Source of the DNA: a phage
Sequence record: PZ445449.1
Reading direction: 5' to 3' (one strand)
DNA length: 64,000 nucleotides
In this document: positions 1-64,000 of the stretch, one piece after another
How the letters are laid out: every line of letters starts with the position of its first letter
Position numbering within the stretch: the first letter of the stretch is position 1
Notes under the pieces: model-generated
Database searches by the model: none
Told to the model about the DNA's origin: nothing
What the model saw: the letters and a program-made list of their open reading frames with translations, nothing else
Translations under genes and position numbers: made by a program

Positions 1-482
1 GATACCTTGACGAAGTTGGTAATCAACTTGGTATTCTTAGGAATGGACTTTCAGATGCTGATTTTCGTGCCACACTAATTATTCAGCAGGCCGCAGCATC
101 AAGGGGCGGGACTCGCGAAGATGTCATCTCCACCTTGCGACAATTGTTCGGAAGAGACAATTTCGATACGTGGAAAGGAGACAACTTCAGGTTTGACATA
201 AATATTAGAAAAACTTGCTTTGACATATTGCAGTCTATCGATCAGATCTTAGATATGCTACCATTGCCTTGTCATTTGCGTCTTACAGAATCGCAAGGGC
301 AAGCTTTTGGTTTTGAAGGGGACTCTACAGCTCTGGGCTTCGGATCAGTGTGGGAAGAAAACCAATTCGGAGTTGGTGGGCTGGCTACTTTGCTATATGT
401 TCCTGACGTAAGACCTGATTGGGACACCACAACCATTTATTGTGAAAGTATTACAGTAAACGCAACTAGACAGGAGGGTTAA
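1..482 (+). CDS. structural protein, C-terminal part (5' end lies outside window)
   Basis: Reading frame open from window start (frame 3) to TAA at 480-482; stop overlaps next start (TAATG); sits in tail module. Confidence 0.5.
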   Translation, partial: YLDEVGNQLGILRNGLSDADFRATLIIQQAAASRGGTREDVISTLRQLFGRDNFDTWKGDNFRFDINIRKTCFDILQSIDQILDMLPLPCHLRLTESQGQAFGFEGDSTALGFGSVWEENQFGVGGLATLLYVPDVRPDWDTTTIYCESITVNATRQEG

Positions 483-2554
483 TGGCAACAGCTGTTTTTA
501 AACCTTACCGTGATTACTCTACAATGGCTGCACAGTTTCATTACCGCACAGTTCAGGATACTGCCGTTCCTGGTAGAGATTATGATCATGTTGAGGGCGA
601 TGTAACTATCCCAGTTGGGGCAACCAGTATTGAGATCCCAGTGGAAATTGTTGACAAATTACCCAACAGGTTGCCAAGAAGCTTCTTTATGGAGTTTTCA
701 TCAAAATCTCAAGGAGTGATGATTGGAACACAAAGGGCGAAATGTACAATAGTTTCAGATGAGAATCTTGACAGGATATCTTGGGATACTGTTGAGGAGA
801 GAATGTTTCACCCAAGATACTGGGTTACAACCACTCAGCAGACTGAAAGTACCTGTATTGTTGCAGATAACAACTGTTGTATTAACCGTTTAGTGTCAAG
901 AACATATGGAGGTATGGCTGGGTGCATTTGGGAAACAGTTGACAAGTATGACCATTTCGGTATTGGGTTTGATGATCACTATGAGATGAGAAACACCAAG
1001 CTTTGGTTCAGAATGTCAATAACCAACGCCAGCAACTTCTCCACTCCTGAAAAGATGATTATGACTGTAGACCTTGTTGATGGCACAATCATCTATGTTC
1101 CTTTAGCTCAATATGCTGTCAGCATCTCAGAGGATAAAAATGTTGCAGAAATTCATATTGATTTTGAGGACTGCGTCGGGATGGACCAGAACAACAACAT
1201 GATGGGTGTTGATCCTCGGCAGGTGAGAAGGATTTTAATACCACTTATGCCTAAAGACTGGGTAAGTAATAGCACAGATCCAAGAACGGAAAATGTAGAG
1301 TGTGAGTTGCGCCTAGATCTGCTTCAGCCAGACACAGGCTGGAAAATGATGCAACTTAATAATATCCAGGTGAGAGAGCACGACGTTGGGATCTGCACCG
1401 CATATGACGATATGTGGAACGTGTCCCCTTTAAGGGTGTTGAACAATATCAAGCGTCTGGGCTATACCGGAACCATAAACCATTATGTTGGTATGAGTCA
1501 TTATTATGACTACACATGGTCAGGAACCCAATGGTCTATAAACAGAACAGGAGCGCTAAACGCTGCAGCTTATAAATGGCATGATGATTTTATGTACAAT
1601 GCCAAACGACATAACTTCGACGTTATGCAATCTGTAAGTTTTGAGCTTTTCAGCGATGCCTGCCCGTTGGAATGGACCCAAAGAGACTGGAACGATAACT
1701 ACGCTAAAACAGGGTATACACCTTGTAGCTACCTCCTGTCTCCAACCATTGAAGAGGGTATGAATTTCCTTACTGCAGTATTTAAGAATTTTGCATCAGC
1801 CGCTATGAGAAACAACCTGCCAGTGATTATGCAGGTTGGTGAACCGTGGTGGTGGTACAATACCGATACTCGTAGACCTTGTATTTATGATTACCCTACA
1901 AAACAGGCGTTTTATGATGAGACAGGCGAGTATGCATTAGATATTGGGACTATTGACGATCCTAAAACTGGCGGTGTTTACGATAAGTATGTAGCATTTT
2001 GTCGTGGTAAGCTTGGCGCTCGTATTGCGGCTATTTCAAAGGCAATAAAGGCACACGCTGCATCAGCTCAGATGACAGCTCTACTGTTTTTCCCAACCAT
2101 TATGGAAACCGAGCTTACGCAAAAGCTTAACCTTGCTGACCAATATAAAAAGGAAGCAGGTGCTCTTGATTTCTTCTGCACCGAGTGCTACGATTGGGTG
2201 ATGCAGGGAGGTATTGAAAAGGCAAAAGAGTCTGTAAACATACCTATCGTTAAGTTAGGTTGGCAACCGTCTGAAATACAATACCTTGCAGGGTTCGTTC
2301 CTAGTAAAGAGCTTGCTCCGGTATATGGTTACGACCCAACCAGGAATTACCAAGAATTTTTATGGAGATGTATTTGCGGAAACATGGCAACTATAGAGTA
2401 TAGATATCCTGAGGTAAAACAGTATGTGTGGGCATACCCGCAAGTAATGTCTGACAGCATCACTGTTACCGCTAGAGATTCTACCGTGCTTCATATGGGG
2501 CAGGTTGCTCTGAAAGGGTATGTAGAAGATGTTGTCCCGCCAGACTTCTCATAA
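482..2554 (+). CDS. virion structural protein (tail/baseplate-associated), N-terminal Calx-beta-like motif
   Basis: 690-aa ORF, ATG overlapping upstream stop; N-terminal segment GRDYDHVEGDVTIPVGATSIEIPVEIVD resembles Calx-beta pattern; position upstream of tail fibres. Confidence 0.6.
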   Translation: MATAVFKPYRDYSTMAAQFHYRTVQDTAVPGRDYDHVEGDVTIPVGATSIEIPVEIVDKLPNRLPRSFFMEFSSKSQGVMIGTQRAKCTIVSDENLDRISWDTVEERMFHPRYWVTTTQQTESTCIVADNNCCINRLVSRTYGGMAGCIWETVDKYDHFGIGFDDHYEMRNTKLWFRMSITNASNFSTPEKMIMTVDLVDGTIIYVPLAQYAVSISEDKNVAEIHIDFEDCVGMDQNNNMMGVDPRQVRRILIPLMPKDWVSNSTDPRTENVECELRLDLLQPDTGWKMMQLNNIQVREHDVGICTAYDDMWNVSPLRVLNNIKRLGYTGTINHYVGMSHYYDYTWSGTQWSINRTGALNAAAYKWHDDFMYNAKRHNFDVMQSVSFELFSDACPLEWTQRDWNDNYAKTGYTPCSYLLSPTIEEGMNFLTAVFKNFASAAMRNNLPVIMQVGEPWWWYNTDTRRPCIYDYPTKQAFYDETGEYALDIGTIDDPKTGGVYDKYVAFCRGKLGARIAAISKAIKAHAASAQMTALLFFPTIMETELTQKLNLADQYKKEAGALDFFCTECYDWVMQGGIEKAKESVNIPIVKLGWQPSEIQYLAGFVPSKELAPVYGYDPTRNYQEFLWRCICGNMATIEYRYPEVKQYVWAYPQVMSDSITVTARDSTVLHMGQVALKGYVEDVVPPDFS

Positions 2555-2566
2555 TCAGGAGATAAA

Positions 2567-3607
2567 ATGTCAAAACCTAGTTTTCCATTAGAGATTTGGG
2601 CAGAGGAGGATCAGGTTCTGCCTAACACCCACAGACAGAACAGGCTACGCCCGATTGATGATTTGTGGAGAAAAGGTTGGGATCTTGGTCAAAAGCCCTC
2701 ATGTGAAGAACTTAACTATATTTTCAATATGCTCGGGACTTGGGCAAAATACATCGCTGACGAGCAGATCCCCGCTCAAGAAGGCCGTTATCTGGTACGT
2801 GATAATAACTTGAGTGATCTTTTGAACATTCCTGTTGCCCGTAGAAACCTTGGGATTATTACTAAGGAAGAGGCAGACGCCAGGTATGTAAAAGTTACAG
2901 GTGATACAATGACAGGCCCATTGGGTTTGCAACGTATCAACTTTAAAGCTGCCGAGTCAGATAAGGCTTGGATAGAGACAACTATTGGCCCAGATAAGAC
3001 AACTCTCGACTTTGGGTTAAGTGATAATACCGGGTCGTTTGATGATGGTGGTACATCTACAGTGGATGCGTTCCGTTGGAGATTCCAGCCAACTCAGCCG
3101 GATATTAATCCAGAGTTCACTTTGATGTACCTTAACGCGATCACGGCTAACCGTGCGCTGTTGAAAGTGGTAGGCAATGTTGAAGTTGTCGATAACATGA
3201 GGTGCAATAACCTTACTATCAGCAATACAGCGACATTCACCAACTGTAATGTGGCTAGTCAGTTGACGGCTGGGTCAGTGTATGTTAATGGTGGTGCAAG
3301 TTGTGACAGTATGGTTGTAAGAAGCCAGCACTGTGTTGTCGGTAACAGAAATGTGGTTCGCTCTGTGAACGGAGTGACGGCTAACGGTAACGGTGATGTA
3401 ACGATCACTATCCCGCAGACAGGTGTGCAAGACATCAGAATCGGTGCAAGACTTGTTGACGGCGTTTCCGAATCTCCAATTCGCAACGGCTACGTTGTCA
3501 CAGGCTGGCATTTCGGTGACAAAAAAGAGATGCGTGGTTCAACCTACTGGGCAGGACCCTTACAAAAACTTGTAAATGGTCAATGGATCACTGTTAATTA
3601 TGCATAG
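2567..3607 (+). CDS. tail fibre protein, paralog 1
   Basis: 346 aa; RBS AGGAG upstream; N-terminus (PLEIWA..W..GW) and C-terminus (QKLVNGQWITVNYA) shared with ORF 4619-5665; Gly/Asn/Thr/Val-rich beta-rich middle. Confidence 0.7.
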   Translation: MSKPSFPLEIWAEEDQVLPNTHRQNRLRPIDDLWRKGWDLGQKPSCEELNYIFNMLGTWAKYIADEQIPAQEGRYLVRDNNLSDLLNIPVARRNLGIITKEEADARYVKVTGDTMTGPLGLQRINFKAAESDKAWIETTIGPDKTTLDFGLSDNTGSFDDGGTSTVDAFRWRFQPTQPDINPEFTLMYLNAITANRALLKVVGNVEVVDNMRCNNLTISNTATFTNCNVASQLTAGSVYVNGGASCDSMVVRSQHCVVGNRNVVRSVNGVTANGNGDVTITIPQTGVQDIRIGARLVDGVSESPIRNGYVVTGWHFGDKKEMRGSTYWAGPLQKLVNGQWITVNYA

Positions 3608-3621
3608 ATCGGAGGACTAGC

Positions 3622-4206
3622 ATGAAAATACTTCAAGAGTTTAAACTTTACCAACCGGGATCTGGCGAATACCACTCCAACAAGGAAACCAAGGAGCTGA
3701 CCCCTCAAGAGGTCGAGGATTACACCGCATACACTGGGTATTTTTTACGTAATGATGATGGTGATTGGTATGTGCAGTCACGAACATTACGACAAGAAAA
3801 TCCAGGGTGTATCTTCCTACTTGTTGACGAGAAGGGAATTCTTAAGACATCTACAGAAGAACCTGATGCCTTATGGCCTGCTCCAGGTCTTCGTGTGGTT
3901 ATCGCCAAAAAAGAAGAGGTACCAGAAAACATTATGCTTCACCACGACGCTTTGCGTTTAGTTGGTGATGAATTTGTCACAGACAATGAATTCTTTGTTC
4001 AACAGGCAGAGGGTGTCATAGAGACAGAACTTGCTTGGGCTACTGCTAGAATTGGTGCCTATCAAGACATGATTGACCTTGAATATGATCTTACTGATGA
4101 CCAGAAACGTAACATCAGAGATTTGAAAATGTACAGGGTAAAACTTCTTGAAATAGATACATCTAAAGCCCCTGACATTTTCTTCCCGGAGCGACCTACC
4201 CTCTAA
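3622..4206 (+). CDS. tail fibre assembly / chaperone-like protein
   Basis: 194 aa directly downstream of a tail fibre gene; C-terminal ...DIFFPERP resembles the conserved end of tail fibre assembly proteins. Confidence 0.5.
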   Translation: MKILQEFKLYQPGSGEYHSNKETKELTPQEVEDYTAYTGYFLRNDDGDWYVQSRTLRQENPGCIFLLVDEKGILKTSTEEPDALWPAPGLRVVIAKKEEVPENIMLHHDALRLVGDEFVTDNEFFVQQAEGVIETELAWATARIGAYQDMIDLEYDLTDDQKRNIRDLKMYRVKLLEIDTSKAPDIFFPERPTL

Positions 4207-4217
4207 GAGGAGGTGTT

Positions 4218-4532
4218 GTGGAGTTGGATTTGGCGGCATTGTACGGTATCTGCATGGGTACCGTTGTCCCAATCTGTGTATGGGCTTTCAACCAGTGGCA
4301 CACCAAATGGAAAGGCATTTCCAAGAGGTTGGATGAGCTGGAGAAAGACCTCATCTTAGTGAAAAACAGTATGGTTACAAAAGATAAACTTGATTCCGTT
4401 ATAGAGACCCGGTTAAGCAAGCTAGAGGCCGATATTAACGACCTTAAGCAGGATGTCAGGACAGATGTCTCCGGCATCAGAGCCGATGTACAAAAGATTT
4501 TGCACATGCTCGTAGAGCATAGTAAAAGGTAA
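4218..4532 (+). CDS. small membrane protein with coiled-coil region
   Basis: 104 aa, GTG start with AGGAGG 6 nt upstream; hydrophobic N-terminal helix then heptad-like charged region. Confidence 0.45.
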   Translation: MELDLAALYGICMGTVVPICVWAFNQWHTKWKGISKRLDELEKDLILVKNSMVTKDKLDSVIETRLSKLEADINDLKQDVRTDVSGIRADVQKILHMLVEHSKR

Positions 4533-4541
4533 ACAAAGGTC

Positions 4542-4575
4542 AGAACGGAAAGGACTCCGTTCTTGCATTTTGTTC
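4542..4575 (+). terminator. intrinsic terminator
   Basis: Hairpin GAACGGA-aaggact-TCCGTTC followed by T-rich tract, after stop of 4218-4532. Confidence 0.5.
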
Positions 4576-4618
4576 CCTAAAGTGTTAAAATAGTCCTAAG
4601 GAATTTTCTCAGGAGAAC

Positions 4619-5665
4619 GTGATGACTAAACCAGTTATCCCTCTTGATATTTGGGCCAATCAGGATGTTGTGCTTGAAAATACGGGAGAGTTGAATAAGT
4701 CTCAACCAAAAAAAGAAGAGAGATTGAAAGGTTGGGATATGACACAAAGAGTGGCATGTGAAGTTGTTAACTTTGAACTTCACATGCTTTCTGCGTGGTT
4801 AAAGCATTTAACAGAAGATGTTGTCCCAGGATGGGATAATAGATTCTTAAGGGTCACTAATAATCTAGCAGACGTTCCAGACAAAGCTGCTGCACGTCAA
4901 GTTCTCAATGTATACTCGCCTGAAGAAATGGACGATCTGTATGTTGACAAGTCTGGAGACATAATGACTCAGACTCAAACTTTAGGCCTTCAAAGAATCG
5001 AGTTTGCATCTGCGTCAACAGACAATGCGGCAATATATACCACCATAACTCCAGACAAGACGACGATGGATTTCTGGATTATGGACAACATCGGTGGTGC
5101 TGACGGCACAGACCTTGATGATCCTTCTCACCAAATAGACGGGTTCCGTTGGAGATTTCAACCTTCTGGTGGGCAGCCTGTGTTTTCGGCTATGAAGCTC
5201 AATGCTATAACTGCCAACCGTGCAAGACTGGCCATCCAAGGAAATCTTGAATGCAACGATGCAAAAAGTTCCTCTGCAAATGCCAATGCGGTCACGATAC
5301 CAAGAGCCACTGTTAACGGACAACAATCCTGCGGAAGCGCTCAAATAGGTGGAAGAGTTGATTGTAACGATGAAACAGTCAGGGGTCAATATGCAACAGT
5401 TGGTGGAAGAAACGTGGTCCGCAGGGTAAATGGTAACGGCGCAGACAGTAGTGGCAACCTTACTATCCCTATGCCCAGCAGAGGGGTTGATGATGTAAGG
5501 ATAGCAAACCGTTTCAAAACCACCTACAGAGAGTCAAGAGTCTACCCTGGACATGTGATGTGCTCTGGTAACTACGCTTATAAACACCCTTATCAAGGTG
5601 ATTACTGGACAGGTGCTATCCAAAAACTTGTAAATGGTCAATGGATCACTATATCTTATGCTTAA
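4619..5665 (+). CDS. tail fibre protein, paralog 2
   Basis: 348 aa; shares N- and C-terminal blocks with 2567-3607 (C-term QKLVNGQWITISYA); identical 30-nt stretch at 3' ends of both genes. Confidence 0.7.
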   Translation: MMTKPVIPLDIWANQDVVLENTGELNKSQPKKEERLKGWDMTQRVACEVVNFELHMLSAWLKHLTEDVVPGWDNRFLRVTNNLADVPDKAAARQVLNVYSPEEMDDLYVDKSGDIMTQTQTLGLQRIEFASASTDNAAIYTTITPDKTTMDFWIMDNIGGADGTDLDDPSHQIDGFRWRFQPSGGQPVFSAMKLNAITANRARLAIQGNLECNDAKSSSANANAVTIPRATVNGQQSCGSAQIGGRVDCNDETVRGQYATVGGRNVVRRVNGNGADSSGNLTIPMPSRGVDDVRIANRFKTTYRESRVYPGHVMCSGNYAYKHPYQGDYWTGAIQKLVNGQWITISYA

Positions 5666-5676
5666 AAAGAGGGTAA

Positions 5677-5943
5677 ATGAAACTAACTCAGTTTTTATGG
5701 GGACTGGTTGCGGCATCTGATGACCCTACGAAAGTGTCCCAAACTAAGCTATGGTCGAACATAGGCATGGCGGTGATGACTGGGGTGTTTATTCATATGG
5801 GGTATAATGATACGCTTCCTGAATGGTATGCGTGGATATACGCGCCTTCGGTAGCTTGCCCCCAGCTTATTAGCAAATTCATCTCGCTCCGGTGGGGTTG
5901 CCAGCACCCTGACCACGTTAAAAACGAAGAGCAAAAAGCTTAA
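5677..5943 (+). CDS. hypothetical small protein
   Basis: 88 aa, ATG with AGAGGG RBS; between tail fibre genes. Confidence 0.5.
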   Translation: MKLTQFLWGLVAASDDPTKVSQTKLWSNIGMAVMTGVFIHMGYNDTLPEWYAWIYAPSVACPQLISKFISLRWGCQHPDHVKNEEQKA

Positions 5944-5952
5944 GGAGAAATC

Positions 5953-7698
5953 ATGGCGCAAGACATGACAAGCTTTGAGCAGGCGGTAGATCAAGTAATT
6001 GTTGATTCTGAACGTTTGCACCTGATTGTCAACGGTAACGCTGTGGATGAAGTTGTCGTAGAGGATGGGACCACCATCCCTACGGTACGAAAAGCCATGC
6101 TTGACACCCTTTATTTTAAAACGCCACCGATCCCTTGGGCGTATGGTGCATCCACAACAGTTTTTAACCAGCTGTATGAGTTTAAAGGGGATACAGGCCC
6201 TCAGTGGTGGTACGCTCCCGCAGCATCAAAATCTAACCCGGTTAGAATGCCAGCAGATCCTTCACAATCTCCAAACTGGAGATTATACACCGACTCTGCA
6301 GTAATGGCAAAATACTACGCAAAACTTAACAGCCCAAGGTTCGAAGGTGACCCGCGAGTACCTACACCTCCAATGGACGATAAGTCAGAGTCCATAGCAA
6401 ACACAGAGTTTGTTGTTGACTATGTTGATAGCATATTTGAAGCCATGGAGGGGATGAAAGTTACTGTAGGGTCTTTGGTGGTAAAAGGTCTTACAGAACT
6501 CGCCAACACCATAGTTGGGGGCACCCTTACCTTACATGGACCTGTTAATGGAGCAGATTCTACTGCACGCTTCAGGAACCTAATCCTCACGGCAAATACT
6601 TCTACACTTACTTTTGCGTGGAGCGATCCTAAGCATACAGACTGGAGAAGTACAGAGCTGCAACCTCATGAAGTGTCCACCCACAGGGTTATAGCTGACA
6701 CTATAACTTCTGGGAAACCAGTGGCTAATAATAACGATGTGCATTTTGATGGTCTGGGTAATAACTTTTTTGACTACGTGTACATTCGTGGTAATGCCAT
6801 GAAGGCAGCAACCGAACCGACATTGCAGGTCGATGGGACCACCAGGGTTAAGAACCTTGAGGTGACAGGTACCGTTACAGGGATAACATACTCTGTCGAT
6901 GGCACCATGATCTACCCTAGCTATATTGAAAGCACGGGTGATGCATTGATAAATGGCGATTTGGAGGTTGGCGGGTCTGTAGTTATTCGAGGTACAGCCT
7001 CTATCCAAAATATAGCTCTGAATACTCTAAGAGTCAATGAGCGTGCAACTTTTGAAGGAGAAGGGCTTACAGCCAATAAAGGTACAATTACCGAGCTAAC
7101 CACCACCACTTTAACTGCAACAACTGCAAACTCTGAAAACTGCAACATTACCAGAAACTTGCAGGTAAATGGAGATGTTAGTTTAAACGCCGCAGGGACT
7201 GGCACCACCCACCTTCACAACCTTGAAATATCCGGCACAGTGACCGGGTGGCTGCCAGACTTCTCTAATGTCAACTTTGTCTGTAATGGCATTAACTCCA
7301 GTGGTAAGATAACCACCTCTCAAGAAATTGAGGCGGGTAAAACCATTACTGCCCCCACTTTCCACGCAGGAAAGGTAGATTTTGACTTAGAGGAGGTTGA
7401 CGCGTCCAGTGGGACATGGACACCTAACGGGCAGGCCAGCATGTATGTTGTCCACGCGAAAGGGGATTTTACAATAGGACAGTGGCCTGGGACATCAGCG
7501 GAAGATAAACCTTATCCATTCACTGCAGTTATCTATGTCATTCAGGATGCTGTAGGTCACAACGTGACTTTGCACGATAAGTATGCTATCCTGTCGGCAA
7601 CACCTGTTATTAACAACAAGGCTAACAGTGTTACCTTGCTGCAATTAACGTATTGTGGTGTTGGTGATATTGTAGACGTAGTAATTGCACAACGTTAA
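5953..7698 (+). CDS. tail fibre / tailspike-like protein with beta-helix repeats
   Basis: 581 aa; repeated LEVTGTVTG / LEISGTVTG / LQVNGDVSL units typical of fibrous beta-structure; RBS AAGGAG. Confidence 0.65.
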   Translation: MAQDMTSFEQAVDQVIVDSERLHLIVNGNAVDEVVVEDGTTIPTVRKAMLDTLYFKTPPIPWAYGASTTVFNQLYEFKGDTGPQWWYAPAASKSNPVRMPADPSQSPNWRLYTDSAVMAKYYAKLNSPRFEGDPRVPTPPMDDKSESIANTEFVVDYVDSIFEAMEGMKVTVGSLVVKGLTELANTIVGGTLTLHGPVNGADSTARFRNLILTANTSTLTFAWSDPKHTDWRSTELQPHEVSTHRVIADTITSGKPVANNNDVHFDGLGNNFFDYVYIRGNAMKAATEPTLQVDGTTRVKNLEVTGTVTGITYSVDGTMIYPSYIESTGDALINGDLEVGGSVVIRGTASIQNIALNTLRVNERATFEGEGLTANKGTITELTTTTLTATTANSENCNITRNLQVNGDVSLNAAGTGTTHLHNLEISGTVTGWLPDFSNVNFVCNGINSSGKITTSQEIEAGKTITAPTFHAGKVDFDLEEVDASSGTWTPNGQASMYVVHAKGDFTIGQWPGTSAEDKPYPFTAVIYVIQDAVGHNVTLHDKYAILSATPVINNKANSVTLLQLTYCGVGDIVDVVIAQR

Positions 7699-7705
7699 TA
7701 TATCT

Positions 7706-7733
7706 AACCGCTCCTGACGGGGCGGTTTTCTTA
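7706..7733 (+). terminator. intrinsic terminator
   Basis: Hairpin AACCGC...GCGGTT followed by TTTTCTT just after stop of 5953-7698. Confidence 0.45.
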
Positions 7734-7746
7734 TCTGGAGAACACA

Positions 7747-10700
7747 ATGCTTCCAATCCCTTTGCTAAAACTTGGTCGTCATTTCCTCGATAAGAGGGGT
7801 GGAATTAAGGAACTTGCTGTTCTGTCATACCCAATAGACAACAGTGATGGTACAAGCAACACAGTATCCTATGTAAATAGCTTAGCTATACTTTTTGATG
7901 ATGGTCAGCTTAATATTACTGGCTATAATAGGTTCGGAGAGTGTCGGACTGGAGATCTTGATACAATAAACTATCCTAATGAGGCAGCTTGGAACGTAGA
8001 CCATGTTTGGAGAGCTGACCGTGCATTTGTAATCCGCACATTCGATAATAAATTTTTCTATATTGGTTGCACAGCTGGTCTTATCGGATCGGAGGCAGCA
8101 GGTGGAAACGATGTTTGTGTCAGAGAGTGGACACCTTTGCCGGAACAGATCGTAACAGGGTTGCATTTGGACACCCATCCTGAGAGACTTGTTGAAGTAA
8201 TGGGTGGCGTAAACAATACAGTGTGGGTAATTGCTGCACCAGAGGCTGATGGTATGCTTCACCTGTACGGCTCTGGCAATAATACTTACGGCTCTCTTCA
8301 TGTTGACAAAAGTCAACACGCTACTCCAGTTAAGATCGGTGAAACATCTGAAAGTCCAGAGACAGGTCCTTGGAAAAATCCAAGAATTAATTGTGAAGTT
8401 CATGACAACTCGGTTATTTTTGGTGGTCCTAACGGATTCTGGATTGCAGGTTACGATTTCTTAAGAAATAACAGCAAAAACACACTAGTTTATCCAGCCG
8501 AGCATGTGACTCTTGACCAGTTTAAAGGCATCCCGGTGGGCGAGACATGGAAAGGGTTCATGTGTGGACCTAATGGTGCAATTATAGCCACAGAAAGGAT
8601 GCACAAACCTGATGACCAACAGCTTGTTAATGTGTTTTATGGTCAGGATGTTTGGGGTGACGACACGTGGAGAAGCCTTAACATCACCTATACCCATGAA
8701 GTAATTATGGCTCGCGGGTACGGGACTAGTGGAATTTTCTTCAATAATGGTACAAAACAGTACCGTGGTTTCTCCAGAAACCTGTGTAACGATATTGGTG
8801 CTCAATCTGCTAATAATAGTCCTAGGGCCAATTTTATTCATTACAGAGCGCTGGCAACAGCTAAGTTTGTTGAACAGACAGAGCCAGTAAGCTGGACAGA
8901 AAGCGTTTATTTTCAAGGGATCCACAGGGAAGGTTTCTTAGGCACATTCTGTGTGGTAAATGGAAAGCTTTGGTGGTCAGGAATACCACGTGGTAGTTTT
9001 TCAGGATCTAATAACCTCTTTGGCGGCAGACTTAACAGCCAAGGGTTCACAGAGATTCCGGAGAATTGGTATAAAAATGTCCCGGTAGATAGCTGGGGTA
9101 TCGAAGACATCTTTGATGTCAATGGTGTGAGCAATGTTAGCAACATTTACATCGGAGATACTGTCAAGATGAAATTGAAACCTCAGCCGGAGGGTGCTAC
9201 GTTCATTATTGACAAGATTGAGTTGGTAAATGCTGCAGGCACTGTTGTTACAGATGCAAACTATCAGTTCTCCACTAACTGGAACCATGGTGGTGCTAAC
9301 GAAGTTGTGGTCACCCAGTATAACCGTAACATCAACAGACGTGGTTTGTATTCTATCAAGATCACCTACCATGACAAGCATGGCACTGGAAGAACCTATA
9401 CGACAAGGACTTTGAACTGGAACACTATAGTTCCTGCGTATCCGTCCAACGGCAAGTGGCATACCGTTGGTAGAAACAAGCAGTTCCATGTTAACGATAC
9501 TGTATACTTTGGGCTGAATGGGACCCAGCCTGCAGTAGAAGGGGATACATCGTATATGGTCAGACTCCACAGAATGGATGCTGGATCAGTCACTTATGAT
9601 GTGACCCAAGAGATCTACGATCAAAGACGCTCCACGTATGACAATATTGTGAAAACACAAGCCTTGTGGGAGTTCAATCCTAATGGCAAGGGTGGTAAAA
9701 TGTTGCAGGTTAATGAGCAGAACGGAACGTCGTTGACTGTTCACGAACACCCAGACCCTTGGCCTGATCCTGGAAAACCTCACCCGGGAGCTCGTACACT
9801 GAAAATTGTCAGCCATGATGCAGGATATTTCGGAATACACTGGGAAGCTACAGTAAGATATGTCGACGGGACAACAAACAACATAGGGATTACACTTGGC
9901 GGCACTAGTGAAGATAACTCGCTGAAAATTGCCTACACGCCCAGAGGTATCTCTATTGATAATATGGATGTTGTTCGCAATGGTTACGGCGATGTGAATG
10001 TCAAAGTTACTCTTGGCGAACATCTTGGTGGGGAAAGGATCATCATGTATGCCTTTGATCATGATCCACGCACCAATGGAACTTATGCAAATCAGGCATG
10101 GAGTTACCTGATAAATGCACCTGAGCCGAATACTAAAGAGTTCTACTATGGTATGAAGCGAGATGTGTGCAAGAAAACAGGAACACATGACTGGATTGCT
10201 ATCTGCGTTAAAGATGAGCGCACAGCTTGGGATGAGCCTGTTAACAGATGGTTCATAGGTATTCCTACCAGAAGTGATAAGTATGTCGCAGAATATATTG
10301 TATGCATGGGCGGTACCAACCTAAACATGTGTTGGAACGAAGATGTAAACAAATACTCTGATTATGACTATATGAGGGATTACTCTTGTAATTTGTGGTT
10401 TAACCAAACTACAGGTTACCCTCCAAGACAGGCGAGAGTAAACCCTGCAATCTTCACAGACACGCAGGTTTTCTTGACAAAACAGGCCAACGAGGTCCAG
10501 ACCTTCAAGAACAAATACGACCCTAATAAGTGGTTCTATAACTGCTATGGGGCATTTTTCTGGGGACCTGGAGAATTACCTGGTGGTGGCTCTTGTTTTG
10601 AGGCTGCAACTTACGCCAGTGACAGATTTATGGGCCAGGTCAAGAAATACAAGATAATTCCAGGGCCTGAAACTTTAGGCAACGCTGTCGACCCCTATAT

Positions 10701-13383
10701 CATCATGAGTGATCTAAGATCGAACATGGATGGAACATCCATATCTATGCAAGTTCCGGTAACAAACGGATACAAGCGTGTTGTGATGATCATTAAGTGC
10801 GATCTGATAGGTAAGCAAGTTCTTGCAGAGAACGGAACTTCCACCCACCTATTTGAGACTGCTCTGCACTATCAGTTTGCTGATTCACCTTTTGCAGGGG
10901 ATAAGAGAATATCTGACACAGACGCTGTGCGATGCAAGAAATTTATGCTAGGTGGTGGGTGGTGGTGGTATGAATTTGACTTAACAGACAAATTCACCGA
11001 CACGTCTAAAGTAGTGACGGGGCTTCGTCTAGACCTTGGCGAAAACATGCACAAAAGTGTTTGTGATGGCACCTACGGTGACCCAACAATCTACTTAAAG
11101 TATGTCTCTTTTGAGCACCCAGAGGATGTTGTTTATGGTCCAAAACTGAGACTGTTTGGCAATTGGATTGCTAAAGACAGGGTAGGTATGGGCAAGAAGG
11201 TAAGAGGCTTCTTAATGGATGCCGGTACAGAGGACATGCTAGTCAATGCAGTGTGGCCTGAATTACCTGGGACTCAGTGGAACAACTCAGCCAAATCTAT
11301 AAACTGGTTCAATATCCACAGGGCTATGTGGACAACCAACTGTTACCTGTGGAAAGAGCTGAATGACGGCGCTTTCGGGTTCACAGGCGGCAGAAGAATG
11401 GCAATCATTTGCTGGACAACGTTGCAAAGATGTTATGACCATGACTACGAGATTGGAGGTAGGGCATGGAAAAATATTAGGGATAGAATCATAACCAACT
11501 TTGCAGATCCTAACGGTGGTGGAGCGTATGGCTTCGACTGCAGCAGGCTCATCCATTTGAACGGATCCTCTGCCTACAAGAAAGAAGGTTACTCTGGGTC
11601 TATGATAGAATGGGGCCTGGTGAAAGATGCTCGCGTGCTGATGGGTCAACAACTTGCTGCTGCAATAGGTCCTAATGCAGTGCAATCTGTTAAACCTGCG
11701 TGGTTTGATATCCCATTGTGGTCATCCGGTACACCAGGAACTGCTGCAATCAACCCTACCACGGGGGATCTGGAAATCTCTTGGGAGGACTTGAAGCAGG
11801 TTGGAGGCTGGGATAAAACAGGGTATCAGGTCCAGTGGTGGAGGGCTGATGGATCTTTAGCCGCTGATGAGTTTGTTAAGGACAATTTCTACACCATGTC
11901 CTCTGCAAAAGCACAGGAATTGTTAGGTCAGGCAACTCCGTCAACGATCACCATGTCTATGTGCTGTAAAGACAACAGGACTGGAGCTTTGGGGCCAAGG
12001 GTTGCTAAAGTTTTCTCAGGTATTAAATGGAATCTACCTGTCCAAAGTATTTCATGGAAGCAAATAGGTGATAACAAGCTGCTGGTTACCCCTGCCTGTC
12101 AGTTCAACGCAACTCTTAACGTTGATCCTGCTGTTGCGGCAAACTCAGCTAAAGCCTCTGACTTCTCTGTGTCTAACACTGCTATGGCAGATGTGAGGAA
12201 GATTGACACGCTGAACGCCAGAATTACCTGTAAAAACACTTATGGCACATTCCAAATCATCAACAACTTCACAGATGCTGATTCTAAGGTAGTGAGGACA
12301 GCAAGCCAGACTCTGAGTTTAGGAACTCTGGCCTATGCGGCCCTGATCACCGAGCAGTCGGCAACACTCCAAGGAGGTGGTGTAGGCAAGTCCATTGCAA
12401 CACCTGTGTGGAAGCCAAATGAGTGGGTTGTGTTTGATTTGACTGTGGACTTCTCCAGCGATAATAACTGGACATGGGTAAGGAATTGTTTGTCACAATT
12501 GATGGGAGGTCCAAGCTCCGTTAGTGATAGTCACGACTCTACTGACCCGAGTGTGTTCCAGGTAGGTAAAACTCACCCAGAGACTGGAGAAACGTTGCCT
12601 GACAGGAAGTATGCGTTGGTTTGCATCTCTTACGGGAAGGCAGATGTCACCTTCTCAGGGACACACACTTATAACGGAACCTACAATTTCTCAAGGAAGT
12701 ATAGTCTCAAAGCAGGGAACATTATAGACGAGGTTGGTGCACTGTATAATCCTGGCAACGGCATAGGGATTGTGGGCGGTAAACTGCAGATGCAGGAACC
12801 TTCTATTACCCCTTCCAACGTATCTGGGATTAGAAAGACTTGGGAAAGTAGCAATACCAACATTGCAACAGTGGATGCTACCACAGGACTGGTAACATTT
12901 AAAGCTACTGGGAATGTCACCATAAAGTTTGTAGTTACAGATGATGCAGGCCGCAAAACGTCCTCAACATCTTTTACTGTTAAACAGATGGCACCACAGT
13001 GGAGAATGTGGATAGGTACAGCAACAAACGGGGCATACCCTAATCCGGCAGGTACTTCTGGTATGAAGACTTTCTCTACAAGCAAACCGATGGAGTACGG
13101 CAGCGGTCCTAAGGTAGGGCAGATGGTGTACTTTGGTGCGTATATTCCTGAAATTATAGGGCTTCCGAGAAGTCAGCTTCAGTTGCTGTTTGGGGCTGGT
13201 GTTGACGATCTTGCCACTTTCGGGTATAGCGACAACATCGAGGCTGCAAGGAGTTCAGGATGGGTAGGGTTCAGAATGGAGTCTGGAAAGGAAGGCAGGA
13301 TTCTAGGGACAGCCTCTATAGGTGTTATGTTCCCTGGTGACCAGCAGTATCGTCTAGAAGCCTACGCAACCTTTTCTCGTTAA
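7747..13383 (+). CDS. giant structural protein (long tail fibre / host-recognition protein) with Ig-like (Big_2-type) segment
   Basis: 1878-aa uninterrupted ORF; segment ~12.78-12.98 kb (SNVSGIRKTWESSNTNIATVDATTGLVTFKATGNVTIKFVVTDDAGRKTSSTSFTV) matches bacterial Ig-like group 2 pattern; last gene of tail module. Confidence 0.7.
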   Translation: MLPIPLLKLGRHFLDKRGGIKELAVLSYPIDNSDGTSNTVSYVNSLAILFDDGQLNITGYNRFGECRTGDLDTINYPNEAAWNVDHVWRADRAFVIRTFDNKFFYIGCTAGLIGSEAAGGNDVCVREWTPLPEQIVTGLHLDTHPERLVEVMGGVNNTVWVIAAPEADGMLHLYGSGNNTYGSLHVDKSQHATPVKIGETSESPETGPWKNPRINCEVHDNSVIFGGPNGFWIAGYDFLRNNSKNTLVYPAEHVTLDQFKGIPVGETWKGFMCGPNGAIIATERMHKPDDQQLVNVFYGQDVWGDDTWRSLNITYTHEVIMARGYGTSGIFFNNGTKQYRGFSRNLCNDIGAQSANNSPRANFIHYRALATAKFVEQTEPVSWTESVYFQGIHREGFLGTFCVVNGKLWWSGIPRGSFSGSNNLFGGRLNSQGFTEIPENWYKNVPVDSWGIEDIFDVNGVSNVSNIYIGDTVKMKLKPQPEGATFIIDKIELVNAAGTVVTDANYQFSTNWNHGGANEVVVTQYNRNINRRGLYSIKITYHDKHGTGRTYTTRTLNWNTIVPAYPSNGKWHTVGRNKQFHVNDTVYFGLNGTQPAVEGDTSYMVRLHRMDAGSVTYDVTQEIYDQRRSTYDNIVKTQALWEFNPNGKGGKMLQVNEQNGTSLTVHEHPDPWPDPGKPHPGARTLKIVSHDAGYFGIHWEATVRYVDGTTNNIGITLGGTSEDNSLKIAYTPRGISIDNMDVVRNGYGDVNVKVTLGEHLGGERIIMYAFDHDPRTNGTYANQAWSYLINAPEPNTKEFYYGMKRDVCKKTGTHDWIAICVKDERTAWDEPVNRWFIGIPTRSDKYVAEYIVCMGGTNLNMCWNEDVNKYSDYDYMRDYSCNLWFNQTTGYPPRQARVNPAIFTDTQVFLTKQANEVQTFKNKYDPNKWFYNCYGAFFWGPGELPGGGSCFEAATYASDRFMGQVKKYKIIPGPETLGNAVDPYIIMSDLRSNMDGTSISMQVPVTNGYKRVVMIIKCDLIGKQVLAENGTSTHLFETALHYQFADSPFAGDKRISDTDAVRCKKFMLGGGWWWYEFDLTDKFTDTSKVVTGLRLDLGENMHKSVCDGTYGDPTIYLKYVSFEHPEDVVYGPKLRLFGNWIAKDRVGMGKKVRGFLMDAGTEDMLVNAVWPELPGTQWNNSAKSINWFNIHRAMWTTNCYLWKELNDGAFGFTGGRRMAIICWTTLQRCYDHDYEIGGRAWKNIRDRIITNFADPNGGGAYGFDCSRLIHLNGSSAYKKEGYSGSMIEWGLVKDARVLMGQQLAAAIGPNAVQSVKPAWFDIPLWSSGTPGTAAINPTTGDLEISWEDLKQVGGWDKTGYQVQWWRADGSLAADEFVKDNFYTMSSAKAQELLGQATPSTITMSMCCKDNRTGALGPRVAKVFSGIKWNLPVQSISWKQIGDNKLLVTPACQFNATLNVDPAVAANSAKASDFSVSNTAMADVRKIDTLNARITCKNTYGTFQIINNFTDADSKVVRTASQTLSLGTLAYAALITEQSATLQGGGVGKSIATPVWKPNEWVVFDLTVDFSSDNNWTWVRNCLSQLMGGPSSVSDSHDSTDPSVFQVGKTHPETGETLPDRKYALVCISYGKADVTFSGTHTYNGTYNFSRKYSLKAGNIIDEVGALYNPGNGIGIVGGKLQMQEPSITPSNVSGIRKTWESSNTNIATVDATTGLVTFKATGNVTIKFVVTDDAGRKTSSTSFTVKQMAPQWRMWIGTATNGAYPNPAGTSGMKTFSTSKPMEYGSGPKVGQMVYFGAYIPEIIGLPRSQLQLLFGAGVDDLATFGYSDNIEAARSSGWVGFRMESGKEGRILGTASIGVMFPGDQQYRLEAYATFSR

Positions 13384-13395
13384 CAAGGGGTAAAT

Positions 13396-13426
13396 AAAAA
13401 GGGGCCGTTTGGCCCCTTTCTTTTTA
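13396..13426. terminator. bidirectional intrinsic terminator between convergent genes
   Basis: AAAGGGGCC-gttt-GGCCCCTTT hairpin flanked by A-run upstream and T-run downstream; lies between stop of 7747-13383 (+) and stop of 13430-13630 (-). Confidence 0.7.
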
Positions 13427-13429
13427 TAG

Positions 13430-13630
13430 TTAGTAATACTCCCAACATGCCCCATCTTCAGACGGCTTGACGCGCTTACCTTTATGGTCAACATAGGTAT
13501 AGCCACAACCTTCACAAATAACAGGTGCTGCATAGCCTTCCTTCCACTGATCCTCAGTGATCAGACCTTCCAAATCTTTGCAGTCAAAGCCAAACAACTC
13601 TTCAGAGCAATCTTTACAAAAATCAGCCAT
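13430..13630 (-). CDS. small Cys-rich (zinc-ribbon-like) protein
   Basis: 66 aa with CKDC ... CEGC pairs. Confidence 0.5.
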   Translation of the reverse strand: MADFCKDCSEELFGFDCKDLEGLITEDQWKEGYAAPVICEGCGYTYVDHKGKRVKPSEDGACWEYY

Positions 13631-13633
13631 TTC

Positions 13634-14080
13634 TCAGTCCTCGCATTTAACAAATTTTTCTACAGATCCACCAAGCACAGCTTGTTGTTTGATGGCACTT
13701 TCTTCATCATAGTGGATAGACTTATGTTCCGTACCTCCAAACTTACCTGTGTGGAAGGTGTGCACCCAAATCTCTTTAGGAAGGGATTTATTCTCTTCTT
13801 CCACCAACTCCCACATTCCCCATAAGTGATCTGTGATATCTCTGATGAAATATCCCTCGCCGAGGTTTGTATTCACACTATAAGCTGATTCGTGATCTCC
13901 ACAAATATAACGGAAGGCTGTGTACTCTTTACCTGGTGTGAAGTGAGTGTCCATTAGTATAGCTGTTAAAGAATAAGGGTCTCGAAAGCCCAAGAACTTT
14001 AGCTTAACAATTTCGACATTTACATCTGCAAGATTGTTCATGACGATCTCCTCTGTTTGGTTGGTGAGATAATCATACAT
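13634..14080 (-). CDS. hypothetical protein
   Basis: 148-aa ORF, codirectional with neighbours, 3-nt gap to downstream gene. Confidence 0.5.
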   Translation of the reverse strand: MYDYLTNQTEEIVMNNLADVNVEIVKLKFLGFRDPYSLTAILMDTHFTPGKEYTAFRYICGDHESAYSVNTNLGEGYFIRDITDHLWGMWELVEEENKSLPKEIWVHTFHTGKFGGTEHKSIHYDEESAIKQQAVLGGSVEKFVKCED

Positions 14081-14205
14081 AGATCTGATGTTGTGGTCAA
14101 GCTTAATTTTAAACGATTTTGGAGAGGTATTTTGTTCAGGAGGGTAATCACATAAGGTAGGACAATTTATGAAGGCACAGGCCTCGTTTGAGGCCTTAAA
14201 ATCGA

Positions 14206-14586
14206 TTATGACACTTTTACGTAGCGCTCTGACAGGGCTGGAAAGCCAAAAGCAGTACCTATACTACCGTACGCTACCCACCATTGAAGTTCATCGTGAC
14301 ACCATTTTCCGATCAGGAAGGTGCTGGGGTAGCGGGTCAGTATTTTGGCATAAGCTTTAGGGTCTGCATCTTCTGGGATAATGATACTTGGAACATCTTT
14401 GTTATGACCACAGCAGCAGTTTAGAGTTTTCAATCCTGCCGCCCATAGACTCATGATAGGCTTAACCATGCACTTATCAAGGCACACACGTTTTTTGCCG
14501 TCACGGAGCTTTTTAGGCACATCAACGATAACATTTTGATGCTTGGCACCTTTCACTTTCCAATTATAGGATTTACACTTGCACAT
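14206..14586 (-). CDS. hypothetical Cys-rich protein
   Basis: 126-aa ORF with several Cys clusters (CKCK, CLDKC, CCCGH). Confidence 0.45.
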   Translation of the reverse strand: MCKCKSYNWKVKGAKHQNVIVDVPKKLRDGKKRVCLDKCMVKPIMSLWAAGLKTLNCCCGHNKDVPSIIIPEDADPKAYAKILTRYPSTFLIGKWCHDELQWWVAYGSIGTAFGFPALSERYVKVS

Positions 14587-14616
14587 TTAATCAGTCTCCA
14601 TCTAGAAAGCAATACT

Positions 14617-14787
14617 TTACTTAAAATCTTTGTCACCTATTACGATTGCACGAATCCACTCATTGTGATGTTCAATGGCGGCAAGGCGTAACATAATGCA
14701 GTGATTGTCATTACTAAACACGGTGCGGTAAGCTTTAGCAGCACCATGATATAACTTCCACATCAGGTAATGATATCTTCGCCTCAT
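14617..14787 (-). CDS. hypothetical small protein (56 aa, below ORF-track cutoff)
   Basis: ATG 5 nt downstream of stop of 14793-15263 with GGAG upstream; fills otherwise empty 200-nt gap. Confidence 0.3.
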   Translation of the reverse strand: MRRRYHYLMWKLYHGAAKAYRTVFSNDNHCIMLRLAAIEHHNEWIRAIVIGDKDFK

Positions 14788-14792
14788 GGCTC

Positions 14793-15263
14793 TTACTCCG
14801 GTTCAGGATCTGGGTAATCTTCAATAATAAAAGGCCATCCGTTCCGCTTAGCCTCAGACTTATACTCGATCTCCTTCATTGCAAACTCTAACTGATTTTT
14901 AGCCGGAATACATGCAGGAGAATCATCAATCCAAATATCTGGGTAGATATCAAACTGCGCCAGATAGGCTGCCTTCTGAACACCTCCAGTATAAAACACA
15001 CCAACATCAAGCTCCTTGCGCCAATACTCAATGTCTACATTGTCTTGAGTAATGAATCGGAAAGTCACAAGGTAGACTGTCCACCCCTCCTTCTTCAGAT
15101 CCCTGATCAGGCGGGAGAAGATGAAAGGGCTCGCATTAAATGTTCCATCAAAGTCAATGGCAATGATGTGTGTGCCGTGGCGTGTCTCATATGGATTGCT
15201 TGTGGTAAGATTGCTGTAGTTAAAAGGGACCTCTTCCCCGCAGTAGCTGTAGTCCATATTCAC
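14793..15263 (-). CDS. HAD-superfamily phosphatase / nucleotidase-like protein
   Basis: 156 aa; motif IIAIDFDGTF matches HAD motif I (DxDGT). Confidence 0.55.
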   Translation of the reverse strand: MNMDYSYCGEEVPFNYSNLTTSNPYETRHGTHIIAIDFDGTFNASPFIFSRLIRDLKKEGWTVYLVTFRFITQDNVDIEYWRKELDVGVFYTGGVQKAAYLAQFDIYPDIWIDDSPACIPAKNQLEFAMKEIEYKSEAKRNGWPFIIEDYPDPEPE

Positions 15264-15535
15264 ACCTTCTCGTTGATAAATTTACGGGCGGTTTGGTGAG
15301 TTGTTTCTGCTGTCTTCAGAATGATATTAATTTTATCGTCAAGATCATTCATCTCAGCAGTTAATTCAGGAATCTCTCCGGCATGCATGGTGAAATCATA
15401 CATAGACATGCCCAGAATCTCATTGATTCGGCGGTTGCATTCTGCAGCACGCTGGTTCATTTTCCAAGCCAACACCAGAGCCTCTTGCGTAGCCTCCAGT
15501 GCAAAGTCTAATACGTCAGCTTCTTCTTTCGTCAT
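15260..15535 (-). CDS. hypothetical protein
   Basis: 91-aa ORF, stop overlaps next gene start. Confidence 0.45.
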   Translation of the reverse strand: MTKEEADVLDFALEATQEALVLAWKMNQRAAECNRRINEILGMSMYDFTMHAGEIPELTAEMNDLDDKINIILKTAETTHQTARKFINEKV

Positions 15536-15590
15536 CTCAATCTCTCTTGTTGTATTGTTAGTAGGTGCATGAACACCTTATATCTCACTT

Positions 15591-16157
15591 TTATTCAAAC
15601 TGCAATAGCAAGTCCACCACCGCGCTAGGTCTGTCAACAAATTCCCCAGGTCCACATGCCCACAGAGGGTATCCGTCCACATACCGCCAAATCCAACCTG
15701 CAGTGTGGAGTTCGAGCAGGGCAGTACCGTCCTTACTGTCAACCACTCTTTCCCACAGTGTTGGGCAGCGAAGCTTGAGAATCGGATCACCTCCCTTATA
15801 CCCGTCCATGTAGATACCCATTGCAAAGTTCAGCATCATCTTTTTGTGCACTGATCTCTTACTGAGGGTGCTCATCACTTCCTCTTTGTGAATGTTTGTA
15901 AGCTTCTCTTTGGCTACCCGCAGATCGTTGCAACCATTGTTCAGCAGATCTTCCAGACACTTGATCCGGAGGTCGTGAATGTCTTTGTCGTGTACCGTTG
16001 GCACAGGGTCGTAGCGGTATAGCACTGTTGATACAAGGTTGCTCGGGTGTGGGTCTGACAGCAACCCATAACCCCAATACTCTTCTGTATCTGAAAGGAC
16101 AAGACACCCAATGTCTCTGTCAAGCTTTCCTGTGTTGTAAGCCACATTGACCGCCAT
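15591..16157 (-). CDS. hypothetical protein
   Basis: 188-aa ORF in codirectional block. Confidence 0.5.
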   Translation of the reverse strand: MAVNVAYNTGKLDRDIGCLVLSDTEEYWGYGLLSDPHPSNLVSTVLYRYDPVPTVHDKDIHDLRIKCLEDLLNNGCNDLRVAKEKLTNIHKEEVMSTLSKRSVHKKMMLNFAMGIYMDGYKGGDPILKLRCPTLWERVVDSKDGTALLELHTAGWIWRYVDGYPLWACGPGEFVDRPSAVVDLLLQFE

Positions 16158-16159
16158 GA

Positions 16160-16405
16160 CTATAGCTCCACTAGCAAAGTGCTTTCAAAGTGCCGTTCAT
16201 GCAGACCGTTGTAAGGGACCACTTCCACAACACCATCACGGACATACGGGGCCATCATAGTGGTATAATCTCCAAACGGGTTGGTATTGTCACTAACCAC
16301 AACCACCTTCTGCCCTTCCTTGGCAGAGTGCCAAATAGATCTACACTTCATCAGGTGTTCGAGAGCTCCAGGTAAAATTTTGTTACGTTCTTTACGGGTC
16401 TTCAT
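16160..16405 (-). CDS. hypothetical protein
   Basis: 81-aa ORF, tightly packed with neighbours. Confidence 0.45.
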   Translation of the reverse strand: MKTRKERNKILPGALEHLMKCRSIWHSAKEGQKVVVVSDNTNPFGDYTTMMAPYVRDGVVEVVPYNGLHERHFESTLLVEL

Positions 16406-16851
16406 AAAAGATATAGCTCCTTATGAAAGTGGTCTTTTAATTTCTCACTGAGAAACTTCTTGATACCTTCCTCTAAAGTGTTTTCGATGTAGTCCAGCTT
16501 AACTGCTTCGATGGACATATCATAGATTGCCAGCTCTAAGCTGTCAAGTCCCATCATAGCATGAACCATAAGATTTTCATCTTCAGATACATTCAGGGGA
16601 CTTCCTATAACATCTGGAGGCAGAATAGTTTCCCAATTATTCTGGGTGGTAGTTCTCCCGCCATCTACTTTACGGCGCAGTTCGAATGTGTTCTTAGTGT
16701 AGAACACTTCATAAGAAACGATACGACTGTCACTCTCATAATAAACGAAGTTCAGGTAGGAGCCTAGCCGCAGTCGGCAAACTTCCACCCCAAACCATTG
16801 TTTCTTATAAGAATTCAGGCTAATGCTGTCGCATTCACGTTTGCTCAACAC
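16402..16851 (-). CDS. hypothetical protein
   Basis: 149-aa ORF overlapping downstream start by 4 nt. Confidence 0.5.
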   Translation of the reverse strand: MLSKRECDSISLNSYKKQWFGVEVCRLRLGSYLNFVYYESDSRIVSYEVFYTKNTFELRRKVDGGRTTTQNNWETILPPDVIGSPLNVSEDENLMVHAMMGLDSLELAIYDMSIEAVKLDYIENTLEEGIKKFLSEKLKDHFHKELYLL

Positions 16852-16867
16852 GGCTATCTCCTTTTTG

Positions 16868-17101
16868 TTAATCTTCGTAAATCAGGATTTCTGCTTTAGG
16901 TTTTCGTGCTTTCAGGTCCAGCTCTATCCAGTGCACCATAGCTGTTTCAAGAAAAACAGCTTGGATGCATCCGTCCTCAGCGTGCCCCACCAACATAACG
17001 AGATCTTCACCTTCGTCATCTGCATCACGAACATAAAGAATCTCTCCAGATTCGAAGTCTTTCACAACCTGATTGCTAGATAATTTTCGAATTTTTGCCA
17101 T
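16868..17101 (-). CDS. small protein, member of tandem paralog family (4 copies)
   Basis: 77 aa; shares G-x-V-V ... V-G-F pattern with the three adjacent ORFs. Confidence 0.5.
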   Translation of the reverse strand: MAKIRKLSSNQVVKDFESGEILYVRDADDEGEDLVMLVGHAEDGCIQAVFLETAMVHWIELDLKARKPKAEILIYED

Positions 17102-17102
17102 A

Positions 17103-17366
17103 TCAGAAACCCTCTAAAAAGCTCTTGTAGAAAACAATCTCAGTATCCACACCAGTCACAATCTTGTCGTTCCTGATTTCATCGGTAAGATAGGTGTCAA
17201 AACGCAGAACCTGTGTGGTGTTGTCACACATCCACTCAGCTGTGACCATTGCGAAAATCTTAGCATCTTCATTATCTGGTGTGAATGTTACCACCTCACC
17301 GCACTTAAACTTTTCGATAGGCTGAGTGTTAGCTTTCGGTTCTGCGATAGTGATTTTTGTGGTCAT
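17103..17366 (-). CDS. small protein, tandem paralog family
   Basis: 87 aa; CGEVVTF...; start/stop abut neighbours. Confidence 0.5.
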   Translation of the reverse strand: MTTKITIAEPKANTQPIEKFKCGEVVTFTPDNEDAKIFAMVTAEWMCDNTTQVLRFDTYLTDEIRNDKIVTGVDTEIVFYKSFLEGF

Positions 17367-17629
17367 TATTCTCCTCCTTCTTTTGAATAGCTTGTCTCTC
17401 CAAGGATGGTAATTTTGGTGTCAAGCTCTGTAACTTTCATGTTTGGCGGCAGATCGTACAACTCATTATTTTCTAAATCGAACCCCCACACACAATGTTC
17501 TCCTGTTTTGACAATCATAACTATGTTTTGAATGCCGTCTCCGTCGCAACTTACCACGGTCCCACACGGAAAGCTGTCTGCACGCTTTTTGTTCTTCACC
17601 TTAGAATTGAATACAATGCTGGTAGCCAT
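17366..17629 (-). CDS. small protein, tandem paralog family
   Basis: 87 aa; CGTVVSC...; identical length to neighbours, 1-nt overlaps. Confidence 0.5.
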   Translation of the reverse strand: MATSIVFNSKVKNKKRADSFPCGTVVSCDGDGIQNIVMIVKTGEHCVWGFDLENNELYDLPPNMKVTELDTKITILGETSYSKEGGE

Positions 17630-17892
17630 TATTGTTCCTCCACCATAACTTCGCCAAGAATTTCTATGCAGGCATCCATTTCTGTAACAACCAAACTGTG
17701 AGGTAGTTCTACAAACACCTTTCTGAACAGGTCAAATACCCCAACATATATGTTTGCAGGATGTGATTTTACAACAAGTGCTGTATTCACATCCCCAAGT
17801 TCATCAACAAACATCACCACAGTGCCTGGAGCTACTGAGGACAGATACTTCTTAGTTTTACGGTTTGATGCAAATTTTAACTCTGTTGCCAT
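17629..17892 (-). CDS. small protein, tandem paralog family
   Basis: 87 aa; PGTVVMF...; first gene of array. Confidence 0.5.
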   Translation of the reverse strand: MATELKFASNRKTKKYLSSVAPGTVVMFVDELGDVNTALVVKSHPANIYVGVFDLFRKVFVELPHSLVVTEMDACIEILGEVMVEEQ

Positions 17893-17907
17893 AAATAACC
17901 TCCTCTC

Positions 17908-19389
17908 TTACTTAGCGTACTCGATTAATTCCACAGTTTTCCCAAAGCTCGGGATATAATTTTTATTATACCCCTCAGTGAGGACCCATAGAGTATCGTA
18001 CTTTTTCCACTTGTTGTCAACAACCTTTTGTTCAAAGTTATGCTCAAAGTATAGGTCGGTCAGGACGATGACATCTTTTGCATTCGGTATGTTGGCATCC
18101 AGATACTCGAACACGCAAGCAGCTGTTGTGCCCCATGTTGAGTGGACCTCATAGTTGATCATCTCGTCTATGTTGCCGCGAGTGTATACTTTAACCTCTC
18201 CAACCTCAGTTGACCAACAGAACATTGTAACCTTAAACTCTTTATACAGATTGCACAATCCGGTGATTTCATTGAACATTTTCTTTAAAGTTCTTTGAGA
18301 GATCGAGCCAGAAACGTCTAAAGCCACCACAATATCTATAGTGTTTTCCGGATTACGACCAGGAACAATAACGTGCTGGTTCTTGTTTATAGCCCCAACT
18401 TTTCGCATTGTGCTGGTCAAAGACCCAGATCGGCGACCAGGTTTTCTGTAGGTCAGTTCGGCCTTTCTTTTAGACAACATGCGTTGCTTAATGATGTCTA
18501 TATAGTTGATTACAGGCTTACCTCTGTTCTTGACAAACTCACGCACCGCCTCAGGGCAACGGCCTCCGGACGCTTGCATTGCTGCCTCCAGCATATCGCC
18601 AGAGTCCTGCATGGCCTGATCTTTATCAGATTGGCTGATTACAGGTTGTGGCTGATCATACCCCATAGCCTTTCCAAGATTATCACTGGTGCCACCATTC
18701 CCACTCATGTGATCATCGGTTTGTCGCTTATCACCTTGAGAGTTCTCACCTTTACCGCTCTTACTTTTACCGTTATTCTGATCTCTTTGCTTATCAAGAA
18801 CTGCATAAACGTTCTCAGCAATCCATCCATGAAACTTCATGTCGCAGTAGCAGCTGGCTAAGAAGCCAAAAGGCTTACCTTTCACGAACGTAGTGCTTTT
18901 CCCCTTCGGGAAGAAAACACAAGGAGGTTTGCTAAAGTCAACCACAAGGCCTGTGTTGATAACGTGATCACAAGCAATATTGAACAGTTCCGGCTCAAAG
19001 CTTTTACCACGGACTAGGTGATCACAGATAATATGCCCCACCTCATGTGACAGAAGGAAGGCCACCTCTTTCACAGATTTTGGGGAATAGAAAACTTCAG
19101 CCATCTCAAACTGCTCGTCAGTTAGAGAAGCCTTAAGAATAGCCTTGCGTTCATCAGCCAATCCCATAATGAACTCAGGACTGTAATAGATGCGTTTATG
19201 GTCGGTTGCCATGGTGGAGCACCATGTGTGGTTTTCTACGAACTGCAACCCTGACAGTAGTGTGCCATAAAACGGCAGCTTTTCAAGGAGATACATACGT
19301 GCAGCCTGCAACATTCTCAGGGCATCATCTTTTTGTGAGGCAATGATTTCTGAACTTCTGCTATCCATTAAAACTCCAGAAGTGGCCAA
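17908..19389 (-). CDS. vWA-domain protein with N-terminal HExxH metallopeptidase-like domain
   Basis: 493 aa; HEVGHIICDH (HExxH) in N-terminal half; VVALDVSGSIS (DxSxS MIDAS motif) in C-terminal half. Confidence 0.7.
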   Translation of the reverse strand: MATSGVLMDSRSSEIIASQKDDALRMLQAARMYLLEKLPFYGTLLSGLQFVENHTWCSTMATDHKRIYYSPEFIMGLADERKAILKASLTDEQFEMAEVFYSPKSVKEVAFLLSHEVGHIICDHLVRGKSFEPELFNIACDHVINTGLVVDFSKPPCVFFPKGKSTTFVKGKPFGFLASCYCDMKFHGWIAENVYAVLDKQRDQNNGKSKSGKGENSQGDKRQTDDHMSGNGGTSDNLGKAMGYDQPQPVISQSDKDQAMQDSGDMLEAAMQASGGRCPEAVREFVKNRGKPVINYIDIIKQRMLSKRKAELTYRKPGRRSGSLTSTMRKVGAINKNQHVIVPGRNPENTIDIVVALDVSGSISQRTLKKMFNEITGLCNLYKEFKVTMFCWSTEVGEVKVYTRGNIDEMINYEVHSTWGTTAACVFEYLDANIPNAKDVIVLTDLYFEHNFEQKVVDNKWKKYDTLWVLTEGYNKNYIPSFGKTVELIEYAK

Positions 19390-19401
19390 TGGCCCCTGTC
19401 A

Positions 19402-20442
19402 TTATTTAACGTGTTTGAAAATACCTGCCAACTCGGTCATTGTCATGCGGGTGGTCTTCATAAGATCTGTCATAGCTTTCTCCATAATTGGAGATACTAC
19501 CATAAAGTTTCCTTTAGTGAAACCTTTATTCCAGTCGGTCACCAACAGGGGTTTAAGTCCAGCTCCAAGACGTTCACCAGTTAAAGCACAGCATTTGCGA
19601 ATATACGAACTCTTAAATTGGCTGAACGACAGATCAACTTTCATACCTGCATCGTAGAACGTTTGACAATAGAAAGTGTAAGCCTTAGCAATCTCAACAT
19701 CATCAGGCAGTGCAGGAACCTCTTCTGCAATCCCCTCTTCGACCTCCTGAGGCTCTTTTTCCTCTTCAGAGTTCTGTTCTTCAACTTCTTCTGTCACAGT
19801 CTCGTTCACGATGTCTGAAATGTGTTTGTTGGCTGCACGATCAGCCATGAAATTTTTAAAGTCCTGCATTGGTGACATATCTTCTTCCTCTTCGTCAAAT
19901 AGTGCTAGTTTATCCTCTTCCGTTCCATATTGCAAGATGAAATCTTCAAAAGTATAATCACCTTTCAATTTCTCCATACGCTCTTCGCTCAGGTGGAGCA
20001 TCATCTGCTGGACAATTTTTCGATCAGTTTCGTCTTTAATCAGGATTGCAGTCTTTTTATCTACCAGACAGTCTTTCAGAGCATTGCACCTCAACCCTAC
20101 CACACAACAATTGTCAATTGCGTAAGGGCCTTCATCATCTATACGCTCCAAAGATGGGTAGAAAGGATTCCCCAGCCCGTTTTCATCTGTGTGCATGTCA
20201 AAAGGTATAAGGGTATAGTCGCATACTCCATCTCCTAAAAGTTTTTTACCAAATAGGAGGTATTCTTCCCATGACAGGTCGAACTCTATATCTCGTTTCC
20301 GTGCGTTATTCTGTTTGCGTCTATATTTTTTGAGCAAGCGCTCTAACTCTTCTGGTGTATAATATTTTTCAAGATTCATGAGTCGTCTCTCGTGCTCTGT
20401 AAGTGAAGAAATCGTATCAATTGTCTCAACAGATGTCAACAT
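19402..20442 (-). CDS. hypothetical protein with internally duplicated domain and acidic linker
   Basis: ATG at 20442 (track start 20445 is TTG); N- and C-terminal segments resemble each other; central EEEED/EEVEEQNSEEEKE stretch. Confidence 0.5.
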   Translation of the reverse strand: MLTSVETIDTISSLTEHERRLMNLEKYYTPEELERLLKKYRRKQNNARKRDIEFDLSWEEYLLFGKKLLGDGVCDYTLIPFDMHTDENGLGNPFYPSLERIDDEGPYAIDNCCVVGLRCNALKDCLVDKKTAILIKDETDRKIVQQMMLHLSEERMEKLKGDYTFEDFILQYGTEEDKLALFDEEEEDMSPMQDFKNFMADRAANKHISDIVNETVTEEVEEQNSEEEKEPQEVEEGIAEEVPALPDDVEIAKAYTFYCQTFYDAGMKVDLSFSQFKSSYIRKCCALTGERLGAGLKPLLVTDWNKGFTKGNFMVVSPIMEKAMTDLMKTTRMTMTELAGIFKHVK

Positions 20443-20452
20443 CAAAAACGTG

Positions 20453-20481
20453 TTGACTTTACTCTAACTCTACAATATAGT
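20453..20481 (+). promoter_or_regulatory. sigma70-type promoter for rightward replication-module genes
   Basis: TTGACT - 17 nt - TATAGT in divergent intergenic region before 20522. Confidence 0.5.
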
Positions 20482-20521
20482 GCACCCATTCGAAAGAAAA
20501 CTAACATAGGAGCACTTACTT

Positions 20522-21421
20522 ATGGCAAATCTTAACAGTTTTAGTACGCGGTGGAAACAGGACATAACAACCAATCTTTCAGCTGGGGACATCCTTTCTG
20601 CAATTTACGAGGCTTTAGATGATAAAGCTACTTCAAAAGCGGTTTGTACCAACCCGCTAATTCCTGTAGTGATGAAGGTTATTGAGCGTAGATTGGTATC
20701 TGGGTCTGATAAGTGGACATATTTAGATAATGAAGGACACACCTATTCCAATGGGTACGTCGATATAAAAGTAGAATACGCGGTATCATACCGCCGGAGC
20801 GGTTCTGTAACTTTCAACTTCTCTGGAGGTTTTCGATCTCTGGCTACCTCACCTTTTGTTTCCTCAGAGGAGAAGTATGAGCTGCCATTTCTTTGGATGA
20901 TGGCTAACGCGACAGGAAAAACCCCCGTTAGCATCCGAGTAAAATACAACTACAACGGATCTAGTAAGATCTATGCCGAAAGTGTCTCAGCAAGTTTTTA
21001 TTTTGTGATGGGAGATGGAATCCTCAAACATATAAAGATGTGCGATATGCATGATGTTATAAATGAAGTGACTGATAAGAATGTTCTAGTGAAAGACCTC
21101 AACAATTTTTATACACCCGGAGACTATTACGTCAGCCGTCCACTGTGCATCTTTAATGCCGCACACCCTCTAGGTGAGTATTTGATCGCCAATAGCGATA
21201 TTGCCAATAACCGATTCGAGGTAGCAAGAGTTCAGAATGAGGTATTGACATCTTGCAAGAGTGGTGATAAGTTTACCGAAGAAGAGATGAGTGTTTTAGA
21301 AATGATGGGATATAAGTGTAGCCTTTGGGTAGATGAGGTGTTTAATGATTGCATCTATGGACAGGATATTTACCCATTAAAGAAGTATACTGATACAAGT
21401 TTAATTTATGCGAGGGTTTGA
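20522..21421 (+). CDS. hypothetical protein
   Basis: 299-aa ORF with AGGAG RBS, first gene after divergent promoter. Confidence 0.55.
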   Translation: MANLNSFSTRWKQDITTNLSAGDILSAIYEALDDKATSKAVCTNPLIPVVMKVIERRLVSGSDKWTYLDNEGHTYSNGYVDIKVEYAVSYRRSGSVTFNFSGGFRSLATSPFVSSEEKYELPFLWMMANATGKTPVSIRVKYNYNGSSKIYAESVSASFYFVMGDGILKHIKMCDMHDVINEVTDKNVLVKDLNNFYTPGDYYVSRPLCIFNAAHPLGEYLIANSDIANNRFEVARVQNEVLTSCKSGDKFTEEEMSVLEMMGYKCSLWVDEVFNDCIYGQDIYPLKKYTDTSLIYARV

Positions 21422-21696
21422 CTATGATGAAGGCATGTGGTAATGTATATTACGTCGGTGAACATGTTCAGGCAGACAGTGTGTGGAAATCTACTAAGTC
21501 CACCACTGACGATGCCTTTCTGAGTGGACTATGTTTCCCCAATCCGGGAGACATCCTCCCTCATCCTGGAGATTTTGTTGTCAACAAGATGGACGGTTAT
21601 ACCGTGTGCCTGATGGTTGAAAAAATCTTTTTAGACACTAGACACAATCACCGTCTTGTGTTAAAATTTCAAGAATGTAAAATGACAATTGCCTAA
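21418..21696 (+). CDS. hypothetical protein
   Basis: 92-aa ORF overlapping upstream stop. Confidence 0.45.
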   Translation: MTMMKACGNVYYVGEHVQADSVWKSTKSTTDDAFLSGLCFPNPGDILPHPGDFVVNKMDGYTVCLMVEKIFLDTRHNHRLVLKFQECKMTIA

Positions 21697-21709
21697 GGAG
21701 ACCTTACCG

Positions 21710-22066
21710 ATGTCTAAAGTTACTTATCGTGCAGCTATTTACTGCAATGAACACCCAATCAACAATGATGGTCACTGCCTTTTTAAAGAAAATCAGTTGG
21801 GATGTATTGTCCTCCCTGATGAAGGGAAAGGTTATCTGATTGCATTGACAGGGTTTGAACCTGAAGCTCTGGAAGCCAATCTGGACTACCTGGTAGAAGA
21901 GGGTGCTGCAGACCTGGTTGCCAATGGCTTCTCCATAAGCCTTGACGAAGTGGAGCGCTTCATGGGCAATTACCGTGTAGTGCGTGAGTTTACTATCGAG
22001 GTGGAAACTCCAGAGTGGGGTAGCCATGAAACTAATGCCGAAGAAAAAGAAGAGGAGGTAGAATAA
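21710..22066 (+). CDS. hypothetical acidic protein
   Basis: ATG at 21710 preceded by AAGGAG; acidic C-terminus (EEKEEEVE). Confidence 0.5.
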   Translation: MSKVTYRAAIYCNEHPINNDGHCLFKENQLGCIVLPDEGKGYLIALTGFEPEALEANLDYLVEEGAADLVANGFSISLDEVERFMGNYRVVREFTIEVETPEWGSHETNAEEKEEEVE

Positions 22067-22323
22067 TGAAAGTGCAGATCTTGACTAATGCCGAGAAGAT
22101 GTTTATTGAAGATACACCTTTTGAAGCTGGTGAGCTCCAGTTCATTTATTTTGTTGACTTAGATAAGGTGTTCCCTGCACTGAATCTTGGTCTGGATGAA
22201 GTTCCTCATAAGGTTTTGTGCCAAGTTGTTCGTGCATTAGCGGCAGATGGGGAGTTCCACACCCTTGAAGATGTCCAGACCTACGGGTATCTTGAACTAC
22301 AACGAGAAGAAGAGGTGGACTGA
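22066..22323 (+). CDS. hypothetical acidic protein
   Basis: 85 aa, ATG overlapping upstream stop. Confidence 0.45.
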   Translation: MKVQILTNAEKMFIEDTPFEAGELQFIYFVDLDKVFPALNLGLDEVPHKVLCQVVRALAADGEFHTLEDVQTYGYLELQREEEVD

Positions 22324-22325
22324 TA

Positions 22326-22706
22326 ATGGCTCGGTGGAAGACAACAGTTGACCTTCATGATCAGTGGTTAGGACGCATCACTGAAGACGGGAAGCTAGTG
22401 GAGTGGGACAATAAGCATGTTAGCGAGTTGGCAAGTATTGTGGCTGGCAAGTTACGCTCCAAGTTCCCTGAACAACTGGATCCTGATAGTTCAAAGTTCG
22501 ATCCTGAGTTGGAGGATGTTGTATACTACTTCGACACCGTTGATGACTACGACGCGTGGTTTGCAGCACGGGAGCTTTACCCACAAGGCTCTGCTATGCG
22601 TCAGATGGAAGAAGATTATCCTCCGTGTGAGCAATTCAATAGTGCAATGACTTGCCTCTATGATTGGGCAGATAAGAACCTTGTCTGGATTCGGACTGCA
22701 TTTTAG
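22326..22706 (+). CDS. hypothetical protein
   Basis: 126-aa ORF. Confidence 0.45.
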   Translation: MARWKTTVDLHDQWLGRITEDGKLVEWDNKHVSELASIVAGKLRSKFPEQLDPDSSKFDPELEDVVYYFDTVDDYDAWFAARELYPQGSAMRQMEEDYPPCEQFNSAMTCLYDWADKNLVWIRTAF

Positions 22707-22750
22707 TGAGCAGGAATGGCGGCAAGGATGCTGCTTAAGGAGTAGTAGAG

Positions 22751-23020
22751 ATGTTATACCAGCAATATGAACTTCGTGCAGAAAAAGAGTTAAATTTTGA
22801 CAAAGATATTCACAGATATTATTATGGGAAAGTTAGAGGGCAAGCAAGAAAGTGTACTCCAACACTCTTTTATGCCAGCAGACGACTAGCGCCAGAAGAG
22901 GCAACAGCAGAAAGGGTTGCGTACAACTGGAGAGTCACGTATGATATTGACAGATCCGATGTGATATCTGTTTTGGAAAACTTTGAAAACACTTACACAC
23001 AAGTAGAGGACTTTTACTAA
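22751..23020 (+). CDS. hypothetical protein
   Basis: 89-aa ORF, stop overlaps next start. Confidence 0.45.
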   Translation: MLYQQYELRAEKELNFDKDIHRYYYGKVRGQARKCTPTLFYASRRLAPEEATAERVAYNWRVTYDIDRSDVISVLENFENTYTQVEDFY

Positions 23021-24204
23021 TGTCAAGAAACGTATTCGAAAGTGGTCAAATCGCTGTCCGTGAGTTGCCAGCTATTATTCAGTTTGCCCAACGTCATAGC
23101 CGATCTGTCCTAATTTTGGGACCAATGGGTGTGGGTAAAAGCCAGGTGATGAAGCAGATCGCTGATAATATGTTCGGTGAGCGAGATGACAACCTTGTTG
23201 ACGTGCGACTGTCAGATAAAGATCCTGCCGACTTATCTGGGCTACCTATCCCTGTAGAGGCGGATGGAACTACACGTACAGTGTTTGCAATTCCAGAATT
23301 TTGGCCTGCGGATCCTGACTGGAGCGGAATTATCTTTCTGGATGAGCTCACTCATGCAGATAACTACCTGCAAAAGGTTGCAATGCAAATTATGCTTGAC
23401 CACAAGTGCGGTACCTATGCATTCCCTAAGGGTTCTGTTTTTGTGGCTGCTGGTAACCGTTCTACAGATGGTGCGGTTCTTTCGGCGCTCGAAGCCCCTC
23501 TGGCTAACCGTTTTATCATTGTAGAGGTTACAAGCAATGCAGAGGTGTTTATTGAGGACTACGCATTCCTTAATGGGGTGCACTCCTCTGTAATTGGATA
23601 TCTGAAAAGAGTTCCATCAGCTATTGATAATTATGAGGCCATGGCTGAGATTAATTGTCCATCTTTTGCCACACCGCGATCTTGGGTTGCTGCATCTGAT
23701 ATCTTGCACGATTTTGACAGCGGTATTATTTCTGACGCTATGGCCCGTGTTCTTCTGCAAGGTGCTATTGGTCACACTGCAGCGGTAGAGATCTGGACAT
23801 ACCACACCAAGAAACGCAATTTACCTGAAATCGGTCGGATTATGGCAGGTGGTTGCAAAGAATACGTAGGTCCTAAGCAGCCAGACATTTTGTGGATTCT
23901 TGGATCTGAAGGTTGTATCGCTATTCGCAATATGATGGAAAATGCAAGTATCTCAGACGAAGATCTTGTCAGCTGCGTGGCAAACTTCCTCGATTTCCTT
24001 TGGGAAAACTTCAAGGACGAGAACCGAGATTTTGTATTCTCAGTCTTTATGGCGATGATGAAACCTAATGCCTTAGGAAATGCCTTGCTTATCGGTAAAG
24101 GGCGTGACAAGATTGTTGCTCAGCTGATCAAAGCATACCCAAACCTGATGAAGATTGTAAAAGAGTTTGGTGAAGAGTTTAGCGCCATTTTGGCTAAAGC
24201 TTAA
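23020..24204 (+). CDS. MoxR-like AAA+ ATPase
   Basis: 394 aa; Walker A GPMGVGKS, Walker B IIFLDEL, sensor AAGNRS. Confidence 0.75.
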   Translation: MSRNVFESGQIAVRELPAIIQFAQRHSRSVLILGPMGVGKSQVMKQIADNMFGERDDNLVDVRLSDKDPADLSGLPIPVEADGTTRTVFAIPEFWPADPDWSGIIFLDELTHADNYLQKVAMQIMLDHKCGTYAFPKGSVFVAAGNRSTDGAVLSALEAPLANRFIIVEVTSNAEVFIEDYAFLNGVHSSVIGYLKRVPSAIDNYEAMAEINCPSFATPRSWVAASDILHDFDSGIISDAMARVLLQGAIGHTAAVEIWTYHTKKRNLPEIGRIMAGGCKEYVGPKQPDILWILGSEGCIAIRNMMENASISDEDLVSCVANFLDFLWENFKDENRDFVFSVFMAMMKPNALGNALLIGKGRDKIVAQLIKAYPNLMKIVKEFGEEFSAILAKA

Positions 24205-24214
24205 GGGGGGTTGT

Positions 24215-24595
24215 ATGGCTAAAGTAGGTAAGCGGGGAAACTACCTGGTGGTATTGACCGAGGAGCCGGAGAAGGAGTACGAATGCAGCTCCACTTGCGT
24301 GATCGATATCCGAGAAAAAGATGTAGATGAAATCTGGTTTAAAATATTGGACGCTTGCGACAGCAGTGATTATTTCTTCATCTATGTCAACGATAAGGCT
24401 GGGTTCTTCCATGACGACGGAGAGTTGCCGTATGAAATCTATGAACTTGTAGAGGCTTGCCATCGTGGAGATGCGGAGTTGTTTGGCTTACGGCTGAAAA
24501 GCGGTAAATTCTTCTATCAAGATGAGTGCATGAATCTTCATAACTTTGTAGAGGGAACTTGCAACGATGGAGAGATTTTGGCACACTACGATTAA
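24215..24595 (+). CDS. hypothetical protein
   Basis: ATG at 24215 with GGGGGG RBS (track start 24167 is upstream alternative). Confidence 0.5.
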   Translation: MAKVGKRGNYLVVLTEEPEKEYECSSTCVIDIREKDVDEIWFKILDACDSSDYFFIYVNDKAGFFHDDGELPYEIYELVEACHRGDAELFGLRLKSGKFFYQDECMNLHNFVEGTCNDGEILAHYD

Positions 24596-24605
24596 TTTCT
24601 AAGAC

Positions 24606-24636
24606 CTCCCCCGCTTCGGCGGGGATTTTCTATTTG
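24606..24636 (+). terminator. intrinsic terminator
   Basis: CCCCGC-ttcg-GCGGGG hairpin followed by ATTTTCTATTT. Confidence 0.6.
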
Positions 24637-24644
24637 GAGTTATT

Positions 24645-25145
24645 GTGAAAATTAAGATCTTTGCTATTATTTTGAGCGCATTTTTATCGCTGCCTGTTGT
24701 TGCAGCACCAAAACAAAAAGTATACCATACTTGCAAGCCATCAGATACTAAGGAAAACATTCTAGCATGCAATATCTACAGGGAAGCTAGAGGGGATGGC
24801 ACGATGGGTATGCTGGCATCTGGGTTTGCCACCCTAAACAGGAAATCTCACCCCAAATACCCAGACACCATAAGAAAGATTGTCTACCAACCTAACCAGT
24901 TTTCGTGGACAAACCACGGCAAAACTTTTAAGGTGACAGAAAAAGATTCATGGGATCACGCTAAAAGTCTTGCAAAGATGCTTCTAAAGGTCTATAATAA
25001 CAACCATGTTGCATACATGGCTATGGACATAACAGGTGGAGCAACACACTACCATACAACCAAAGTACGACCGAAATGGGCAAAAAAGATGCAGAGGACA
25101 GCTCAATTCGGGAGCCATATCTACTACAAGGAGCGCAATAAATGA
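24645..25145 (+). CDS. secreted cell-wall hydrolase, SleB/CwlJ-like family
   Basis: 166 aa; N-terminal signal-peptide-like segment MKIKIFAIILSAFLSLPVVAAP; motifs NIYREARGD and VYQPNQFSW characteristic of SleB/CwlJ hydrolases. Confidence 0.6.
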   Translation: MKIKIFAIILSAFLSLPVVAAPKQKVYHTCKPSDTKENILACNIYREARGDGTMGMLASGFATLNRKSHPKYPDTIRKIVYQPNQFSWTNHGKTFKVTEKDSWDHAKSLAKMLLKVYNNNHVAYMAMDITGGATHYHTTKVRPKWAKKMQRTAQFGSHIYYKERNK

Positions 25146-27124
25146 TTGTAAACAGTAATGAAACTAAAGCAGTGCTAACCGGAAATATGGAGGTCACCAG
25201 GGGCTCAATTTCTCTTAACAAAGAGACTTTTGGGCTAATCATTAAAGGGATTTACGAAGATAAGGTGCTGGCAAGCTGCCGTGAACCAATCTTCAATGCT
25301 GTGGACTCTCATGTTGAGTCTGGACGGGGTGATGTGCCGATCATTATTCACTCTCCTACAGACCTTGAACCATACTTCTTTGTGCAGGACGTTGGATTGG
25401 GCATGTCAGAAGAGATGGTCCGCAACACTTTCATGAACCTCGGTGAGTCAACCAAGCGCAACAGCAACGCTCTGGTTGGCAATAAAGGTGTTGGTTCAAA
25501 GGCTCCGTTCAGCATGGTGGACACTTTCGATGTTATCAGTGTGCACAATGGTATTGAAAGCACATATCTATTGTTCTTGGATCAGGGTATCCCAAACGTT
25601 ACCAAGATCCGCGAGCGGAAGACTGAAGAGCACAACGGGGTAAAAGTTCAGTTCCATGTTAAGAAAGAGCATGTCCTGAAATATCGCACTGCTATTGCAT
25701 CGTGCTTACGCTATGCGAAGTTTCCGTTCATCGTCACCGATCCCATGACCAGTAAGATGTTAGAAGGTGACAAGGTTGAGGCACAGTATCATTACGAGAA
25801 GGATGGCTGGAAAATGACCATCCTGAAAGGTTATACCAGTTCTGATGAGAGCCGTGTTGTGATGGGTCACCAACCTTACCGCTCCAAGTTCCTGGAGACA
25901 TTGACCGATTACCCTGCAATCTGCGTGGAAATTCCTATTGGGGATTGCAATATTAACCCTGGGCGTGAATGGACCATAGAGGGCCATGACGACGGTGGAT
26001 TCCAGGATCGCCTGGAGGCATTTGTCAAAGAAGGTATACGTCTTCGCGGGGCAGAAGTTGTTGCAGAACTGGAGACGGCAAAAACCTCCGCAGAAGCACG
26101 TGAAATGATGAAGAATAGTGGAGTGTTCGGACACATCTTCGGCAAGAACTTTATGTGGAACCGTTGGGAAGAAACAGGGCTTGGCGACTTAGGCGATTGT
26201 GAAATTTTCGCTGGCGGCTTAAATAAAGGCCGCATAGGCTATGCTTGTTACGGAAAGTCGGAGTTCTTACGAGGTGTATACCTTGTATTTAACGACGGAG
26301 ACGGCAAATATAACCGGAATAAGTGTAACTACTTAAGCGAGATCACCGGACGCAACGTTTTCTATTGCCGGAACACGGATCTGGTGAAAGAGTTTAAAGA
26401 GGCGGCACACCATCCGTTCTTTGCAGATACGGTCAAATTGTTATCGGAGCTTCCACGCCGACCTGCGAAGAAAGGTGAAACCAAAACTCGTTACGAGCCA
26501 GGCTACTGGGTTAAGAAGCTTAGAGAGGATGGCTACTTCCATCGTGAGCGCCTCACGAAGGCAGAGTTCAAGAAGATTAAGCATTGCATCCCTTATGAGG
26601 GGGATATCCAACGGGGAAGCTGCTGGCTGGGCCAGATGAGTAACATCTACCAGCAAAATTATGACCGTGTGCGTGCTGCACTCCAGATTCCTGAAGGTGA
26701 AGATCTGTACCTGGTATCAGAATCTCGTCTGCTTTGGACTGATCCTGATTGCCAGTATGTTACAGAGAAGAATGTGGAACATTTGTTGAAAGAGGATGCT
26801 TGGAAATTCTTACTGACTCGCGCAGCAAATGAAACTTCATATGACAGCCTGTATAGACAATTAGGGAAAATTATCCCCATGCAGGATTTTGGAAATTATC
26901 GGCCACATTTCCACAAGTGGGAAGGTAACACCACGTGGAAGCACAGTGAGCTAAATCATCGTGCCAAAATCTTAATCGCCAACCTAGTTAAATGCGGGAA
27001 GGCCTATATTGCAAGATTGGAAAAGAAATACCCACTTTTGAAGCATGTAGGCTTGAAATATTGGGACACCCCTGCTATGATTGAATACCGTGAGCTGATT
27101 GATACAAAGAATAACACCAAATAA
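25142..27124 (+). CDS. GHKL-type ATPase-domain protein (Hsp90/MutL/MORC-like ATP-binding fold)
   Basis: 660 aa; N-box-like FNAVDS, G1 box VQDVGLGM followed by ...NLGESTK..., G2 box GNKGVGSKA, in canonical order; rest of protein unrecognised. Confidence 0.6.
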   Translation: MIVNSNETKAVLTGNMEVTRGSISLNKETFGLIIKGIYEDKVLASCREPIFNAVDSHVESGRGDVPIIIHSPTDLEPYFFVQDVGLGMSEEMVRNTFMNLGESTKRNSNALVGNKGVGSKAPFSMVDTFDVISVHNGIESTYLLFLDQGIPNVTKIRERKTEEHNGVKVQFHVKKEHVLKYRTAIASCLRYAKFPFIVTDPMTSKMLEGDKVEAQYHYEKDGWKMTILKGYTSSDESRVVMGHQPYRSKFLETLTDYPAICVEIPIGDCNINPGREWTIEGHDDGGFQDRLEAFVKEGIRLRGAEVVAELETAKTSAEAREMMKNSGVFGHIFGKNFMWNRWEETGLGDLGDCEIFAGGLNKGRIGYACYGKSEFLRGVYLVFNDGDGKYNRNKCNYLSEITGRNVFYCRNTDLVKEFKEAAHHPFFADTVKLLSELPRRPAKKGETKTRYEPGYWVKKLREDGYFHRERLTKAEFKKIKHCIPYEGDIQRGSCWLGQMSNIYQQNYDRVRAALQIPEGEDLYLVSESRLLWTDPDCQYVTEKNVEHLLKEDAWKFLLTRAANETSYDSLYRQLGKIIPMQDFGNYRPHFHKWEGNTTWKHSELNHRAKILIANLVKCGKAYIARLEKKYPLLKHVGLKYWDTPAMIEYRELIDTKNNTK

Positions 27125-27134
27125 GGAGATAGTT

Positions 27135-28340
27135 ATGATTTTCATCTACGAACACTTCAAAACTCGTAAAGAAGCACGCGACCGCCGTGCAGAACTTGAG
27201 AAGAAGGGTTTCACATGTGCCATTGAGAAAGGCGACACAACCTGGACACTGGCAGTTGGTGCCCCAGAGTTGTTCGATCCTGACCGTGACAGCGTCTGCT
27301 ACACCCGTGAGGATTTTGAAACCCGTGAAGAGGCCCGTCTATTTCGATATGGGCTGGAAGATAATGGTAAGTACGCCATGATCTTAGACTTAGGCGAAGG
27401 TTCCGTTAAACGTTGGGGCGTGGTATACCCACTGTGTGTTGTTCACGGTGTGGGGTTCACTGGGGTGGCAATCAAGTCAGAAGAACCTTTAGTAGAAGTC
27501 AAAGACCCGGTGCTGGAGGTGGTGAGCAGTGTGTCTCAGCAACAGACTCGAAGCATCGAGCCTTTAGTAGTTATTTGTGGGGAACTCCTCCAGATCACCT
27601 GCAACGAAGGCATTTTTGAAATTCGCCGCAGCGAAAGTGAGGAAGTTTACCAGAAAGTCTTCGACCATATCTCTGTTCAGGAATATGATGAGGCAATTGG
27701 TGAAATCCTTGTCTGGCTGGAACGCAAGAATGAGTTCACCACACTTGCAGACAACCTGATCATGAAAGATGGTAAGCTCTACTACTACGGTGTAGAGATG
27801 CGATCCACCATTGCAAAGAAAATTGAGAAAGACTATGCAGACGGAACACTGGATGACCGCTATGTGAAATTCCTCGTTCGCCTGCTACGCAATCCTTCTG
27901 CAAAATCTGTAAACATGCTCTACGATTTTATGCAGGCCAACGATATCCAGATTGCAGAAGATGGTCGAATCATTTGCTACAAAGGGGTTCAGTTTAACGG
28001 CAGCAAGTGGGTGGATTGGCACAGTGGTAAAGTTCCACAATACCAGGGTGCTTTTGTATCCATGCCTCGTAACTTTGTAGAGGATGATCCTGAAGCTGCG
28101 TGCTCCTATGGCTTACACTGCGCCAGCAAGGAGTATGCAAAGAGCTACGGCACTGTAATGACTGTCATGGTTGACCCTGCAGATGTGGTTAGTGTGCCAT
28201 ACCAACACAATAGCGCTAAGTGCCGTGCATGCCGCTATGAGATTGTGGTAGCTCCGGAAGCACGCAAGGACGGAGACCCGATTGAATACGTGGTTGACCG
28301 AGACGGTAACACTATCGACATTCTTTACGAGGAGGCGTAA
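27135..28340 (+). CDS. hypothetical protein with duplicated N-terminal motif
   Basis: ATG at 27135 with AAGGAG RBS; repeated F-x-TR-x-EAR ... G segments near N-terminus; no recognisable catalytic motif. Confidence 0.55.
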   Translation: MIFIYEHFKTRKEARDRRAELEKKGFTCAIEKGDTTWTLAVGAPELFDPDRDSVCYTREDFETREEARLFRYGLEDNGKYAMILDLGEGSVKRWGVVYPLCVVHGVGFTGVAIKSEEPLVEVKDPVLEVVSSVSQQQTRSIEPLVVICGELLQITCNEGIFEIRRSESEEVYQKVFDHISVQEYDEAIGEILVWLERKNEFTTLADNLIMKDGKLYYYGVEMRSTIAKKIEKDYADGTLDDRYVKFLVRLLRNPSAKSVNMLYDFMQANDIQIAEDGRIICYKGVQFNGSKWVDWHSGKVPQYQGAFVSMPRNFVEDDPEAACSYGLHCASKEYAKSYGTVMTVMVDPADVVSVPYQHNSAKCRACRYEIVVAPEARKDGDPIEYVVDRDGNTIDILYEEA

Positions 28341-29710
28341 TGGAAAAAGGGCAGTATGATGTAGGCACAGATGCTGCCCTTGTTGCAATCATGAGCGGTG
28401 AGAATGTCTTCGTTTCAGGACCTGCAGGTTGTGGGAAGACGTATCTCATCAACATGATCCAGTCAATGTATGGAGACTCTTGCATAACGGTTGCCCCGAC
28501 AGGGGTAGCCGCTTTAAACGTTAATGGAGCAACAGCACACCGAACCTTCGATCTTGCAGCAGGTGTGAGCATGGAGTCAGACTGGACCGCAATAAGGGCA
28601 AAAACAGCAAAGCCTTTGAAAAGCAAGGCATTTACCATCCTAATTATCGATGAAATCTCTATGATCCGTGCTGATAAGTTTATAGAGATGGATAGGAAAC
28701 TCCGCTTCCTTCGAAAAAATGACAAACCTTTCGGAGGCATACAGGTCATATTGTTTGGCGATTTTTACCAGGCACCTCCTGTTGTCTCTTCTATGGAGAA
28801 GGAAGCCTACTTCAACTTCTACCATACGGACCTGTGTTGCTATACCGAATCTTGGAAAGAGCTTGACCTCCACAACATAGCCCTAATAGATCAGTTCCGA
28901 CAGGAGTCTATTCGATTTGCTACAATGCTCAACTGTGTTCGTGAGGGTCGTCGCATAAAAGAGGTTGTAGCAGAACTTAATGCTCGCTGTTACAAAGGAG
29001 GTGTACCAACAGACGCTCTCACAATTTGCGCCACCAACAAACAAGCAGAGGAAGTGAACAGAAGGTTCTATGATGCCATCAACGCCCCAGAGAAGGTATA
29101 CACTGGTGAAATGAAGGGTAAGTTTCCCTCCACCCTACCAGTTGAGCAGGAGATGAAGTTGAAAATTGGCATGAAAGTTATGATAACCGCCAACGATGTT
29201 GACCCGACGCACAAAGTACCTTATTATGTTAACGGAACACGTGCTACAATTGTTAAATTTAAGAACAAGGCGGTGGTGGTAGAGCTTGAAGATGGAACAC
29301 AGGTTGACATAGAGCAGAGGTTGTGGGAGAATAACGAGTATAAGCCATCTCAGAGATACAACATTGCAGAAAGGAAGATGGAGAAGTTTATAGAGAGGGT
29401 AGTGATTGGGTCATACAAGCAACTTCCTCTGAAATCTGGGTACGCCGTAACATCTCATAAAAGTCAAGGACTTACACTAGATTGTTACAACCTAGACCTT
29501 GGAAAGAACGGAGCTTTCTCTCCTGGGATGACGTATGTCGCTTTGAGTAGAGTTAAGACAATACAAGGAATAAACTTGTTGCGTCCACTAAGAGAGGTTG
29601 ACATTATTGTTGACCCGCGAGTCGTAGAGTTTTACAATACAACATTCCCTGACTTAGACAAAATTGTCAGGAAAGATTTTGAAACCAGAGCAGAAGAGGG
29701 GGACGTATGA
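28340..29710 (+). CDS. PIF1/Dda-like SF1B DNA helicase
   Basis: 456 aa; Walker A GPAGCGKT, TVAPTGVAA...TAHRTF, Walker B IIDEISM, C-terminal VTSHKSQGLT...TYVALSR. Confidence 0.8.
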   Translation: MEKGQYDVGTDAALVAIMSGENVFVSGPAGCGKTYLINMIQSMYGDSCITVAPTGVAALNVNGATAHRTFDLAAGVSMESDWTAIRAKTAKPLKSKAFTILIIDEISMIRADKFIEMDRKLRFLRKNDKPFGGIQVILFGDFYQAPPVVSSMEKEAYFNFYHTDLCCYTESWKELDLHNIALIDQFRQESIRFATMLNCVREGRRIKEVVAELNARCYKGGVPTDALTICATNKQAEEVNRRFYDAINAPEKVYTGEMKGKFPSTLPVEQEMKLKIGMKVMITANDVDPTHKVPYYVNGTRATIVKFKNKAVVVELEDGTQVDIEQRLWENNEYKPSQRYNIAERKMEKFIERVVIGSYKQLPLKSGYAVTSHKSQGLTLDCYNLDLGKNGAFSPGMTYVALSRVKTIQGINLLRPLREVDIIVDPRVVEFYNTTFPDLDKIVRKDFETRAEEGDV

Positions 29711-30048
29711 GTTTGTGGAGAAATATCGTTAACTACGTGTGCGGCAATCCAACTCCTGAAGAGAAGGATGTTGTGATTCACGATTTTACTAAAAGATCTC
29801 GTGAAAAAGATCTACTGCTAACAAAGGTGACTGATAAAGATCCTGCAGTAGGGGACTGGGCAGGTTTTGCGTTTACATCGGACAAATACACCTTTAACAA
29901 AGGTGACTACCTTGTTGTGGATTTTAACGAAGACATTGAGGGTGCTGAACCTTACTATCAAACCCTTATTGTTGCAGGGTGTGTTGATCTCTCTGCAGGC
30001 ATGCACAGTTTGATTCTTTTTGAGCTTGACTCTGAAGACCTTGAGTAG
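29707..30048 (+). CDS. hypothetical protein
   Basis: 113-aa ORF overlapping upstream stop. Confidence 0.45.
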   Translation: MSLWRNIVNYVCGNPTPEEKDVVIHDFTKRSREKDLLLTKVTDKDPAVGDWAGFAFTSDKYTFNKGDYLVVDFNEDIEGAEPYYQTLIVAGCVDLSAGMHSLILFELDSEDLE

Positions 30049-30108
30049 TAAGATGTGAGTATAAAGGGGAGGCACTCCTCCCCACAAAAACTAAGGAAGC
30101 ACTAAACG

Positions 30109-30411
30109 ATGAAACGTTATAAACCATACACTTTTGAAATCGATTTCGAACTTGACGATATGTTTACTGTGGAAGCTCAGGCAGTTGTCCAGTTGCCAGA
30201 CTCGGAGTGCCGTGACTCTGATGTTGACTATTACGGGTTTAGACAAATTACCGATGTGCGTGTTTACCACAACGGTGAAGAGGTGGACTTCCACCAACTG
30301 CCAAACGATATGCGCCACTCAATTTACAAACGTGCAGCCCGTGAACTAGAGTCCTATCTGGATGCAGCGACGACAGCAGCTGCATTTGCTGAAGAAGTGG
30401 GAGGTTTCTGA
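30109..30411 (+). CDS. hypothetical protein
   Basis: 100 aa; preceded by hairpin GGGGAGG-cac-TCCTCCCC and AAGGAAG RBS. Confidence 0.5.
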   Translation: MKRYKPYTFEIDFELDDMFTVEAQAVVQLPDSECRDSDVDYYGFRQITDVRVYHNGEEVDFHQLPNDMRHSIYKRAARELESYLDAATTAAAFAEEVGGF

Positions 30412-30806
30412 TGATTACAGGTGTGAAGATTATCCAATACCACTTAACCAAATTGGAAGATGCTGAAAAAGAGCTTGCAGAAGTTCTGAATAGTGGATAT
30501 ACTTTGCTATCATGCGCCTGCTCAGACACATACGCTGTGTGGACACTTATCCGGAAGGAAGAGCCTGCGGGGATCTTGGTGCCAAACCCTAAGATCATTA
30601 GTGAGGTGGATGACTACGCTCAGGACGGCCTGCCAGAAGGCTGGGAAGTATGGGAAGGTGGTGAAAACCCTGCACCAGGTAAGTGGGTAAAATACAAACT
30701 GCGTAGTGGCGCACAGTACGCTGACTATTCTGATGACCTGGACTGGAGTCATTCTTCACCAGAATCATCTGCAAGTTCCTATGATATCATAGCTTTTAAG
30801 GAATAA
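30411..30806 (+). CDS. hypothetical protein
   Basis: 131 aa; ATG overlaps upstream stop. Confidence 0.5.
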   Translation: MITGVKIIQYHLTKLEDAEKELAEVLNSGYTLLSCACSDTYAVWTLIRKEEPAGILVPNPKIISEVDDYAQDGLPEGWEVWEGGENPAPGKWVKYKLRSGAQYADYSDDLDWSHSSPESSASSYDIIAFKE

Positions 30807-30818
30807 GGAGAAGGTGGT

Positions 30819-31301
30819 ATGTCAGATTTTATGTGGAAAGTTGGTTATTCCTCCCCTGAAATGTGTAAGGCCTGTTTTGTGAAAATAGGTCGCGAGGATA
30901 TCGACAAAGTGATTCTTAAGTTTCGTGATGTGGCTGTAATCGGCAACCGAGTGCTTAAGCACTTAAAGAATCTGAAGCTCACCAAAAAGAAGTTCTTTGG
31001 ACTTTTCGAAGAGAAGGTTGATGCTTGGACCCATTGCATTCAGGAAGCTAAATCTCACTACAGTGCTATCATTACCCCAGAACGGGTAGCCAAGATGGAA
31101 GGATTCATCAACAGCACAGAGTTTGAGTGCCTGAAAGCTGCACTTGATAGTTATCCGAAATGCCTCAAGCACTTGGACAAGTATGTAGAAAAGGATGGGG
31201 AAATGTACCTAACCCTGGACGCATATTATGAGATGCAAGAAATTTTAAATTTAGATTTGACATTGGTATCCACCGAGTATACAATAGGTATCCGGGTTTA
31301 A
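30819..31301 (+). CDS. hypothetical protein
   Basis: 160 aa; GGAGAAGG RBS. Confidence 0.5.
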   Translation: MSDFMWKVGYSSPEMCKACFVKIGREDIDKVILKFRDVAVIGNRVLKHLKNLKLTKKKFFGLFEEKVDAWTHCIQEAKSHYSAIITPERVAKMEGFINSTEFECLKAALDSYPKCLKHLDKYVEKDGEMYLTLDAYYEMQEILNLDLTLVSTEYTIGIRV

Positions 31302-31306
31302 CACTA

Positions 31307-31335
31307 GGCCCTGCCCGAAAGGGTGGGGCTTTTTG
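31307..31335 (+). terminator. intrinsic terminator with GAAA tetraloop (copy 1 of 2)
   Basis: GCCCTGCCC-gaaa-GGGTGGGGC followed by TTTTT; same element recurs at 43531-43560. Confidence 0.6.
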
Positions 31336-31352
31336 CATTAGGAGACAGCAAA

Positions 31353-32114
31353 TTGAAATTCATCTACAAAGAACACTACCACAAAGGTGTTGTGTGGAGT
31401 CTATTTGACGGGTCTGGTGGTGCAGTTATTGACTGGGCGAAAGCTGGGTACCTGTGCCTGTGCTTTAATGCAGAAGGTGCTGACCACGGCAGTTATGCAG
31501 AGGTGATAACCGATCATCCTAACATTCACTATGTGGATTATTGGATTGACCCATGGTTCCCTCAGGAAACTTTTTGCATGTATCCAGCTCCAGACTTTAT
31601 TCTTGCATTTCCTCCGTGCACGCATTTAGCGGTATCAGGTGCTGCACATTTTAAGAAAAAGCTGGCTAAGGATCCTTTGATCCAAATTAATGCTGTAAAG
31701 GATGCTCGGGTTGCGGAAGAGTTGGGAGAGATTTACGATTGCCCGTGGCATGTAGAGAATCCTGTAGGGGTTATGTCCACACTGTGGCGAAAACCTGATT
31801 ACCGTTTTCATCCTTCGGATTATGGTGGGTATTTACCGGAGGATGATGTAAACCCCTGGTTTCCTGAATTTATAGCTCCACGTGATGCCTATCCAAAAAT
31901 AACTTGCGGCTGGATAGGCAATGGATTTATAATCCCGGCCACAAAACCTGTCCCGCAAATAGTTGACGCGGTTAGCGGGTATTCCATGCAACACGCCAAG
32001 CTGGGTGGAAAGAGTGCAAGAACGAAGATGATTCGAAGCCTCACACCACGTGGCTGGGCAAAAGCCGTATTCTTAGCAAACGAGCCTGCAGTAAGGAGAA
32101 GGTCCAATGGTTGA
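31353..32114 (+). CDS. DNA (cytosine-5)-methyltransferase-like protein
   Basis: Motifs in order LFDGSGG (motif I-like), AFPPCTHLAVSGA (PC catalytic motif IV-like), HVENPVG (ENV motif VI-like); start assigned to TTG 31353 after AGGAGA, uncertain. Confidence 0.45.
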   Translation: MKFIYKEHYHKGVVWSLFDGSGGAVIDWAKAGYLCLCFNAEGADHGSYAEVITDHPNIHYVDYWIDPWFPQETFCMYPAPDFILAFPPCTHLAVSGAAHFKKKLAKDPLIQINAVKDARVAEELGEIYDCPWHVENPVGVMSTLWRKPDYRFHPSDYGGYLPEDDVNPWFPEFIAPRDAYPKITCGWIGNGFIIPATKPVPQIVDAVSGYSMQHAKLGGKSARTKMIRSLTPRGWAKAVFLANEPAVRRRSNG

Positions 32115-32778
32115 CTGGAGCAAGTATTTCACCTATCGCGACGGCAAACTGTTCTGGGCGTATACCGCAAAAGCCGGAAGGGGCAGGATCATACATTACG
32201 CAGGTGAGGAGGCCACAGGCACAGATAAAGATGGCTATAGAGTAATAAATGTGTCAGGTGTTGGGAGTGTTCGTAGGCATAGAATAATTTGGGAGATGCA
32301 TTACGGAGAGATACCTGAAGGTCTTGTTGTGCGGCACAAGAACGACATGGCAGGGGATGATAGGATAGAGAACTTAGTCCTAGGGACACAGGGTGATAAT
32401 GCACGAGACATGATCTACAGTGACAAGCTGAACATTAATAATACCTCAGGGTATCGTGGCGTGCGCTATCATAGAGGTATAAAAAGATGGACTGCATCTG
32501 CTGGAGACATATACTTAGGGTGTTTTAAGACAAAAGAGGATGCAATTGCATGCAGAAAGTTATGGGAGAAGGGAAAATTCGTCCCGCAAGAATTAGATGT
32601 TAGAAACACTAGCGGTGTGACAGGGGTGTTCTATGTGCCGAGCTCTGGAAGGTGGAGAGTCCGAGTGCAAAGCGGCAAAAAGAGAAAGAGCTATGGCACT
32701 TACAACACTTTAGAAGAAGCAAAAGCTGTAAGGGATAAAGTGATGAAAGATATTGAGGAGTTTAAAGATGGGGAATAA
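32107..32778 (+). CDS. HNH homing endonuclease with AP2-type DNA-binding repeats
   Basis: 223 aa; HNH_3-type segment HRIIWEMHYGEIPEGLVVRHKNDMAGDDRIENL; two SGYRGV / SGVTGV ... W AP2-like repeats. Confidence 0.7.
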   Translation: MVDWSKYFTYRDGKLFWAYTAKAGRGRIIHYAGEEATGTDKDGYRVINVSGVGSVRRHRIIWEMHYGEIPEGLVVRHKNDMAGDDRIENLVLGTQGDNARDMIYSDKLNINNTSGYRGVRYHRGIKRWTASAGDIYLGCFKTKEDAIACRKLWEKGKFVPQELDVRNTSGVTGVFYVPSSGRWRVRVQSGKKRKSYGTYNTLEEAKAVRDKVMKDIEEFKDGE

Positions 32779-34846
32779 GTTTATACCCTCTGCATATAAC
32801 CGCTATGGAGAACCTAACCCAGTTGCAACAAGATACAAAAGCGGAGGTAGTATGAAACGAGACTATCGAGATGAAAAAGAGGTTGAAACCGTAGAGACCG
32901 TTTTAGAAAATACTAAAATTGTCCCTGTCCCACAACAAAATATCGGTCTAATGGCTGCACAATATTTTGGTGTGCGATCAGCATTGTCCCAAGAAGATGG
33001 TGTGACAGTGACTGCAACATATTTCCCATATTACGACCGCTACGGAAATCTGTCCGGTTTCAAAAAGCGTGATTGGTCTAAGCCAAAAGAGCAGAAAGGG
33101 CACTGGTCTGTGGTAGGCATAGTAAAGGCTAACTCCCAGATGTTTGGTCAAAAGCTGTGTGCATCTTCCAACAACCGTAAGCAGATTAACGTTTGTGAGG
33201 GAGAAGGTGATGTTATTGCAGCATGGCAGGCTGCATATCAGATACAAGTAAAAGGGATTCTCACCAACGCTAAAGCCCCGGCAAAGGTGAAGCAGTGGGC
33301 TAAAGAGGTCCAGGACGGAATCGATGCAGTTATCAACGGTGGTGATCTGGCAGGAAAACCCTGCCTGCCTTTTGTTGGAATTAACTGTGGATGTGCAAAC
33401 GCAGTAGATACTTTTGCAAACAATGAGAAGTTTATCCGTAGCTATGGAACAGTTGTGCTGGCAATGGATAACGATGCAGCTAACGAGGTAGAGAAGCAAA
33501 AACACGTCATTAAAGGTGTTGAGGCCACGCACAATATCGCAGCATTTTTGATGGCTGATAACGTTTACCACGTAGAATACCCTGGTGAAGTAAATGACCC
33601 TGACGGTGTAAAAGATATCCGAGACATGCTGAAGGCTAAAAAGCTGGAAGATATTGTCAACATGTTCCGGCACCCTGTTAAATATGTGCCTGATGCTGTG
33701 TCGGATTTAGAAGACTTCTCTATCGAGTCTTTGCGGAAAAAGACTTCCAACGGGGTAGATATCAGTGCAGAGTTCCCAAAACTGCAAAAAATGCTAAAAG
33801 GCTTGCACAAAGGGACACTTGTAATGCTTACAGGTCCATCAGGCGGCGGTAAAACAACCGTGGCTAAAAAACTGGAACACTGTATTGCAAGATACCTAAT
33901 GGACCCGACATGCCCGAAGGCCGATGACTATGAAGAGGATGATCGTCTATGCATGATCCATCTTGAGGAGGATCCAGAGGAAGCAATTAACTCCTTGTAT
34001 GCAAACCAGTTAGGGTTTGATGTTAAAGAGTTTGTTGAAGATCCTAGCCAGTTTTTAACTGATCAAGAACACGCAGAGATTCACCAATCATGGGCAAAAG
34101 CTGGAAAAATCAAAGTGTTCAAACATTTCGGGTCTATTCCGGTGGACGAGTTGATTACCAAGCTTAAGCAAATGGTTTGCCTGTACCATTGTCGTTATAT
34201 TGTGCTGGATCACCTGTCCATGGTAATTTCAGGGCTTAATGTTAAGGATGAGCGAAAAGAACTGGACATGGCTATGACCCAACTGGCTGCGTTTTGTAAG
34301 CAGTTTAACGTGTTTATCTTGGTGATCGCTCACCTCAAACGTACAGAGATTGTGCCCCCTAAGGACAAGGATGGTAACCCATTACCTTTCTGGTATCCTG
34401 TGCGAAAAGAGAATTTGCGAGGATCGGCTGGGCTTGAACAGTTGAGTTGGGTAGTCATAGGTGTCGAGGCCGAAGAAATGGTGGATCGTTCTCGTGGACG
34501 TGTCCGTCTGGTAGGTCTTAAAAACCGTCCAGCAAAAACTTTAGGTATTGCTGACACTTTAGTTATGGATCCGCATACAGGTAAGTTCCACGATGCCAGT
34601 AATTGGTACTGGGACAAAGAAATGCAGATGTTCACAGACGGAGAAGGTGGGGAGGTTGTTTGGAGACCTCAGGCTATGTTTGAGGATCAGGAGCATGCAG
34701 TTGTAGAAACACCTATGGGCAAGGTTGTGGCTGATAAGGTTGTAACACCCACTGTCAAGCCTATTGACACGCAGGAAGACCTCCAATACGATGATCCATC
34801 CTCTGATCCGGTCCCTGGTTTTGAGGATGATGAAACACCTTTTTAA
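32768..34846 (+). CDS. bifunctional DNA primase-helicase (T7 gp4-like)
   Basis: TOPRIM-like VCEGEGDVIAAW in N-terminal half; DnaB-family Walker A LTGPSGGGKTT and H4-like region in C-terminal half; ATG 32768 with AGGAG RBS. Confidence 0.75.
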   Translation: MGNKFIPSAYNRYGEPNPVATRYKSGGSMKRDYRDEKEVETVETVLENTKIVPVPQQNIGLMAAQYFGVRSALSQEDGVTVTATYFPYYDRYGNLSGFKKRDWSKPKEQKGHWSVVGIVKANSQMFGQKLCASSNNRKQINVCEGEGDVIAAWQAAYQIQVKGILTNAKAPAKVKQWAKEVQDGIDAVINGGDLAGKPCLPFVGINCGCANAVDTFANNEKFIRSYGTVVLAMDNDAANEVEKQKHVIKGVEATHNIAAFLMADNVYHVEYPGEVNDPDGVKDIRDMLKAKKLEDIVNMFRHPVKYVPDAVSDLEDFSIESLRKKTSNGVDISAEFPKLQKMLKGLHKGTLVMLTGPSGGGKTTVAKKLEHCIARYLMDPTCPKADDYEEDDRLCMIHLEEDPEEAINSLYANQLGFDVKEFVEDPSQFLTDQEHAEIHQSWAKAGKIKVFKHFGSIPVDELITKLKQMVCLYHCRYIVLDHLSMVISGLNVKDERKELDMAMTQLAAFCKQFNVFILVIAHLKRTEIVPPKDKDGNPLPFWYPVRKENLRGSAGLEQLSWVVIGVEAEEMVDRSRGRVRLVGLKNRPAKTLGIADTLVMDPHTGKFHDASNWYWDKEMQMFTDGEGGEVVWRPQAMFEDQEHAVVETPMGKVVADKVVTPTVKPIDTQEDLQYDDPSSDPVPGFEDDETPF

Positions 34847-34904
34847 TGTTTAACAAAGAGTGGGAGGGGTAGTACAACCGCCTCCCCTTTAAGGAGAACT
34901 GTAT

Positions 34905-37328
34905 ATGAGCATGTGGTCGTTCGATTTTGAGTCATCCGGTTTGCTGGAAGACCCAGATCTTTATTATCACTGCGGTCTGTTTAAAGAGCTGAATAAGAAC
35001 CGTTTTATGCTGTTCCTTCCTCTAAATGACCGCACACACTACTCCGAGGAGGATATAGAAAAGGCTAAGAACTTCATTCTGGCAAAGAAAACTCTTTATA
35101 AAGATTTTGAAGTTCGCATAGCAGATTTTTCGGAGTTGGAAGGTTGGCTTACAGGCAATTCTGACTGGTCACCAACAGCTTTGAACTGCCATAACTGCTA
35201 CAGTTATGACTTTATGCTGATGGAAAGATTATCCGGTATTCATTTTGATATGTTCCGTGATCCTAAATGCATGGGAACTATCAACGACCACCAGGTTAAC
35301 CTGTTTGATACGTTGGCGATGAGCCGAATCTTGTGGCCTGATCGCCCTTTACCAAAAGGTTGTCCGGACTCTGTATTCAACCCGGTTACTAAGAAAATGC
35401 AGCCTGTTGGTCCTCACGGCCTTATGGCATGGGGCTACGCCCTTGGTAACCAGAAAGTTCAAATTGATGACTGGCGCGATCTTCCGTTGTGGAAGTATGT
35501 GGATCGTGTATTCGAGGACGTTATCATCCAGGAGCTGCTCTGGAAAGAGCTGGTAGCGGAATCAAAAGGTGTATTCTACGGCAAATCTGACATGCAGAAC
35601 TTTATGTACGATCCAGCCAAAGAGAAGCCGAAAGGGTTCAAGAAAATCACCTGGAAGAACGCATTACGCCGAGGCATGCTGCAGCACTTCCTGATGGAGC
35701 TGCAGGCCCGTCAGGGTGTGTATTTCGACATAGATGGGGCTATTGCTTTACGTGACCGTTGCGATGCGTGGATGAAAGAGATCGCTGATCGTGTTGAACC
35801 TCAACTTCCTTTAAAAGAGTTGTCAATGTCTCAGCGGCCAAAGTTCCCTGAAAAGCCGTTTAACCAAGATGGGACAATCTCCAATAATGGTTGGAAATGG
35901 TTAAAAGATAAGCTTGGCTATCCTGTAGACATGAGCGCTTTAGAATTCAAAGCCCCGCCTAAGCGAGCATTTACCTCCACAGGAGATGTCAGCAAGATGG
36001 GGATAAAATGGTGTGAAGAGATGGGCTGCAAAGACCCAGACAAGATGGCTGATTTCTTGAGAGGTTATATTAAGGGCACCTCCACACCACAACCTTTACC
36101 TAAAGAGCTGATGGATCAGGCAATAAGTGATCTGCAGCAGAAGCGAATGCCTGACTGCAAGATACCTATGAAAATCAGCAATCAGGACGACATTAAGCGA
36201 TACCTGATCAGTGCTGGTTGGCTTCCGACAATGTGGAGAACTAAGGATGTAACTAAGGACAGCAAGAAGAAAGCTCTACCTGATGCAGATGTTGATGCAC
36301 GAGTATATGCATACATGGACGAGCTTTTAGAGTCAGAGTATTGTGACCTAATTATCAACTTCTGGAACAAAACTGATGCTAAGTTTCAGACAACAGTGCA
36401 CAAGTTCCGAAGCTTTCCTAACTCCGAAAGGATTAAAAAGGAAGTGTTCGGGAAAATACGCAGAAAAGCCAGGGCACTTATTACTTCTCCGCAACTGAAA
36501 GATACGTTTGGACACCTATGTCCGAATCTTGAAAAATTGAACGGAGAGATGGCTAAAGATATCGTCTTGTGGTTATCATTGCGAAACCGCAGATCGGTCC
36601 TTGATCCAATCAAGGAGGATAAGGTTGATACTGGTCTTCTTAATCACCCACGTTTGAAGATTGACCATAAGCTTCCTGCTAAAAGCTCTGGATTAACAAA
36701 CACTTCCCGACAGAAACACAGTATTTGTGCAAACATGCCTAAACCATCTCCTAAAGTGGTTATGGGTAAAGAGATGCGTAGCTTGTGGGGTGTTCCTCCT
36801 GGATACTTTGAGATCGGTATTGACGGGTCCAACTTAGAGCAGCTTATCGGGGCTTGGGGTGCCTTTGAGTTCGACAACGGCTTGTACTATGATGTTGTAA
36901 GTAACGGGGACGCACACCAAAACAATGCTGAGGCATATACAAAAGTAGCAGGCAGAGAGGTGTCTCGTAACGACGGTAAACCTATCACGTATGGGGTTAT
37001 GTACGGGGCACAAAAAGATAAAGTTGCAGATATGCTGGATATCTCCCCAGAGTTGGGGCAAAGGGTGATCGATGCACTTTGGGATGCCAACCCCGGTCTT
37101 AAGGGGCGCAAAGAGGATCTGGAGAAATTCTGGGAAGCAACAGGTAAGAAGTTTATCTACTCTTTTGATGGTCATGCTATCTGGACCCGATCTAAACACT
37201 CTTTACTTAATGCATACCAACAAAATGGTGGTGCATCGCTGTGTGACTTAGTTGGGATACTCATGCACCACCAAATGGTGAAGCGTGGGTGGTACGATGA
37301 AGGTGTCCGTCGTATTATCTATTACCAT
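34905..37328 (+). CDS. DNA polymerase family A, exon 1 (exonuclease and polymerase motifs A and B)
   Basis: Exo I FDFESSG; motif A IDGSNLEQL; motif B KPITYGVMYGAQ; ORF ends ...RIIYYH then K-stop exactly where motif C (HDE) is expected. Confidence 0.75.
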
Positions 37329-38170
37329 AAATAACATTGTGGCTTCGTGCAGTGATGCACGTCGAAAACCTCTTTAATTGACGGGAAGGCTAAGTTGACT
37401 TTTACACCTAAACATGGTAAAAGCTCAATATGCTAATCCGCAGCGAAGACTAAAGGGGTGTAGTTAAAATGGCTAGATCAGCTGATTATCACGGATATAC
37501 CGTGTTTGATGATGGAACAATACCTTTATCGAAACGTGATCATACAACAATGTTTTGTTTTGATAATGGTCGAGGTTACCTTTGCGTAACCATGCTCATT
37601 GAGGGGAAGCAGTGCACAAAAGGTGTCCACCACTTGGTTGCTGAATGCTTTGTATCAAACCCTGATCCTGAAAAGCTCACATGGGTGAACCATAAGGACG
37701 GAAACAAGTACAACAATGCATACTGGAACCTTGAATGGACCACCCCTGGTGGAAATATCAAACACGCCTATGATAATGACCTCAGAGTAAGGCCAGTTGG
37801 TGAGTATAATGCCAACGCTGTGCTGACCGAGGATGAGGTAATGGAGATTTGTGAACTGTTGCAGAGTGGTCTACGACAATGGGAGATTAGGGATCTTGGG
37901 TATCCTTATGAGACGGTCAGAGCCATAAAGCAAAGAAGACAGTGGAAACATATCTCTAAAAACTACACCTGGTAGTAACGTTCAGAGACTATCGAAAGCA
38001 TAGCTCCAACATAGTTTGGTGTGAAGAAGCGAGTAGAGTAGGCCAGCAAGTGCGGTCGAAATGAGAGGTGCCTTGGTAACAAGGTAGTGAGATAGTCCGA
38101 TCCATACAGGAAACCGTATGGCTGTGCACGTAATGGTGCGGGGTAGCTTAACGACCTACCTGAACTATTG
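37329..38170 (+). mobile_element. candidate group I intron carrying an HNH homing endonuclease gene, inserted in the DNA polymerase gene
   Basis: 842-nt insertion between ...YYH (last exon-1 nt is T) and DEYQLQV...; last inserted nt is G; contains free-standing HNH ORF 37469-37975. Confidence 0.55.
37469..37975 (+). CDS. HNH homing endonuclease (insertion-encoded)
   Basis: 168 aa; HNH_3 motif VNHKDGNKYNNAYWNLEWTT; AAAGGGG RBS. Confidence 0.7.
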   Translation: MARSADYHGYTVFDDGTIPLSKRDHTTMFCFDNGRGYLCVTMLIEGKQCTKGVHHLVAECFVSNPDPEKLTWVNHKDGNKYNNAYWNLEWTTPGGNIKHAYDNDLRVRPVGEYNANAVLTEDEVMEICELLQSGLRQWEIRDLGYPYETVRAIKQRRQWKHISKNYTW

Positions 38171-38524
38171 GATGAGTACCAACTTCAAGTCCCTGACACG
38201 CCTAAGTATAAGACTGTGTACACCTTCGACACAATCGAAGAACTGGAAGCATTTAAGGCAGAGCAGGAGGCCAAACTTCATGTGTTCGACGGTCATAAGT
38301 ACAAAAAGGCACGCAAGGATGAGGACGGAAACGAAGTGGTTGACAGAGACGGAAACACGGTGTACGATCCTATCCTGAACGATGACGGAAAGCTTGAACT
38401 TATCTGGAGCCCTGTGGGTGAAATGGTGGTGCATTGCTTCTGGCAAGCTTCTAAAATGATGGGCGTCCCGTTCCAGATCACAGGTGAATACCTGTGTGGT
38501 CGTAATTGGGGTGATTGTCACTAA
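38171..38524 (+). CDS. DNA polymerase family A, exon 2 (motif C to C-terminus)
   Basis: Frame opens just upstream and reads DEYQLQV...; C-terminus ...GRNWGDCH resembles T7 DNA polymerase terminus ...GPNWAICH as recalled from memory. Confidence 0.6.
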   Translation, partial: DEYQLQVPDTPKYKTVYTFDTIEELEAFKAEQEAKLHVFDGHKYKKARKDEDGNEVVDRDGNTVYDPILNDDGKLELIWSPVGEMVVHCFWQASKMMGVPFQITGEYLCGRNWGDCH

Positions 38525-38573
38525 TGTAAACTATCAACACATGGAAGTGTTGTTGAGCAAAGAGGAGACTTTT

Positions 38574-38858
38574 ATGGTAGTAGAACCAACAAAAACATTT
38601 ACATCCATGACTATCCCTGTTATTATGCAGGTGGAGTGTGTTCAGGTATCTCAAGTGTGGCCAGGCACTAAAATCCCAACAGGGCCTGATTTCTTTCAGG
38701 TTGGGAAAGTGTACAATGTCTGGAAGGCACCAAATTGCTACCCTTTCATCAAAGATGACCGTGGAATGCTGTGGTATCTTGGAAATGATTTGACACTGCA
38801 CCTTGGGAATGCTATTATTGCAGTATTCAGACTTAACAAGAAGGAGACCGATCAATGA
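38574..38858 (+). CDS. small protein, paralog family A
   Basis: ATG 38574 with AGAGGAG RBS; KDDRGMLWYLGND motif shared with next two ORFs. Confidence 0.45.
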   Translation: MVVEPTKTFTSMTIPVIMQVECVQVSQVWPGTKIPTGPDFFQVGKVYNVWKAPNCYPFIKDDRGMLWYLGNDLTLHLGNAIIAVFRLNKKETDQ

Positions 38859-39082
38859 CGACTTTGGTTAAAGCTACCTTTGTAGAAGAAAAGATGACAG
38901 ACATGTCATTCTTTAAAGAAGGAAAGACCTACGAGGTTTATTACGATAAAGCTCGTGCAAACAAAATGATTAAAGACGAGGAAGGGGTTGACTGGTATAT
39001 CTCTCACCTGGCAAACGGTGAGTATCATATCTACGGAACCACTTTGCTTGCCAAGTTTGTAGTTGTTGAAGAGGACCTATGA
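38855..39082 (+). CDS. small protein, paralog family A
   Basis: 75 aa; KDEEGVDWYISH motif. Confidence 0.45.
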   Translation: MTTLVKATFVEEKMTDMSFFKEGKTYEVYYDKARANKMIKDEEGVDWYISHLANGEYHIYGTTLLAKFVVVEEDL

Positions 39083-39273
39083 AAGTAAAGTATCTTGCTG
39101 AAGGTATGAATAGGTATTTTACCCTTGGTGAAGAATATTGGCCCTTTACAAACAACGGCGATGTCTACGTGAAAGATAATTTCGGCACGCCGTGGTTTCT
39201 GCACTCTAATGGGCTGGGATACTCCATTTACTGCGGTGCAGTGAACAACACAACTCTTGCAGAGTTCGTTTAG
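39079..39273 (+). CDS. small protein, paralog family A
   Basis: 64 aa; KDNFGTPWFLHSNG motif. Confidence 0.45.
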   Translation: MKVKYLAEGMNRYFTLGEEYWPFTNNGDVYVKDNFGTPWFLHSNGLGYSIYCGAVNNTTLAEFV

Positions 39274-39283
39274 AGGAGGTAGG

Positions 39284-39655
39284 ATGTTAGTAAAAGGTAC
39301 CCACACAGTTAAACAACGTATTGAAGTTGAGATTGATGATTGTGAGCTGAAGCATATTTTACGGTCATGCTCCAACGTTTTGCTCCTTAGTATTCTTCAG
39401 GAGCGAGCGGAGAATGAGTTCTTAAATGCATTGGCAGGCCGTCCCGGTGACTTCTGTGTGCGTAAGCGTGGTGACAACAAGTCATGGTTGTGGGAAATCG
39501 ATGCCGACTGGGATTACCACAAAAATGAGGGTATAGATGAGCCTATTCGTGAACTGACTGAAAACGAAGTTCAGATGTACGAAGATGTTTGCCAGTGGGC
39601 AAAAAGTCAACAAACCTACCTTGATCCTTGGTGGATGATTGAAAATAGTCGTTGA
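39284..39655 (+). CDS. hypothetical protein
   Basis: ATG 39284 preceded by AGAGGAGG. Confidence 0.5.
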   Translation: MLVKGTHTVKQRIEVEIDDCELKHILRSCSNVLLLSILQERAENEFLNALAGRPGDFCVRKRGDNKSWLWEIDADWDYHKNEGIDEPIRELTENEVQMYEDVCQWAKSQQTYLDPWWMIENSR

Positions 39656-39680
39656 CAAGAAGTAAGGTTAGATGTAAGAT
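39652..39680 (+). promoter_or_regulatory. sigma70-type promoter
   Basis: TTGACA - 17 nt - TAAGAT. Confidence 0.45.
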
Positions 39681-39731
39681 ACTCCTCACAAACAGAGTAT
39701 TGATTGTTAAATAATTAAGGAGACCTCTAAG

Positions 39732-39986
39732 ATGAAAATCATGTTGAAACCAGAATGCGTTGCAAACGACCGAGCTTTTAAAGATTGCACACTTGGCGCT
39801 ACTTATGAAGCAGAGTTTTGTGAGAACCCTTTGGTAAAAGCCCTTTTGGAAGAAGGGGCCCCTCTATCACAAGAAGAGCTTGATGAGCTGGAAAACTCAG
39901 CACAGTGCCTTACCTTTAAAGATGATGAAGGAGACTCTGTCTGGTGCACTGTTAACGAAGTAGTTTTTGTAAAAACTGAACATTAA
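39732..39986 (+). CDS. small protein, paralog family B
   Basis: 84 aa; KPECVANDRAFKDCT... aligns with 40050-40310 product. Confidence 0.5.
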   Translation: MKIMLKPECVANDRAFKDCTLGATYEAEFCENPLVKALLEEGAPLSQEELDELENSAQCLTFKDDEGDSVWCTVNEVVFVKTEH

Positions 39987-39989
39987 TAC

Positions 39990-40018
39990 TTGACAACAGC
40001 GATAGGACCTAATACAAT
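39990..40018 (+). promoter_or_regulatory. sigma70-type promoter
   Basis: TTGACA - 17 nt - TACAAT; its position supports the 40050 start for the next gene. Confidence 0.5.
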
Positions 40019-40049
40019 GGTCCTATCAAAACGAAAGGGGACCACAGCA

Positions 40050-40310
40050 ATGACCAAACAATATCAACGAATTAAAGCCAAGGTTAAGCCAAACTATCTA
40101 GAGAAGGACTCTGCTTTTCGGGACTGCACAGCCGACAAAGTTTACACAGGGACTGTCCTGTTGAACGATAAACTTGAAGTGGATGTGCTGGGTAAAGAGG
40201 CCGTTATCGAGGATGACAACGGTGACTGTGTTTTCTGCACCACACGAGAGCTAGAAGTCTTAGAATATTTCGGTGAAATCTTCAACTCCTTAGACGACGA
40301 GGAAGCGTGA
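40050..40310 (+). CDS. small protein, paralog family B
   Basis: ATG 40050 after AAAGGGGA; KPNYLEKDSAFRDCT... paralogous to 39732-39986. Confidence 0.5.
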   Translation: MTKQYQRIKAKVKPNYLEKDSAFRDCTADKVYTGTVLLNDKLEVDVLGKEAVIEDDNGDCVFCTTRELEVLEYFGEIFNSLDDEEA

Positions 40311-40699
40311 TGAAAAATATTTGGGATATCGATATCTTTGAAGCCTCTAAGCTTGACGGTGCTGATGGAGTGATTATGGTGTCTGATGGCAAGGCAACAC
40401 TAACTTCCGGAGATATCATCTATGCCTTGGACGAGCTGGCGCTTCTGAAATCTACCGGTAACACTTTGGAGGAGCGTCTTCAAGGATTCGCTTTCAAAGA
40501 AGGTACAAATACAGCCATGATGTGCACCACACGGACAGTTCAGGTTGGTAACGGTGTCTATATGATTATTGCTGTGTGTCCTAAATTCAGCAACGTCAGC
40601 AAAGATGATGCTGACGCGGTCAACGATGTGGTTGTTCTCTTCGTGGGTGACGCTATGGCAGATCTGATGAATGCAGGAGAAGCAGCAAATGAAGACTGA
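40307..40699 (+). CDS. hypothetical protein
   Basis: 130-aa ORF overlapping upstream stop. Confidence 0.5.
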   Translation: MMKNIWDIDIFEASKLDGADGVIMVSDGKATLTSGDIIYALDELALLKSTGNTLEERLQGFAFKEGTNTAMMCTTRTVQVGNGVYMIIAVCPKFSNVSKDDADAVNDVVVLFVGDAMADLMNAGEAANED

Positions 40700-40991
40700 A
40701 AACATCACCCCAGCAGGGTTCTTAAAAGTATACCGTGAACTGCTATATACTACAGAGGACAGTGTTCTAGAGTATCCAGAATATCTTTTGCTGTATAAGT
40801 ATCTGCAGGAGGCTGGTGAAAATCTGCCAGTTAGTGCAGAAGGTGGTCCAAACTGGATATACAGCGCATGGAGAAAGGTTGACATTCTCCCCGACCCAGG
40901 TAAAGATATGGTAGTTTGGCAGCTTATTAACAACATCGGGATTTCAATCTTTGATGAAGCTGTTAAAATATATTTTGAACTTGACGATTAA
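40689..40991 (+). CDS. hypothetical protein
   Basis: ATG 40689 after AGGAGAAG. Confidence 0.45.
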   Translation: MKTENITPAGFLKVYRELLYTTEDSVLEYPEYLLLYKYLQEAGENLPVSAEGGPNWIYSAWRKVDILPDPGKDMVVWQLINNIGISIFDEAVKIYFELDD

Positions 40992-41008
40992 TATCAGGAG
41001 ACCTTAAG

Positions 41009-41254
41009 ATGACTGAAGTAGTTGCTCGCGCAGGACAGAAAGTACGTTGTGTTGAAGTAGGTTTTGGTGGCAAAGGGTGTCAAAACTTGACTCAAGGTAA
41101 GGAATACGCTGTTATTTCTGGTGGTGGCGACGAAAGTATTGTGTTCGAGGGCCACATCCTGGATGCTGAAAACTTTGAAATCTTTGACGACGATGGGGAT
41201 CCGATCACCTGCCTGCTGGACGGGAATTGGGGAACTTTCGAAGTGATTGGCTAA
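41009..41254 (+). CDS. hypothetical small protein
   Basis: 81 aa; AGGAGA RBS. Confidence 0.45.
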   Translation: MTEVVARAGQKVRCVEVGFGGKGCQNLTQGKEYAVISGGGDESIVFEGHILDAENFEIFDDDGDPITCLLDGNWGTFEVIG

Positions 41255-41337
41255 CAAATACCTATTGTAATTTGCAGAAGGGGATGCTAAAATAGTGTCT
41301 ACTTCTATGTTGTTCAAATAAAATCGGAGATTCCATA

Positions 41338-41703
41338 ATGGAACAAATGAACGATCAAGCGTCGGTTGCGATGAACGAGCAAGAACAACCTCAAGAATTT
41401 TTCTTAGGGTTAAGTAAAGATCAAGTGTCTCTTCTGCTAGTGCTTTCTTCTTTCATGGGAAGACTTCAGGAGCTCACACAACAGCCAGAGGCTGAACAAT
41501 TATTTCAGGCTCTGCGTGAAGAAGAAAAATATCGTCGTTTGGACTATGCCTTAGGTTGGGTAGCTCAACAACGAGATATGCTGATGGCCCTCTCTGGGAC
41601 CACAAGTTTTGCAATGGGCCTGTTGGCTCAAGTTCAGGACAAATTAATTCAAGCAGGGTTTGCACACACGGCAAACACTAACGAAGAACAAGGAGACAAA
41701 TAA
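41338..41703 (+). CDS. hypothetical protein
   Basis: 121 aa; GGAGA RBS. Confidence 0.5.
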   Translation: MEQMNDQASVAMNEQEQPQEFFLGLSKDQVSLLLVLSSFMGRLQELTQQPEAEQLFQALREEEKYRRLDYALGWVAQQRDMLMALSGTTSFAMGLLAQVQDKLIQAGFAHTANTNEEQGDK

Positions 41704-42929
41704 TGAGCGTTATTCAACAATTCGCTAACCCGATGAATCCGCGTGAAACTGTTTTACTAGCTCACGGCATGATTAAACGTGTCAGCATCAAGCCTATCAA
41801 AGGTGCTGATCCTACAACAGGTATTAAAACCACTGTGTGGCAAGGTAAGAAAATTGAATCCAGCCACACCATCTCTTTACTGATTTCTGAACTGGATTCC
41901 TCTGATAACCTACTTCAAGGTGGTGAAGAAGTTTGGATCAGCATGGGCGATAAGCTGCTTAAACCGGGTCATCAAGACTCCGTCTCTGTTAAAATTGATG
42001 ACAAGTGGGAAACCGTAACGCCAGGATGGATCGTAAATATCCCTCTGAAGGCAAACGAGCATAACGGTAAGACCTATTACAAAGGCTCACTGGCTAAGAT
42101 GGTCAAACTGGGTGCAGGAGAGGCTCCAGCAGCGACTCAGCAGCAAAAACAGCAACAAGGTGCACAATCACAAGGTCAGAAGCAGAAACCCCAGCAGAAT
42201 GCCAATCAGGACGTTTTACGCATCTATGGCGATGTGACTCAGATTGTTGGCAACGTGGTTACTGTTAATGACCACAAGATTGGCGAAGGTGCTATGGTTG
42301 TCACTGATGAGCAGCTTAAAGACCTGGTGGTAGGTGGTCGTGTTGCAGCCATTGTTGACAAAGACACCGGAAACATTATCAGTGGTTTCAAAGCCTATCC
42401 ACCTAAGGCAGAGAACGGCACTCAAGGCTCTGGTGGCAAGCGTAAATCCTCTTACGACCCTATTGGTGTAGAGACGGGGCATAGCATCAATGCTTTGCAG
42501 ATCATCCTGGATCGCGGGTTTAAGGTGGATGACCCACTAAGCGTGGCTAAAACACTGCACGTAGTCACCATTGAGCTTAAGAAAGAGTATGCTCAAGCCA
42601 CCAACCGAACTGAAGATGAAGTAGGTGCCAGTGTCGGTAATGCGGTGTTGAACGCTTGTCGCCGTATTGACAAGAAAACGAAAGTTGATGATTTTGCAGC
42701 GGCAATTACTGCAGAAGCAAAAGATGTCTTGACTAATCTTGCTGAACCGTTGTATGATTGGATCAAGAACGGTGCGGGAGCCACTGACCATCAAGAACCT
42801 CAAGCTGCCAAACAGGAAGCTGCTCCGCAGCAAAACACTGTAGACGCTCCTCCTGTAAATGACGAGGAAGATGACCCGATGGATCAGAATCCAGCACAGT
42901 ATGAGTTCGATGACTCGATCCCTTTCTGA
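41703..42929 (+). CDS. single-stranded-DNA-binding-like protein with SSB-type acidic C-terminal tail
   Basis: 408 aa; C-terminus ...EEDDPMDQNPAQYEFDDSIPF resembles the E. coli SSB tip (DFDDDIPF); Q-rich linker QQQKQQQGAQSQGQKQKPQQ; lies next to replication genes. Confidence 0.5.
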   Translation: MSVIQQFANPMNPRETVLLAHGMIKRVSIKPIKGADPTTGIKTTVWQGKKIESSHTISLLISELDSSDNLLQGGEEVWISMGDKLLKPGHQDSVSVKIDDKWETVTPGWIVNIPLKANEHNGKTYYKGSLAKMVKLGAGEAPAATQQQKQQQGAQSQGQKQKPQQNANQDVLRIYGDVTQIVGNVVTVNDHKIGEGAMVVTDEQLKDLVVGGRVAAIVDKDTGNIISGFKAYPPKAENGTQGSGGKRKSSYDPIGVETGHSINALQIILDRGFKVDDPLSVAKTLHVVTIELKKEYAQATNRTEDEVGASVGNAVLNACRRIDKKTKVDDFAAAITAEAKDVLTNLAEPLYDWIKNGAGATDHQEPQAAKQEAAPQQNTVDAPPVNDEEDDPMDQNPAQYEFDDSIPF

Positions 42930-42937
42930 GGTCAGTT

Positions 42938-43516
42938 ATGAAATGCAAACGTTGTGGAGAGGACAAGGAGGCCTCCGACTTCTACACCAGTAACAAATCA
43001 ACGTGCAAAGAGTGTTGCAAGAAGGCCAGCAGGGAGGCTGACCAATTTGCTAAAGACTCTTCAGAAAAAGGTGTAATACGCGTGCTGTACAAGGCTCAAA
43101 AGTGCAACAGCAAGCAAAGAGGTCACCCGCCTCCGACTTACACCAAAAAAGAGTTTAAGGAGTGGCTATACCTAAACGGTTACAAAGAGTTGTATGATCA
43201 ATGGGTAGCCAGCGGATACGACAAAAGGAAAAAGCCTTCTTGTGACAGGATAGATGATTTCAAAGGGTACTCTTTTGATAATATCCGTTTAACGACTTGG
43301 GGAGAAAATAAAGACAAGCAGACAGAGGATATTCTGTTGCATAGAAGCACCAGCGGTAGACGGTGCAAAAATGTAAGGAGGTTGGACATGAATGGTAACG
43401 TTCTTAAAGAATGGGTATCTCACAACTCTTGTAGCAGAGAAACCGGAATATATATTGGTTACTACATTCATGAAAAAATTCCAGCTCCAGATGGATACTT
43501 ATACGAATACTTTTAA
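42938..43516 (+). CDS. zinc-finger protein with degenerate HNH-like segment
   Basis: 192 aa; N-terminal CKRC...CKECC; segment CDRIDDFKGYSFDNIRLTTWGENK resembles HNH-type core. Confidence 0.35.
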   Translation: MKCKRCGEDKEASDFYTSNKSTCKECCKKASREADQFAKDSSEKGVIRVLYKAQKCNSKQRGHPPPTYTKKEFKEWLYLNGYKELYDQWVASGYDKRKKPSCDRIDDFKGYSFDNIRLTTWGENKDKQTEDILLHRSTSGRRCKNVRRLDMNGNVLKEWVSHNSCSRETGIYIGYYIHEKIPAPDGYLYEYF

Positions 43517-43530
43517 CACATAACTAACAT

Positions 43531-43560
43531 AGCCCTGCCCGAAAGGGTGGGGCATTTTTG
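43531..43560 (+). terminator. intrinsic terminator with GAAA tetraloop (copy 2 of 2)
   Basis: Same GCCCTGCCC-gaaa-GGGTGGGGC + T-run as at 31307-31335. Confidence 0.6.
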
Positions 43561-43578
43561 TATAAGGAGATCTGAAAA

Positions 43579-43995
43579 ATGACATTAGAAGATATCATTG
43601 TTAAACCTGAGAACTATGACCAATACAACCTGTCAACTCAATCTGTAGACCTTGGATGCGCCACGGTCAGTGCGTGGCTGGTTAACGGAAAAGAGCTTGA
43701 CGAGTGCCTGGAAGCACACATGTCGGTGAATAAATTTCTTGATGAAAATACCCACTGGCTAGAGGGTGCAGGAGTATATGCTTCATGGTTGGAGAGTATG
43801 GGATTCGACTACCAATCTGAAGAGGGGTGGTGGAGCTATTTAGCTATCTGCCCAGAGACGCTGCAATGCTTCATGAAATATTCTGAAGATTTGGAGTACC
43901 GGGCGGTGGTTGATAGTGCTATTGCCCGTTATAGCCGTAAACCTTTTTCCCACGACATTAAAACTGTGGAAGAATTTGTTGAAGTTTTCTGTTGA
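43579..43995 (+). CDS. hypothetical protein
   Basis: 138 aa; AAGGAGA RBS. Confidence 0.5.
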   Translation: MTLEDIIVKPENYDQYNLSTQSVDLGCATVSAWLVNGKELDECLEAHMSVNKFLDENTHWLEGAGVYASWLESMGFDYQSEEGWWSYLAICPETLQCFMKYSEDLEYRAVVDSAIARYSRKPFSHDIKTVEEFVEVFC

Positions 43996-44020
43996 CACAA
44001 GTTGAAAGGTGTGCAATTAT
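43992..44020 (+). promoter_or_regulatory. sigma70-type promoter
   Basis: TTGACA - 17 nt - AATTAT. Confidence 0.45.
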
Positions 44021-44091
44021 AACTTCATAGAACGGGAGGACGTGATGAACGAAGAAAACTGGGATGTATAACTAACAGGAGGCCACTGCCC

Positions 44092-44289
44092 ATGATTTAT
44101 CGAATCCGTGTAAGAGAAGATGCACCAGGCTGTTACTTTGACTGGCGTGGGTGGTGGTTTCTCCACCCGATGGATGGACTCACAGATAGAATGCTGGATG
44201 CTGCCCTTTATACAGATACCGACATAGAATATAATCTCTATCTGAAGGACGGTATAGATAACGGTCTATTTGAAGCAATTCCTGTGTAA
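44092..44289 (+). CDS. hypothetical small protein
   Basis: 65 aa; AGGAGG RBS. Confidence 0.45.
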   Translation: MIYRIRVREDAPGCYFDWRGWWFLHPMDGLTDRMLDAALYTDTDIEYNLYLKDGIDNGLFEAIPV

Positions 44290-44357
44290 GAGACTGTGAT
44301 AGCTATGTTTTATGATCTTCCTGTAGCACCACCACCTGTTGAACCCGGAGAACTAAG

Positions 44358-44783
44358 ATGATCTATGAAATGCCAAAACTGATTCGTGACGATGCCCAAA
44401 ACGCTCACACCATTATTATGGGCAAACGCATGGATATTATTTGTCATAAAGATTTCTGGGAAGGAAGTTACTTCACAGAGTATTTTGGTAAACTGGACAA
44501 TGGTCTGCTGATCCAGTTCTACACCGATGCGGAAAACAACATTCACTGGGAGTTCGAAACTGAAGATATCCATAAACTTTTCACCTTCCTCGGTATCAAG
44601 GTTGAGGCTAAGTTTGAAGAAGGCGAGTGCGACGATTGTGGATTCTATGAGGTAACAGATTTCTATCTTCCAAGTGGCAAGAACCTTTACTATGAGAGTC
44701 ACTTCGGAAACACCAACATGCCTCAAAGCTGGGAAGAATTTTTCAGTATCGTAGAAGAGGAGCTGGCATACCGTGATTATTGA
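44358..44783 (+). CDS. hypothetical protein
   Basis: 141 aa; GGAGAA RBS. Confidence 0.5.
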   Translation: MIYEMPKLIRDDAQNAHTIIMGKRMDIICHKDFWEGSYFTEYFGKLDNGLLIQFYTDAENNIHWEFETEDIHKLFTFLGIKVEAKFEEGECDDCGFYEVTDFYLPSGKNLYYESHFGNTNMPQSWEEFFSIVEEELAYRDY

Positions 44784-45231
44784 TACTGTAAAGGGAGATT
44801 TAATCTCCCTTTTTAAGAGCGGTGCTGGTCACCTAATCCACGGTTGTAACTGCTTCCACACAATGGGTAAGGGCATAGCAAAACAGATTGCCCGTGAGTT
44901 TCCTCAAGCATTGTCAGCCGACAAAGAGACCAGACACGGTTGCCTAAGTAAACTGGGTGCGTTCTCCCGATGGGAGCACTTATCTCCGAGAGGTATTGTC
45001 TACGGAATCAATCTGTATACTCAGTTCTACCCAGGGCCTAATGCTGAATATTTCTCAATCCTGAAAGGCTTTGAGCTAGTCAATGAGGTATTCAGTGGAT
45101 CGACTTTACCATTCTACATCCCTAAGATCGGGTGCGGCATAGGCGGTTTGAAGTGGGAGCACGTAGAGGACGTTATTAACCTCGCCACTTTTGATATAGA
45201 TATTATCGTGGTGGAGTACAAAGAGTGTTGA
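44773..45231 (+). CDS. macro-domain-like protein (ADP-ribose binding / ADP-ribosyl hydrolase fold)
   Basis: 152 aa; VKGDLI ... HLIHGCNC ... GKGIAKQIAREF follows macro-domain order (GDIT ... NAAN ... GGGVxGAIHRAAG); GTG start overlapping upstream gene. Confidence 0.45.
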   Translation: MIIDTVKGDLISLFKSGAGHLIHGCNCFHTMGKGIAKQIAREFPQALSADKETRHGCLSKLGAFSRWEHLSPRGIVYGINLYTQFYPGPNAEYFSILKGFELVNEVFSGSTLPFYIPKIGCGIGGLKWEHVEDVINLATFDIDIIVVEYKEC

Positions 45232-45257
45232 CAGCTGACTTTTGAGATGGTATAGTC
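45229..45257 (+). promoter_or_regulatory. sigma70-type promoter
   Basis: TTGACA - 17 nt - TATAGT. Confidence 0.5.
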
Positions 45258-45287
45258 ACCACAACGATTGAGAGAGGGAGCACCACT

Positions 45288-45488
45288 ATGGAGACTAAAA
45301 TCTTAATTCTGGCTGTGATAGATACGACCGAAGGGGCCGTGTTCGAATCTGCAGGAGGGTATTTCTACCTGCCCTACGGAAAAATAACTTCCGAACCGAG
45401 TAAAGATTCAATCCTTAAAGTGTTCCCTTGTGCTTTCTGGCTGGAGATTCTGGTAGAAGATTGCAGAGGATTGGGGAGAGAATTATGA
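45288..45488 (+). CDS. hypothetical small protein
   Basis: 66 aa; GAGGGAG RBS. Confidence 0.45.
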   Translation: METKILILAVIDTTEGAVFESAGGYFYLPYGKITSEPSKDSILKVFPCAFWLEILVEDCRGLGREL

Positions 45489-45679
45489 GAAACAAGAAAG
45501 AGCTTTACTCTGGCGAGTGGATCAACGATCAACAGGTCGGAGAGGTAACCTGCTTCCGGTGTTTTACTCGGTACAATCTTAAAACTGCACCAAAAAGTGT
45601 TCCAAAGACTGACGGTTATTACATAAAAGAACCTCATTGCCCAAAATGTAAATGCCGATTGTACTGGAGCAATCTATAA
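45485..45679 (+). CDS. small zinc-ribbon-like protein
   Basis: ATG 45485 overlapping upstream stop (ATGA); CFRC ... CPKCKC. Confidence 0.45.
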   Translation: MRNKKELYSGEWINDQQVGEVTCFRCFTRYNLKTAPKSVPKTDGYYIKEPHCPKCKCRLYWSNL

Positions 45680-45683
45680 GAGG

Positions 45684-45711
45684 TTGACATCTGAAAACTG
45701 CAGTGTATAGT
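45684..45711 (+). promoter_or_regulatory. sigma70-type promoter
   Basis: TTGACA - 16 nt - TATAGT. Confidence 0.5.
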
Positions 45712-45742
45712 ATACGCATAAACTAACAGAGAGCGATGTATT

Positions 45743-45934
45743 ATGGTAATTTTTAACCGGGATGGTATCATAGTTAGACAGCACCCGTTCCTTGAATACT
45801 ATCAAATTGAGCAATGGTGCTACGGGGATTGCAGTCACTCCTATGGGCAAAGTTGGGGATATCGTACAGTTTTTGAATCAACAGACCTTGACAAAGTAAG
45901 ACAGAAAGTTTTAGAACTTATTAACAACAAGTGA
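45743..45934 (+). CDS. hypothetical small protein
   Basis: 63-aa ORF downstream of promoter. Confidence 0.4.
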   Translation: MVIFNRDGIIVRQHPFLEYYQIEQWCYGDCSHSYGQSWGYRTVFESTDLDKVRQKVLELINNK

Positions 45935-45943
45935 GTATGATAC

Positions 45944-46276
45944 ATGGTAACATTAGAAAGACGTAAAGCTATCGCCGCCACACTGGCAGACATCTTTTGG
46001 GATTGCAACTTAAAAGATACCCGAAATTGTGGCGCATCTGTAGATGTATTATTCCCACGGCCCACCATTGTTGCAATGGGAAACCTGTTAAACGTAGTGT
46101 ACGGAGCATGGGACAAAGAAGGTGGATTCTATATCTGGCAACCTGACTACGGAGCCTGGAAAGAGGTAAGGGGTGCGGATGACTTTGGGCCTACAGTTGC
46201 TAAGATGGATGGCTGGGAAATTTATGTTGGAAACGACATGAAGCTGAAAGGCGAGATTGTTTACTGGTTACCTTAA
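45944..46276 (+). CDS. hypothetical protein
   Basis: 110-aa ORF. Confidence 0.45.
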   Translation: MVTLERRKAIAATLADIFWDCNLKDTRNCGASVDVLFPRPTIVAMGNLLNVVYGAWDKEGGFYIWQPDYGAWKEVRGADDFGPTVAKMDGWEIYVGNDMKLKGEIVYWLP

Positions 46277-46296
46277 GAAAGTGCAGGAGATAAAGT

Positions 46297-46542
46297 ATGA
46301 ACAAAGGGTGGACATTTGTAGACGGCGTTAAAAACATGCCTCTAGGAAAGTATATCGTAGCCATGGCTGATGAGGATGGCAATGTAGATTTCGGAGCTTG
46401 CGAGGTTGTTCTTGCAGGATCTGGTAACTATGTGAGTAAAACCGGGATAATTAACGGTCAGTTCTACTTTGATCACAACCCTGTTGTAGCGTATATGGCT
46501 ATGCCAGAGTTCAAGTTCCCAAAGGAGGGTGCAGATGTTTAA
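46297..46542 (+). CDS. hypothetical small protein
   Basis: 81 aa; AGGAGA RBS. Confidence 0.45.
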   Translation: MNKGWTFVDGVKNMPLGKYIVAMADEDGNVDFGACEVVLAGSGNYVSKTGIINGQFYFDHNPVVAYMAMPEFKFPKEGADV

Positions 46543-46732
46543 GCTTAAATCTGCATGGAACATCGCTGTGGGGGACGAGATCCGTATCCCAGGTGGAAAG
46601 ACCATTATGAAGATATCTCGTATTGAGTACGAAGGTGACCGTGTATTCCACATCTTCGCAGAAGATGGTCGAGAAATTTATATACAGGCAGGTTCTCACA
46701 TTTATATCCGTAAGAAAGGGGACGACAAATGA
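46535..46732 (+). CDS. hypothetical small protein
   Basis: ATG 46535 after AAGGAGGG. Confidence 0.4.
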   Translation: MFKLKSAWNIAVGDEIRIPGGKTIMKISRIEYEGDRVFHIFAEDGREIYIQAGSHIYIRKKGDDK

Positions 46733-47058
46733 CAGAGATCATCATTTCAACTGCAGGGTATGTGTTCCTGACAATCATTGCACTGACTATTTTGGTGACA
46801 GTGTATGGGTTTGTTATCCTTCCTATCCTTGAGACATTTAGTTTGTGTCGGTATTGGAGAAAAGCTTACGGTCCACAACCATGGAAGGACTGGCCCCACC
46901 TGGTGCGCTTAGCGTTCTCTTATGCTTACGATCACTCCAGTAGTGCATGCATAACCGGATACCACGCCCACAACTGGAGCTGGGAAGGATTGAGGAAATG
47001 GAATGTTACAAAGACCATACCTCTACGCATGTACAAACCTAAAAACAAAGACAGCTGA
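46729..47058 (+). CDS. small membrane protein
   Basis: 109 aa; N-terminal double hydrophobic helix. Confidence 0.45.
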   Translation: MTEIIISTAGYVFLTIIALTILVTVYGFVILPILETFSLCRYWRKAYGPQPWKDWPHLVRLAFSYAYDHSSSACITGYHAHNWSWEGLRKWNVTKTIPLRMYKPKNKDS

Positions 47059-48080
47059 TACTTGAAAATTCCTGGCATATCAAGTGTAAGGGGGATTTCT
47101 AAAATGGATTTCCTCCTTTTGATATTTCACCGGGCTGGATATTTTAAAATTCTTAGAAAATCAGAAAATGGATCGAAAACTAAAATGGATTTTTCAGAGT
47201 AGGCGCGACAAGCTGAATAACTCATCCTATCGTTTGCACCATATTCCAGGCCACCATTATAGATTTCCCACACATGCTAACCTCCCTCTACTAGAACTTC
47301 CTCCACTTGCCCTTAACCTTCTATGGTAACAATCTAACCACTATCTTGAAGTTGCGGTGCAGCTTTCCAAGTACTCGATCTACTTTTCATTTCATGGCTT
47401 GGATTTTCTGAAAATTTTTCTCGATAAATTTCTCAGTACTCGATCTGTTTTTCGTTTTCTGAATCGGATTTTCTGGAAATCGTTCCGGATCTCGACCTGA
47501 AATTTTTGGGGACGAAATCGATTTTTCGTTTTCAGAAATGGATTTTTAAAATTTCTATATGGGAATATTTTATGGGATACTGTTTTATAGGAAATTGTTA
47601 CGGAGGGTAATTAGCATGCTAATTAAATTTATTAAATGCGAGGAGTTCTCATTTAGAATTTTGAATGATAATCATTCTCGTTTGCAGAATAACGGGCAGG
47701 CCCGGTGATTGTCTCCCGGCCCCTGTTGCCCCGGCTTGTTATTATAGTAACACACAGGACAAAGAAAGCAAGAAGTTTTTGCATAAATTTTTATACGATA
47801 ATGATAATCGTTCTCATTTCATGCAGCGCCCATCCCCAGTGGTTGTCTCCCCCGTCACCGGTGCCTGCCGTCCTTTCGATAGGTATATTTTGCCACCTGG
47901 CGGGGCCGCTGTCAACACTTTTCAAAAAAAAAAAAAATTTCTAACCTGATGCGCTGACCGCTGCAACCTGGCGGGGCCAGCCTGGCAGGGACTAACTGAC
48001 CAGGTAGGAGAGAATGAAGGCTTGCAAACCTGGTGGGCCTATGCTATAGGATAGGTAACAATTGAAGAGGAGGTACAAAA
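47059..48080. repeat. about 1 kb non-coding region with short direct repeats, duplicated ~90-nt units and an A14 tract
   Basis: AAAATGGATTT x4, GTACTCGATCT x2, GGATTTTCTG x2, GATAATC(A/G)TTCTC...TTGTCTCCC units x2, CCTGGCGGGGCC x2, A14 at 47924-47937; no convincing ORF. Confidence 0.6.
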
Positions 48081-48263
48081 ATGGAAGGTAATATGATCCC
48101 CATGGAAAATGTAGCTATTAATGACGCTGAGGCTATCGCCTTGGTTGAAAAGGCTATGGCGGGAGCGTTGGAACATAAAGAAGAGTACGAAAAAATGATG
48201 GTTAACCTGGCAGGGGCGGCGGCTGGAGAATTCTACCCAAAAATAATTTTAACTAATGGTTGA
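48081..48263 (+). CDS. hypothetical small protein (first early-region gene)
   Basis: 60 aa; GAGGAGG RBS. Confidence 0.45.
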   Translation: MEGNMIPMENVAINDAEAIALVEKAMAGALEHKEEYEKMMVNLAGAAAGEFYPKIILTNG

Positions 48264-48288
48264 CAGCTCGGACAGTTCTTGTTATTCT
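48260..48288 (+). promoter_or_regulatory. sigma70-type promoter
   Basis: TTGACA - 17 nt - TATTCT. Confidence 0.5.
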
Positions 48289-48341
48289 TATCCTCGCAAG
48301 GTGAACAACACCACACCAATTAACAGAGAGGATAAAAAATC

Positions 48342-48539
48342 ATGAACGCCTACGGAATTAAAGTACGTCGCAACACTCGCCAGGTGGTCACCAATCAAGT
48401 GATTTGCCGGGTGGATGTAACCATCAACAACGGGCAAGGCCTTTATAAATTTCGTCGCGGTCATAGCTATACCCTGCAACAGCTTAACCGTTGCGCCCTG
48501 ACAAAAGGTCAGATCAACCACTGGTTTAATAAAAAATAA
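48342..48539 (+). CDS. hypothetical small basic protein
   Basis: 65 aa; GAGAGGA RBS. Confidence 0.45.
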   Translation: MNAYGIKVRRNTRQVVTNQVICRVDVTINNGQGLYKFRRGHSYTLQQLNRCALTKGQINHWFNKK

Positions 48540-48541
48540 TG

Positions 48542-48570
48542 TTGACATATGGTCTGACACAAAATATACT
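48542..48570 (+). promoter_or_regulatory. sigma70-type promoter
   Basis: TTGACA - 17 nt - TATACT. Confidence 0.55.
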
Positions 48571-48602
48571 GAAATCGCAAAAGACACTAAGAGGATAAAA
48601 TC

Positions 48603-49001
48603 ATGAAAACCACTACCTTTAATTTTGATAATGCGGACTTTTCTTTTTCTGATGTCAAGAACTGCCGCCGTGATCGTGGATTTTACAAGGCTTATAATCT
48701 GGTGGGCCTAGACGATGATAATAATTTGCACGAAGTAGCGGAGATCCGGTACTATGCCGCCGCCAGCGGTAACACTAACTACTGCGTTTTTTGGATACAC
48801 GACAACAAGAATAATAAGTACGGTTATACTGGTGGCAAGGCGAGCGGTCACGGTTATGATAAGGCCAATGCAGCACTTGAAAGCGCGTTAAATGCTATGG
48901 GGATCACTGCCAACGGCTGGATCTATGAAGATGAGTTTTTGTCAGCACTTGCTGCCCACCTGGGGTATAAAAAGCACATTGTGACATGCGCCCACGAATA
49001 A
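48603..49001 (+). CDS. hypothetical protein
   Basis: 132 aa; AAGAGGA RBS. Confidence 0.5.
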   Translation: MKTTTFNFDNADFSFSDVKNCRRDRGFYKAYNLVGLDDDNNLHEVAEIRYYAAASGNTNYCVFWIHDNKNNKYGYTGGKASGHGYDKANAALESALNAMGITANGWIYEDEFLSALAAHLGYKKHIVTCAHE

Positions 49002-49012
49002 AAAAAAAATTA

Positions 49013-49069
49013 TTGACACGCTGCAAAATTAAAGTAAACTAGACACAAAAGGCGGGAATGTTTCCCGCC
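49013..49069 (+). promoter_or_regulatory. promoter plus 5'-UTR hairpin cassette
   Basis: TTGACA 49013-49018 then -10-like AAAGTAAACT; hairpin GGCGGGAA-tgt-TTCCCGCC at 49051-49069 followed by ACACAAAGGA. Confidence 0.45.
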
Positions 49070-49089
49070 AACACAAAGGAAAAAAGATC

Positions 49090-49485
49090 ATGAATAAGAA
49101 CGTACGCCGCATCATGAACGAACTGGCAAACGATGAAAAAATTATTGATATGCATTTGGTCAACATTTGCCGCCGTTGTGTAACATATAACAACCGCGCC
49201 GCAAAAGCGCGTGAGATGAACGCAAAAGGCACCTTAAAGCCCTTTCAGGTGGTTGTAAAATCTATAACCAGTGCAGCAGGCCAGGCGCATGACCACAACA
49301 ACGGGAGCACTAATATTGATCCGTCTTACGTAATGAAACGGATCCGGACTTGCAAGAATAAAGAGCAGGTGTATAACGTCATAGATTGGCTGGACTCCCT
49401 GGGCGATGTGGTTTATAATAGGTTTTCTGCAGCTATCGAGATCCAGCTTGACAGACTGGACGGGAAAGTACTGAAAACTTACTAA
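49090..49485 (+). CDS. hypothetical protein
   Basis: 131-aa ORF. Confidence 0.5.
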   Translation: MNKNVRRIMNELANDEKIIDMHLVNICRRCVTYNNRAAKAREMNAKGTLKPFQVVVKSITSAAGQAHDHNNGSTNIDPSYVMKRIRTCKNKEQVYNVIDWLDSLGDVVYNRFSAAIEIQLDRLDGKVLKTY

Positions 49486-49486
49486 G

Positions 49487-49533
49487 TTTATTTTTAGATG
49501 GCCTTGACGCCAGGGCCATCAATAAAGTAAACT
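49487..49533 (+). promoter_or_regulatory. conserved 45-bp palindromic promoter element, copy 1
   Basis: TTTATTTTTAG-ATGGCC-TTGACG-CCAGGGCCATC-AATAAAGTAAAC; -35-like hexamer lies inside palindrome ATGGCC...GGCCAT; AT-rich UP-like tract upstream. Confidence 0.5.
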
Positions 49534-49564
49534 AATCCCAGTTAAGCTAAAAGGAGGCTTGAAG

Positions 49565-49684
49565 ATGAGCACTACACGCCAGCACACAAAGGTAACTATT
49601 ATCGTTTGCATCATTGGTTATATCCTGGCGCAAATGTTGATGGGTAGCGCCAACGGTGTCGCAAAATTTTTCTTAAACTTTTAA
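49565..49684 (+). CDS. small hydrophobic membrane peptide (39 aa, below ORF-track cutoff)
   Basis: ATG with AAAGGAGG RBS just downstream of conserved promoter element; single transmembrane-like helix. Confidence 0.4.
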   Translation: MSTTRQHTKVTIIVCIIGYILAQMLMGSANGVAKFFLNF

Positions 49685-49712
49685 TTGACAAGCTAACTTA
49701 GATCGGTATACT
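49685..49712 (+). promoter_or_regulatory. sigma70-type promoter
   Basis: TTGACA - 16 nt - TATACT; followed by hairpin GGGAA-aac-TTCCC. Confidence 0.5.
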
Positions 49713-49762
49713 AAACACATCAACGGGAAAACTTCCCAGAACACACAAAAGGAGAAAACACC

Positions 49763-50104
49763 ATGACCACTATGACCGCCGCAGAAAAAGCTATTCAGAT
49801 CGCTGCCCTGAAAAAACAGATCGCAGACCTTGAGAATAAGATCGATAACTTTGAAATCGACGAGGACAAGTACGACGAAAACTATGATGAATGGTTAGAC
49901 GAGATCTACGGCGAAATTATGATCGGAAACATTTCTTTTCTTCCGTCGCGTATCCTCAAGGAGCTAGATCCTATCGCTTACCGCTGCGGATTTAGCGACT
50001 ACATCGACAGCCTGGATATTGAGGACGATGAAGAATACCAGGAATTACAGACAGAGTTGGAAGAAGCAAAAGAAGAGCTTGCGGAGCTGGAAGAAAACGA
50101 GTAA
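49763..50104 (+). CDS. highly acidic coiled-coil protein
   Basis: 113 aa; strongly D/E-rich (EIDEDKYDENYDEW..., DIEDDEEYQELQTELEEAKEELAELEENE). Confidence 0.5.
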   Translation: MTTMTAAEKAIQIAALKKQIADLENKIDNFEIDEDKYDENYDEWLDEIYGEIMIGNISFLPSRILKELDPIAYRCGFSDYIDSLDIEDDEEYQELQTELEEAKEELAELEENE

Positions 50105-50106
50105 GA

Positions 50107-50152
50107 TTATTTTTAGATGGCCTTGACTCCAGGGCCATCAATAAAGTAAACT
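50107..50152 (+). promoter_or_regulatory. conserved 45-bp palindromic promoter element, copy 2
   Basis: Near-identical to copy 1 (TTGACT instead of TTGACG). Confidence 0.5.
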
Positions 50153-50193
50153 TTATACTGTTAACACTGAACTAATGCATAGGAGTTAAAACC

Positions 50194-50439
50194 ATGGCAG
50201 CACTAATCACTAAATATTACGCCCCTACCAACACCAAAAGCGCCCGTATCATGGTAAAAGGCTTCGGACGTAAAAAGGTTTACACCTGGGATTATTCCCT
50301 AGACATGGAAGACAACTACACCAACGCGATGACCGATTTTATTAATGAACTAAATAAGCAGATCTTAACCAATTATAAGGTGACCGACATCGCCTATGTT
50401 GGGGAAGGTGGGATCTGTTTTGTCGGTATTGTCAAATAA
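50194..50439 (+). CDS. hypothetical small protein
   Basis: 81 aa; TAGGAG RBS. Confidence 0.5.
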   Translation: MAALITKYYAPTNTKSARIMVKGFGRKKVYTWDYSLDMEDNYTNAMTDFINELNKQILTNYKVTDIAYVGEGGICFVGIVK

Positions 50440-50440
50440 G

Positions 50441-50490
50441 CTGTTTTTTCGGTGGCCCTGGTGGCAGGGCCATCTATAAAGATAGTTTAT
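50441..50490 (+). promoter_or_regulatory. variant of conserved palindromic element
   Basis: T-rich tract then GGTGGCCCTG-gtgg-CAGGGCCATC then TATAAAG; shares CCAGGGCCATC-(A/T)ATAAAG core. Confidence 0.4.
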
Positions 50491-50514
50491 TAACACCATG
50501 AAAGGAGAAAGTAC

Positions 50515-50868
50515 ATGATCAGCGGGGCTAGTTTTATTATTGGCGCTATTGCTACAGCTTTAATTGTAAACAAGATCCAGGATAAAAAGGAAAGAGGAAG
50601 TACCGCCCTTGCAGAATATCCATTTTGGACATTCAACGATAACGAAGATTATATTATAAAGTATAAAAATAAAGAAGGTGACCAAGTAACACCGCGACCG
50701 ATCCCGGCTTACAAGATGCAGGAAACACTATACCGCTTGGAGGCAGGGGGCGCAAAAATTGTAGACTTTTGGGGATACGATCACACAGATCAGGAAGTTA
50801 TAAAGCGCCGTATCCGGGCTATTCAGGCCAATATTGAAGTTAGCAAGGGGGGAATATATGAAGATTAA
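50515..50868 (+). CDS. membrane-anchored protein
   Basis: 117 aa; hydrophobic N-terminus MISGASFIIGAIATALIV. Confidence 0.5.
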   Translation: MISGASFIIGAIATALIVNKIQDKKERGSTALAEYPFWTFNDNEDYIIKYKNKEGDQVTPRPIPAYKMQETLYRLEAGGAKIVDFWGYDHTDQEVIKRRIRAIQANIEVSKGGIYED

Positions 50869-51055
50869 TTTTGAGAAAATTGTAAAGCGATCTCATGATT
50901 CCGAAGAGCTGCCGGAACGCCGCCAGCGTAACAATAAACTGAATAAGCCAAAAAGATTTGGGAAGATCTGGCGGAATCATTATGATCGTAAATTGCCGGG
51001 CCTCCTTTTGGAACGTGAACGGCAGGCGGAACGATACCGCCACAAAGGCAACTAA
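50858..51055 (+). CDS. small basic protein
   Basis: ATG 50858 overlapping upstream gene; Arg/Lys-rich. Confidence 0.4.
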   Translation: MKINFEKIVKRSHDSEELPERRQRNNKLNKPKRFGKIWRNHYDRKLPGLLLERERQAERYRHKGN

Positions 51056-51063
51056 CAACCAAC

Positions 51064-51091
51064 GCCCCGCCATCGTGCGGGGCTTTTTATT
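51064..51091 (+). terminator. intrinsic terminator
   Basis: GCCCCGC-catcgt-GCGGGGC followed by TTTTTATTT. Confidence 0.65.
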
Positions 51092-51213
51092 TCTACCCTA
51101 CGAATAGCGCCCCTGGTTGGCCCCACAACGCCCTAAAAGCCCCCTACCCATGCAATCCCATTTCTTAACCTGAAAACATCGTCAAAGGCTGTTTTAAAGC
51201 GTTAAAAATATTG

Positions 51214-51241
51214 TTGACATCTAAAATATTCTAGATATACT
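51214..51241 (+). promoter_or_regulatory. sigma70-type promoter
   Basis: TTGACA - 16 nt - TATACT. Confidence 0.5.
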
Positions 51242-51276
51242 AATCGCATCAAAGCGAGAAGTAAGGAGTAAACGCC

Positions 51277-51537
51277 ATGCGTAAATTAAAAAATTTTGAT
51301 AAAGTTGATATTGTCCTGAATAATTTTTACTACTGCAATAACAAGGCCGTTTGGTGGCGTGATAGTTCCACCGATAAAGTCAAGGCGCGCTTTCTCCAGG
51401 GGCACTGGCAAGGCCGCCCAGTGATTAAAATCATGGGGCAATTGGTAGCGTTTAAAAATTGCCGCCGTGTTGATGACGTTGAAGAGATTTTAAACATTTT
51501 GCGCCACAATAATTTAAAAAATAGTGTTGACAAGTAA
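51277..51537 (+). CDS. hypothetical protein
   Basis: 86 aa; AAGGAG RBS. Confidence 0.5.
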   Translation: MRKLKNFDKVDIVLNNFYYCNNKAVWWRDSSTDKVKARFLQGHWQGRPVIKIMGQLVAFKNCRRVDDVEEILNILRHNNLKNSVDK

Positions 51538-51583
51538 ATCTCAATAAGTATAATTAAAAACACAGGCGGGAAAACTTCCCGCC
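51527..51583 (+). promoter_or_regulatory. promoter plus 5'-UTR hairpin cassette
   Basis: TTGACA - 16 nt - TATAAT (51549-51554), then hairpin GGCGGGAA-aac-TTCCCGCC at 51565-51583, then ACAGGAG RBS. Confidence 0.6.
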
Positions 51584-51611
51584 ACTAACAAAGAAAACAG
51601 GAGAAAATATC

Positions 51612-52235
51612 ATGACCACCGTTAACATTACCACAGGTTGCAATTTATCTTTCGACGTGCTGACCGACGAACAAAAAGAAAAGGCTATTGAAATGGTCCG
51701 CGAAAGAGAAGAACACAGCGGAGAGGATTTTTTCGCAGAAAGTGTAATTGAATACTATAAAGAATATGTTTTTCCAGAGTACGGCCTTGAAGATACCAAA
51801 GTACATTGGTCCGGCTTTTGGTGTCAAGGCGACGGCGCATCAATTAGTGCTGAAAATGTAAACTTAGAAAAATTCTTGCGTAAGGTTAAAGCGCTTACAA
51901 AATTCCGCTTAATTAGACACTTGTTCGGCACAATGCATGATGGCGAACTGTCAGCCAGCGTTGAACGTATCCCGTTTAGCCATTATCATCACGAAAACAC
52001 AATAGGCGGGTGCATCGATACCAATTGGCTAGACCTGACCACCAAGCAAGAGGATAAAGTTGAAGAGCTGGAAGAGCTGATCACCGAGACGGTACGGGAG
52101 TTATCCCGCAAGGTTTACGTAGACCTGGAGCAAGCCTATCTTGAACAATTCACCACCGAAAACCTGATCGGCCTTATCGAGGCCAATGATTGGCGGTTTG
52201 ATGTGGATGAATATGGCGAGATGACTTTTTCATAA
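51612..52235 (+). CDS. hypothetical protein
   Basis: 207-aa ORF. Confidence 0.5.
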   Translation: MTTVNITTGCNLSFDVLTDEQKEKAIEMVREREEHSGEDFFAESVIEYYKEYVFPEYGLEDTKVHWSGFWCQGDGASISAENVNLEKFLRKVKALTKFRLIRHLFGTMHDGELSASVERIPFSHYHHENTIGGCIDTNWLDLTTKQEDKVEELEELITETVRELSRKVYVDLEQAYLEQFTTENLIGLIEANDWRFDVDEYGEMTFS

Positions 52236-52243
52236 ATAAAGTG

Positions 52244-52299
52244 TTGCAATAACCTAAAAACCTGCTATATTAAAACTCAAGGGGCAAGACGTTTGCCCC
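52244..52299 (+). promoter_or_regulatory. promoter plus 5'-UTR hairpin cassette
   Basis: TTGCAA - 16 nt - TATATT, then hairpin GGGGCAA-gacgt-TTGCCCC, then CACACAAAACAAAGAGG. Confidence 0.55.
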
Positions 52300-52324
52300 C
52301 ACACAAAACAAAGAGGTAAACATT

Positions 52325-52705
52325 ATGAAAAACACTACTAAAGCTATTGACACCGTTATGTTTAACCTGGTTACCTTTCGCGAGGACATGAAAGATCTTC
52401 CACGTGAAACAGTGTGCGATCACATTGAAAACTATCGCAAACTAATCAAAGAGTTGCCTTTAAAACGTGACCAGTATGCGGCTAACGCTATGCTCAACGC
52501 CATGATCAAAAAGATGATTCAGTGTGATTTAACCCTGGCCTATGATTATGCAGGTGGTCGTTTTGCAGTATACAATCAGCCCGTGCCTGGTATGGGCACC
52601 ACCGAAGAATTGCACGCGCTCAATCTAAAACAAGACGTGTGGGATAGTATGCCCCGCGTGGTGGTGTGGGCAGAAAGCGGAAAGATTTACGGCGATAATT
52701 TTTAA
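52325..52705 (+). CDS. hypothetical protein
   Basis: 126-aa ORF. Confidence 0.5.
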   Translation: MKNTTKAIDTVMFNLVTFREDMKDLPRETVCDHIENYRKLIKELPLKRDQYAANAMLNAMIKKMIQCDLTLAYDYAGGRFAVYNQPVPGMGTTEELHALNLKQDVWDSMPRVVVWAESGKIYGDNF

Positions 52706-52715
52706 TCAGGTAACA

Positions 52716-52742
52716 GGCGGCATATTTGCCGCCTTATTGTTA
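52716..52742 (+). terminator. intrinsic terminator
   Basis: GGCGGCA-tat-TTGCCGCC followed by TTATTGTT. Confidence 0.5.
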
Positions 52743-52766
52743 AACAGAACTGCAAAAGAGGTACAT

Positions 52767-53141
52767 GGAATGGAATTTATTATTTTGGCCGTATTAGTTG
52801 CCTTGTTTAACGCCTGGATCGCTGGCAAGATGGGTAGATCCGCCTTTTTATGGTTTATTATATCTATTTTCCTGGGGGTGGTTGCAACTATTGTACTTGT
52901 TATCCTTGCAATTGTTGACAAAGGCGATAATAGAAAGGGTAAAGTATTTTCCGACCTGTATGACGCGCAAACATTTGTCAACGCCTATTATAGTGATCTT
53001 CCAGTCTCCCTACGCTGCAGCCTTGCACAACAGGTTTTCGATGAAGCTAAAACCAGAGATCACGCCCATGAGATTTGTTTAACTGAGGCGGATCGCCTAT
53101 TTGAGAGGAATAGAAAATATGTGGGCCAGCCGTTTAAATAA
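52767..53141 (+). CDS. membrane protein
   Basis: ATG 52767 after AAAGAGG; two hydrophobic helices. Confidence 0.5.
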   Translation, partial: GMEFIILAVLVALFNAWIAGKMGRSAFLWFIISIFLGVVATIVLVILAIVDKGDNRKGKVFSDLYDAQTFVNAYYSDLPVSLRCSLAQQVFDEAKTRDHAHEICLTEADRLFERNRKYVGQPFK

Positions 53142-53364
53142 TACCACGTTAATTAATCCCTTTGATGAAGATTTGAAGCCAGCCGCCTGGCGTGATGGAT
53201 TCAATAACGAACGCTTTATTTTCAGGCCTGATCTTAAGGAATTTTATAACAATGGATCGAACAACGACAGAGATAATTTTTCTTGTGATGTGCGTGGTGA
53301 TGGTACTCCTGGGGGCCATTGTAAACCACGTCACTACTACCAGGATGAAAGGGGGAGACGATGA
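53119..53364 (+). CDS. hypothetical small protein
   Basis: ATG 53119 after GAGGA; overlaps alternative-frame ORF 53192-53377, so frame choice is uncertain. Confidence 0.3.
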   Translation: MWASRLNNTTLINPFDEDLKPAAWRDGFNNERFIFRPDLKEFYNNGSNNDRDNFSCDVRGDGTPGGHCKPRHYYQDERGRR

Positions 53365-53480
53365 CAACCAAGGATAAGCCCCGCACCGATAAGGTGCGCC
53401 GGGTTATGGTATGGCTTGAGATCATCGCCCTTGAAATATTGTTAGGCGTAGGGATGTATTTTATCGCTGTAAGTAACTGA
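53361..53480 (+). CDS. small membrane peptide (39 aa, below ORF-track cutoff)
   Basis: ATG after GGGGGAG RBS; hydrophobic helix; followed by terminator. Confidence 0.35.
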   Translation: MTTKDKPRTDKVRRVMVWLEIIALEILLGVGMYFIAVSN

Positions 53481-53484
53481 TAAC

Positions 53485-53515
53485 GGCCCCCGATCCCTGG
53501 GGGCCTAACTTTTTC
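53485..53515 (+). terminator. intrinsic terminator
   Basis: GGCCCCC-gatccct-GGGGGCC followed by TAACTTTTTC. Confidence 0.6.
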
Positions 53516-53537
53516 AAAAAATTTTTCTTCCGGGGTG

Positions 53538-53593
53538 TTGCAATCCGGTCCGAAATATGGATAATAATAATAATCAACGGGGAGCTAATCCCC
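53538..53593 (+). promoter_or_regulatory. promoter plus 5'-UTR hairpin cassette
   Basis: TTGCAA - 17 nt - ATAATA, then hairpin GGGGA-gctaa-TCCCC, then CACAAAAACCAGAAAGGAG. Confidence 0.5.
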
Positions 53594-53624
53594 ACCAACA
53601 CAAAAACCAGAAAGGAGAAACAAA

Positions 53625-53825
53625 ATGAGCAACAATATCCGCGTTATTAACTTCAAAAAAGAAGAAAAAATTGCCGTGCTGATTGACGGTCAAGAAATCT
53701 TTAAAGGTGATTATGAAGATCATCAAACGGCGATTAGTATCACTCGCGTGATTGGTTACCATAATTTTTACCCTCAAGGCGCTGAGGCAGCAGTAAAACG
53801 AATTAAAGAGATTGTAGGCCTGTAA
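53625..53825 (+). CDS. hypothetical small protein
   Basis: 66 aa; AAGGAG RBS. Confidence 0.5.
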   Translation: MSNNIRVINFKKEEKIAVLIDGQEIFKGDYEDHQTAISITRVIGYHNFYPQGAEAAVKRIKEIVGL

Positions 53826-53827
53826 AA

Positions 53828-53873
53828 TTTATTTTTAGATGGCCTTGACTCCAGGGCCATCAATAAAGTAAAT
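53828..53873 (+). promoter_or_regulatory. conserved 45-bp palindromic promoter element, copy 3
   Basis: Identical to copy 2 over the palindrome and flanks. Confidence 0.5.
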
Positions 53874-53916
53874 TTAAACCCTGTTAAAATAATCAGTGCA
53901 AAAAGGAGTAATGATC

Positions 53917-54216
53917 ATGTTTATCCAGGCTAATAATCTTTATTTCTTTGATGGTCAGATCGTAGACGGCGTGGAGGTGGAAATCACCGGGTGCCCTGGC
54001 GGTCAGGTTATGACTTTTCGGAATAATGCCTTTGATGATTCTCATATCGTTATGAGAATGGAAGTTAGTAAGCTGGATGACAAGAAAACACTTATCGACT
54101 ATTCCGTCAAAGATCATCCAGACTACCACATGATCTATGGTGATTTGTGCATTGTTGACCGTGACAAGGTGGGCGGCATTGTGATCGCTATTGTGAACGA
54201 TGTTTTCTCAAACTAA
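53917..54216 (+). CDS. hypothetical protein
   Basis: ATG 53917 with AGGAG 8 nt upstream. Confidence 0.5.
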   Translation: MFIQANNLYFFDGQIVDGVEVEITGCPGGQVMTFRNNAFDDSHIVMRMEVSKLDDKKTLIDYSVKDHPDYHMIYGDLCIVDRDKVGGIVIAIVNDVFSN

Positions 54217-54233
54217 TTTCAGCAGGTGATTTT

Positions 54234-54584
54234 ATGAAAGTAAAACTATATTACCTTAATGAGCTTAACCCCCTTGCCCAGGTCCGCGCCCTGGCTAATA
54301 CCTTGATTTGTGAGAAATCTGTATATTGTGTTGAGCTTAACGCCATGCGTGAACGTCTCAAAGGTGGTTACTTTGACATCCATGCTGCAATCAACGGCCT
54401 GAATATGGAATTTATCCGCTTACGTAACAGCCGCCAGAATCTGGCAAGAATGGAACAAGATCCGGCCCACCTTCGTAAGCTGGTTATTGAAAATCATCTG
54501 ATGTTTAATGCCGATGGTGATTATTACCATTTTCACCGTAAACGCTGGTACCGTAGCGGCAATATAGGAAAGAATGCAAAATAA
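54234..54584 (+). CDS. hypothetical protein
   Basis: 116-aa ORF. Confidence 0.5.
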   Translation: MKVKLYYLNELNPLAQVRALANTLICEKSVYCVELNAMRERLKGGYFDIHAAINGLNMEFIRLRNSRQNLARMEQDPAHLRKLVIENHLMFNADGDYYHFHRKRWYRSGNIGKNAK

Positions 54585-54621
54585 GGCCCCTGGCAGGGCC
54601 TGCAGCGATATAATCACATAA

Positions 54622-54652
54622 AGGCTATGCGGTTGCATAGCCTTTATTATTT
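54622..54652 (+). terminator. intrinsic terminator
   Basis: AAAGGCTATGC-ggt-TGCATAGCCTTT followed by ATTATTTTGG. Confidence 0.6.
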
Positions 54653-54702
54653 TGGCGTTACAGCGGCCCCCAAGGCGCTTAAAAAAATTTTTAAAGAAGT
54701 AC

Positions 54703-54732
54703 TTGCATCAAGTCCTACAATATGGATAATAA
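54703..54732 (+). promoter_or_regulatory. sigma70-type promoter
   Basis: TTGCAT - 17 nt - ATAATA. Confidence 0.45.
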
Positions 54733-54790
54733 AGGGTGTCGGGGGCGGTGAGGCCTCCAATCATTAACCGGATAGATAGGAGTTAAAACC

Positions 54791-55075
54791 ATGGCTATTG
54801 TTACCGTTGGCGATGTAGTAGAAATGGAAGCCAAATACTTAAAAGCTGGTATGCATATCATACGGAATGATCAAGAATTGTTATTAACCATGGTTGAATA
54901 TAATCCCGGTCAGGATTATCCAAGCATTGACTACTTTTTCCAGTATGTTGATGAAGAATTAAAAGAGGATGAGGCTTATCAGGGTGAATTCTGCAATTTC
55001 TTTTGCCCTGATGAGGTTGTAAAAGTTATCTATCAACCTGGCGTACCTTTCCCGCTGCACGCTATCAATAAATAA
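54791..55075 (+). CDS. hypothetical protein
   Basis: 94 aa; TAGGAG RBS. Confidence 0.5.
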   Translation: MAIVTVGDVVEMEAKYLKAGMHIIRNDQELLLTMVEYNPGQDYPSIDYFFQYVDEELKEDEAYQGEFCNFFCPDEVVKVIYQPGVPFPLHAINK

Positions 55076-55129
55076 ACCTGGCGGGGCCGAAAAGGCCCCA
55101 ATTATGAAAATAAAGAGAGGTAAATCATC

Positions 55130-55363
55130 ATGATGGAACAAATTAAACGCGCTGAGGCTATTAATGGCAATGTGATCTATTTTGTCAGCAAAAACGAAAA
55201 AGGCGTACCATATGCGGCGGTAATAGTACAACCTGACGGCGATTATTGGTTTACTGTATACGGATCTTATTCTTTTGGGCGTCCAGTGCATGATAAAATT
55301 TTGAAAGTAGCGAACCCCACCGGGAAGAATATCACGGCAGAAAAATTTTTTGAAAAGTGTTGA
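55130..55363 (+). CDS. hypothetical small protein
   Basis: 77 aa; AGAGAGG RBS. Confidence 0.5.
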   Translation: MMEQIKRAEAINGNVIYFVSKNEKGVPYAAVIVQPDGDYWFTVYGSYSFGRPVHDKILKVANPTGKNITAEKFFEKC

Positions 55364-55414
55364 CATGACCATATAAAACTGTAGTATATAAATCAAAGGG
55401 GGCAACAAGCCCCA
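55360..55414 (+). promoter_or_regulatory. promoter plus 5'-UTR hairpin cassette
   Basis: TTGACA - 16 nt - TAGTAT, hairpin GGGGC-aacaa-GCCCC, then CCACAAAGAGG. Confidence 0.5.
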
Positions 55415-55438
55415 CCAACCACAAAGAGGATAAAAATC

Positions 55439-55618
55439 ATGGCTATTATTGCAAAAACTGAGATCGTAGGCTTAGATTCTATTCTCCTCGCATATGAGGA
55501 AGCTATAGAAATGTATGTGGTTTCCTATGGTGAGTATATCCGTGAATATAAATCTATTGATCTGGCTTTTGAATGTTATATTCGCCAGGTAAATAAAGCA
55601 TATGATGATTATCGTTAA
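55439..55618 (+). CDS. hypothetical small protein (59 aa, below ORF-track cutoff)
   Basis: ATG immediately after promoter/hairpin/RBS cassette. Confidence 0.45.
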   Translation: MAIIAKTEIVGLDSILLAYEEAIEMYVVSYGEYIREYKSIDLAFECYIRQVNKAYDDYR

Positions 55619-55709
55619 AATAGTTTGGCAACAAACAACCATCTAACAAAGCATAATACATAAGGTGGTAGAATGATCCTCCACCCGGAACAAAGAAGAG
55701 GTAAACACC

Positions 55710-55814
55710 ATGAAACAAAAATTAATTGATGCTGTGATCCTTGTTATTGCCCTGGGTATTGTCCTGATTGCAACCATGGCTAATGTGATCTTGTCTTCCA
55801 ACGGTATCGGGTGA
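55710..55814 (+). CDS. small membrane peptide (34 aa)
   Basis: ATG after AAGAGG; single hydrophobic helix. Confidence 0.3.
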   Translation: MKQKLIDAVILVIALGIVLIATMANVILSSNGIG

Positions 55815-55823
55815 GGTTGGCAA

Positions 55824-56039
55824 ATGATCACTAACAAAACAGGCAAAACAGAATTTTTACGCAACTTGCAGATCGGCAAGCCTGAGATCTGGCATTGCAC
55901 TAAAGCGCCACGTGACGAAATGAAAGACTTCACCGCCACGCTGCAACGGGTAAAGATATCCATCACGCAGAAAAAGGCCTTAATAGTGGTGGAAGGTGAG
56001 ATCCCTCAAACCGTTGTTATAGTTGAGCGTACAGCATAG
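55824..56039 (+). CDS. hypothetical small protein
   Basis: 71-aa ORF. Confidence 0.4.
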   Translation: MITNKTGKTEFLRNLQIGKPEIWHCTKAPRDEMKDFTATLQRVKISITQKKALIVVEGEIPQTVVIVERTA

Positions 56040-56130
56040 TTTAATTTATACCGATACCCGAAAATTAACCAACAAAGCATAAACAGGCGGTTACCGCCGC
56101 CTTAAACGTAGCAGAAAGAGGATAGACACA

Positions 56131-56415
56131 ATGAAAAAGATGATCGCAGTGGTTGCCCTGGTTGTTGGACTTAATGCGCCTGTAATGGCTAAAGAGCTGG
56201 CAAAAGAGGTTAATCTAACGGATATTCATGCCGTCAATCAAATAGGGGTTACTTATCGCTTATGCCTTGCCGCTAAAACTTTTAAGGACGGCACGACAGA
56301 GTACTACGGATTCGAGGGTATCCGGTGCGGTGAGCTTGCTCGCGACCTTAAGGAAGATCCAGACCTGGAAGATCTGCCCATAACCGTGAACGGGAAAACT
56401 TACGTAAACCGTTAA
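56131..56415 (+). CDS. secreted small protein (signal-peptide-like N-terminus)
   Basis: 94 aa; MKKMIAVVALVVGLNAPVMA; preceded by hairpin GGCGG-tta-CCGCC and GAAAGAGG RBS. Confidence 0.5.
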   Translation: MKKMIAVVALVVGLNAPVMAKELAKEVNLTDIHAVNQIGVTYRLCLAAKTFKDGTTEYYGFEGIRCGELARDLKEDPDLEDLPITVNGKTYVNR

Positions 56416-56417
56416 CC

Positions 56418-56552
56418 ATGAGAAAGATAATTATCACCTTGGGGATTGTGGCGGGATCGCTGGCGCTCTTTCCCCTTATGGTTAGATATGTGCTGATCAG
56501 TATTGTCCTGATAGTCAGTGATCTATTGGAAACGGTTGGCACCTTGTTTTAA
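56418..56552 (+). CDS. small membrane peptide (44 aa)
   Basis: ATG 2 nt after upstream stop; two hydrophobic stretches. Confidence 0.3.
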   Translation: MRKIIITLGIVAGSLALFPLMVRYVLISIVLIVSDLLETVGTLF

Positions 56553-56564
56553 AGAGCGGTAAAA

Positions 56565-56756
56565 ATGAATATCGAACAAGTTAGAAAGGTATTAGCAGTA
56601 CTGCGTTATCATAATCATAGAAAGGTTATAGACGATCCTGATTATGTTGATTCAAGTCTGGAAGGGGATACACTGCAAGCCATAAGCAACATGCAAGAAT
56701 TGCTAAAGCGCATGACAGAGAAAAACCGACCGGACTACATAGGCGAAAAAATATAA
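56565..56756 (+). CDS. hypothetical small protein
   Basis: 63-aa ORF. Confidence 0.45.
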   Translation: MNIEQVRKVLAVLRYHNHRKVIDDPDYVDSSLEGDTLQAISNMQELLKRMTEKNRPDYIGEKI

Positions 56757-56773
56757 TCCTTATAAACTACAAA

Positions 56774-56803
56774 ACAGGGCTTGCAATGGTCCTGTTTTTT
56801 GTT
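56774..56803 (+). terminator. intrinsic terminator
   Basis: ACAGGGC-ttgcaatg-GTCCTGT followed by TTTTTGTT. Confidence 0.55.
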
Positions 56804-56884
56804 ATACTTGTTTCACGGCAGGCACCTGGCGACGGGGGGAGACAATCACCGGGTGTGCCTGCTATATAAAAACTATAAAAACCG

Positions 56885-56913
56885 TTGACATCTGCCAGGT
56901 GGTGGGGTAGCAT
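56885..56913 (+). promoter_or_regulatory. sigma70-type promoter
   Basis: TTGACA - 17 nt - TAGCAT. Confidence 0.5.
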
Positions 56914-56968
56914 TTATCTCGAAGGGGGCAAAAGCGCCCACACAACAACCGGAAGAGAGGAAAACGCC

Positions 56969-57241
56969 ATGTTAAGCTGGATTAACCAAGAAGTTGAATC
57001 ACGTTTTAATGCTATTTGGGATCTCATCGAAAAAGAGGACGGAACATCAAGCCCTTATCTCAATAATCTTGAATTCCATTTCGTGGAAGCGATGAACGCA
57101 GAACATGATCACGAAGGTGGTGCGGATGAATTCGCTAAAGGATATGGCTTCAACAATGCCAACGAAATGATCGAGGCGGTTGTACTCCAGGCTGAGGAAG
57201 ATTATCAATTAAAAACGCTTGAATTCTGCCGCCGTAAGTAA
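56969..57241 (+). CDS. hypothetical protein
   Basis: ATG 56969 after AGAGAGG. Confidence 0.5.
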   Translation: MLSWINQEVESRFNAIWDLIEKEDGTSSPYLNNLEFHFVEAMNAEHDHEGGADEFAKGYGFNNANEMIEAVVLQAEEDYQLKTLEFCRRK

Positions 57242-57301
57242 TAAGATAATGACACGGGCCAAAAGGCCCACTAATCAGAACCGCACAAAGAGGTAAACAT
57301 C

Positions 57302-57565
57302 ATGAAACGTCTTGATCAGCTCAAATTAGTTCAATATATGGCTTATCGTGTTCTTGAAGTCCAGAAAGGTAGCAAAAAAGAGGTTTGCGAGAAAGCTTAT
57401 AAGATCTTCACTCGCAAAAAAGATGACTGGATGCTACGCCAGACTAAAAAGGCTGACATCTTGGGGTACCTGGAAGAAGAGATCCGCCTTGAAGAGCAAG
57501 AAGAGATCCGCCGTAGTGAGGCAGATTATCAGGCAGCTTGGGAAAACTGGATGAGCAACAAATAA
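57302..57565 (+). CDS. hypothetical small protein
   Basis: 87 aa; preceded by hairpin GGGCC-aaaa-GGCCC and AAAGAGG RBS. Confidence 0.5.
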   Translation: MKRLDQLKLVQYMAYRVLEVQKGSKKEVCEKAYKIFTRKKDDWMLRQTKKADILGYLEEEIRLEEQEEIRRSEADYQAAWENWMSNK

Positions 57566-57631
57566 TACAACAAGTTACATGGTCAGGGGCAATAAAGCCC
57601 CTTGATCACATAAAAATTATGCTATCCCTGG

Positions 57632-57660
57632 TTGACAGGGATCGGCAGTTTTGCTATATT
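57632..57660 (+). promoter_or_regulatory. sigma70-type promoter
   Basis: TTGACA - 17 nt - TATATT. Confidence 0.55.
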
Positions 57661-57709
57661 CTTTTTTGAAGGGAAGTTGTAAGAAAATTAACTAAGAGGT
57701 AAAAACACC

Positions 57710-58129
57710 ATGAACATTAAATCTAATAATCCGGCATATAGCTTTGATAACGCTTTTTGTCACGGTCCGGCGGCGAAAGGATTCGAAATCGATGGTAAAC
57801 TAATTATTGTCAATGTTGACGGGGAAGAGGTTGCAGTATATCCGGTGGCAGACGTAAAAAGCCGTTTACAATGCCGCATGGATGTTACCGCCTATCAGCT
57901 TGATCCGGTCCGCATAGTTGCCCTGGTCCTGGAAGAAGAAATTAAAGCCATGCACCATAGCAACAGATTTATTGGTGACGCGCAGGATAATATGAAAGTA
58001 TGCCGCCATAAAGTTAATAAAGTGCTTAAAGAGTACGGCTATAAAGATCTTATGATCAAACGTGAGGAAAAATTCCGCTACCGTAACGACCTGGCAAATC
58101 GGATTTTTGAAATATACGAATCATTATAA
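57710..58129 (+). CDS. hypothetical protein (last gene of rightward early block)
   Basis: 139 aa; TAAGAGG RBS. Confidence 0.5.
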   Translation: MNIKSNNPAYSFDNAFCHGPAAKGFEIDGKLIIVNVDGEEVAVYPVADVKSRLQCRMDVTAYQLDPVRIVALVLEEEIKAMHHSNRFIGDAQDNMKVCRHKVNKVLKEYGYKDLMIKREEKFRYRNDLANRIFEIYESL

Positions 58130-58147
58130 TTTTTTAACTGAATTATC

Positions 58148-58173
58148 AAGGGGCTTAGGCCCCTTTCTTTTTG
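58148..58173 (+). terminator. intrinsic terminator
   Basis: AAGGGGC-ttag-GCCCCTT followed by TCTTTTTG. Confidence 0.65.
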
Positions 58174-58179
58174 TCTGCT

Positions 58180-60620
58180 CTTCTCCTACCATAAACGGCC
58201 CTACCTGGCAAGTGGAATAATTGACGAGCCATCAATCCCACACACTGTACAAATATACATGTAAAATAACTATTGCATAACCTTTCATTGTGTGGTAGCA
58301 AGTCCATTTTTACCCGTTTTCTCTCCCAAAAGTGCACGTAATGCCGCTATTGCACAAATTTTAACCTGATGCACATCTCCAATATCTTGTCAACAACTAA
58401 AAATCTTTATAAGTCATACACTTACACAGCATCGAAAGCGTGTTCTACGCGAAAAATCGAGTATAACTATAGCCGCCAGATCTCAGAATTCACGTACGCA
58501 CGCCATTCTATAGCCTGCAAAGTATTTATTCCAACCACAGAATAACGGAATAGTCAATACCTGCATAAAATAATTATTCGTGTAAACTGCATAACATAAA
58601 TCAGCTCAGGTGTCAACATTTTTCGTAAACAGTCCGAAATTATCACGATGAGTTATCATAAACAGAGAAATCTTTAGTCGTCTAATGTTTACTGTACATT
58701 ACTATACTGACTGGAATCATTAGATGACTAAGAGAAAGATAAGAAATAATTAATAATGTAATTATTTTACCTGTAACAATAAGGCAACTATGCAAACGAA
58801 TGGCATGGCGCGACGGAGTCGCGACATAATATAAAAGCAGTAACCATCACCCCCGTGATAGTTTGTCTGCAATCTATTAATCAGATCATAGTTGCCTTGT
58901 ATTTAGTTAATCATGACATGATAAGCAAGGCAACTATAGATCTTCTAATAGTTGCCCTGCTTTTATATTATGTCATCTATTGTAAACAAGTTAATTATTA
59001 TCATGCAAACGAATGGCATGGCTTATCATCTCTGTATAAACAGTTTATGCGTGAACAGTGAGGCATGCAATAGTAAGGGCGGGAATAATGAGAGTGTAAA
59101 CGGTCAGGCATGTCAATTATGTCAATCGTGTCAGTTATGTCACCATTATGTCAGACAAGTTTTTCCCCTCTTTGTCAAGTGCTGCATGAAAAATTTACAA
59201 GCTTGTATGGTAGCATTTTTGCGGCCCTGTTTACATTCAGTAATGTATGTATAACCCTTGATGTGTGGGCGCTTAGACGTCTAGACGGTCAGAAGTCTGC
59301 AGGTCAATATCTAATCTATCGGCTGCTAACTATATCCCACACAAATAGTAATAAATATAATTGTTATATGCGTAAACAGTGACTCATGTTATCAATCCCT
59401 GTATGGATCGCCAGTGGTGCGCATAATGGGTATTATGTTAAATTGCCCGTAATGATAACAGTTCTCACAATGATAGGTATTCTCATTCATCCACACAAAA
59501 TAGGTTGCAAATGTTGTGCCACTGTGTGAACGGCCTGGCCTATTAATTTCTCTCACTGCCTCGATATTTGAGAATTGTTATAAGAATGAGAAGTATTCCC
59601 ATTCCGTCCGCCTGGCAGCGCTCCTGTAGGTCCTGCAAGGACTCTAGCTGAAAGCTAGACCCTTCGGGCCTCCCTGTAGGTCAGGTCAAAATCGTGGTAG
59701 AATTGGGCCTATTCAGATATTTCTGGCTGACTCTTCAGGTCTGTGTGGGAAAAGCCAACCTCTCCGGCGGGGCAGGGGGAGGTCAATTAAAAAATTTACG
59801 TGGTGTATGAAGCGCTCTTCAGGTAAGGCAGGTATTATGGGATGAAACCCTCTTCAGGCAATGATATTTGTGGGTGTGATATTTGCTGGAAAGCCAGATA
59901 TGACGGGACTCCCGGCGGGGCAGGGGTAGTACAGACAGGGAAAATATGGGGATGTAGTTGGGGAAATTGATCAGACAGGTAGAGTATGGAATATGTTACA
60001 AGTATGTTAAATATGGAGGGTGAATATCTGTAGGATTTGTGTGTAAAATCAAAGACTTAAGCGGTGTTGTGGTATTTTCTATAAATAATTCAAGTTTAAT
60101 AGGCAATATTTGTCTCTATCCGTTTTGTGTGGTAAACAGATTCAGATTAGATTGGTTTACAAGTGTATACATAATATACAAATTAAAGATACAAGAAACC
60201 CCCCCTCCCCCCTTCGGCTACCATTCACCTTTTCCTCTGACTGGTACTTAAACACTTATTCAGACTCTTCAGGTTATCACCCATATATCATATGGCAGTG
60301 ACTGGTGTCCTCCGGCCCCTCTTTCGTCACCCGTCCGCTTCGCCATGCTAATGCCATAGCCAATGGTTCGGTTGTTCACCCTGTTCACTCAGGTGTATCT
60401 CCATACCCCTTCAAACCGAAGAGAACAGAAAACCCGAATTACTCGGTAAAAGAAAAGAGAAGAACTTAATTTTATCAGGATAGGCAAGAATGTCAAGGCA
60501 TGACTGCTCACTAAACAAGCAAACAGTCATGTGTGGGAGGTAAGTGATTGTGGTGGTAGGAAATTTAGTTGAAAGATGTGTTATAGGTGCTCCCAGCACT
60601 TTAGCCGGGTAGCTAATTGT
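58180..60620. repeat. about 2.4 kb non-coding, repeat- and hairpin-dense region between convergent transcription units
   Basis: No convincing ORF; ATGCAAACGAATGGCATGGC x2; inverted GGCAACTAT/ATAGTTGCC arms; five TGTCA repeats 59111-59153; CCTGTAGGTC x2; CTCTTCAGG x4; CCGGCGGGGCAGGGG x2; C-rich tract at ~60199. Confidence 0.6.
59101..59156. repeat. iteron-like array of five TGTCA repeats at 9-11 bp spacing
   Basis: TGTCA starts at 59111, 59120, 59129, 59138, 59149. Confidence 0.6.
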
Positions 60621-60623
60621 GTG

Positions 60624-60839
60624 TCAGTCCAGTGGTTCATCACCTACTTCACTGAAATCAATGTTCATGGTCTCCTCCCAACCATCAATCTCAGCACCAG
60701 AGTAGAGATCTTTAGGACTTACTCCCAAAGCCTCAGCAACAGAGTCTATATTTAACACCTCTGGCAGGTATGATTCATCGAATTCAAGGTAAATCAGGCC
60801 ACGAGTGTTGTCAGCTCCACCAAATATTTCTATCTTCAT
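60624..60839 (-). CDS. hypothetical acidic small protein
   Basis: ATG at 60839 preceded by AGGAGA (track start 60905 is upstream alternative). Confidence 0.45.
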   Translation of the reverse strand: MKIEIFGGADNTRGLIYLEFDESYLPEVLNIDSVAEALGVSPKDLYSGAEIDGWEETMNIDFSEVGDEPLD

Positions 60840-60959
60840 GAAATCTCCTCTGGAAATGAGAATGTGAACAGGGTTTATATGTTCCAATGCACTGGAATTA
60901 TGCACGTTTGCCTCTTCAGGCCATGCTTTAGCATGAGGAACCTGTGTGGGCTCGGTGCT

Positions 60960-61373
60960 TCATAGTCTACCACCTCTGAACTCTTCGTGCTCAGGCATAA
61001 TAGAGAACCAGATATCTACGATGTCTTCCCACGTTAGGTCATCAGCCTCAGGATCTACCTGGAGCGAAGATGGAGAATCTTCAGAATCGAAGTTTTCCTC
61101 TTGCACTGGCTCAGTCAAGGGACATATAGTCACTCCTTTGGATGTCTCTTCAGATGCATGTGTGTTTATCATGTTCCACCCGTGAGTATTCCGGCAACAG
61201 CCACTATGGACGTAATGATCATCAGGATCACCACCAAAACCTCTGACAATGTTTTCATTGTGTATCCCATATTCTCCAAACGATGTGTGGATACTATCAC
61301 TGGAGCGGCAATGTGTCAACAGAAACGCCGCGAGGGTTTGGTTAAAATCCGAGCGTATGGTGATTTGGGTCAA
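60960..61373 (-). CDS. hypothetical protein
   Basis: 137-aa ORF. Confidence 0.45.
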   Translation of the reverse strand: MTQITIRSDFNQTLAAFLLTHCRSSDSIHTSFGEYGIHNENIVRGFGGDPDDHYVHSGCCRNTHGWNMINTHASEETSKGVTICPLTEPVQEENFDSEDSPSSLQVDPEADDLTWEDIVDIWFSIMPEHEEFRGGRL

Positions 61374-61532
61374 AACGGACGTGCGTTCTCGCTACGCTCG
61401 AAATATGGGGTTGTTTGTAGGGAGCTCTTAAACGCTCTGTAATGAGATTAACTACCCAAGGTATGCAATCGTGCACCAGATAAAGAAAAGGACGCCACAG
61501 AGCGTCCTAGGTGTCTTAAATTTGATATTTTG

Positions 61533-61844
61533 CTATACCCACGAGGGCTTATCAAGGTTGGAGTAGCTGAAAGGTGTCAAAAGGTGACTGTCAAAATCTC
61601 TCAAACTATCCAAATCTTTTTCCTCGTCCTGACACCATCTGTGCCTACATTTGTTGTTGTAGTGCATGGAATGCATAGCGTTCTGCAACTTAACAGGCAC
61701 AAGTGATTCAGGAGTAGATAGTATTGTTGGGTATGCCAGAACCACCTCAAACAGTGGAAACACATCGAAACTAAAGTCTACCTCTGCAGAGGTTGATGGC
61801 ATATAGGAGTATTTAGCCGCCTTTGTAGACATAATCCACCTCAC
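61533..61844 (-). CDS. hypothetical protein
   Basis: 103-aa ORF, stop overlaps next start. Confidence 0.45.
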   Translation of the reverse strand: MRWIMSTKAAKYSYMPSTSAEVDFSFDVFPLFEVVLAYPTILSTPESLVPVKLQNAMHSMHYNNKCRHRWCQDEEKDLDSLRDFDSHLLTPFSYSNLDKPSWV

Positions 61845-62218
61845 ACAGGTTTGATAATACCTTCACCGAATAACTCTTCATATCTAATCTTATCCGGATC
61901 CCACTCCTGGATAATTTCGAAGACAATATCCAACCCAGGAATAATCACTTCTCCAGTGTCAAGTTTGGCAAGAACAAAACCAGAAGGCTGAATGGTTTCC
62001 CAGTTGCGACGATTGGAATAGAAGACCTCGAAAATATCACCGACCTTGATCTGTTGATCAAGATGTTCAAGATTCTCTTTCATATAGACGCAGCGGATTT
62101 TTCGTGCAGGCCATAGACCACCTGCATCACGTTCATTTAGCTCTTTCACAGTGATTGGCATTCTCATAGCTGGTTCCTTTTGCAAATAGTGAAAGAGGGG
62201 CCGTAGCCCCTCTGCCAT
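61841..62218 (-). CDS. hypothetical protein
   Basis: 125-aa ORF. Confidence 0.5.
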   Translation of the reverse strand: MAEGLRPLFHYLQKEPAMRMPITVKELNERDAGGLWPARKIRCVYMKENLEHLDQQIKVGDIFEVFYSNRRNWETIQPSGFVLAKLDTGEVIIPGLDIVFEIIQEWDPDKIRYEELFGEGIIKPV

Positions 62219-62219
62219 A

Positions 62220-62525
62220 TTATTCTACAGAGCGTTTGAACAGAATGTCTGCCTCAGACATGTGCTCAACCTCTTCTTCAATCTTAGCGCGACGTTTTTC
62301 AGCTTCGTAGCGGATATCAAACTCTGTAGCCACCAAAGATTTGATGAATTTAGGAGAATACAGATGATCCTGCTTCTCAACAAGAATGATATCCTTGATG
62401 GCATCTTTCAAATCTTTAATCTGAAGCTGGAGTTCCACCAGTTCTTCGATTGTTTTGCGAAGGCGATCACGCTCTGCAGTGTCAGAAGGAAGAGAGGTGA
62501 ACAGTTCAACTTTAGATTTAGCCAT
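62220..62525 (-). CDS. coiled-coil protein
   Basis: 101 aa; charged heptad-like sequence. Confidence 0.5.
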   Translation of the reverse strand: MAKSKVELFTSLPSDTAERDRLRKTIEELVELQLQIKDLKDAIKDIILVEKQDHLYSPKFIKSLVATEFDIRYEAEKRRAKIEEEVEHMSEADILFKRSVE

Positions 62526-62553
62526 AGTAAGAGTCTCCTTATGTTGTTTTAAA

Positions 62554-62805
62554 TTAACGTTCTACAAAAATACCGTTCAGTTCAATAACCAGGAATTTCT
62601 GGTCTTCACTATCGTCTCGTGCCAGCACCTCACAGACGTATCGGTCATCCCCATCATCATCGCAGTCAAATACAAGACTGAGGACTTTATCATGGTAAAC
62701 CTTCGCCACTACCGCCTCGTAAGTATTGCCGATTGTGAATCCAAGATAATCTCCGATGCATTTGACAACAACATGGTCTCCAGCATTTAAGTCAATCTTC
62801 GTCAT
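62554..62805 (-). CDS. hypothetical small protein
   Basis: ATG at 62805 after AAGGAG. Confidence 0.45.
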   Translation of the reverse strand: MTKIDLNAGDHVVVKCIGDYLGFTIGNTYEAVVAKVYHDKVLSLVFDCDDDGDDRYVCEVLARDDSEDQKFLVIELNGIFVER

Positions 62806-62932
62806 TACTGCGCTCCTTGGGTAATAATACTGTATGTAAAACTTTAACCAGAGATGTGAATAACGCCCCAAAACACACCGATAGCGCTAAAACAGACAAG
62901 GCCATCATTAAAGCTTCAGTAAAATCAGTCAT
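62792..62932 (-). CDS. small membrane peptide (46 aa)
   Basis: ATG after AAGAGGTGAGGA RBS; hydrophobic core; overlaps downstream gene start. Confidence 0.3.
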   Translation of the reverse strand: MTDFTEALMMALSVLALSVCFGALFTSLVKVLHTVLLPKERSNDED

Positions 62933-62960
62933 TCCTCACCTCTTGTTAGTCACTATACTA

Positions 62961-63224
62961 TCATTTATCCTTGTCGTCAAGAACTTTTTTAAATCTTTCA
63001 GGGATATCTCCCGTTCTTAGATAGTTCATGACCTCGCAAGGTTCCCACTTGAATTTCTTACAGAGCAGGGCGGCTGAGATTGTTTCATTGCGAAAAGAAA
63101 GGATATTAATATCCCACTCTGAGAACCCCAACTTCCGAAGGGTAGCTACAGAAATCCTCACCGCAACCCAGCAGCAAAAACATGCAACAAACGCCACTGC
63201 TACAACCCACATCAGGATGTTCAT
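62961..63224 (-). CDS. small membrane protein
   Basis: 87 aa; N-terminal hydrophobic helix. Confidence 0.45.
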   Translation of the reverse strand: MNILMWVVAVAFVACFCCWVAVRISVATLRKLGFSEWDINILSFRNETISAALLCKKFKWEPCEVMNYLRTGDIPERFKKVLDDKDK

Positions 63225-63313
63225 ATAAGCACCTTACTGAAATACAAGACACAGTGTTAAGGTTACTGACCAGCAAATAATTAGCAGGACCATTGCAACC
63301 TTGGCAAGATTTA

Positions 63314-63601
63314 TCATAGTGCCTCTAAGATTTCATATCCTTCAGGTCGAAATACAAGCCACTCCGTGGCTCCGTTTGGTCGATACGCTTTATACAGAAC
63401 AACCTGATCTCGGCACATGCACATAGCTACATAGTTTTCATCCACACCTGCAGCCTGCATTGCAGCTTCTTCTCCGGCAACTGCTTTGCTTACAACCTCC
63501 TTGGTAGGCAGGTGTGCGATCAGCTCGTCACCATCATTAATTCCAAAATGGCTGAGTTCTCCATTGGTATCTTTAATCTTAATCTTAACCAGATCTTTCA
63601 T
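63314..63601 (-). CDS. hypothetical protein
   Basis: 95-aa ORF, start abuts upstream gene stop. Confidence 0.5.
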   Translation of the reverse strand: MKDLVKIKIKDTNGELSHFGINDGDELIAHLPTKEVVSKAVAGEEAAMQAAGVDENYVAMCMCRDQVVLYKAYRPNGATEWLVFRPEGYEILEAL

Positions 63602-63930
63602 TAGTCTTCCTCCAGGTTCAAAGGCCCTAAGATTTCATATGCCAGATTAGAAGTTACCAGAGGGTCTTCTGCATCTTTAGTATTGTACCACCCGTGAATA
63701 ACCAGAGTCCCACTTTGTTTCATGTCCAACTGGAACTCTTCTGCCGTTTCCTCATCCAGCTCCAAGATTTCCATGAGGTATTTGATGTTAGGAAGGTATG
63801 CAGCTGTTACAGTTCCCTCCACCAAACCTTCGGGCCAACCTACATCCGGATGACAAGTAGGAACCAAGTTGGTCAACTTAATGGTGTACGCTTTTTCTGC
63901 ACGAGCCTTCAGTAACGGGTCAATCTTCAT
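63601..63930 (-). CDS. hypothetical protein
   Basis: 109 aa; GAGGAGG RBS. Confidence 0.5.
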   Translation of the reverse strand: MKIDPLLKARAEKAYTIKLTNLVPTCHPDVGWPEGLVEGTVTAAYLPNIKYLMEILELDEETAEEFQLDMKQSGTLVIHGWYNTKDAEDPLVTSNLAYEILGPLNLEED

Positions 63931-64000
63931 TATTCGTCCTCCTCTTCGGTACCTGCTTCCAGTAATAAGTTAAGAATATCTTCTGCACAAGGTTCATAGA
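63930..64000 (-). CDS. 3' end of a gene whose start lies beyond the window
   Basis: Minus-strand frame open to window edge, ends acidic ...EAGTEEEDE; stop overlaps start of 63601-63930. Confidence 0.3.
   Translation of the reverse strand, partial: YEPCAEDILNLLLEAGTEEEDE

Follow-up and report, generated by a model that had tools for sequence, protein, structure and literature searches.

The window analysed here is a stretch of 64,000 nucleotides from a phage (sequence record PZ445449.1), an rV5-like Vequintavirus with 93–95% identity to genomes of that group. Its 48–58 kb block is the early, ORFan-rich region of this E. coli phage, whose approximately 28 genes are all annotated as 'hypothetical'. 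The region is assembled from repeated modules of a strong host-type promoter, a GC hairpin, an A-rich and U-poor leader and a ribosome site; the full order runs from an AT-rich element upstream through the near-consensus sigma70 promoter, the G(n)-loop-C(n) hairpin and the leader to a Shine-Dalgarno (SD) sequence and the start codon. Such a cassette had been predicted from the DNA of the window; it is real, and its promoters, hairpins and leaders were recovered among the following elements.

49013-49092, + strand: cassette with promoter TTGACA-N16-TAAACT (49013-49040; P194 of rV5 Table S4), hairpin GGCGGGAA-tgt-TTCCCGCC (49051-49069), leader aacacaaaggaaaaaagatc, ATG at 49090
49685-49765, + strand: cassette with promoter TTGACA-N16-TATACT (49685-49712), weak hairpin GGGAA-aac-TTCCC (49725-49737; -5.5 kcal/mol), leader agaacacacaaaaggag, ATG at 49763
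51527-51614, + strand: cassette with consensus promoter TTGACA-N16-TATAAT (51527-51554), hairpin GGCGGGAA-aac-TTCCCGCC (51565-51583), leader actaacaaagaaaacaggag, ATG at 51612
52244-52327, + strand: cassette with promoter TTGCAA-N16-TATATT (52244-52271), hairpin GGGGCAA-gacgt-TTGCCCC (52281-52299), leader cacacaaaacaaagagg, ATG at 52325
53538-53627, + strand: cassette with promoter TTGCAA-N16-GATAAT (53538-53565), hairpin GGGGA-gctaa-TCCCC (53579-53593), U-free leader, ATG at 53625
54703-54793, + strand: cassette with weaker promoter TTGCAT-N16-GATAAT (54703-54730), hairpin GGGGGC-ggtgag-GCCTCC with one G.U pair (54741-54758), ATG at 54791
55360-55441, + strand: cassette with promoter TTGACA-N16-TAGTAT (55360-55387), hairpin GGGGC-aacaa-GCCCC (55399-55413), leader accaaccacaaagagg, ATG at 55439
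56885-56971, + strand: cassette with promoter TTGACA-N17-TAGCAT (56885-56913), imperfect hairpin (around 56925-56940), leader cacaacaaccggaagagagg, ATG at 56969
30026-30112, + strand: cassette outside the block with promoter TTGACT-N17-TAAGAT (30026-30054), hairpin GGGGAGG-cact-CCTCCCC (30066-30083), leader acaaaaactaaggaag, ATG at 30110
55083-55099, + strand: hairpin GGGGCC-gaaaa-GGCCCC, then SD leader; no recognisable sigma70 promoter 5' of it
55664-55685, + strand: degenerate hairpin, then SD leader; upstream TTGGCA and CATAAT with a 21-nt spacer
56085-56102, + strand: hairpin AGGCGG-ttac-CGCCGCCT, then SD leader; no canonical promoter
57256-57269, + strand: hairpin GGGCC-aaaa-GGCCC, leader ending in cgcacaaagagg; no canonical promoter
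49483-49533, + strand: 51-nt repeat D1 (more copies at 50102-50152, 50437-50487 and 53824-53874), with 10-bp hairpin GATGGCCTTG-acnc-CAGGGCCATC overlapping the -35 of TTGACN-N18-TAAACT
57624-57660, + strand: promoter TTGACA-N17-TATATT with no hairpin downstream; the loop of hairpin ATCCCTG-gttga-CAGGGAT (57624-57642) contains its -35
48260-48570, + strand: two hairpin-free promoters (48260-48288 and 48542-48570) with A/C-rich leaders
51214-51241, + strand: hairpin-free promoter with A/C-rich leader
51064-51083, + strand: intrinsic terminator, for contrast; GCCCCGC and GCGGGGC arms, then TTTTTATTT
52715-52734, 53485-53505, 54618-54647, 56771-56798 and 58148-58165: further intrinsic terminators

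On the + strand of positions 48.0–58.2 kb, 12 sequences match TTGACA-N16-18-TATAAT at 10 or more of 12 positions, against 1.8 ± 1.4 (maximum 6) in 200 dinucleotide shuffles, and five match at 11 or more (0.2 in the shuffles); the - strand of the block has a single sigma70 promoter match. Nine of the 12 strong promoters lie directly 5' of start codons (48260, 48542, 49013, 49685, 51214, 51527, 55360, 56885 and 57632). Weaker yet conserved promoters are found at 52244, 53538 and 56781 (9/12) and at 54703 (8/12), and three copies of the 51-nt repeat also carry a 9/12 promoter. About 15 of the 29 genes of the block have a promoter of their own, and the predicted presence of sigma70 promoters ahead of many genes is far above chance. 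The rV5 genome paper (Table S4; PMC3606486) had earlier predicted promoters at nine of these sites. We found no transcriptome with start sites in the literature for any rV5-like phage.

At eight promoters of the block and at the one at 30026, a GC hairpin begins 10–14 nt past the -10 hexamer. The claim that a hairpin lies just after the predicted transcription start holds for these nine and fails for the promoters at 48260, 48542, 51214 and 57632; the implied generality of the cassette was overstated, with a hairpin at only 8 of about 15 block promoters. Two of the examples given in the original prediction also read differently: the hairpin cited at 57254 lies at 57256-57269, without a recognisable sigma70 promoter, and the one at 34861, bulged and with a loop of 11 nt, lacks a clear promoter. 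Across 34 cassettes, the hairpin follows the -10 at a distance of 10.6 ± 1.3 nt and precedes the ATG by 22.2 ± 3.9 nt; it is anchored to the promoter and not to the start codon or ribosome site. For the strict promoter set of the window, the hairpin begins 8–16 nt after the -10 in 4 of 12 cases (p = 2.5e-4). If transcription begins 7 nt past the -10, as is usual, the predicted unpaired 5' tail is 2–7 nt long (median 4). With its typical onset some 10–11 nt past the -10, the hairpin would begin at about +4 of the transcript, counted from a start site whose position we infer.

GC hairpins occur at 9.3 per kb of intergenic and 1.0 per kb of coding DNA, with the G-rich arm 5' in 19 of 22 intergenic hairpins. 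At least 12 different stem sequences were found, all self-complementary. In 24 of the 34 cassettes folding is better for the sense than for the antisense strand; this asymmetry comes mostly from a single genome with one repeated G.U pair, and the window itself does not show it. The predicted lack of a U-tract was borne out: the 8 nt after the stem contain 0–1 T in eight of nine cassettes (3 T at 54741), whereas the six canonical terminators of the region have 5–7 T in that stretch. In this the hairpins are not terminator-like.

This bears on the published reading of similar elements, the promoter-early stem-loops (PeSLs), as attenuators or terminators that stop or thin upstream transcription and leave each small gene mainly self-driven. 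PeSLs were described as effective terminators, and one RB49 stem-loop cut lacZ expression as much as rrnB T1 (PMC2839356). Nearly all intergenic regions of the block hold some GC hairpin, at varied positions relative to the promoters, which fits this reading, as does the ARNold-based GenBank annotation of phage Schickermooser, where one such hairpin (11031-11049) is marked as a terminator. The missing U-tract argues against it, and tight anchoring to the -10 is unexpected for a terminator of the upstream gene. Moreover, transcripts of the neighbouring promoter start upstream of the hairpin, which as a terminator would therefore stop them too. We regard termination as unlikely.

The stretch before the hairpin is A-rich in the window and could be taken for a - strand U-tract, in which case the hairpins would terminate antisense transcription from the convergent genes beyond 58.2 kb. 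A simple scan does list 49069, 51583, 52300, 53599 and 55413 as terminator-like on the - strand. However, the block has no - strand genes and only the one - strand promoter match, and in Phapecoctavirus, W70 and PVP-SE1 the pre-hairpin sequence is CACGTAG or CATCAA and not A-rich. In the window the A-richness is no more than that of the promoter's AT-rich start region, and opposite-strand termination is highly improbable.

The leaders contain 54% A, 19% C, 17% G and 9% U, compared with 32, 20, 23 and 25% in the region. As a word, ACAA shows 5-fold enrichment and occurs in 10 of the 13 leaders. The predicted 'CACAAA' tract therefore stands as an A-rich, U-poor leader, but C itself is not enriched. 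The SD sequence is mostly unpaired in the predicted folds.

Among eight Vequintavirus genomes, 16–18% of stem columns are variable, compared with 50% of loop columns and 20–27% of neighbouring non-coding positions. Compensatory or replacement stems were found at 52281 (variant GGGGCGAG and CTTGCCCC in phage WalterGehring), at 54741 (GGGGGG-agg-CCCCCC or GGGGG-agg-CCCCC in relatives) and at 55664, where the promoter spacer is 4 nt shorter in two relatives and another has a perfect 9-bp stem. At 56925-56940, relatives have GGGCA-aaag-TGCCC. Selection on the hairpin structure is supported by these comparisons, because stems are conserved or compensated while loops are free to vary. The same cassette layout recurs in Phapecoctavirus (hairpin onset 8–16 nt after the -10 at 14 of 20 promoters in Schickermooser; p = 6e-18), Septuagintavirus (6 of 9 in W70; p = 1e-8) and Seunavirus (PVP-SE1), and the stems GCGGGAA..TTCCCGC and GGCGGCA..TGCCGCC are common to four genera of two subfamilies.

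A protein of phage or host origin might bind the hairpin RNA or the palindromic DNA and control early transcription or translation, for example in shut-off, antitermination, pausing or timed cleavage. The fixed position just past the start, which resembles that of promoter-proximal operators and nut/put sites, and the recurrence of GCGGGAA-N3-5-TTCCCGC across genera would suit such a factor. Against it, the window phage alone has several different stems (GGCGGGAA, GGGGCAA, GGGGA, GGGGGC, GGGGC and GGGGAGG), the loops differ in sequence and length (3–6 nt) and are the fastest-evolving part, no boxA-like element or second stem was found at the cassettes, and the hairpins have no match in Rfam. 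A dedicated factor is improbable.

The notion that the cassette was duplicated and redeployed fits its repetition in this genome and in other genera, and repeat families D3, D4, D5, D14 and D19 are present in the window. Gene indels between relatives end in the repeated leader and SD (55694-55715 and 57270-57305) or in hairpins (57585 and 58148). The modules may double as homologous recombination sites at which small early genes are inserted, deleted or swapped, as was proposed for PeSLs. They could even be kept mainly for the spread of ORFans, with a hairpin that has no RNA function or acts at the DNA level; the junctions, the repeat families and the identical stems in four genera favour this, as do the RB49 crossovers mapped to the loop (PMC2839356). 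Recombination, however, needs sequence identity and not self-complementarity, yet the stems diverge while keeping their pairing and the loops drift. The G-arm-first bias and the fixed distance to the -10 likewise point to a strand- and promoter-related function. As the main role of the module, recombination is rather unlikely, although it is compatible with the explanation that we prefer.

Repetition, promoter anchoring, the missing U-tract and selection on structure together fit a role at the 5' end of the RNA. The likeliest role of the hairpins is to protect early mRNAs, not to stop transcription; that they do so specifically as 5'-proximal RNA stem-loops at the mRNA ends is a tentative reading, which we rate slightly below an even chance. 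The hairpin would be a transcribed stem-loop, located as near the 5' end as promoter melting permits. If it folds in vivo and affects stability as we infer from the sequence, it would hinder 5'-end-dependent decay (RppH, RNase E) of transcripts from its own promoter and of read-through fragments cut in the AU-rich promoter sequence, and might shield the upstream cistron from 3' exonucleases. Together with the barely pairing leader, poor in the U favoured at RNase E cleavage sites, it would keep the ribosome site open. The 5' tail in classical stem-loop protection is 2–4 nt, and with a predicted tail of 2–7 nt, a block of RppH and RNase E is a borderline case. E. coli mRNAs gain stability from stem-loops at their 5' terminus (Emory 1992; Bricker & Belasco 1999; as cited in PMC3997798), which have to be located at the very 5' end (Emory 1992; Bouvet & Belasco 1992; as cited in PMC3997798). 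A more single-stranded 5' UTR accelerates decay, and a high rate of translation initiation retards it (PMC11541907).

Several points weigh against protection. RNase E readily bypasses an ordinary internal stem-loop, i.e. one not at the very end (PMC9943677), and in a massively parallel study hairpin height did not rank among the important predictors of decay (PMC11541907). No such hairpin accompanies four strong promoters of the block or the majority of the promoters elsewhere in the window, and four similar hairpins of the block lack a recognisable promoter. The D1 and 57624 hairpins overlap the -35 and are therefore absent from their own transcript (D1 copy 50437 has kept the hairpin and lost the -35), so a single 5'-end function does not cover every hairpin; homologous-looking hairpins in RB49 also lie inside the promoter, and one of them reportedly acted as a strong terminator in a reporter assay (PMC2839356). 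Finally, the intergenic regions are short, and the fixed spacing could partly reflect compaction or common descent of paralogous cassettes.

The cassettes share a GC-rich intergenic hairpin with intrinsic (rho-independent) terminators, but lack the U-tract and have the hairpin just past the promoter. Like lambda nut boxA/boxB and HK022 put, they have an RNA hairpin transcribed soon after an early promoter; here, however, a single stem of 5–9 bp occurs at many promoters, without boxA or a conserved loop, in place of two stems of about 65 nt and an element at two promoters. The T7 gene 10 leader is a coliphage example of a 5'-terminal stabilising stem-loop. From it and from ompA hp1 and papA, stabilising stem-loops of the same type (Emory 1992; Bricker & Belasco 1999; as cited in PMC3997798), the cassettes differ in that the 5' end is predicted from sequence, the tail may reach 7 nt and the module is repeated at many genes instead of forming a single leader; all three share with them a short stable stem-loop only a few nucleotides from the 5' end, an open ribosome site after it and no sequence-specific loop. 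The closest known system is the PeSL cassettes of the T4-like phages RB49/phi1, PST and nt-1 (Arbiol et al. 2010, PMC2839356; Comeau et al. 2014, PMC4122927), a precedent that the original prediction did not mention (PMC2839356). Each combines a near-consensus sigma70 early promoter and its AT-rich upstream region with a G(n)-loop-C(n) stem-loop; an A/C-rich leader and an SD follow, after which a small ORFan begins. Both systems have many copies of the cassette within a hyperplastic early region, and gene indels between close relatives end in the cassettes. The lineages differ (Vequintavirinae/Stephanstirmvirinae here, Straboviridae for the PeSL phages), and so does the layout. Hairpins of the RB49 type are mostly situated within the promoter and interpreted as terminators; in our direct scan of RB49, 10 of the 11 cassettes with a hairpin had it across the -10 or in the interval from -35 to -10, and only 1 had it downstream. 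In PST and nt-1 the stem-loop lies upstream, with a terminator-like shape in nt-1 (A3-4G3-loop-C3T3-4). The classical PeSL layout is found here only in the D1 repeat and at 57624, whereas in the main cassette class the hairpin always lies 10–14 nt downstream of the -10, without a U-tract, and is therefore part of the cassette's own transcript.

The block from 48.0 to 58.4 kb matches many Vequintavirus (rV5-like) coliphages from end to end at 93–95% identity, and in their records it holds about 28–30 small genes (29 were counted), almost all labelled 'hypothetical protein'. On the + strand between 48.0 and 58.2 kb, 12 sites matched TTGACA-N16-18-TATAAT at 10 or more of 12 positions, compared with 1.8 ± 1.4 (maximum 6) in 200 dinucleotide shuffles, and five matched at 11 or more, compared with 0.2 in the shuffles; the - strand of this interval held a single match. 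The word TTGACA occurred 13 times there (3 expected from composition), and nine of the 12 strong sites lie directly 5' of start codons. Weaker yet conserved promoters are located at 52244, 53538 and 56781 (9/12) and at 54703 (8/12), and three copies of a 51-nt repeat (D1) carry TTGACN-N18-TAAACT. About 15 of the 29 genes thus have a promoter of their own, and the 'more than a dozen' of the original prediction is a fair count. Promoters of the block had already been predicted in the rV5 genome paper, which gives 33 sigma70-like promoters and 20 terminators (PMC3606486).

Promoters of the window and their counterparts in rV5 Table S4 (PMC3606486)
48260, + strand, promoter P195A
48542, + strand, promoter P195
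49013, + strand, promoter P194
49685, + strand, promoter P192
51214, + strand, promoter P186
51527, + strand, promoter P185
55360, + strand, promoter P174
56885, + strand, promoter P168
57632, + strand, promoter P164

Hairpins 3' of promoters are not mentioned in that paper (PMC3606486), so the promoters are known predictions and the promoter-hairpin-leader architecture is not described there. Such a cassette, with a GC-rich hairpin just after the transcription start, a CACAAA tract and a Shine-Dalgarno (SD) sequence, had been proposed for more than a dozen genes of the block, and the proposal stands in part. Eight block promoters are followed by the hairpin.

Promoter-downstream hairpins of the block (onset 10–14 nt after the -10 hexamer)
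49051, + strand, hairpin
49725, + strand, hairpin
51565, + strand, hairpin
52281, + strand, hairpin
53579, + strand, hairpin
54741, + strand, hairpin
55399, + strand, hairpin
56925, + strand, hairpin

The strong promoters at 48260, 48542, 51214 and 57632 lack it, hairpins at 55083, 55664, 56085 and 57256 have an SD leader and no recognisable sigma70 promoter, and the proposed example at 34861 proved to be a bulged hairpin without a clear promoter. The same cassette occurs outside the block (promoter 30026, hairpin 30066). The noted lack of a U-tract held, with 0–1 T in the 8 nt after the stem in eight of nine cassettes (3 T at 54741) against 5–7 T after the true terminators of the same window. 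The 'CACAAA tract' is also real and is better described as an A-rich, U-poor leader that is hardly able to base-pair (A 54%, C 19%, G 17%, U 9%, against 32/20/23/25% in the region; the word ACAA is enriched five-fold); RNA folding leaves the SD mostly unpaired in the predicted leaders. GC hairpins number 9.3 per kb of intergenic and 1.0 per kb of coding sequence, and the G-rich arm is on the 5' side in 19 of 22 intergenic hairpins. An Rfam scan of 44–60 kb with E up to 1 returned two matches only, both far below the gathering score. Attenuators or terminators, the published reading of the promoter-early stem-loop (PeSL) cassettes of T4-like phages, would agree with the terminator annotation that some such hairpins carry; they are unlikely here, as the U-rich tract required of an intrinsic terminator is absent although real terminators lie nearby, and the hairpin would also hit transcripts of its own promoter. 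Terminators of the minus strand, flagged by a simple terminator scan, were rejected as extremely improbable, there being no - strand genes in the block and no A-tract in relatives.

Between 49 and 57.7 kb, almost all intergenic regions of more than 50 nt have one GC hairpin each, and four settings can be told apart.

Settings of the GC hairpins
a, hairpin downstream of a promoter (the class originally noted)
b, hairpin overlapping the -35 hexamer: D1 copies 49483, 50102 and 53824 (plus 50437); hairpin 57624-42
c, hairpin without a promoter
d, canonical terminator with a U-tract: 51064, 52715, 53485, 54618, 56771 and 58148

Copies of the 51-nt repeat D1, directly after stop codons
49483-49533, + strand, D1
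50102-50152, + strand, D1
50437-50487, + strand, D1 (diverged)
53824-53874, + strand, D1

In D1, a 10-bp hairpin (-16 to -19 kcal/mol) overlaps the -35 hexamer of the TTGACN-N18-TAAACT promoter, TTATTTTTA lies just 5' of it, and a U-tract is absent on both strands; the copy at 50437 has kept the hairpin through G.U and C-G changes and has lost the -35 hexamer and promoter. Promoters elsewhere in the window mostly lack a downstream hairpin, so the cassette is a feature of the ORFan-rich early block and not of all promoters.

Promoters elsewhere in the window without a downstream hairpin
20453, + strand, promoter
38790, + strand, promoter
39652, + strand, promoter
39990, + strand, promoter
45228, + strand, promoter
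45684, + strand, promoter
62980, - strand, promoter
61319, - strand, promoter
14100, - strand, promoter

At 55625-55660, the window has TTGGCA..CATAAT with a 21-nt spacer, and SophiaRose and phiWec193 have TTGGAA-N17-CATAAT, with a spacer 4 nt shorter; the hairpin 3' of this site (55664-85) has two mismatches in the window that are absent from the relative JLBYU08, and site and hairpin together look like a decaying cassette. At 31257-31340, a strong promoter (TTGACA-N17-TACAAT) is followed 20 nt later by a canonical terminator (GGCCCTGCCCgaaaGGGTGGGGC and a T-run), the stem of which recurs at 43532-43553 (rV5 t232 and t213); the arrangement would yield a transcript of about 50 nt or represent a terminator-promoter overlap.

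The layout is more regular in Phapecoctavirus Schickermooser (subfamily Stephanstirmvirinae), where 14 of 20 early promoters have the hairpin (binomial p = 6e-18) and the cassette consists of TTGACA-N16-TAAGAT, gtatcacatag, and then GGGCGG(G/C)AA-N3-5-T(T/G)CCCGCYC. The hairpin follows six of nine promoters in Septuagintavirus W70 (p = 1e-8), the layout is found in two clear and two imperfect cases in Seunavirus PVP-SE1, and the window stem GGCGGGAA..TTCCCGCC is common to Phapecoctavirus, Septuagintavirus and Seunavirus. Over 34 cassettes, the gap between the -10 hexamer and the hairpin is 10.6 ± 1.3 nt (range 8–14) and that between the hairpin and the ATG 22.2 ± 3.9 nt (range 17–32); the anchoring is thus to the promoter rather than to the ribosome site. 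A distant-mode BLAST search with one cassette recovered Vequintavirus copies only, and a protein-anchored search of IMG/VR for orthologous cassettes found only two close relatives, which precluded a large orthologue alignment.

A 139-aa early protein (57710-58129) is 85–90% identical in Phapecoctavirus, which belongs to a different subfamily; as a probe for early regions in other genera it matched only Vequintavirus and Phapecoctavirus, which suggests recent exchange of an early module between rV5-like and phAPEC8-like coliphages. The ARNold 'terminator' at 11031-11049 in the GenBank record of Schickermooser (NC_048196) is the promoter-proximal hairpin of the cassette at 10994, so the label may be wrong; the same stretch has terminator features at 15800-15816 and 20959-20982. 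Contamination or mislabelling of deposits probably explains why 23 near-identical records bear the name 'Campylobacter phage', with C. jejuni as host: the genomes themselves are those of rV5-like coliphages.

Variable columns were compared in seven cassettes aligned across eight Vequintavirus genomes and made up 0% of the -35 hexamer, 8% of the SD region, 16–18% of the stems, 20–27% of other non-coding positions and 50% of the loops. Individual sites have compensatory or replacement stems: the 52281 stem (GGGGCAA..TTGCCCC) is GGGGCGAG..CTTGCCCC in a relative, the 54741 stem (GGGGGC..GCCTCC) is GGGGGG..CCCCCC in a relative, and the 55664 stem pairs perfectly over 9 bp in one relative. The stem is weakened by some of the changes; the hairpin is kept in every relative (-5.5 to -16 kcal/mol), and the paralogous cassettes have at least a dozen distinct stem sequences, each self-complementary. 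With stems conserved or compensated, loops free and many different stems in use, structure rather than sequence appears to matter. Binding of the hairpin by a specific factor would account for the fixed position and the recurring stem and is very unlikely, given several different stems in one phage and the freedom of the loops. In 24 of 34 cassettes, folding is better for the sense than for the antisense strand (Wilcoxon p = 0.005), and G.U pairs of the sense type outnumber A.C mismatches by 9 to 1; since a single pair, repeated within one genome, supplies most of this signal and the hairpins of the window itself lack the asymmetry, the signal argues only weakly for a role at the RNA level. 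MAFFT and RNAalifold, which align blind to structure, gave only three consensus pairs for 36 paralogous cassettes because stems of unequal length and loop size were misaligned.

Two further candidates were rejected: a single double-stranded DNA operator for one repressor, because the stems differ within the phage, and an RNase III site, because the stems have only 5–9 bp and RNase III requires about 20 bp.

Our preferred reading, held tentatively and at slightly less than even chances, is that the hairpin would serve as a decay barrier and leader insulator in repeated modules that double as recombination sites. With a start 7–8 nt after the -10 hexamer, the stems would begin at about +3 to +5, which we infer to be about the closest approach to the 5' end that is open to a GC-rich stem outside the melting region. 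Since RNase E prefers to cut where a U lies two nucleotides downstream, the U-poor leader offers few good cleavage sites. Read-through RNA from upstream promoters could be cut in the AU-rich promoter sequence to give a fragment that starts just before the hairpin, and the hairpin might also block 3' exonucleases and spare the upstream cistron. The mostly unpaired SD is in line with leader insulation. In Escherichia coli, 5'-terminal stem-loops prolong mRNA life by impeding attack that depends on the 5' end (Emory 1992; Bouvet & Belasco 1992; Bricker & Belasco 1999; as cited in PMC3997798), and decay is also slower when less of the 5' UTR is single-stranded and when translation initiation is strong (PMC11541907). 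The weak points are that ordinary stem-loops can be stepped over by RNase E (PMC9943677), that hairpin height was unimportant in a massively parallel decay study (PMC11541907), that many promoters have no hairpin, that the other hairpin classes need another or more general explanation, and that the constant spacing may stem partly from compact intergenic regions and the common descent of paralogues.

It is rather improbable that the hairpin is instead a dedicated cis-element of rV5-like and phAPEC8-like phages, recognised by RNA polymerase itself or by some factor, that would insulate tandem promoters or time the fate of early mRNA. Polymerases started 4 nt upstream, for example, would pass, and read-through transcripts would be stopped or processed; alternatively, the hairpin would tag early mRNAs to be stabilised or destroyed on schedule when the phage switches from early to middle expression. 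If true, this would be a new way to insulate tandem phage promoters.

Where the gene content of the window departs from that of seven relatives, the junctions fall in repeated parts. The duplicated leader/SD AAGAAGAGGTAAACACCATGA (55694-55715) flanks a gene insertion of about 300 bp, and 57270-57305 flanks another insertion, a gene deletion joins two AGGGGC..GCCCCT hairpins (57585 and 58148), and a 350-bp insertion lies at the terminator hairpin 56771 (junction 56758-56797). The repeat families of the window divide along the same parts: D3 and D14 comprise the upstream element and -35 hexamer, D5 and D19 the start region and hairpin, and D4 and D10 the leader, SD and ATG. A module for recombination only, although compatible with decay protection and insulation and favoured by these junctions, is quite unlikely as the full account because it leaves the kept pairing, the orientation bias and the promoter anchoring unexplained.

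Other elements lie nearby. An invariant core, GGGAGACAA(T/C)CAC(C/T)GGG, is present in three copies.

Copies of the invariant core element
56781-56866, + strand, core element
47800-47925, - strand, core element
47670-47790, - strand, core element

The core sits inside a longer hairpin (56817-56863, -24 kcal/mol, z = -2.7), and each copy is downstream of a promoter-like site (TTGCAA-N16-TATACT at 56781; TTGACA-N17-CAAAAT at 47915, - strand); no Rfam match was found for the element, which could represent a family of small RNAs or a repeat that binds a protein. The 29-aa ORF bas51_0130 annotated over the 56.8 kb region in WalterGehring is likely spurious. About 1 kb without a convincing ORF (47060-48080), the 'non-coding' box of the rV5 paper, is located between leftward and rightward promoters and could be an origin or other regulatory region. 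It has numerous (A)ATGGATTTT / GGATTTTCTG-like words, and a 65-nt sequence is directly repeated there in three diverged copies (47361-47546).

If the hairpins protect 5' ends, promoter, hairpin and open leader would form a standard expression module for early ORFans in a large group of coliphages used for therapy and typing (rV5-like, phAPEC8-like, PVP-SE1-like). Early transcripts would be easier to predict, annotation could be corrected where such hairpins now appear as terminators or tiny ORFs, and expression design would gain compact natural parts. The finding carries the concept of PeSLs, mobile regulatory cassettes by which accessory genes are shuffled, beyond T4-like phages, and a hairpin inside the promoter versus one after the start offers a clean contrast for testing stem-loop function.

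Among known systems, nut/put antitermination elements have a conserved boxA with a boxB loop or two stem-loops, whereas the cassettes have one stem and variable loops, and no Rfam match was found for the window hairpins at 44–60 kb. A 5'-terminal stabilising stem-loop allows few (about 2–4) unpaired nucleotides from the 5' end and brings an RNase E/RppH-dependent gain in mRNA half-life; the predicted unpaired tail is 2–7 nt (median 4, assuming a start 7 nt after the -10 hexamer), and tails of 4–7 nt may exceed the limit for the classical effect. The searched literature contained no Vequintavirus transcriptome or mapped start sites and no earlier description of promoter-proximal hairpins in rV5, phAPEC8 or PVP-SE1.

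The closest likeness is to PeSLs, a concept already known from T4-like phages. In RB49 and phi1, they are repeated intergenic cassettes of hyperplastic regions, composed of a near-consensus sigma70 promoter with AT-rich upstream sequence, a G(n)-loop-C(n) stem-loop, an SD and an ORFan start; the stem-loops were read as terminators or attenuators of upstream transcription, and recombination between PeSLs shuffles ORFans (PMC2839356, PMC4122927), with ORFan mini-circles formed through recombination of the flanking cassettes. The window shares the near-consensus early promoter with its AT-rich upstream region (repeat D14 is TAAAAAATAATGTTGACA), the stable G(n)-loop-C(n) stem-loop inside the intergenic module, and the SD and start of a small ORFan at the 3' end in a hyperplastic cluster, and indels or replacements among close relatives end in cassettes (55694-55715, 57270-57305, 57585/58148, 56758-56797). 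The position of the stem-loop differs. It lies upstream of the promoter in PST and nt-1, with a terminator shape in nt-1 (PMC4122927), and in the RB49 region scanned here it lies between the -35 and -10 hexamers or spans the -10 in 10 of 11 stem-loop cassettes, only one having it 10 nt downstream; RB49 leaders are also A/C-rich (acacacataccgaaacgaa...). Within the window only D1 and 57624 have this placement and are thus classical PeSL layouts, whereas the promoter-downstream hairpins begin 10–14 nt after the -10 hexamer and, lacking a U-tract, argue against termination. Three points appear to be new with respect to the searched literature: that rV5-like, phAPEC8-like, W70-like and PVP-SE1-like phages have such cassettes, that the hairpin consistently sits about 10–11 nt after the -10 hexamer, in the transcript and without a U-tract, and that this contrasts with the RB49 layout. 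Judged by its sequence, the promoter-downstream class is a rearrangement of PeSL parts that places the hairpin inside its own transcript.

Follow-up and report, generated by a model that had tools for sequence, protein, structure and literature searches.

The 64-kb stretch of DNA analyzed here (the window) belongs to a Vequintavirus, an rV5-like coliphage, and carries within 4.4 kb four copies of an intergenic cassette of ~50 bases, three of them near-identical and one diverged, every one on the coding strand. All four are intergenic and start with the stop codon of the upstream gene, followed by a T-rich tract; SD and ATG of the next gene are located 33-43 nt past the end of a -10-like hexamer. 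The flanking proteins are all ORFans, without Pfam family and with PHROGs of unknown function only.

Copy 1 (49483-49533, + strand; RNA fold -25 kcal/mol, z -7.1) begins with the stop codon TAA at 49483-49485. Its outer stem pairs 49485-49494 with 49524-49533 and its inner stem 49497-49506 with 49511-49520, the two being separated by an internal loop (49495-49496 and 49521-49523) and capped by the tetraloop ACGC (49507-49510); a -35-like TTGACG occupies 49504-49509, and a -10-like TAAACT occupies 49528-49533. Copy 2 (50102-50152, + strand; TAA at 50102-50104; -21.1 kcal/mol, z -5.1) has an inner stem formed by 50116-50125 and 50130-50139 with the loop ACUC, a weaker base of the outer stem, and the hexamers TTGACT (-35-like, 50123-50128) and TAAACT (-10-like, 50147-50152). 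In copy 4 (about 53824-53875, + strand; TAA at 53823-53825; -23.6 kcal/mol, z -6.5) the outer stem joins 53825-53835 to 53865-53875 and the inner stem 53838-53847 to 53852-53861, again with the loop ACUC, and the promoter-like boxes are TTGACT at 53845-53850 (-35) and TAAATT at 53869-53874 (-10). The variant, copy 3 (50437-50489, + strand; -29.7 kcal/mol, z -6.4), shares the fold of the other copies, differs in its bases and has no -35 hexamer; its outer stem (50437-50448 and 50478-50489) includes the paired stop codon TAA (50437-50439), and its inner stem (50451-50460 and 50465-50474) closes the loop GUGG.

The full structure is an interrupted hairpin of 20-22 bp, built from a GC-rich inner stem with its tetraloop, a 2x3 internal loop and an AU-rich outer stem of 10-12 bp whose 3' arm holds the -10-like hexamer. 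The initial annotation had described a 7-bp palindrome with the -35 hexamer in its loop, flanked by AT-rich sequence as separate blocks. This geometry has to be revised: the inner stem GAUGGCCUUG/CAGGGCCAUC comprises 10 bp, one U.G pair included, with a loop of 4 nt, such that the TTG of the -35 hexamer lies within the stem and only AC(N) in the loop, and the AT-rich flanks pair with each other upon folding to form the second stem.

On the other points of description the initial annotation was right, namely three near-identical intergenic copies plus a variant. The core ATGGCCTTGACKCCAGGGCCATC has three exact matches on the + strand (49498, 50117 and 53839), with 0 expected (100 shuffles), and a repeat search returned one 51-nt family with four members, in which copies 2, 4 and 3 are 96%, 92% and 73% identical to copy 1, respectively. 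A covariance model of the family, run over all 64 kb, detected these four sites alone (75-79 bits, E about 1e-14 to 1e-15), the runner-up reaching 12.6 bits; neither the rest of the window nor PVP-SE1 has a further copy. The motif search among relatives that had been proposed at the outset gave orthologous sites, with copy number and positions fixed across about 120 genomes. In Rfam no family was reached, the top overlapping matches scoring 23-25 bits, under gathering thresholds of 50-80.

Selection on the sense-strand hairpin

The element is under purifying selection: among 10 genomes the mean pairwise identity was 0.960 in element columns, 0.920 in other intergenic columns and 0.892 at third codon positions (Mann-Whitney p = 6e-4, the alignment columns not being independent of each other). 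The selection presumed early on from the likeness of the copies is thus seen across genomes as well.

The pairing pattern identifies what is selected. A set of 28 distinct copies, drawn from 15 genomes, has 97% of its cells paired, versus 36-59% with the partners slid. Four pairs of the outer stem are altered on both sides (G:C/G.U/A:U, U:A/C:G, A:U/U:A), and five pairs of the inner stem vary, solely via G.U. On the sense strand, 77 G.U cells at 8 pair positions were counted versus 5 A.C cells, and the left-arm substitutions of the variant (A->G, C->T) remove the dyad symmetry of the DNA and keep the RNA pairing, with the right arm unchanged. Because the diverged copy keeps its fold with other bases and the mismatches are nearly all sense-strand G.U, selection acts on a hairpin of the mRNA-sense RNA and not on a symmetric protein-binding site in the DNA. 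Furthermore, since the variant retains the entire hairpin without a -35 hexamer, it is the hairpin and not the hexamer that is common to the family and selected. Along these lines, RNA folding gave -21 to -30 kcal/mol (z -5 to -7) for the sense strand versus about -17 kcal/mol (z about -2.5) for the antisense strand. Folded as DNA, both strands are nearly equal, each forming hairpins of -10 to -12 kcal/mol, and the minimum-energy fold of the variant no longer includes its outer stem. Across about 120 genomes, copies 1, 2 and 4 are conserved in sequence too, at loop positions 1, 2 and 4 and in the internal loop, with loop position 3 varying freely; the loop of copy 3 is freely variable (GUGG, GUUG, GCUG, GUAG, GUAA).

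Promoter-like sequence

In copies 1, 2 and 4 the hairpin is overlapped by TTGAC(G/T/A)-18 bp-TAAACT/TAAATT, which agrees with the consensus at 9-10 of 12 positions, the -10-like hexamer contributing just 4 of 6; matches of this quality are expected by chance at 27.8 per 12 kb, both strands counted. Judged from its sequence, a sigma-70 promoter is plausible in these three copies, and it is not common to the family, as copy 3 lacks the -35 hexamer. The AAAGTAAACT -10 region recurs in identical context at a promoter-like site at 49013, there with a consensus TTGACA, and the -10 of copy 1 together with its downstream bases resembles promoters of bona fide appearance. PhagePromoter annotations of Gotham (MT682716) coincide exactly with the orthologues of copies 2 and 4. 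A promoter-like site of its own precedes nearly every neighbouring small gene.

The TTGAC-N19 spacing of the cassette is that of the Certrevirus early promoter consensus, AAAA(N3)TGTTGAC(N19)TATAAT (PMC7344957). The sigma-70-type early promoters of the Vequintavirinae likewise have an AT-rich upstream tract and the TTGAC-N19--10 arrangement; unlike these, the cassette has a GC-rich, self-complementary spacer and the weaker -10 match described above. For rV5, 33 promoters were predicted, and the cassette sites are not among the promoters or terminators given in the rV5 genome paper (PMC3606486). The searchable literature contained no transcript data for the genus.

Recombination between copies

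Owing to their near-identity, the three direct repeats can undergo homologous recombination and probably gene conversion as well, and the early suggestion that they recombine was confirmed in four related genomes. Phages ime, magaca and ECP32 and the IMG/VR contig UViG_2051223002_000007 have a single hybrid copy, with the upstream flank of copy 1 and the downstream flank of copy 2, and lack the ~620 bp between the two, so that the distance between the flanking genes is 52-53 nt, versus 671-675 otherwise. The deleted segment corresponds to 49534-50152 on the + strand of the window (619 bp) and is made up of a repeat unit and the DNA between the two copies, with ORFs of 39 aa (49565-49684) and 113 aa (49763-50104) and a predicted strong sigma-70-type promoter with a 5' stem-loop (49685-49712). 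The flank haplotypes of the four genomes differ and are nearest to different full-length genomes; the deletion is recurrent, having arisen on at least two or three separate occasions. Breakpoints of mosaicism between genomes do not cluster at the elements. Rare variants common to copies 1 and 2, one case in phiWec193 and another in EdH4 and JLBYU08, suggest gene conversion between copies. In practical terms, the cassette repeats explain a recurrent natural deletion in genomes of Vequintavirus, a genus of use in phage therapy and biocontrol, and mark spots where engineered cargo could be gained or lost.

Relation to known systems and likely function

The closest known system is the PeSL (promoter-early stem-loop) cassette of the T4-type phages RB49, phi1, PST and nt-1, whose promoters are reported as consensus-strength (Arbiol et al. 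2010, PMC2839356; Comeau et al. 2014, PMC4122927). Both have the same order of elements, from the upstream stop codon over an AT-rich tract and sigma-70-type -35/-10 boxes to SD and ATG, with a stable, G-T-containing stem-loop over the -35 box or between -35 and -10; in each system the cassettes recur in clusters amid small early ORFans, and in both, copy-to-copy recombination bounds indels and deletes or swaps the intervening genes. The differences are that the present phage is a Vequintavirus and not T4-like, that the promoter match is weaker (9-10/12, 18-bp spacer), that the two-stem hairpin, at about 22 bp, is far longer and lacks a following U-run, and that the sequence family comprises only 3 + 1 copies. 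In PeSLs the stem-loop also terminates or attenuates transcription from upstream, the surroundings are plastic regions of small non-essential ORFs, and excised mini-circles can be detected in infected cells. No description of a PeSL-type cassette in rV5-like phages was found in the literature.

On balance, the cassette is probably a compact PeSL-type intercistronic regulatory unit of the early, ORFan-rich region of Vequintavirus. In a transcript arriving from the upstream gene, the ~48 nt from the stop codon on would fold into the long interrupted hairpin, which most likely attenuates read-through and/or gives the upstream message a protected 3' end. The overlapping DNA offers an AT-rich tract, the -35-like TTGAC(N) and, 18 bp on, the -10-like TAAACT, by which copies 1, 2 and 4 would probably re-initiate host sigma-70 transcription of the gene that follows; copy 3 has the hairpin alone. 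Recombination between the repeats removes, and in principle could insert, the gene cassette that they enclose. The data establish the repeats themselves, the covarying sense-strand fold, the purifying selection and the recurrent deletion from repeat to repeat; that the cassettes act as promoters, attenuate transcription or form 3' ends, and convert one another, we infer.

An intrinsic terminator consists of a GC-rich hairpin followed directly by a U-tract. The cassette has in common with Rho-independent terminators a GC-rich stem-loop on the coding strand straight after the stop codon; in contrast to them its polarity is reversed on both strands, U-rich before and A-rich after the hairpin, and the flanks pair. 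There is no U-run after the hairpin, the 3' flank being CAAUAAAGUAAAC, so that it is not a canonical intrinsic terminator, and all four sites were missed by a terminator scan and by the terminator annotations of EdH4. The candidate was rejected in this canonical form.

A purely RNA-level alternative, which we consider rather unlikely, is that the hairpin is a processing or stabilizing signal in the manner of a T7 RNase III site and that the promoter-like hexamers are incidental: a single cut in this two-turn helix, interrupted by its internal loop, would give the upstream mRNA a protective hairpin at its 3' end, as at T7 RNase III sites (PMC1540722). Like the T7 early signals of the R1.1 type, the cassette occurs in several related copies between early genes and forms an intercistronic hairpin of about two turns, in which an internal loop splits upper and lower stems. 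RNase III substrates require about two turns of dsRNA, an optional internal loop restricting cleavage to one strand (PMC1540722), and with its two coaxial stems of 10 bp and 10-12 bp and the 2x3 internal loop the cassette has this size. The selection on the AU-rich lower stem, the need for 3' ends to be processed where no U-run exists, and the fold retained by copy 3 without a -35 hexamer all speak for such a signal. By the published rules, on the other hand, good reactivity needs at least 11 bp from cleavage site to loop, and G:C or C:G beside the scissile bond or in the proximal box acts as an antideterminant (PMC1540722), whereas the upper stem measures 10 bp and G:C closes the internal loop, both unfavourable. 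Unlike R1.1, the cassette carries promoter-like hexamers as well, and the alternative leaves unexplained why TTGAC and TAAACT are kept at promoter spacing in three copies and why copy 1 resembles bona fide-looking promoters around its -10. A Keio-collection screen with the rV5-like phage LL12 returned LPS genes only, not rnc (PMC7229145); this carries little weight, as the phage may not need processing.

The initial annotation had instead favoured a switch at the DNA level, in which a dimeric protein on the palindrome, or a cruciform, occludes or exposes the -35 hexamer. Three copies, and two unrelated promoters of the window as well, do have an inverted repeat over the -35 box, and either DNA strand can form the hairpin; this gating is nonetheless highly improbable, for the symmetry is RNA-like and strand-specific (G.U versus A.C), the left-arm substitutions destroy the dyad, a 22-bp interrupted helix with covarying AU-rich flanks is superfluous for any dimeric operator, and the fold of the variant persists without a -35. 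The sequence conservation of copies 1, 2 and 4, including loop and internal loop, could mean that the three near-identical hairpins are operator RNAs of a sequence-specific phage or host RNA-binding protein, which would turn the three flanking gene pairs into a post-transcriptional regulon. We regard this as quite improbable: gene conversion between copies can account for the identity, the loop of copy 3 varies freely, and no candidate binding protein was found, the neighbouring proteins being ORFans. That dispersed, mutually recombining near-identical copies represent a selfish miniature repeat, recently spread and functionless for the phage, is hardly credible in view of the fixed orthologous positions in about 120 genomes, conservation beyond that of synonymous sites, an old diverged copy with structure-preserving covariation, and the lack of extra copies in the window or PVP-SE1.

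Going beyond PeSLs, the cassette might be a dual-use switch that couples a factor-read RNA hairpin with the promoter of the next gene within 50 bp, a proposal we hold to be distinctly unlikely. RNase III or a phage early protein might then read the hairpin and so decide what becomes of three early messages, processing might be coupled with read-through transcription and re-initiation, and the identical copies might release gene mini-circles of about 0.6 kb, moving ORFan cassettes between Vequintaviruses.

Assignment to the PeSL type extends this idea past T4-like phages. PeSLs combine terminator and promoter in a small cassette and serve both as organizers of early transcription and as recombination joints shuffling accessory genes, and a PeSL-like cassette here suggests a convergent or general design among large lytic coliphages. 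As the hairpin has no U-run, it is overlooked by annotation pipelines.

A hairpin overlapping the -35 box is a recurrent design in the window, seen also in two + strand composites whose hairpins are unrelated to the cassette. At 56771-56808, directly past the stop codon of the upstream gene, an 11-bp hairpin holds a -35-like TTGCAA in its loop and is followed by a U-run and then a -10 TATACT. At 57624-57660, a 7-bp hairpin (AUCCCUG/CAGGGAU) overlaps a consensus -35 TTGACA, with a 17-bp spacer and the -10 TATATT.

A repeated intergenic hairpin under selection

The intergenic element is a real, selected and repeated cassette. Its 23-nt core occurs exactly three times in the window against none expected by chance, which bears out the repeats described in the initial annotation, and a repeat search returned a four-member, 51-nt family comprising copy 1 (49483-49533), copy 2 (50102-50152), copy 4 (53824-53874) and the variant copy 3 (50437-50487). 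All four copies lie on the coding strand; each starts at the upstream gene's stop codon and leaves 33-43 nt between its end and the next ATG. A covariance model built for the element matched only these four sites in the 64 kb; when used to look for diverged copies, it returned none in the rest of the window and none in 100 kb of Salmonella phage PVP-SE1. An Rfam search at a permissive E-value gave nothing meaningful matching the element, and scanning IMG/VR for a 17-mer yielded only three rV5-like stretches (on two contigs) plus chance matches. Because the element is absent from PVP-SE1 and its BLAST matches are confined to Vequintavirus, it is considered genus-restricted. Within the genus it is kept: the element was found in the Vequintavirus relatives as well as at the four window sites. 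Tracing it by synteny into other genera via the flanking proteins failed to extend it; these early proteins are either genus-restricted or scattered among unrelated phages. A small ORF spanning the element was also considered and rejected, the only overlapping frames being short antisense ORFs annotated in no relative.

The initial annotation had divided the repeat into separate blocks, with a -35 hexamer in the loop of a palindrome; these become one structure when the sense strand is folded as RNA. In the outer stem (10-12 bp) the A-rich 3' flank AAAGUAAACU is the partner of the T-rich 5' flank, which starts within or beside the stop codon. A 2x3 internal loop separates this stem from an inner stem of 10 bp, in which GAUGGCCUUG is paired with CAGGGCCAUC, including one U.G pair, and which is capped by the tetraloop ACGC, ACUC or GUGG. 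The RNA folding energy of the sense strand is -21 to -30 kcal/mol (z -5 to -7), in contrast to only about -17 kcal/mol (z about -2.5) for the antisense strand. Folding as DNA almost removes the difference between the strands (-12.4 and -10.5 kcal/mol), and the minimum-energy fold of the variant copy then lacks its outer stem.

For comparison among relatives, the region was gathered from 13 GenBank genomes and 2 IMG/VR contigs, and 28 distinct sense-strand copies were aligned. Standard pairs occupy 97% of the cells across the 28 copies, against 36-59% once the 3' partners are shifted by 1-3 columns. Changes on both sides were found at four outer-stem pairs, one of which appears as G:C, G.U and A:U across copies 1 and 4, while another shifts from U:A to C:G among the copy 3 orthologues; five inner-stem pairs vary through G.U only. 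Overall, G.U fills 77 cells at 8 positions, whereas A.C, the opposite-strand counterpart of G.U, fills 5 cells at 3 positions. The loop of copy 3 is free to vary (GUGG, GUUG, GCUG, GUAG, GUAA), with the stem retained. Selection, as first suggested from the sequence, is evident in 10 full-length genomes, where conservation is higher in the element columns (0.960) than in other intergenic DNA (0.920) and at third codon positions (0.892). From the pairing, the covariation, the G.U bias and the conservation we conclude that an RNA hairpin of the sense (mRNA) strand is under purifying selection. Gating by a dimeric DNA-binding protein or by cruciform formation, as earlier envisaged, finds no support, since neither a cruciform nor a symmetric operator on DNA would produce this substitution pattern.

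Promoter signals and related systems

Copies 1, 2 and 4 carry TTGAC(G/T/A) and, beyond an 18-bp spacer, TAAACT or TAAATT, agreeing with 9-10 of the 12 consensus positions, and the -35 is preceded by an AT-rich tract. The promoter-like site at 49013, with a perfect TTGACA, has exactly the -10 context of the element (AAAGTAAACT), the sequence just past the copy 1 -10 (AATCCCA) is similar to that at the strong site at 51214 (AATCGCA), and the TTGAC-N19 spacing of the Certrevirus early-promoter consensus equals that of the element (PMC7344957). In the GenBank record of phage Gotham (MT682716), PhagePromoter features match copies 2 and 4 to the base. These matches are offset by the frequency of chance matches at the 9-10/12 level (27.8 expected per 12 kb), by the absence of the -35 from copy 3, by the rV5 genome paper (PMC3606486), which does not list the element sites, and by the searchable literature, in which no transcript mapping for Vequintavirus was found. 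A sigma-70 promoter in copies 1, 2 and 4 is thus plausible but unproven. In the same Gotham record, PhagePromoter marks a T4-late-like octamer inside copy 3, TATAAAGA, as a promoter (L031 5860-5867, corresponding to window 50469-50476). Reading the element as a T4 late promoter (TATAAATA-like AATAAAGT / TATAAAGA) was set aside: no homologue of T4 gp45, gp33 or gp55 is reported in the rV5 genome paper, whose proposed late motif is another one.

The closest known parallel is the promoter-early stem-loop (PeSL) cassette of the T4-type phages RB49, phi1, PST and nt-1, in which an AT-rich region holds the upstream gene's stop codon (PMC2839356, section 14; PMC4122927). A G-T-containing stem-loop is located between, or overlaps, sigma-70-like -35 and -10 boxes, with a Shine-Dalgarno sequence and ATG next; the stem-loop attenuates transcription from upstream, the promoter restarts it, and PeSL copies recombine to give indels and mini-circles (PMC2839356, PMC4122927). 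The rV5-like element shares the layout, with promoter-like boxes in copies 1, 2 and 4, and the indels between copies, but it resides in another host lineage, its promoter match is weaker, and its hairpin is two-stemmed, much longer and lacks a U-run. Our searches turned up no PeSL-type cassette described for rV5-like phages. With no U-tract after the hairpin, a canonical intrinsic terminator is excluded. The main rival is a T7-style RNase III site, as a two-turn helix with an internal loop suits the general substrate description; the upper stem of 10 bp, however, falls short of the 11-bp minimum for good reactivity, and the G:C pair at the internal loop is a catalytic antideterminant when beside the scissile bond (PMC1540722). 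A Keio screen with the rV5-like phage LL12 recovered LPS genes only (PMC7229145), which is weak evidence on RNase III in either direction. The element is best described as a PeSL-like cassette that combines an RNA hairpin of the sense strand with a probable sigma-70 promoter.

Recombination between copies

That the repeats could serve in recombination, as the initial annotation had it, was confirmed by phages ime and ECP32 and the IMG/VR contig UViG_2051223002_000007, each with a single hybrid copy that joins the copy 1 upstream flank to the copy 2 downstream flank. The flanking genes are 52-53 nt apart in these three, compared with 671-675 nt elsewhere, and the lost 619 bp contains a 39-aa ORF, a predicted strong promoter and a 113-aa ORF; a junction search added phage magaca with the same deletion. 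The ime flanks match the full-length phages EdH4 and JLBYU08 at 100% identity, the nearest full-length relative of the ECP32 flanks is Phage 203, and the upstream gene shows a mutual identity of only 83-93% among the three deletion genomes examined. As the flanks differ and lie nearest to different full-length phages, the deletion arose or was transferred more than once. In phiWec193, copies 1 and 2 share a rare T-to-C change, and in EdH4 and JLBYU08 they share a rare loop A; such shared variants suggest gene conversion between these copies, which would also account for the near-identity of the three copies.

General mosaic breakpoints between genomes are not concentrated at the elements. Per-segment identities alone had looked suggestive of such a role, but exact mismatch positions place the break between the window and EdH4 near position 53610, which belongs to the adjacent promoter cassette and not to copy 4. 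Directly 3' of copy 4, the 5' UTR at 53892-53915 exists as two sharply different haplotypes, AATCAGTGCAAAAAGGAGTAATGATC and CCACGCAGTTAACAAGGAGTGATAGAC, which split otherwise close genomes and leave the copy 4 element unchanged.

The early region and its other cassettes

Over the 5.5 kb around the element, more than 110 genomes of Vequintavirus (rV5-like) coliphages show 94-96% identity, the best match being MaxTheCat (96.4%). The elements lie within a run of small genes, every one of them on the + strand, with a sigma-70-type promoter-like site 5' of each gene or gene pair and terminator-like hairpins 3' of several. No Pfam family was found for the element-flanking proteins, and PHROGs gave unknown-function families only; this is a typical early ORFan region. 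The 81-aa protein encoded between copies 2 and 3 (50194-50439) has homologues of 35-44% identity in the Seuratvirus-like CAjan, Cronobacter CSP1, Pseudomonas KIL1-like phages and Klebsiella podophages, and their occurrence in such unrelated groups points to horizontal movement of this ORFan. Seventeen records (MG0656xx) carry the name 'Campylobacter phage' and the host Campylobacter jejuni, and over this region they share 94-100% identity with Vequintavirus genomes of E. coli; their host label looks doubtful, with contaminating coliphage or mislabelling as possible explanations.

Two unrelated hairpins elsewhere lie over a -35. At 56771-56798 an 11-bp stem with TTGCAA in the loop is followed by a U-run and TATACT, and at 57624-57642 a 7-bp stem overlaps TTGACA; the corresponding promoter-like sites (56771-56808 and 57624-57660) are not homologous to each other. 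The former, judged by its U-run, looks like a true intrinsic terminator fused to a promoter. Since two unrelated sites share the design, merging stem-loop and promoter appears to be a habit of the early region rather than a quirk of one family. A second class of cassette combines a predicted strong sigma-70-type promoter with a GC-rich 5'-UTR stem-loop (e.g. GGCGGGAAAACTTCCCGCC) within about 10-20 nt, followed by an A/C-rich leader and a Shine-Dalgarno sequence. It is found at 49013-49070, 49685-49740, 51527-51585, 52244-52300, 53538-53600, 55360-55415 and 56885-56941; several of these have common sequence (repeat families D11 and D13), and analogous promoter/stem-loop/Shine-Dalgarno repeats are present in the PVP-SE1 early region. 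A 23-nt translation-initiation block, AMAAAGAGGTAAACAYYATGAAA, recurs 5' of four different small genes (repeat family D3; 48586-48608, 52308-52330, 55693-55715 and 57285-57307). Finally, three tandem units of about 65-74 bp (AAATTTCTCAGTACTCGATCTGTTTTTCGTTTTC...) occupy 47361-47546, where no convincing ORFs are found; the rV5 genome paper draws a 'non-coding' box free of ORFs, and PVP-SE1 (L030:30986-31194) has three 67-75-bp tandem units with the reverse-complement motif GATCGAGTAC. The repeats at 47361-47546 could represent an iteron- or origin-like region conserved across genera.

Follow-up and report, generated by a model that had tools for sequence, protein, structure and literature searches.

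What occupies a stretch of about 2.4 kb that carries no recognizable gene and lies between two convergent gene blocks of a phage genome? The window analyzed here (64 kb of contiguous DNA) comes from an rV5-like coliphage (Vequintavirus), and the stretch in question (58180-60620) had been put forward, from its letters alone, as a candidate replication origin, genome terminus or ncRNA locus in a compact phage genome. The genome is not compact, being that of a myovirus of ~137 kb. The region is carried by ~120 phage records with 87-98% identity to the window, and its neighbors are those of the gap between ORF163 and ORF164 of rV5. The rV5 paper shows it, without explanation, as a "non-coding" box flanked by convergent transcription units. 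Its setting had been described correctly, with a rightward (plus-strand) terminator on its left (58148-58165) and the stop of a minus-strand gene on its right (60624). The terminator, which is also annotated in Murica and Alma, is preceded by the ORF164 homologue (57710-58129), and this nearest gene is missing in 6 of 16 genomes. The left part of the region is AT-rich, as had been claimed (35.6% GC versus 43.9% for the window), and the GC skew changes sign within the region, both in the window and in the rV5 paper. Two features mark this left edge:

58148..58165, plus strand: intrinsic terminator at the end of the rightward gene block, a 7-bp GC-rich stem followed by TCTTTTTGTC (terminator scan).
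58180..58780, no strand: AT-rich non-coding spacer (35.6% GC; π = 0.099; no codon bias; ORFs not preserved).

The supposed lack of genes was borne out: 58155-60620 is non-coding, and its ORFs are not preserved in 15 relatives. Third-codon-position bias was found in none of 20 ORFs of 36-100 amino acids, most of which are interrupted among the 15 aligned relatives; in the flanking genes, variable sites are distributed over the three codon positions as 5/3/48 and 14/7/49. Protein-coding homology, named beforehand as a finding that would speak against this reading, was sought by profile scans of the 10 longest ORFs of the region against Pfam and PHROG, which returned no match. Rfam 15 likewise gave no match at gathering score across the whole window and none at E ≤ 5 across 57900-60900, and a tRNA/tmRNA scan found none.

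We conclude that the region is very probably the genome-end (concatemer-junction) region of a Vequintavirus. The core of this conclusion is a single segment:

59154..59612, no strand: direct terminal repeat of 459 bp (end-to-end alignment with the Gotham repeat_region at 1-459 and 136567-137025).

The 459-bp repeat of Gotham (MT682716), which was derived from a two-fold coverage block and identical packaging starts, stands at both ends of that record and aligns base-for-base to 59154-59612, so that the segment is homologous to the virion-determined repeat of a close relative. Korf et al. gave a terminal redundancy of 458 bp for EdH4 and HdK5. The records of Aya, ECP2303 and YN3 open at 59154, and those of Aya and ECP2303 finish exactly at ...TGTCA, while those of bov11CS3 and bov25_3 (version 2 of the bov records) open at 59612; the end of Pr121LW lies ~146 bp beyond its palindrome match, which places it near 59153 (approximate). 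Because the Gotham alignment and these independently opened and closed records agree on both boundaries, the genome-terminus option of the sequence-only reading holds. Within the window the segment is single-copy, as the sequence is in circularized or concatemer-junction form; judging from relatives that are 90-95% identical in the region, this phage would have the repeat duplicated at its own ends. Neither the repeat nor the DNA immediately beside it is coding. Across the alignment of relatives the repeat itself has π = 0.055 and almost no indels, and diversity reaches its maxima exactly at the two repeat boundaries (π of 0.32 on the left and 0.18 on the right). A terminal repeat has already been published for the genus: the repeats of Gotham (459 bp), EdH4 and HdK5 (458 bp) and the rV5 box agree with the segment in sequence, position and length, and nothing essential differs. 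The published Vequintavirus notes give the repeat length only and do not describe the arrays beside it, the palindrome or the conserved promoter block. The gene for the large terminase subunit sits outside the 64-kb window.

Short imperfect repeats lie immediately outside the left boundary:

59033..59110, plus strand: about five degenerate GTRAAYNNT units with a period of ~15 bp (alignment, per-genome counts).
59111..59153, plus strand: array of five TGTCA with a 9-bp period, the last unit abutting the left repeat boundary.

Five TGTCA copies at near-helical-turn spacing had been reported. The copies are there (59111, 59120, 59129, 59138 and 59149), but their spacing (9, 9, 9 and 11 bp) is shorter than that. 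The array is unlikely to be a chance arrangement (three occurrences of a triple TGTCA with gaps of 3-7 nt versus 0.01 expected), and TRF assigned it a period of 9 and 4.7 copies. Among close relatives, exact TGTCA copies number from 1 to 5 with differing spacers and GTRAAYNNT copies from 1 to 8 or more, and the segment as a whole (π = 0.32) has gaps in 292 of 319 alignment columns; the final TGTCA at the repeat boundary is invariant in every genome checked. The proposed iterons are thus a hypervariable array and are not origin-like. The suggested likeness to the short-repeat arrays beside T7-type terminal repeats does fit, as the arrays stand directly outside the repeat, although their functional equivalence is putative.

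Farther to the left, the arrays are preceded by a palindrome that is bracketed by two copies of a direct repeat:

58790..58809, plus strand: left copy of ATGCAAACGAATGGCATGGC, bracketing the palindrome module (repeat search).
58823..58974, no strand: compound palindrome with an 18-bp perfect outer stem and nested GGCAACTAT dyads (fold, terminator scan).
59003..59022, plus strand: right copy of ATGCAAACGAATGGCATGGC, bracketing the palindrome module (repeat search).

The nested inverted repeats noted earlier were recovered (ATAGTTGCCTTG/CAAGGCAACTAT at 58888-58899 and 58926-58937; AAGCAAGGCAACTAT/ATAGTTGCCCTGCTT at 58923-58937 and 58948-58962), together with an additional outer pair of 18 perfect base pairs (58823-58840 and 58957-58974), and the 20-bp direct repeat ATGCAAACGAATGGCATGGC is present at 58790 and 59003, 213 bp apart, as described. 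Sliding-window folding with dinucleotide shuffles was used to obtain z-scores across the region, and the only stand-outs were the palindrome module and the hairpins that follow ORF163; the conserved block considered below was not among them. The fold of 58765-59030 reached -84.6 kcal/mol (z = -7.6), and z for the module ranged from -3 to -6 on both strands. The terminator scan placed a minus-strand terminator-like site at 58863-58842, and Murica and Alma annotate a plus-strand terminator at the place homologous to the palindrome. Phage FV3 has a single copy of ATGCAAACGAATGGCATGGC, and all that lies between the two copies here, palindrome included, is missing from it. The palindrome is therefore a bidirectional terminator-like structure that is dispensable, FV3 being viable without it.

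On the right of the repeat, a variable segment is followed by conserved composite units:

59613..59700, plus strand: hypervariable segment beyond the right repeat boundary (alignment; π = 0.18).
59724..59930, plus strand: two composite units CTCTTCAGG...GTGTGGG...AAAGCCA...CCGGCGGGGCAGGGG and one extra CTCTTCAGG (repeat search).

The short arrays listed in the sequence-only reading are present in the copy numbers given (four, two and two). CTCTTCAGG occurs four times in the region (59731, 59815, 59850 and 60265) and once more at 60912, always on the plus strand, and six times in the whole 64 kb versus 0.58 expected; CCTGTAGGTC occurs at 59623 and 59673, flanking a 50-bp insertion that is missing or replaced in most relatives, and CCGGCGGGGCAGGGG at 59764 and 59912. 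The composite units are well conserved (π = 0.06) and may be recognition sites for a protein such as the small terminase subunit.

Together these elements suggest how the genome end might work. Linear virion DNA would have a 459-bp direct terminal repeat, 59154-59612, at each of its ends, and replicating concatemers, like this circularized assembly, would hold it once. By analogy with T7-type phages, the terminase would recognize sequences beside the junction and cut at both boundaries, TGTCA|GACAAG (left) and CCGCC|TGGCAG (right), each cut falling within a short palindrome (on the left, TGTC-A|GACA), and DNA synthesis would duplicate the repeat to supply one copy to each packaged genome. The left arrays (15-bp GTRAAYNNT and 9-bp TGTCA) and the variable and repeated segment on the right would correspond to the arrays of short repeats on either side of the T7 repeat. 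The palindrome (58823-58974) and the terminator (58148) would block transcription into the end from either side, and a sigma-70 promoter (60496-60469) would drive a non-coding transcript toward the repeat.

In T7, the Pac site at the concatemer junction has two parts: PacB, to which the small terminase subunit binds, and PacC, where the large subunit cuts. The two phages are alike in having a short non-coding terminal repeat (160 bp in T7) with packaging from a fixed site, and in having a promoter a few hundred base pairs from the repeat that reads toward and across the junction (φOR in T7, the promoter at 60496 here). As Dunn and Studier reportedly described in 1983, T7 also has arrays of short imperfect repeats (SRL/SRR) just outside its terminal repeat. 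In contrast, there is no sequence similarity between the two, the units and periods of the arrays differ, and the genes on both sides run toward the ends here whereas those of T7 run inward from the left end; T7 is a podovirus of 40 kb and the phage studied here a myovirus of 137 kb. The phage studied here lacks its own RNA polymerase, and the promoter is therefore of host sigma-70 type, unlike that of T7. A nearer comparison is KPP-1 (Mydovirus, same subfamily), which has a 514-bp repeat assigned to the T7 type by PhageTerm; that repeat, too, lies where genes are sparse, between convergent gene blocks. The architecture matches that of the window, but DNA similarity is faint and restricted to the inside of the repeat, there is no TGTCA array and the G-rich stretch is oriented differently; tblastx of the KPP-1 flanks against those of the window gave no match. 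On these findings, cross-genus homology of the sub-elements could not be shown. The pac site of P1 consists of TGATCA/G hexamers, a Dam-methylated motif, clustered round the terminase cut, from which packaging proceeds by the headful. It resembles the present region in the clustering of several copies of a short motif at the terminase cut site; the motif here, however, is TGTCA, is confined to one side and has a variable copy number.

Beyond the composite units, the region ends in a block (60199-60623) whose diversity (π = 0.014) is 3-6 times lower than that of the flanking genes (0.037-0.08):

60199..60212, minus strand: G6AG7 tract (C7TC6 on the plus strand), the sharp downstream edge of the block (pattern search).
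60199..60465, minus strand: ~265 nearly invariant bases 3' of the promoter, a candidate non-coding transcript (conservation, no codon pattern).
60469..60496, minus strand: near-consensus extended -10 sigma-70 promoter, TTGACA-16-TGaTAAAAT (promoter scan, 11/12 + TG).
60500..60530, minus strand: inverted repeat with a 13-bp stem, immediately upstream of the -35 hexamer (fold; kept in all sequences including divergent contigs).
60589..60613, minus strand: hairpin 11-35 nt past the stop (60624) of the first leftward gene, the ORF163 homologue (fold).

The promoter points toward the terminal repeat. In one divergent metagenome contig (L021) its spacer is rewritten, with 18 nt versus 16, and both hexamers and the TG are retained; in such contigs 60199-60465 stays nearly invariant despite diverged flanks, and similarity stops at the G tract. 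The tract is the only C≥5-N-C≥5 site within 64 kb and has the form G5-6AG5-7 in 22 of the 22 sequences that cover the position, with a further metagenome contig (L025) ending just before it. TTTCTTG follows it in most genomes; the T-run is not kept in LL12, Mangalyan and L024. The minus-strand fold of 60500-60700 has z = -4.0, and the inverted repeat at 60500-60530 could be an operator or an end-of-operon hairpin. Blastn of the block against 5,426 E. coli genomes gave no match, and distant-mode blastn against all phages matched only Vequintavirus. A 29-nt pattern from inside the repeat found nothing in IMG/VR; the conserved-block pattern found two IMG/VR contigs and, in a scan of a single metagenome, five loci, all of them vequintaviruses, with no new genus. 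Such a promoter-driven, almost invariant non-coding unit beside the repeat has not been described before. The idea of an ncRNA locus found no support where it had been placed, with no Rfam match, but applies to this different sub-block, which resembles a conserved promoter-driven non-coding unit. A likeness of CUGAAGAG to a hammerhead ribozyme was considered and dropped, the Rfam match and the GAAA partner both being absent.

The block might be a separate unit, in which host RNA polymerase makes an ncRNA of ~260 nt that ends at G6AG7 and acts as a trans-acting or structural RNA, or as a primer or R-loop of a transcription-primed origin for the T7-like replisome of the phage. On the sequence evidence we consider this possible but rather unlikely; it is compatible with the terminus explanation. 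For it speak the near-consensus extended -10 promoter, the low diversity, the constancy of the hexamers and of the putatively transcribed part while the spacer and upstream DNA change in divergent contigs, and the location of its few variable sites (60199-60465) in predicted hairpin loops. The G-rich strand is the non-template strand, and in human mtDNA the CSB2 element (G5-6AG7-8) terminates transcription to yield replication primers; T7, for its part, has a secondary origin, φOR, which is a promoter near the right end. The window also encodes two helicases and a polymerase:

28340-29710: PIF1 helicase (Pfam).
32753-34846: DnaB_C helicase (Pfam).
34905-37334: DNA_pol_A, family A polymerase (E = 1.5e-6, below the Pfam cut-off).

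Against it, the folding energy of the block is close to that of shuffled sequence (MFE z-score only -1.1), no Rfam family matches, there are no compensatory changes, and the T-run after the G tract is lost in LL12, Mangalyan and L024. The G-rich stretch near the KPP-1 repeat points away from it and the promoter there is weak, and small ORFs in the block are possible as it varies too little for the codon test. A search for antisense targets of the putative RNA in the 64-kb window returned only chance-level matches.

A more specific proposal is that 60199-60496 is a transcription-primed origin beside the genome end, where the G tract would make host RNA polymerase stall or terminate (R-loop or hybrid G-quadruplex) and the RNA would prime the T7-like replisome of the phage. 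The promoter lies upstream with the G tract on the nascent RNA and the non-template strand, and a T7-like replisome is encoded in the same genome (window genes; rV5 paper); even so, we judge the proposal improbable. The arrangement recalls LSP-CSB2 of human mitochondria, where a promoter is followed by GmAGn on the non-template strand (most commonly G6AG7 in humans), the tract is polymorphic in length, a T-run lies downstream, and replication is by a helicase of T7 type and a family A polymerase, as in this genome. The promoter-to-tract distance is ~260 nt here and roughly 100 nt between LSP and CSB2 in mtDNA. The likeness is one of form only and homology is not implied, and the polymerase here would be that of E. 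coli. Searches found neither literature on transcription or replication mapping in the genus nor transcriptome or replication-intermediate data from a vequintavirus. The conserved block may function as a transcription-primed origin or as an ncRNA.

The genome might instead have no fixed ends and be packaged by the headful from a pac site, so as to be circularly permuted and terminally redundant, with the region serving as pac or as a regulatory spacer. PhageTerm returned "circular permutated" for four bovine (bov) vequintaviruses sequenced from Nextera XT libraries and "headful (PAC-type)" for BpE1AUH. However, Gotham has a defined two-fold coverage block with a single packaging start, EdH4 and HdK5 have a redundancy of 458 bp, KPP-1 was classed as DTR or T7-type both by coverage and by PhageTerm, and independent records were opened at identical bases, version 2 of the bov records exactly at 59612. 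Headful packaging is for these reasons very doubtful.

Iterons, AT-rich DNA and inverted repeats had also been presented as the classic architecture of an origin, in which TGTCA would bind an initiator, the AT-rich DNA would unwind and the inverted repeats would assist initiation. The array exists and far exceeds chance expectation, AT-rich DNA (35.6% GC) lies 350 bp or more to its left, a strong palindrome is close by and the GC skew changes sign here. Yet the core of the units is only 5 bp with a 9-bp period, exact copies vary from 1 to 5 with differing spacers among phages that are >90% identical (π = 0.32), the last unit coincides with the terminal-repeat boundary, and FV3 is viable without the palindrome module. 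No initiator gene adjoins or overlaps the region, which holds no conserved ORF (58155-60620), and the skew change coincides with the switch in transcription direction, as the rV5 authors noted. The classic-origin claim therefore lacks support, and we regard an iteron origin as highly unlikely. A DnaA-box-like TCATCCACA at 59486, seen by eye, was dropped because it is not conserved in Gotham.

That the region encodes small proteins overlooked by annotation is scarcely credible: 2-12 small ORFs are annotated here in JLBYU08, Mangalyan and HMD-6, and 12-14 of 15 relatives keep the ORFs in 60269-60599 intact, but intactness within 60199-60623 follows from the near identity of the block among relatives, no ORF has third-position bias, most are interrupted in relatives, Pfam and PHROG matches are absent, and the annotated ORFs vary between records.

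For annotation, the genome-end reading means that in rV5-like phages the "non-coding box" ought to be labeled as the terminal-repeat or concatemer-junction region and TGTCA|GACAAG taken as the point at which to open a genome; of the ~120 records, many are permuted arbitrarily and some have spurious ORFs in the region. The genus finds wide use against E. coli O157 and is represented in the BASEL collection, and knowledge of a cis-acting packaging region and of its dispensable parts (the palindrome module and the array copy number) may aid the design of deletions, insertions and transducing particles. The promoter-to-G-tract unit, if it is a true replication primer, would link phage and mitochondrial origin mechanisms, and this unit of a bacterial virus would correspond to the LSP-CSB2 primer-forming element and to φOR, the secondary origin of T7.

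Across GenBank, ~120 phage records matched the 2.4-kb segment at 87 to 98% identity, nearly all of them Vequintavirus, a genus of rV5-like Escherichia coli myoviruses with genomes of ~137 kb. Some 18 to 19 of the matching records are labelled "Campylobacter phage" (MG065635-MG065690; host Campylobacter jejuni) and are 88 to 98% identical to E. coli vequintaviruses here; they are probably mislabelled, or derived from contaminated or mixed lysates. The window is oriented opposite to the rV5 record. In the rV5 genome paper, the gap between two convergent transcription units is a grey box labelled "non-coding", with no function given and a skew change noted there. The homologue of rV5 ORF164 (139 aa), the last gene before the gap, is accessory: 6 of 16 aligned genomes carry neither this gene nor its promoter at 57632-57660. 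In Murica it is annotated with a "Rel homology domain".

Features of the non-coding region and its flanks, with nucleotide diversity (pi) by block among 16 genomes
57710-58129, plus strand: rV5 ORF164 homologue, the gene left of the region
59037-59153: left boundary flank, pi 0.32, mostly indels
59154-59612: repeat, pi 0.055, almost no indels
59613-59700: right boundary flank, pi 0.18, mostly indels
60199-60623: conserved block, pi 0.014
60496-60469, minus strand: near-consensus extended -10 sigma-70 promoter, TTGACA-16-TGaTAAAAT
ending at 60624, minus strand: rV5 ORF163 homologue, the gene right of the region
flanking genes, for comparison: pi 0.037-0.08

The gene-free status assigned to the segment from sequence alone was borne out by every search made. 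Variable sites were counted by codon position in an alignment to 15 relatives, made up of 14 loci and the Gotham junction. None of 20 open reading frames (ORFs) inside the region showed a bias like that of the flanking genes (5/3/48 in the ORF164 homologue, a clear coding pattern where that gene is present, and 14/7/49), and most were interrupted in the aligned relatives. The ten longest ORFs had no match in Pfam or PHROG, Rfam gave no match even at E ≤ 5, and no tRNA was found.

Several GenBank records begin or end within the region at the identical base. Gotham (MT682716) has an annotated repeat_region at 1-459 and 136567-137025, both copies of which align without gaps to 59154-59612 (left limit TGTCA/GACAAG, right limit CCGTCCGCC/TGGCAG). 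The Aya and ECP2303 records end exactly in TGTCA, YN3 opens at that same boundary, the bov records open at 59612, and Pr121LW ends ~146 bp beyond its palindrome match, near 59153. The alignment of the Gotham repeat and the shared boundaries of the other records support a genome terminus, one of three roles (with origin and ncRNA locus) offered by the sequence-only reading; the repeat is single-copy in the window, as expected of a circularised assembly. A terminal repeat is already known for the genus, in the literature as in GenBank. The Gotham announcement reported 459-bp terminal repeats with a single fixed packaging start, and a two-fold coverage block not seen in its other three phages; Korf et al. 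reported 458-bp terminal redundancy in two further vequintaviruses. KPP-1, a Mydovirus of the same subfamily, has a 514-bp repeat identified by coverage and PhageTerm and called T7-type, which likewise occupies a gene-poor interval where gene blocks converge. The alternative, that the ends are not fixed and packaging is permuted or headful, is the PhageTerm verdict for vequintaviruses in two papers, one of which used transposase libraries. We weighed above these verdicts the concordant boundaries across Gotham, the phages of Korf et al., KPP-1 and independent records, and the evidence for permuted ends, though it does count against fixed ends, is the weaker. PhageTerm verdicts thus conflict within the subfamily (fixed 458-514-bp repeats versus "circularly permuted / headful"), likely owing to library type, and there seems to be no published reconciliation.

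The short repeats were all found where the sequence-only reading had placed them. Five TGTCA copies (59111 to 59149; spacing 9, 9, 9 and 11 bp) lie far above chance (three triple-matches versus 0.01 expected). CTCTTCAGG has four copies inside the region and another at 60912, all in a single orientation (6 copies in the whole 64 kb versus 0.58 expected); CCTGTAGGTC and CCGGCGGGGCAGGGG occur twice each in the region. Diversity differed sharply between blocks. Left of the repeat, GTRAAYNNT units with a ~15-bp period vary from 1 to 8 or more copies by phage, followed by units of 9-10-bp period that end in TGTCA, of which 1-5 copies are exact and others degenerate; the last TGTCA is invariant and in contact with the repeat. 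Because the TGTCA array is variable and abuts the boundary, its units belong to fast-evolving boundary arrays and not to conserved initiator sites, and an iteron origin is not supported. Right of the repeat, a 50-bp piece between the CCTGTAGGTC copies is present, absent or replaced by phage; beyond it stand two well-conserved composite units, each CTCTTCAGG ... GTGTGGG ... AAAGCCA ... CCGGCGGGGCAGGGG. The pattern of the fast-evolving boundary arrays is that of the short-repeat arrays adjoining the T7 terminal repeat. At the T7 junction, PacB is bound by the small terminase subunit and PacC is cut by the large subunit; here, candidate terminase recognition sites are the conserved composite units and the final, invariant TGTCA. 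Each repeat boundary falls within a short odd palindrome (TGTC-A-GACA at 59149-59157; GCC-T-GGC at 59610-59616), which could reflect terminase nicking geometry. A further composite motif on the minus strand, CCCACACAG then CCTGAAGAG, occurs upstream of the ORF163 homologue (60912-60950) and within the non-coding region (59731-59749); the five local CCTGAAGAG copies, all on the minus strand, suggest an RNA-level or directional signal.

The nested inverted repeats were likewise confirmed, as was the 20-bp direct repeat, its copies 213 bp apart. The stretch 58823-58974 folds as a single compound hairpin (-84.6 kcal/mol, z = -7.6), and since each strand carries a stem-loop followed by CTGCTTTTATATT, it is a bidirectional terminator-like element; the minus-strand half was flagged by a terminator scan and the plus-strand half in the Murica and Alma annotations. 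The direct repeats flank this palindrome module, and FV3 has exactly one copy with nothing between. The phage can thus do without the module, and this speaks against its being an essential origin or pac element. A 48-nt GC-rich hairpin insert (AGAAACACCCGAAGGGGTGACC...) is found in many relatives at 58974/58975, just past the palindrome, and rV5, LL12 and phita32 have a 33-nt insert at 58918/58919, within the palindrome's central loop. Small hairpin cassettes seem to be gained and lost in this region.

The terminus does not explain the conserved block at 60199-60623, whose diversity is 3-6 times below that of the neighbouring genes. In more divergent relatives retrieved from IMG/VR and metagenome data, the upstream DNA has changed, as has the promoter spacer (18 nt versus 16); the two hexamers, the TG and the following ~260 bases are almost invariant, and similarity stops sharply at a G5-6AG5-7 tract (G6AG7 here, 60212-60199), the sole one of its type in 64 kb. 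The rare variable positions lie in loops of small predicted hairpins. Such conservation is the signature of a putative active promoter and, downstream of it, a non-coding product under constraint. Against a structured RNA, the predicted fold did not exceed shuffled sequences in stability (z = -1.1), and there were no compensatory changes; no similarity to E. coli and no antisense target in the window were found. An ncRNA locus is possible in this block; the sub-block originally pointed to gave no support for one.

A concrete and testable, albeit improbable, reading of the block, based on resemblance only, is a transcription-primed origin, in which a transcript from the sigma-70 promoter, ending at the G tract, would prime replication beside the genome end. 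It is the non-template strand that is G-rich. CSB2 of human mtDNA, which ends transcription to give replication primers, has the same GmAGn form, G6AG7 being its commonest variant. In T7, replication can start from phiOR, a promoter close to the right end, and genes for a DnaB-type helicase, a family A polymerase and a PIF1 helicase lie in the window. Against such an origin, KPP-1 lacks the same arrangement. KPP-1 (MT438396) does carry a G-tract-rich stretch (G5, G5AAG6, G4, G6; 2810-2915, minus strand) between its 514-bp repeat and the convergent genes, with a weak extended -10 promoter, found by eye, ~35 nt upstream; this stretch reads away from the repeat, a direction in which the window's unit differs.

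CCCACACA (TGTGTGGG on the other strand) has 12 sites in the window versus 2.6 expected (e.g., 52298, 56937, 58237, 59336, 60530 and 60943), mostly co-oriented with transcription and often just past a promoter or 5' hairpin and before a ribosome-binding site. One possible role is that of a CA-rich leader element in early transcripts.

For a specialist, the core finding of a terminal-repeat region is ordinary. Its fine anatomy has not been described before: boundary arrays, a dispensable terminator palindrome and an invariant promoter-to-G-tract unit.
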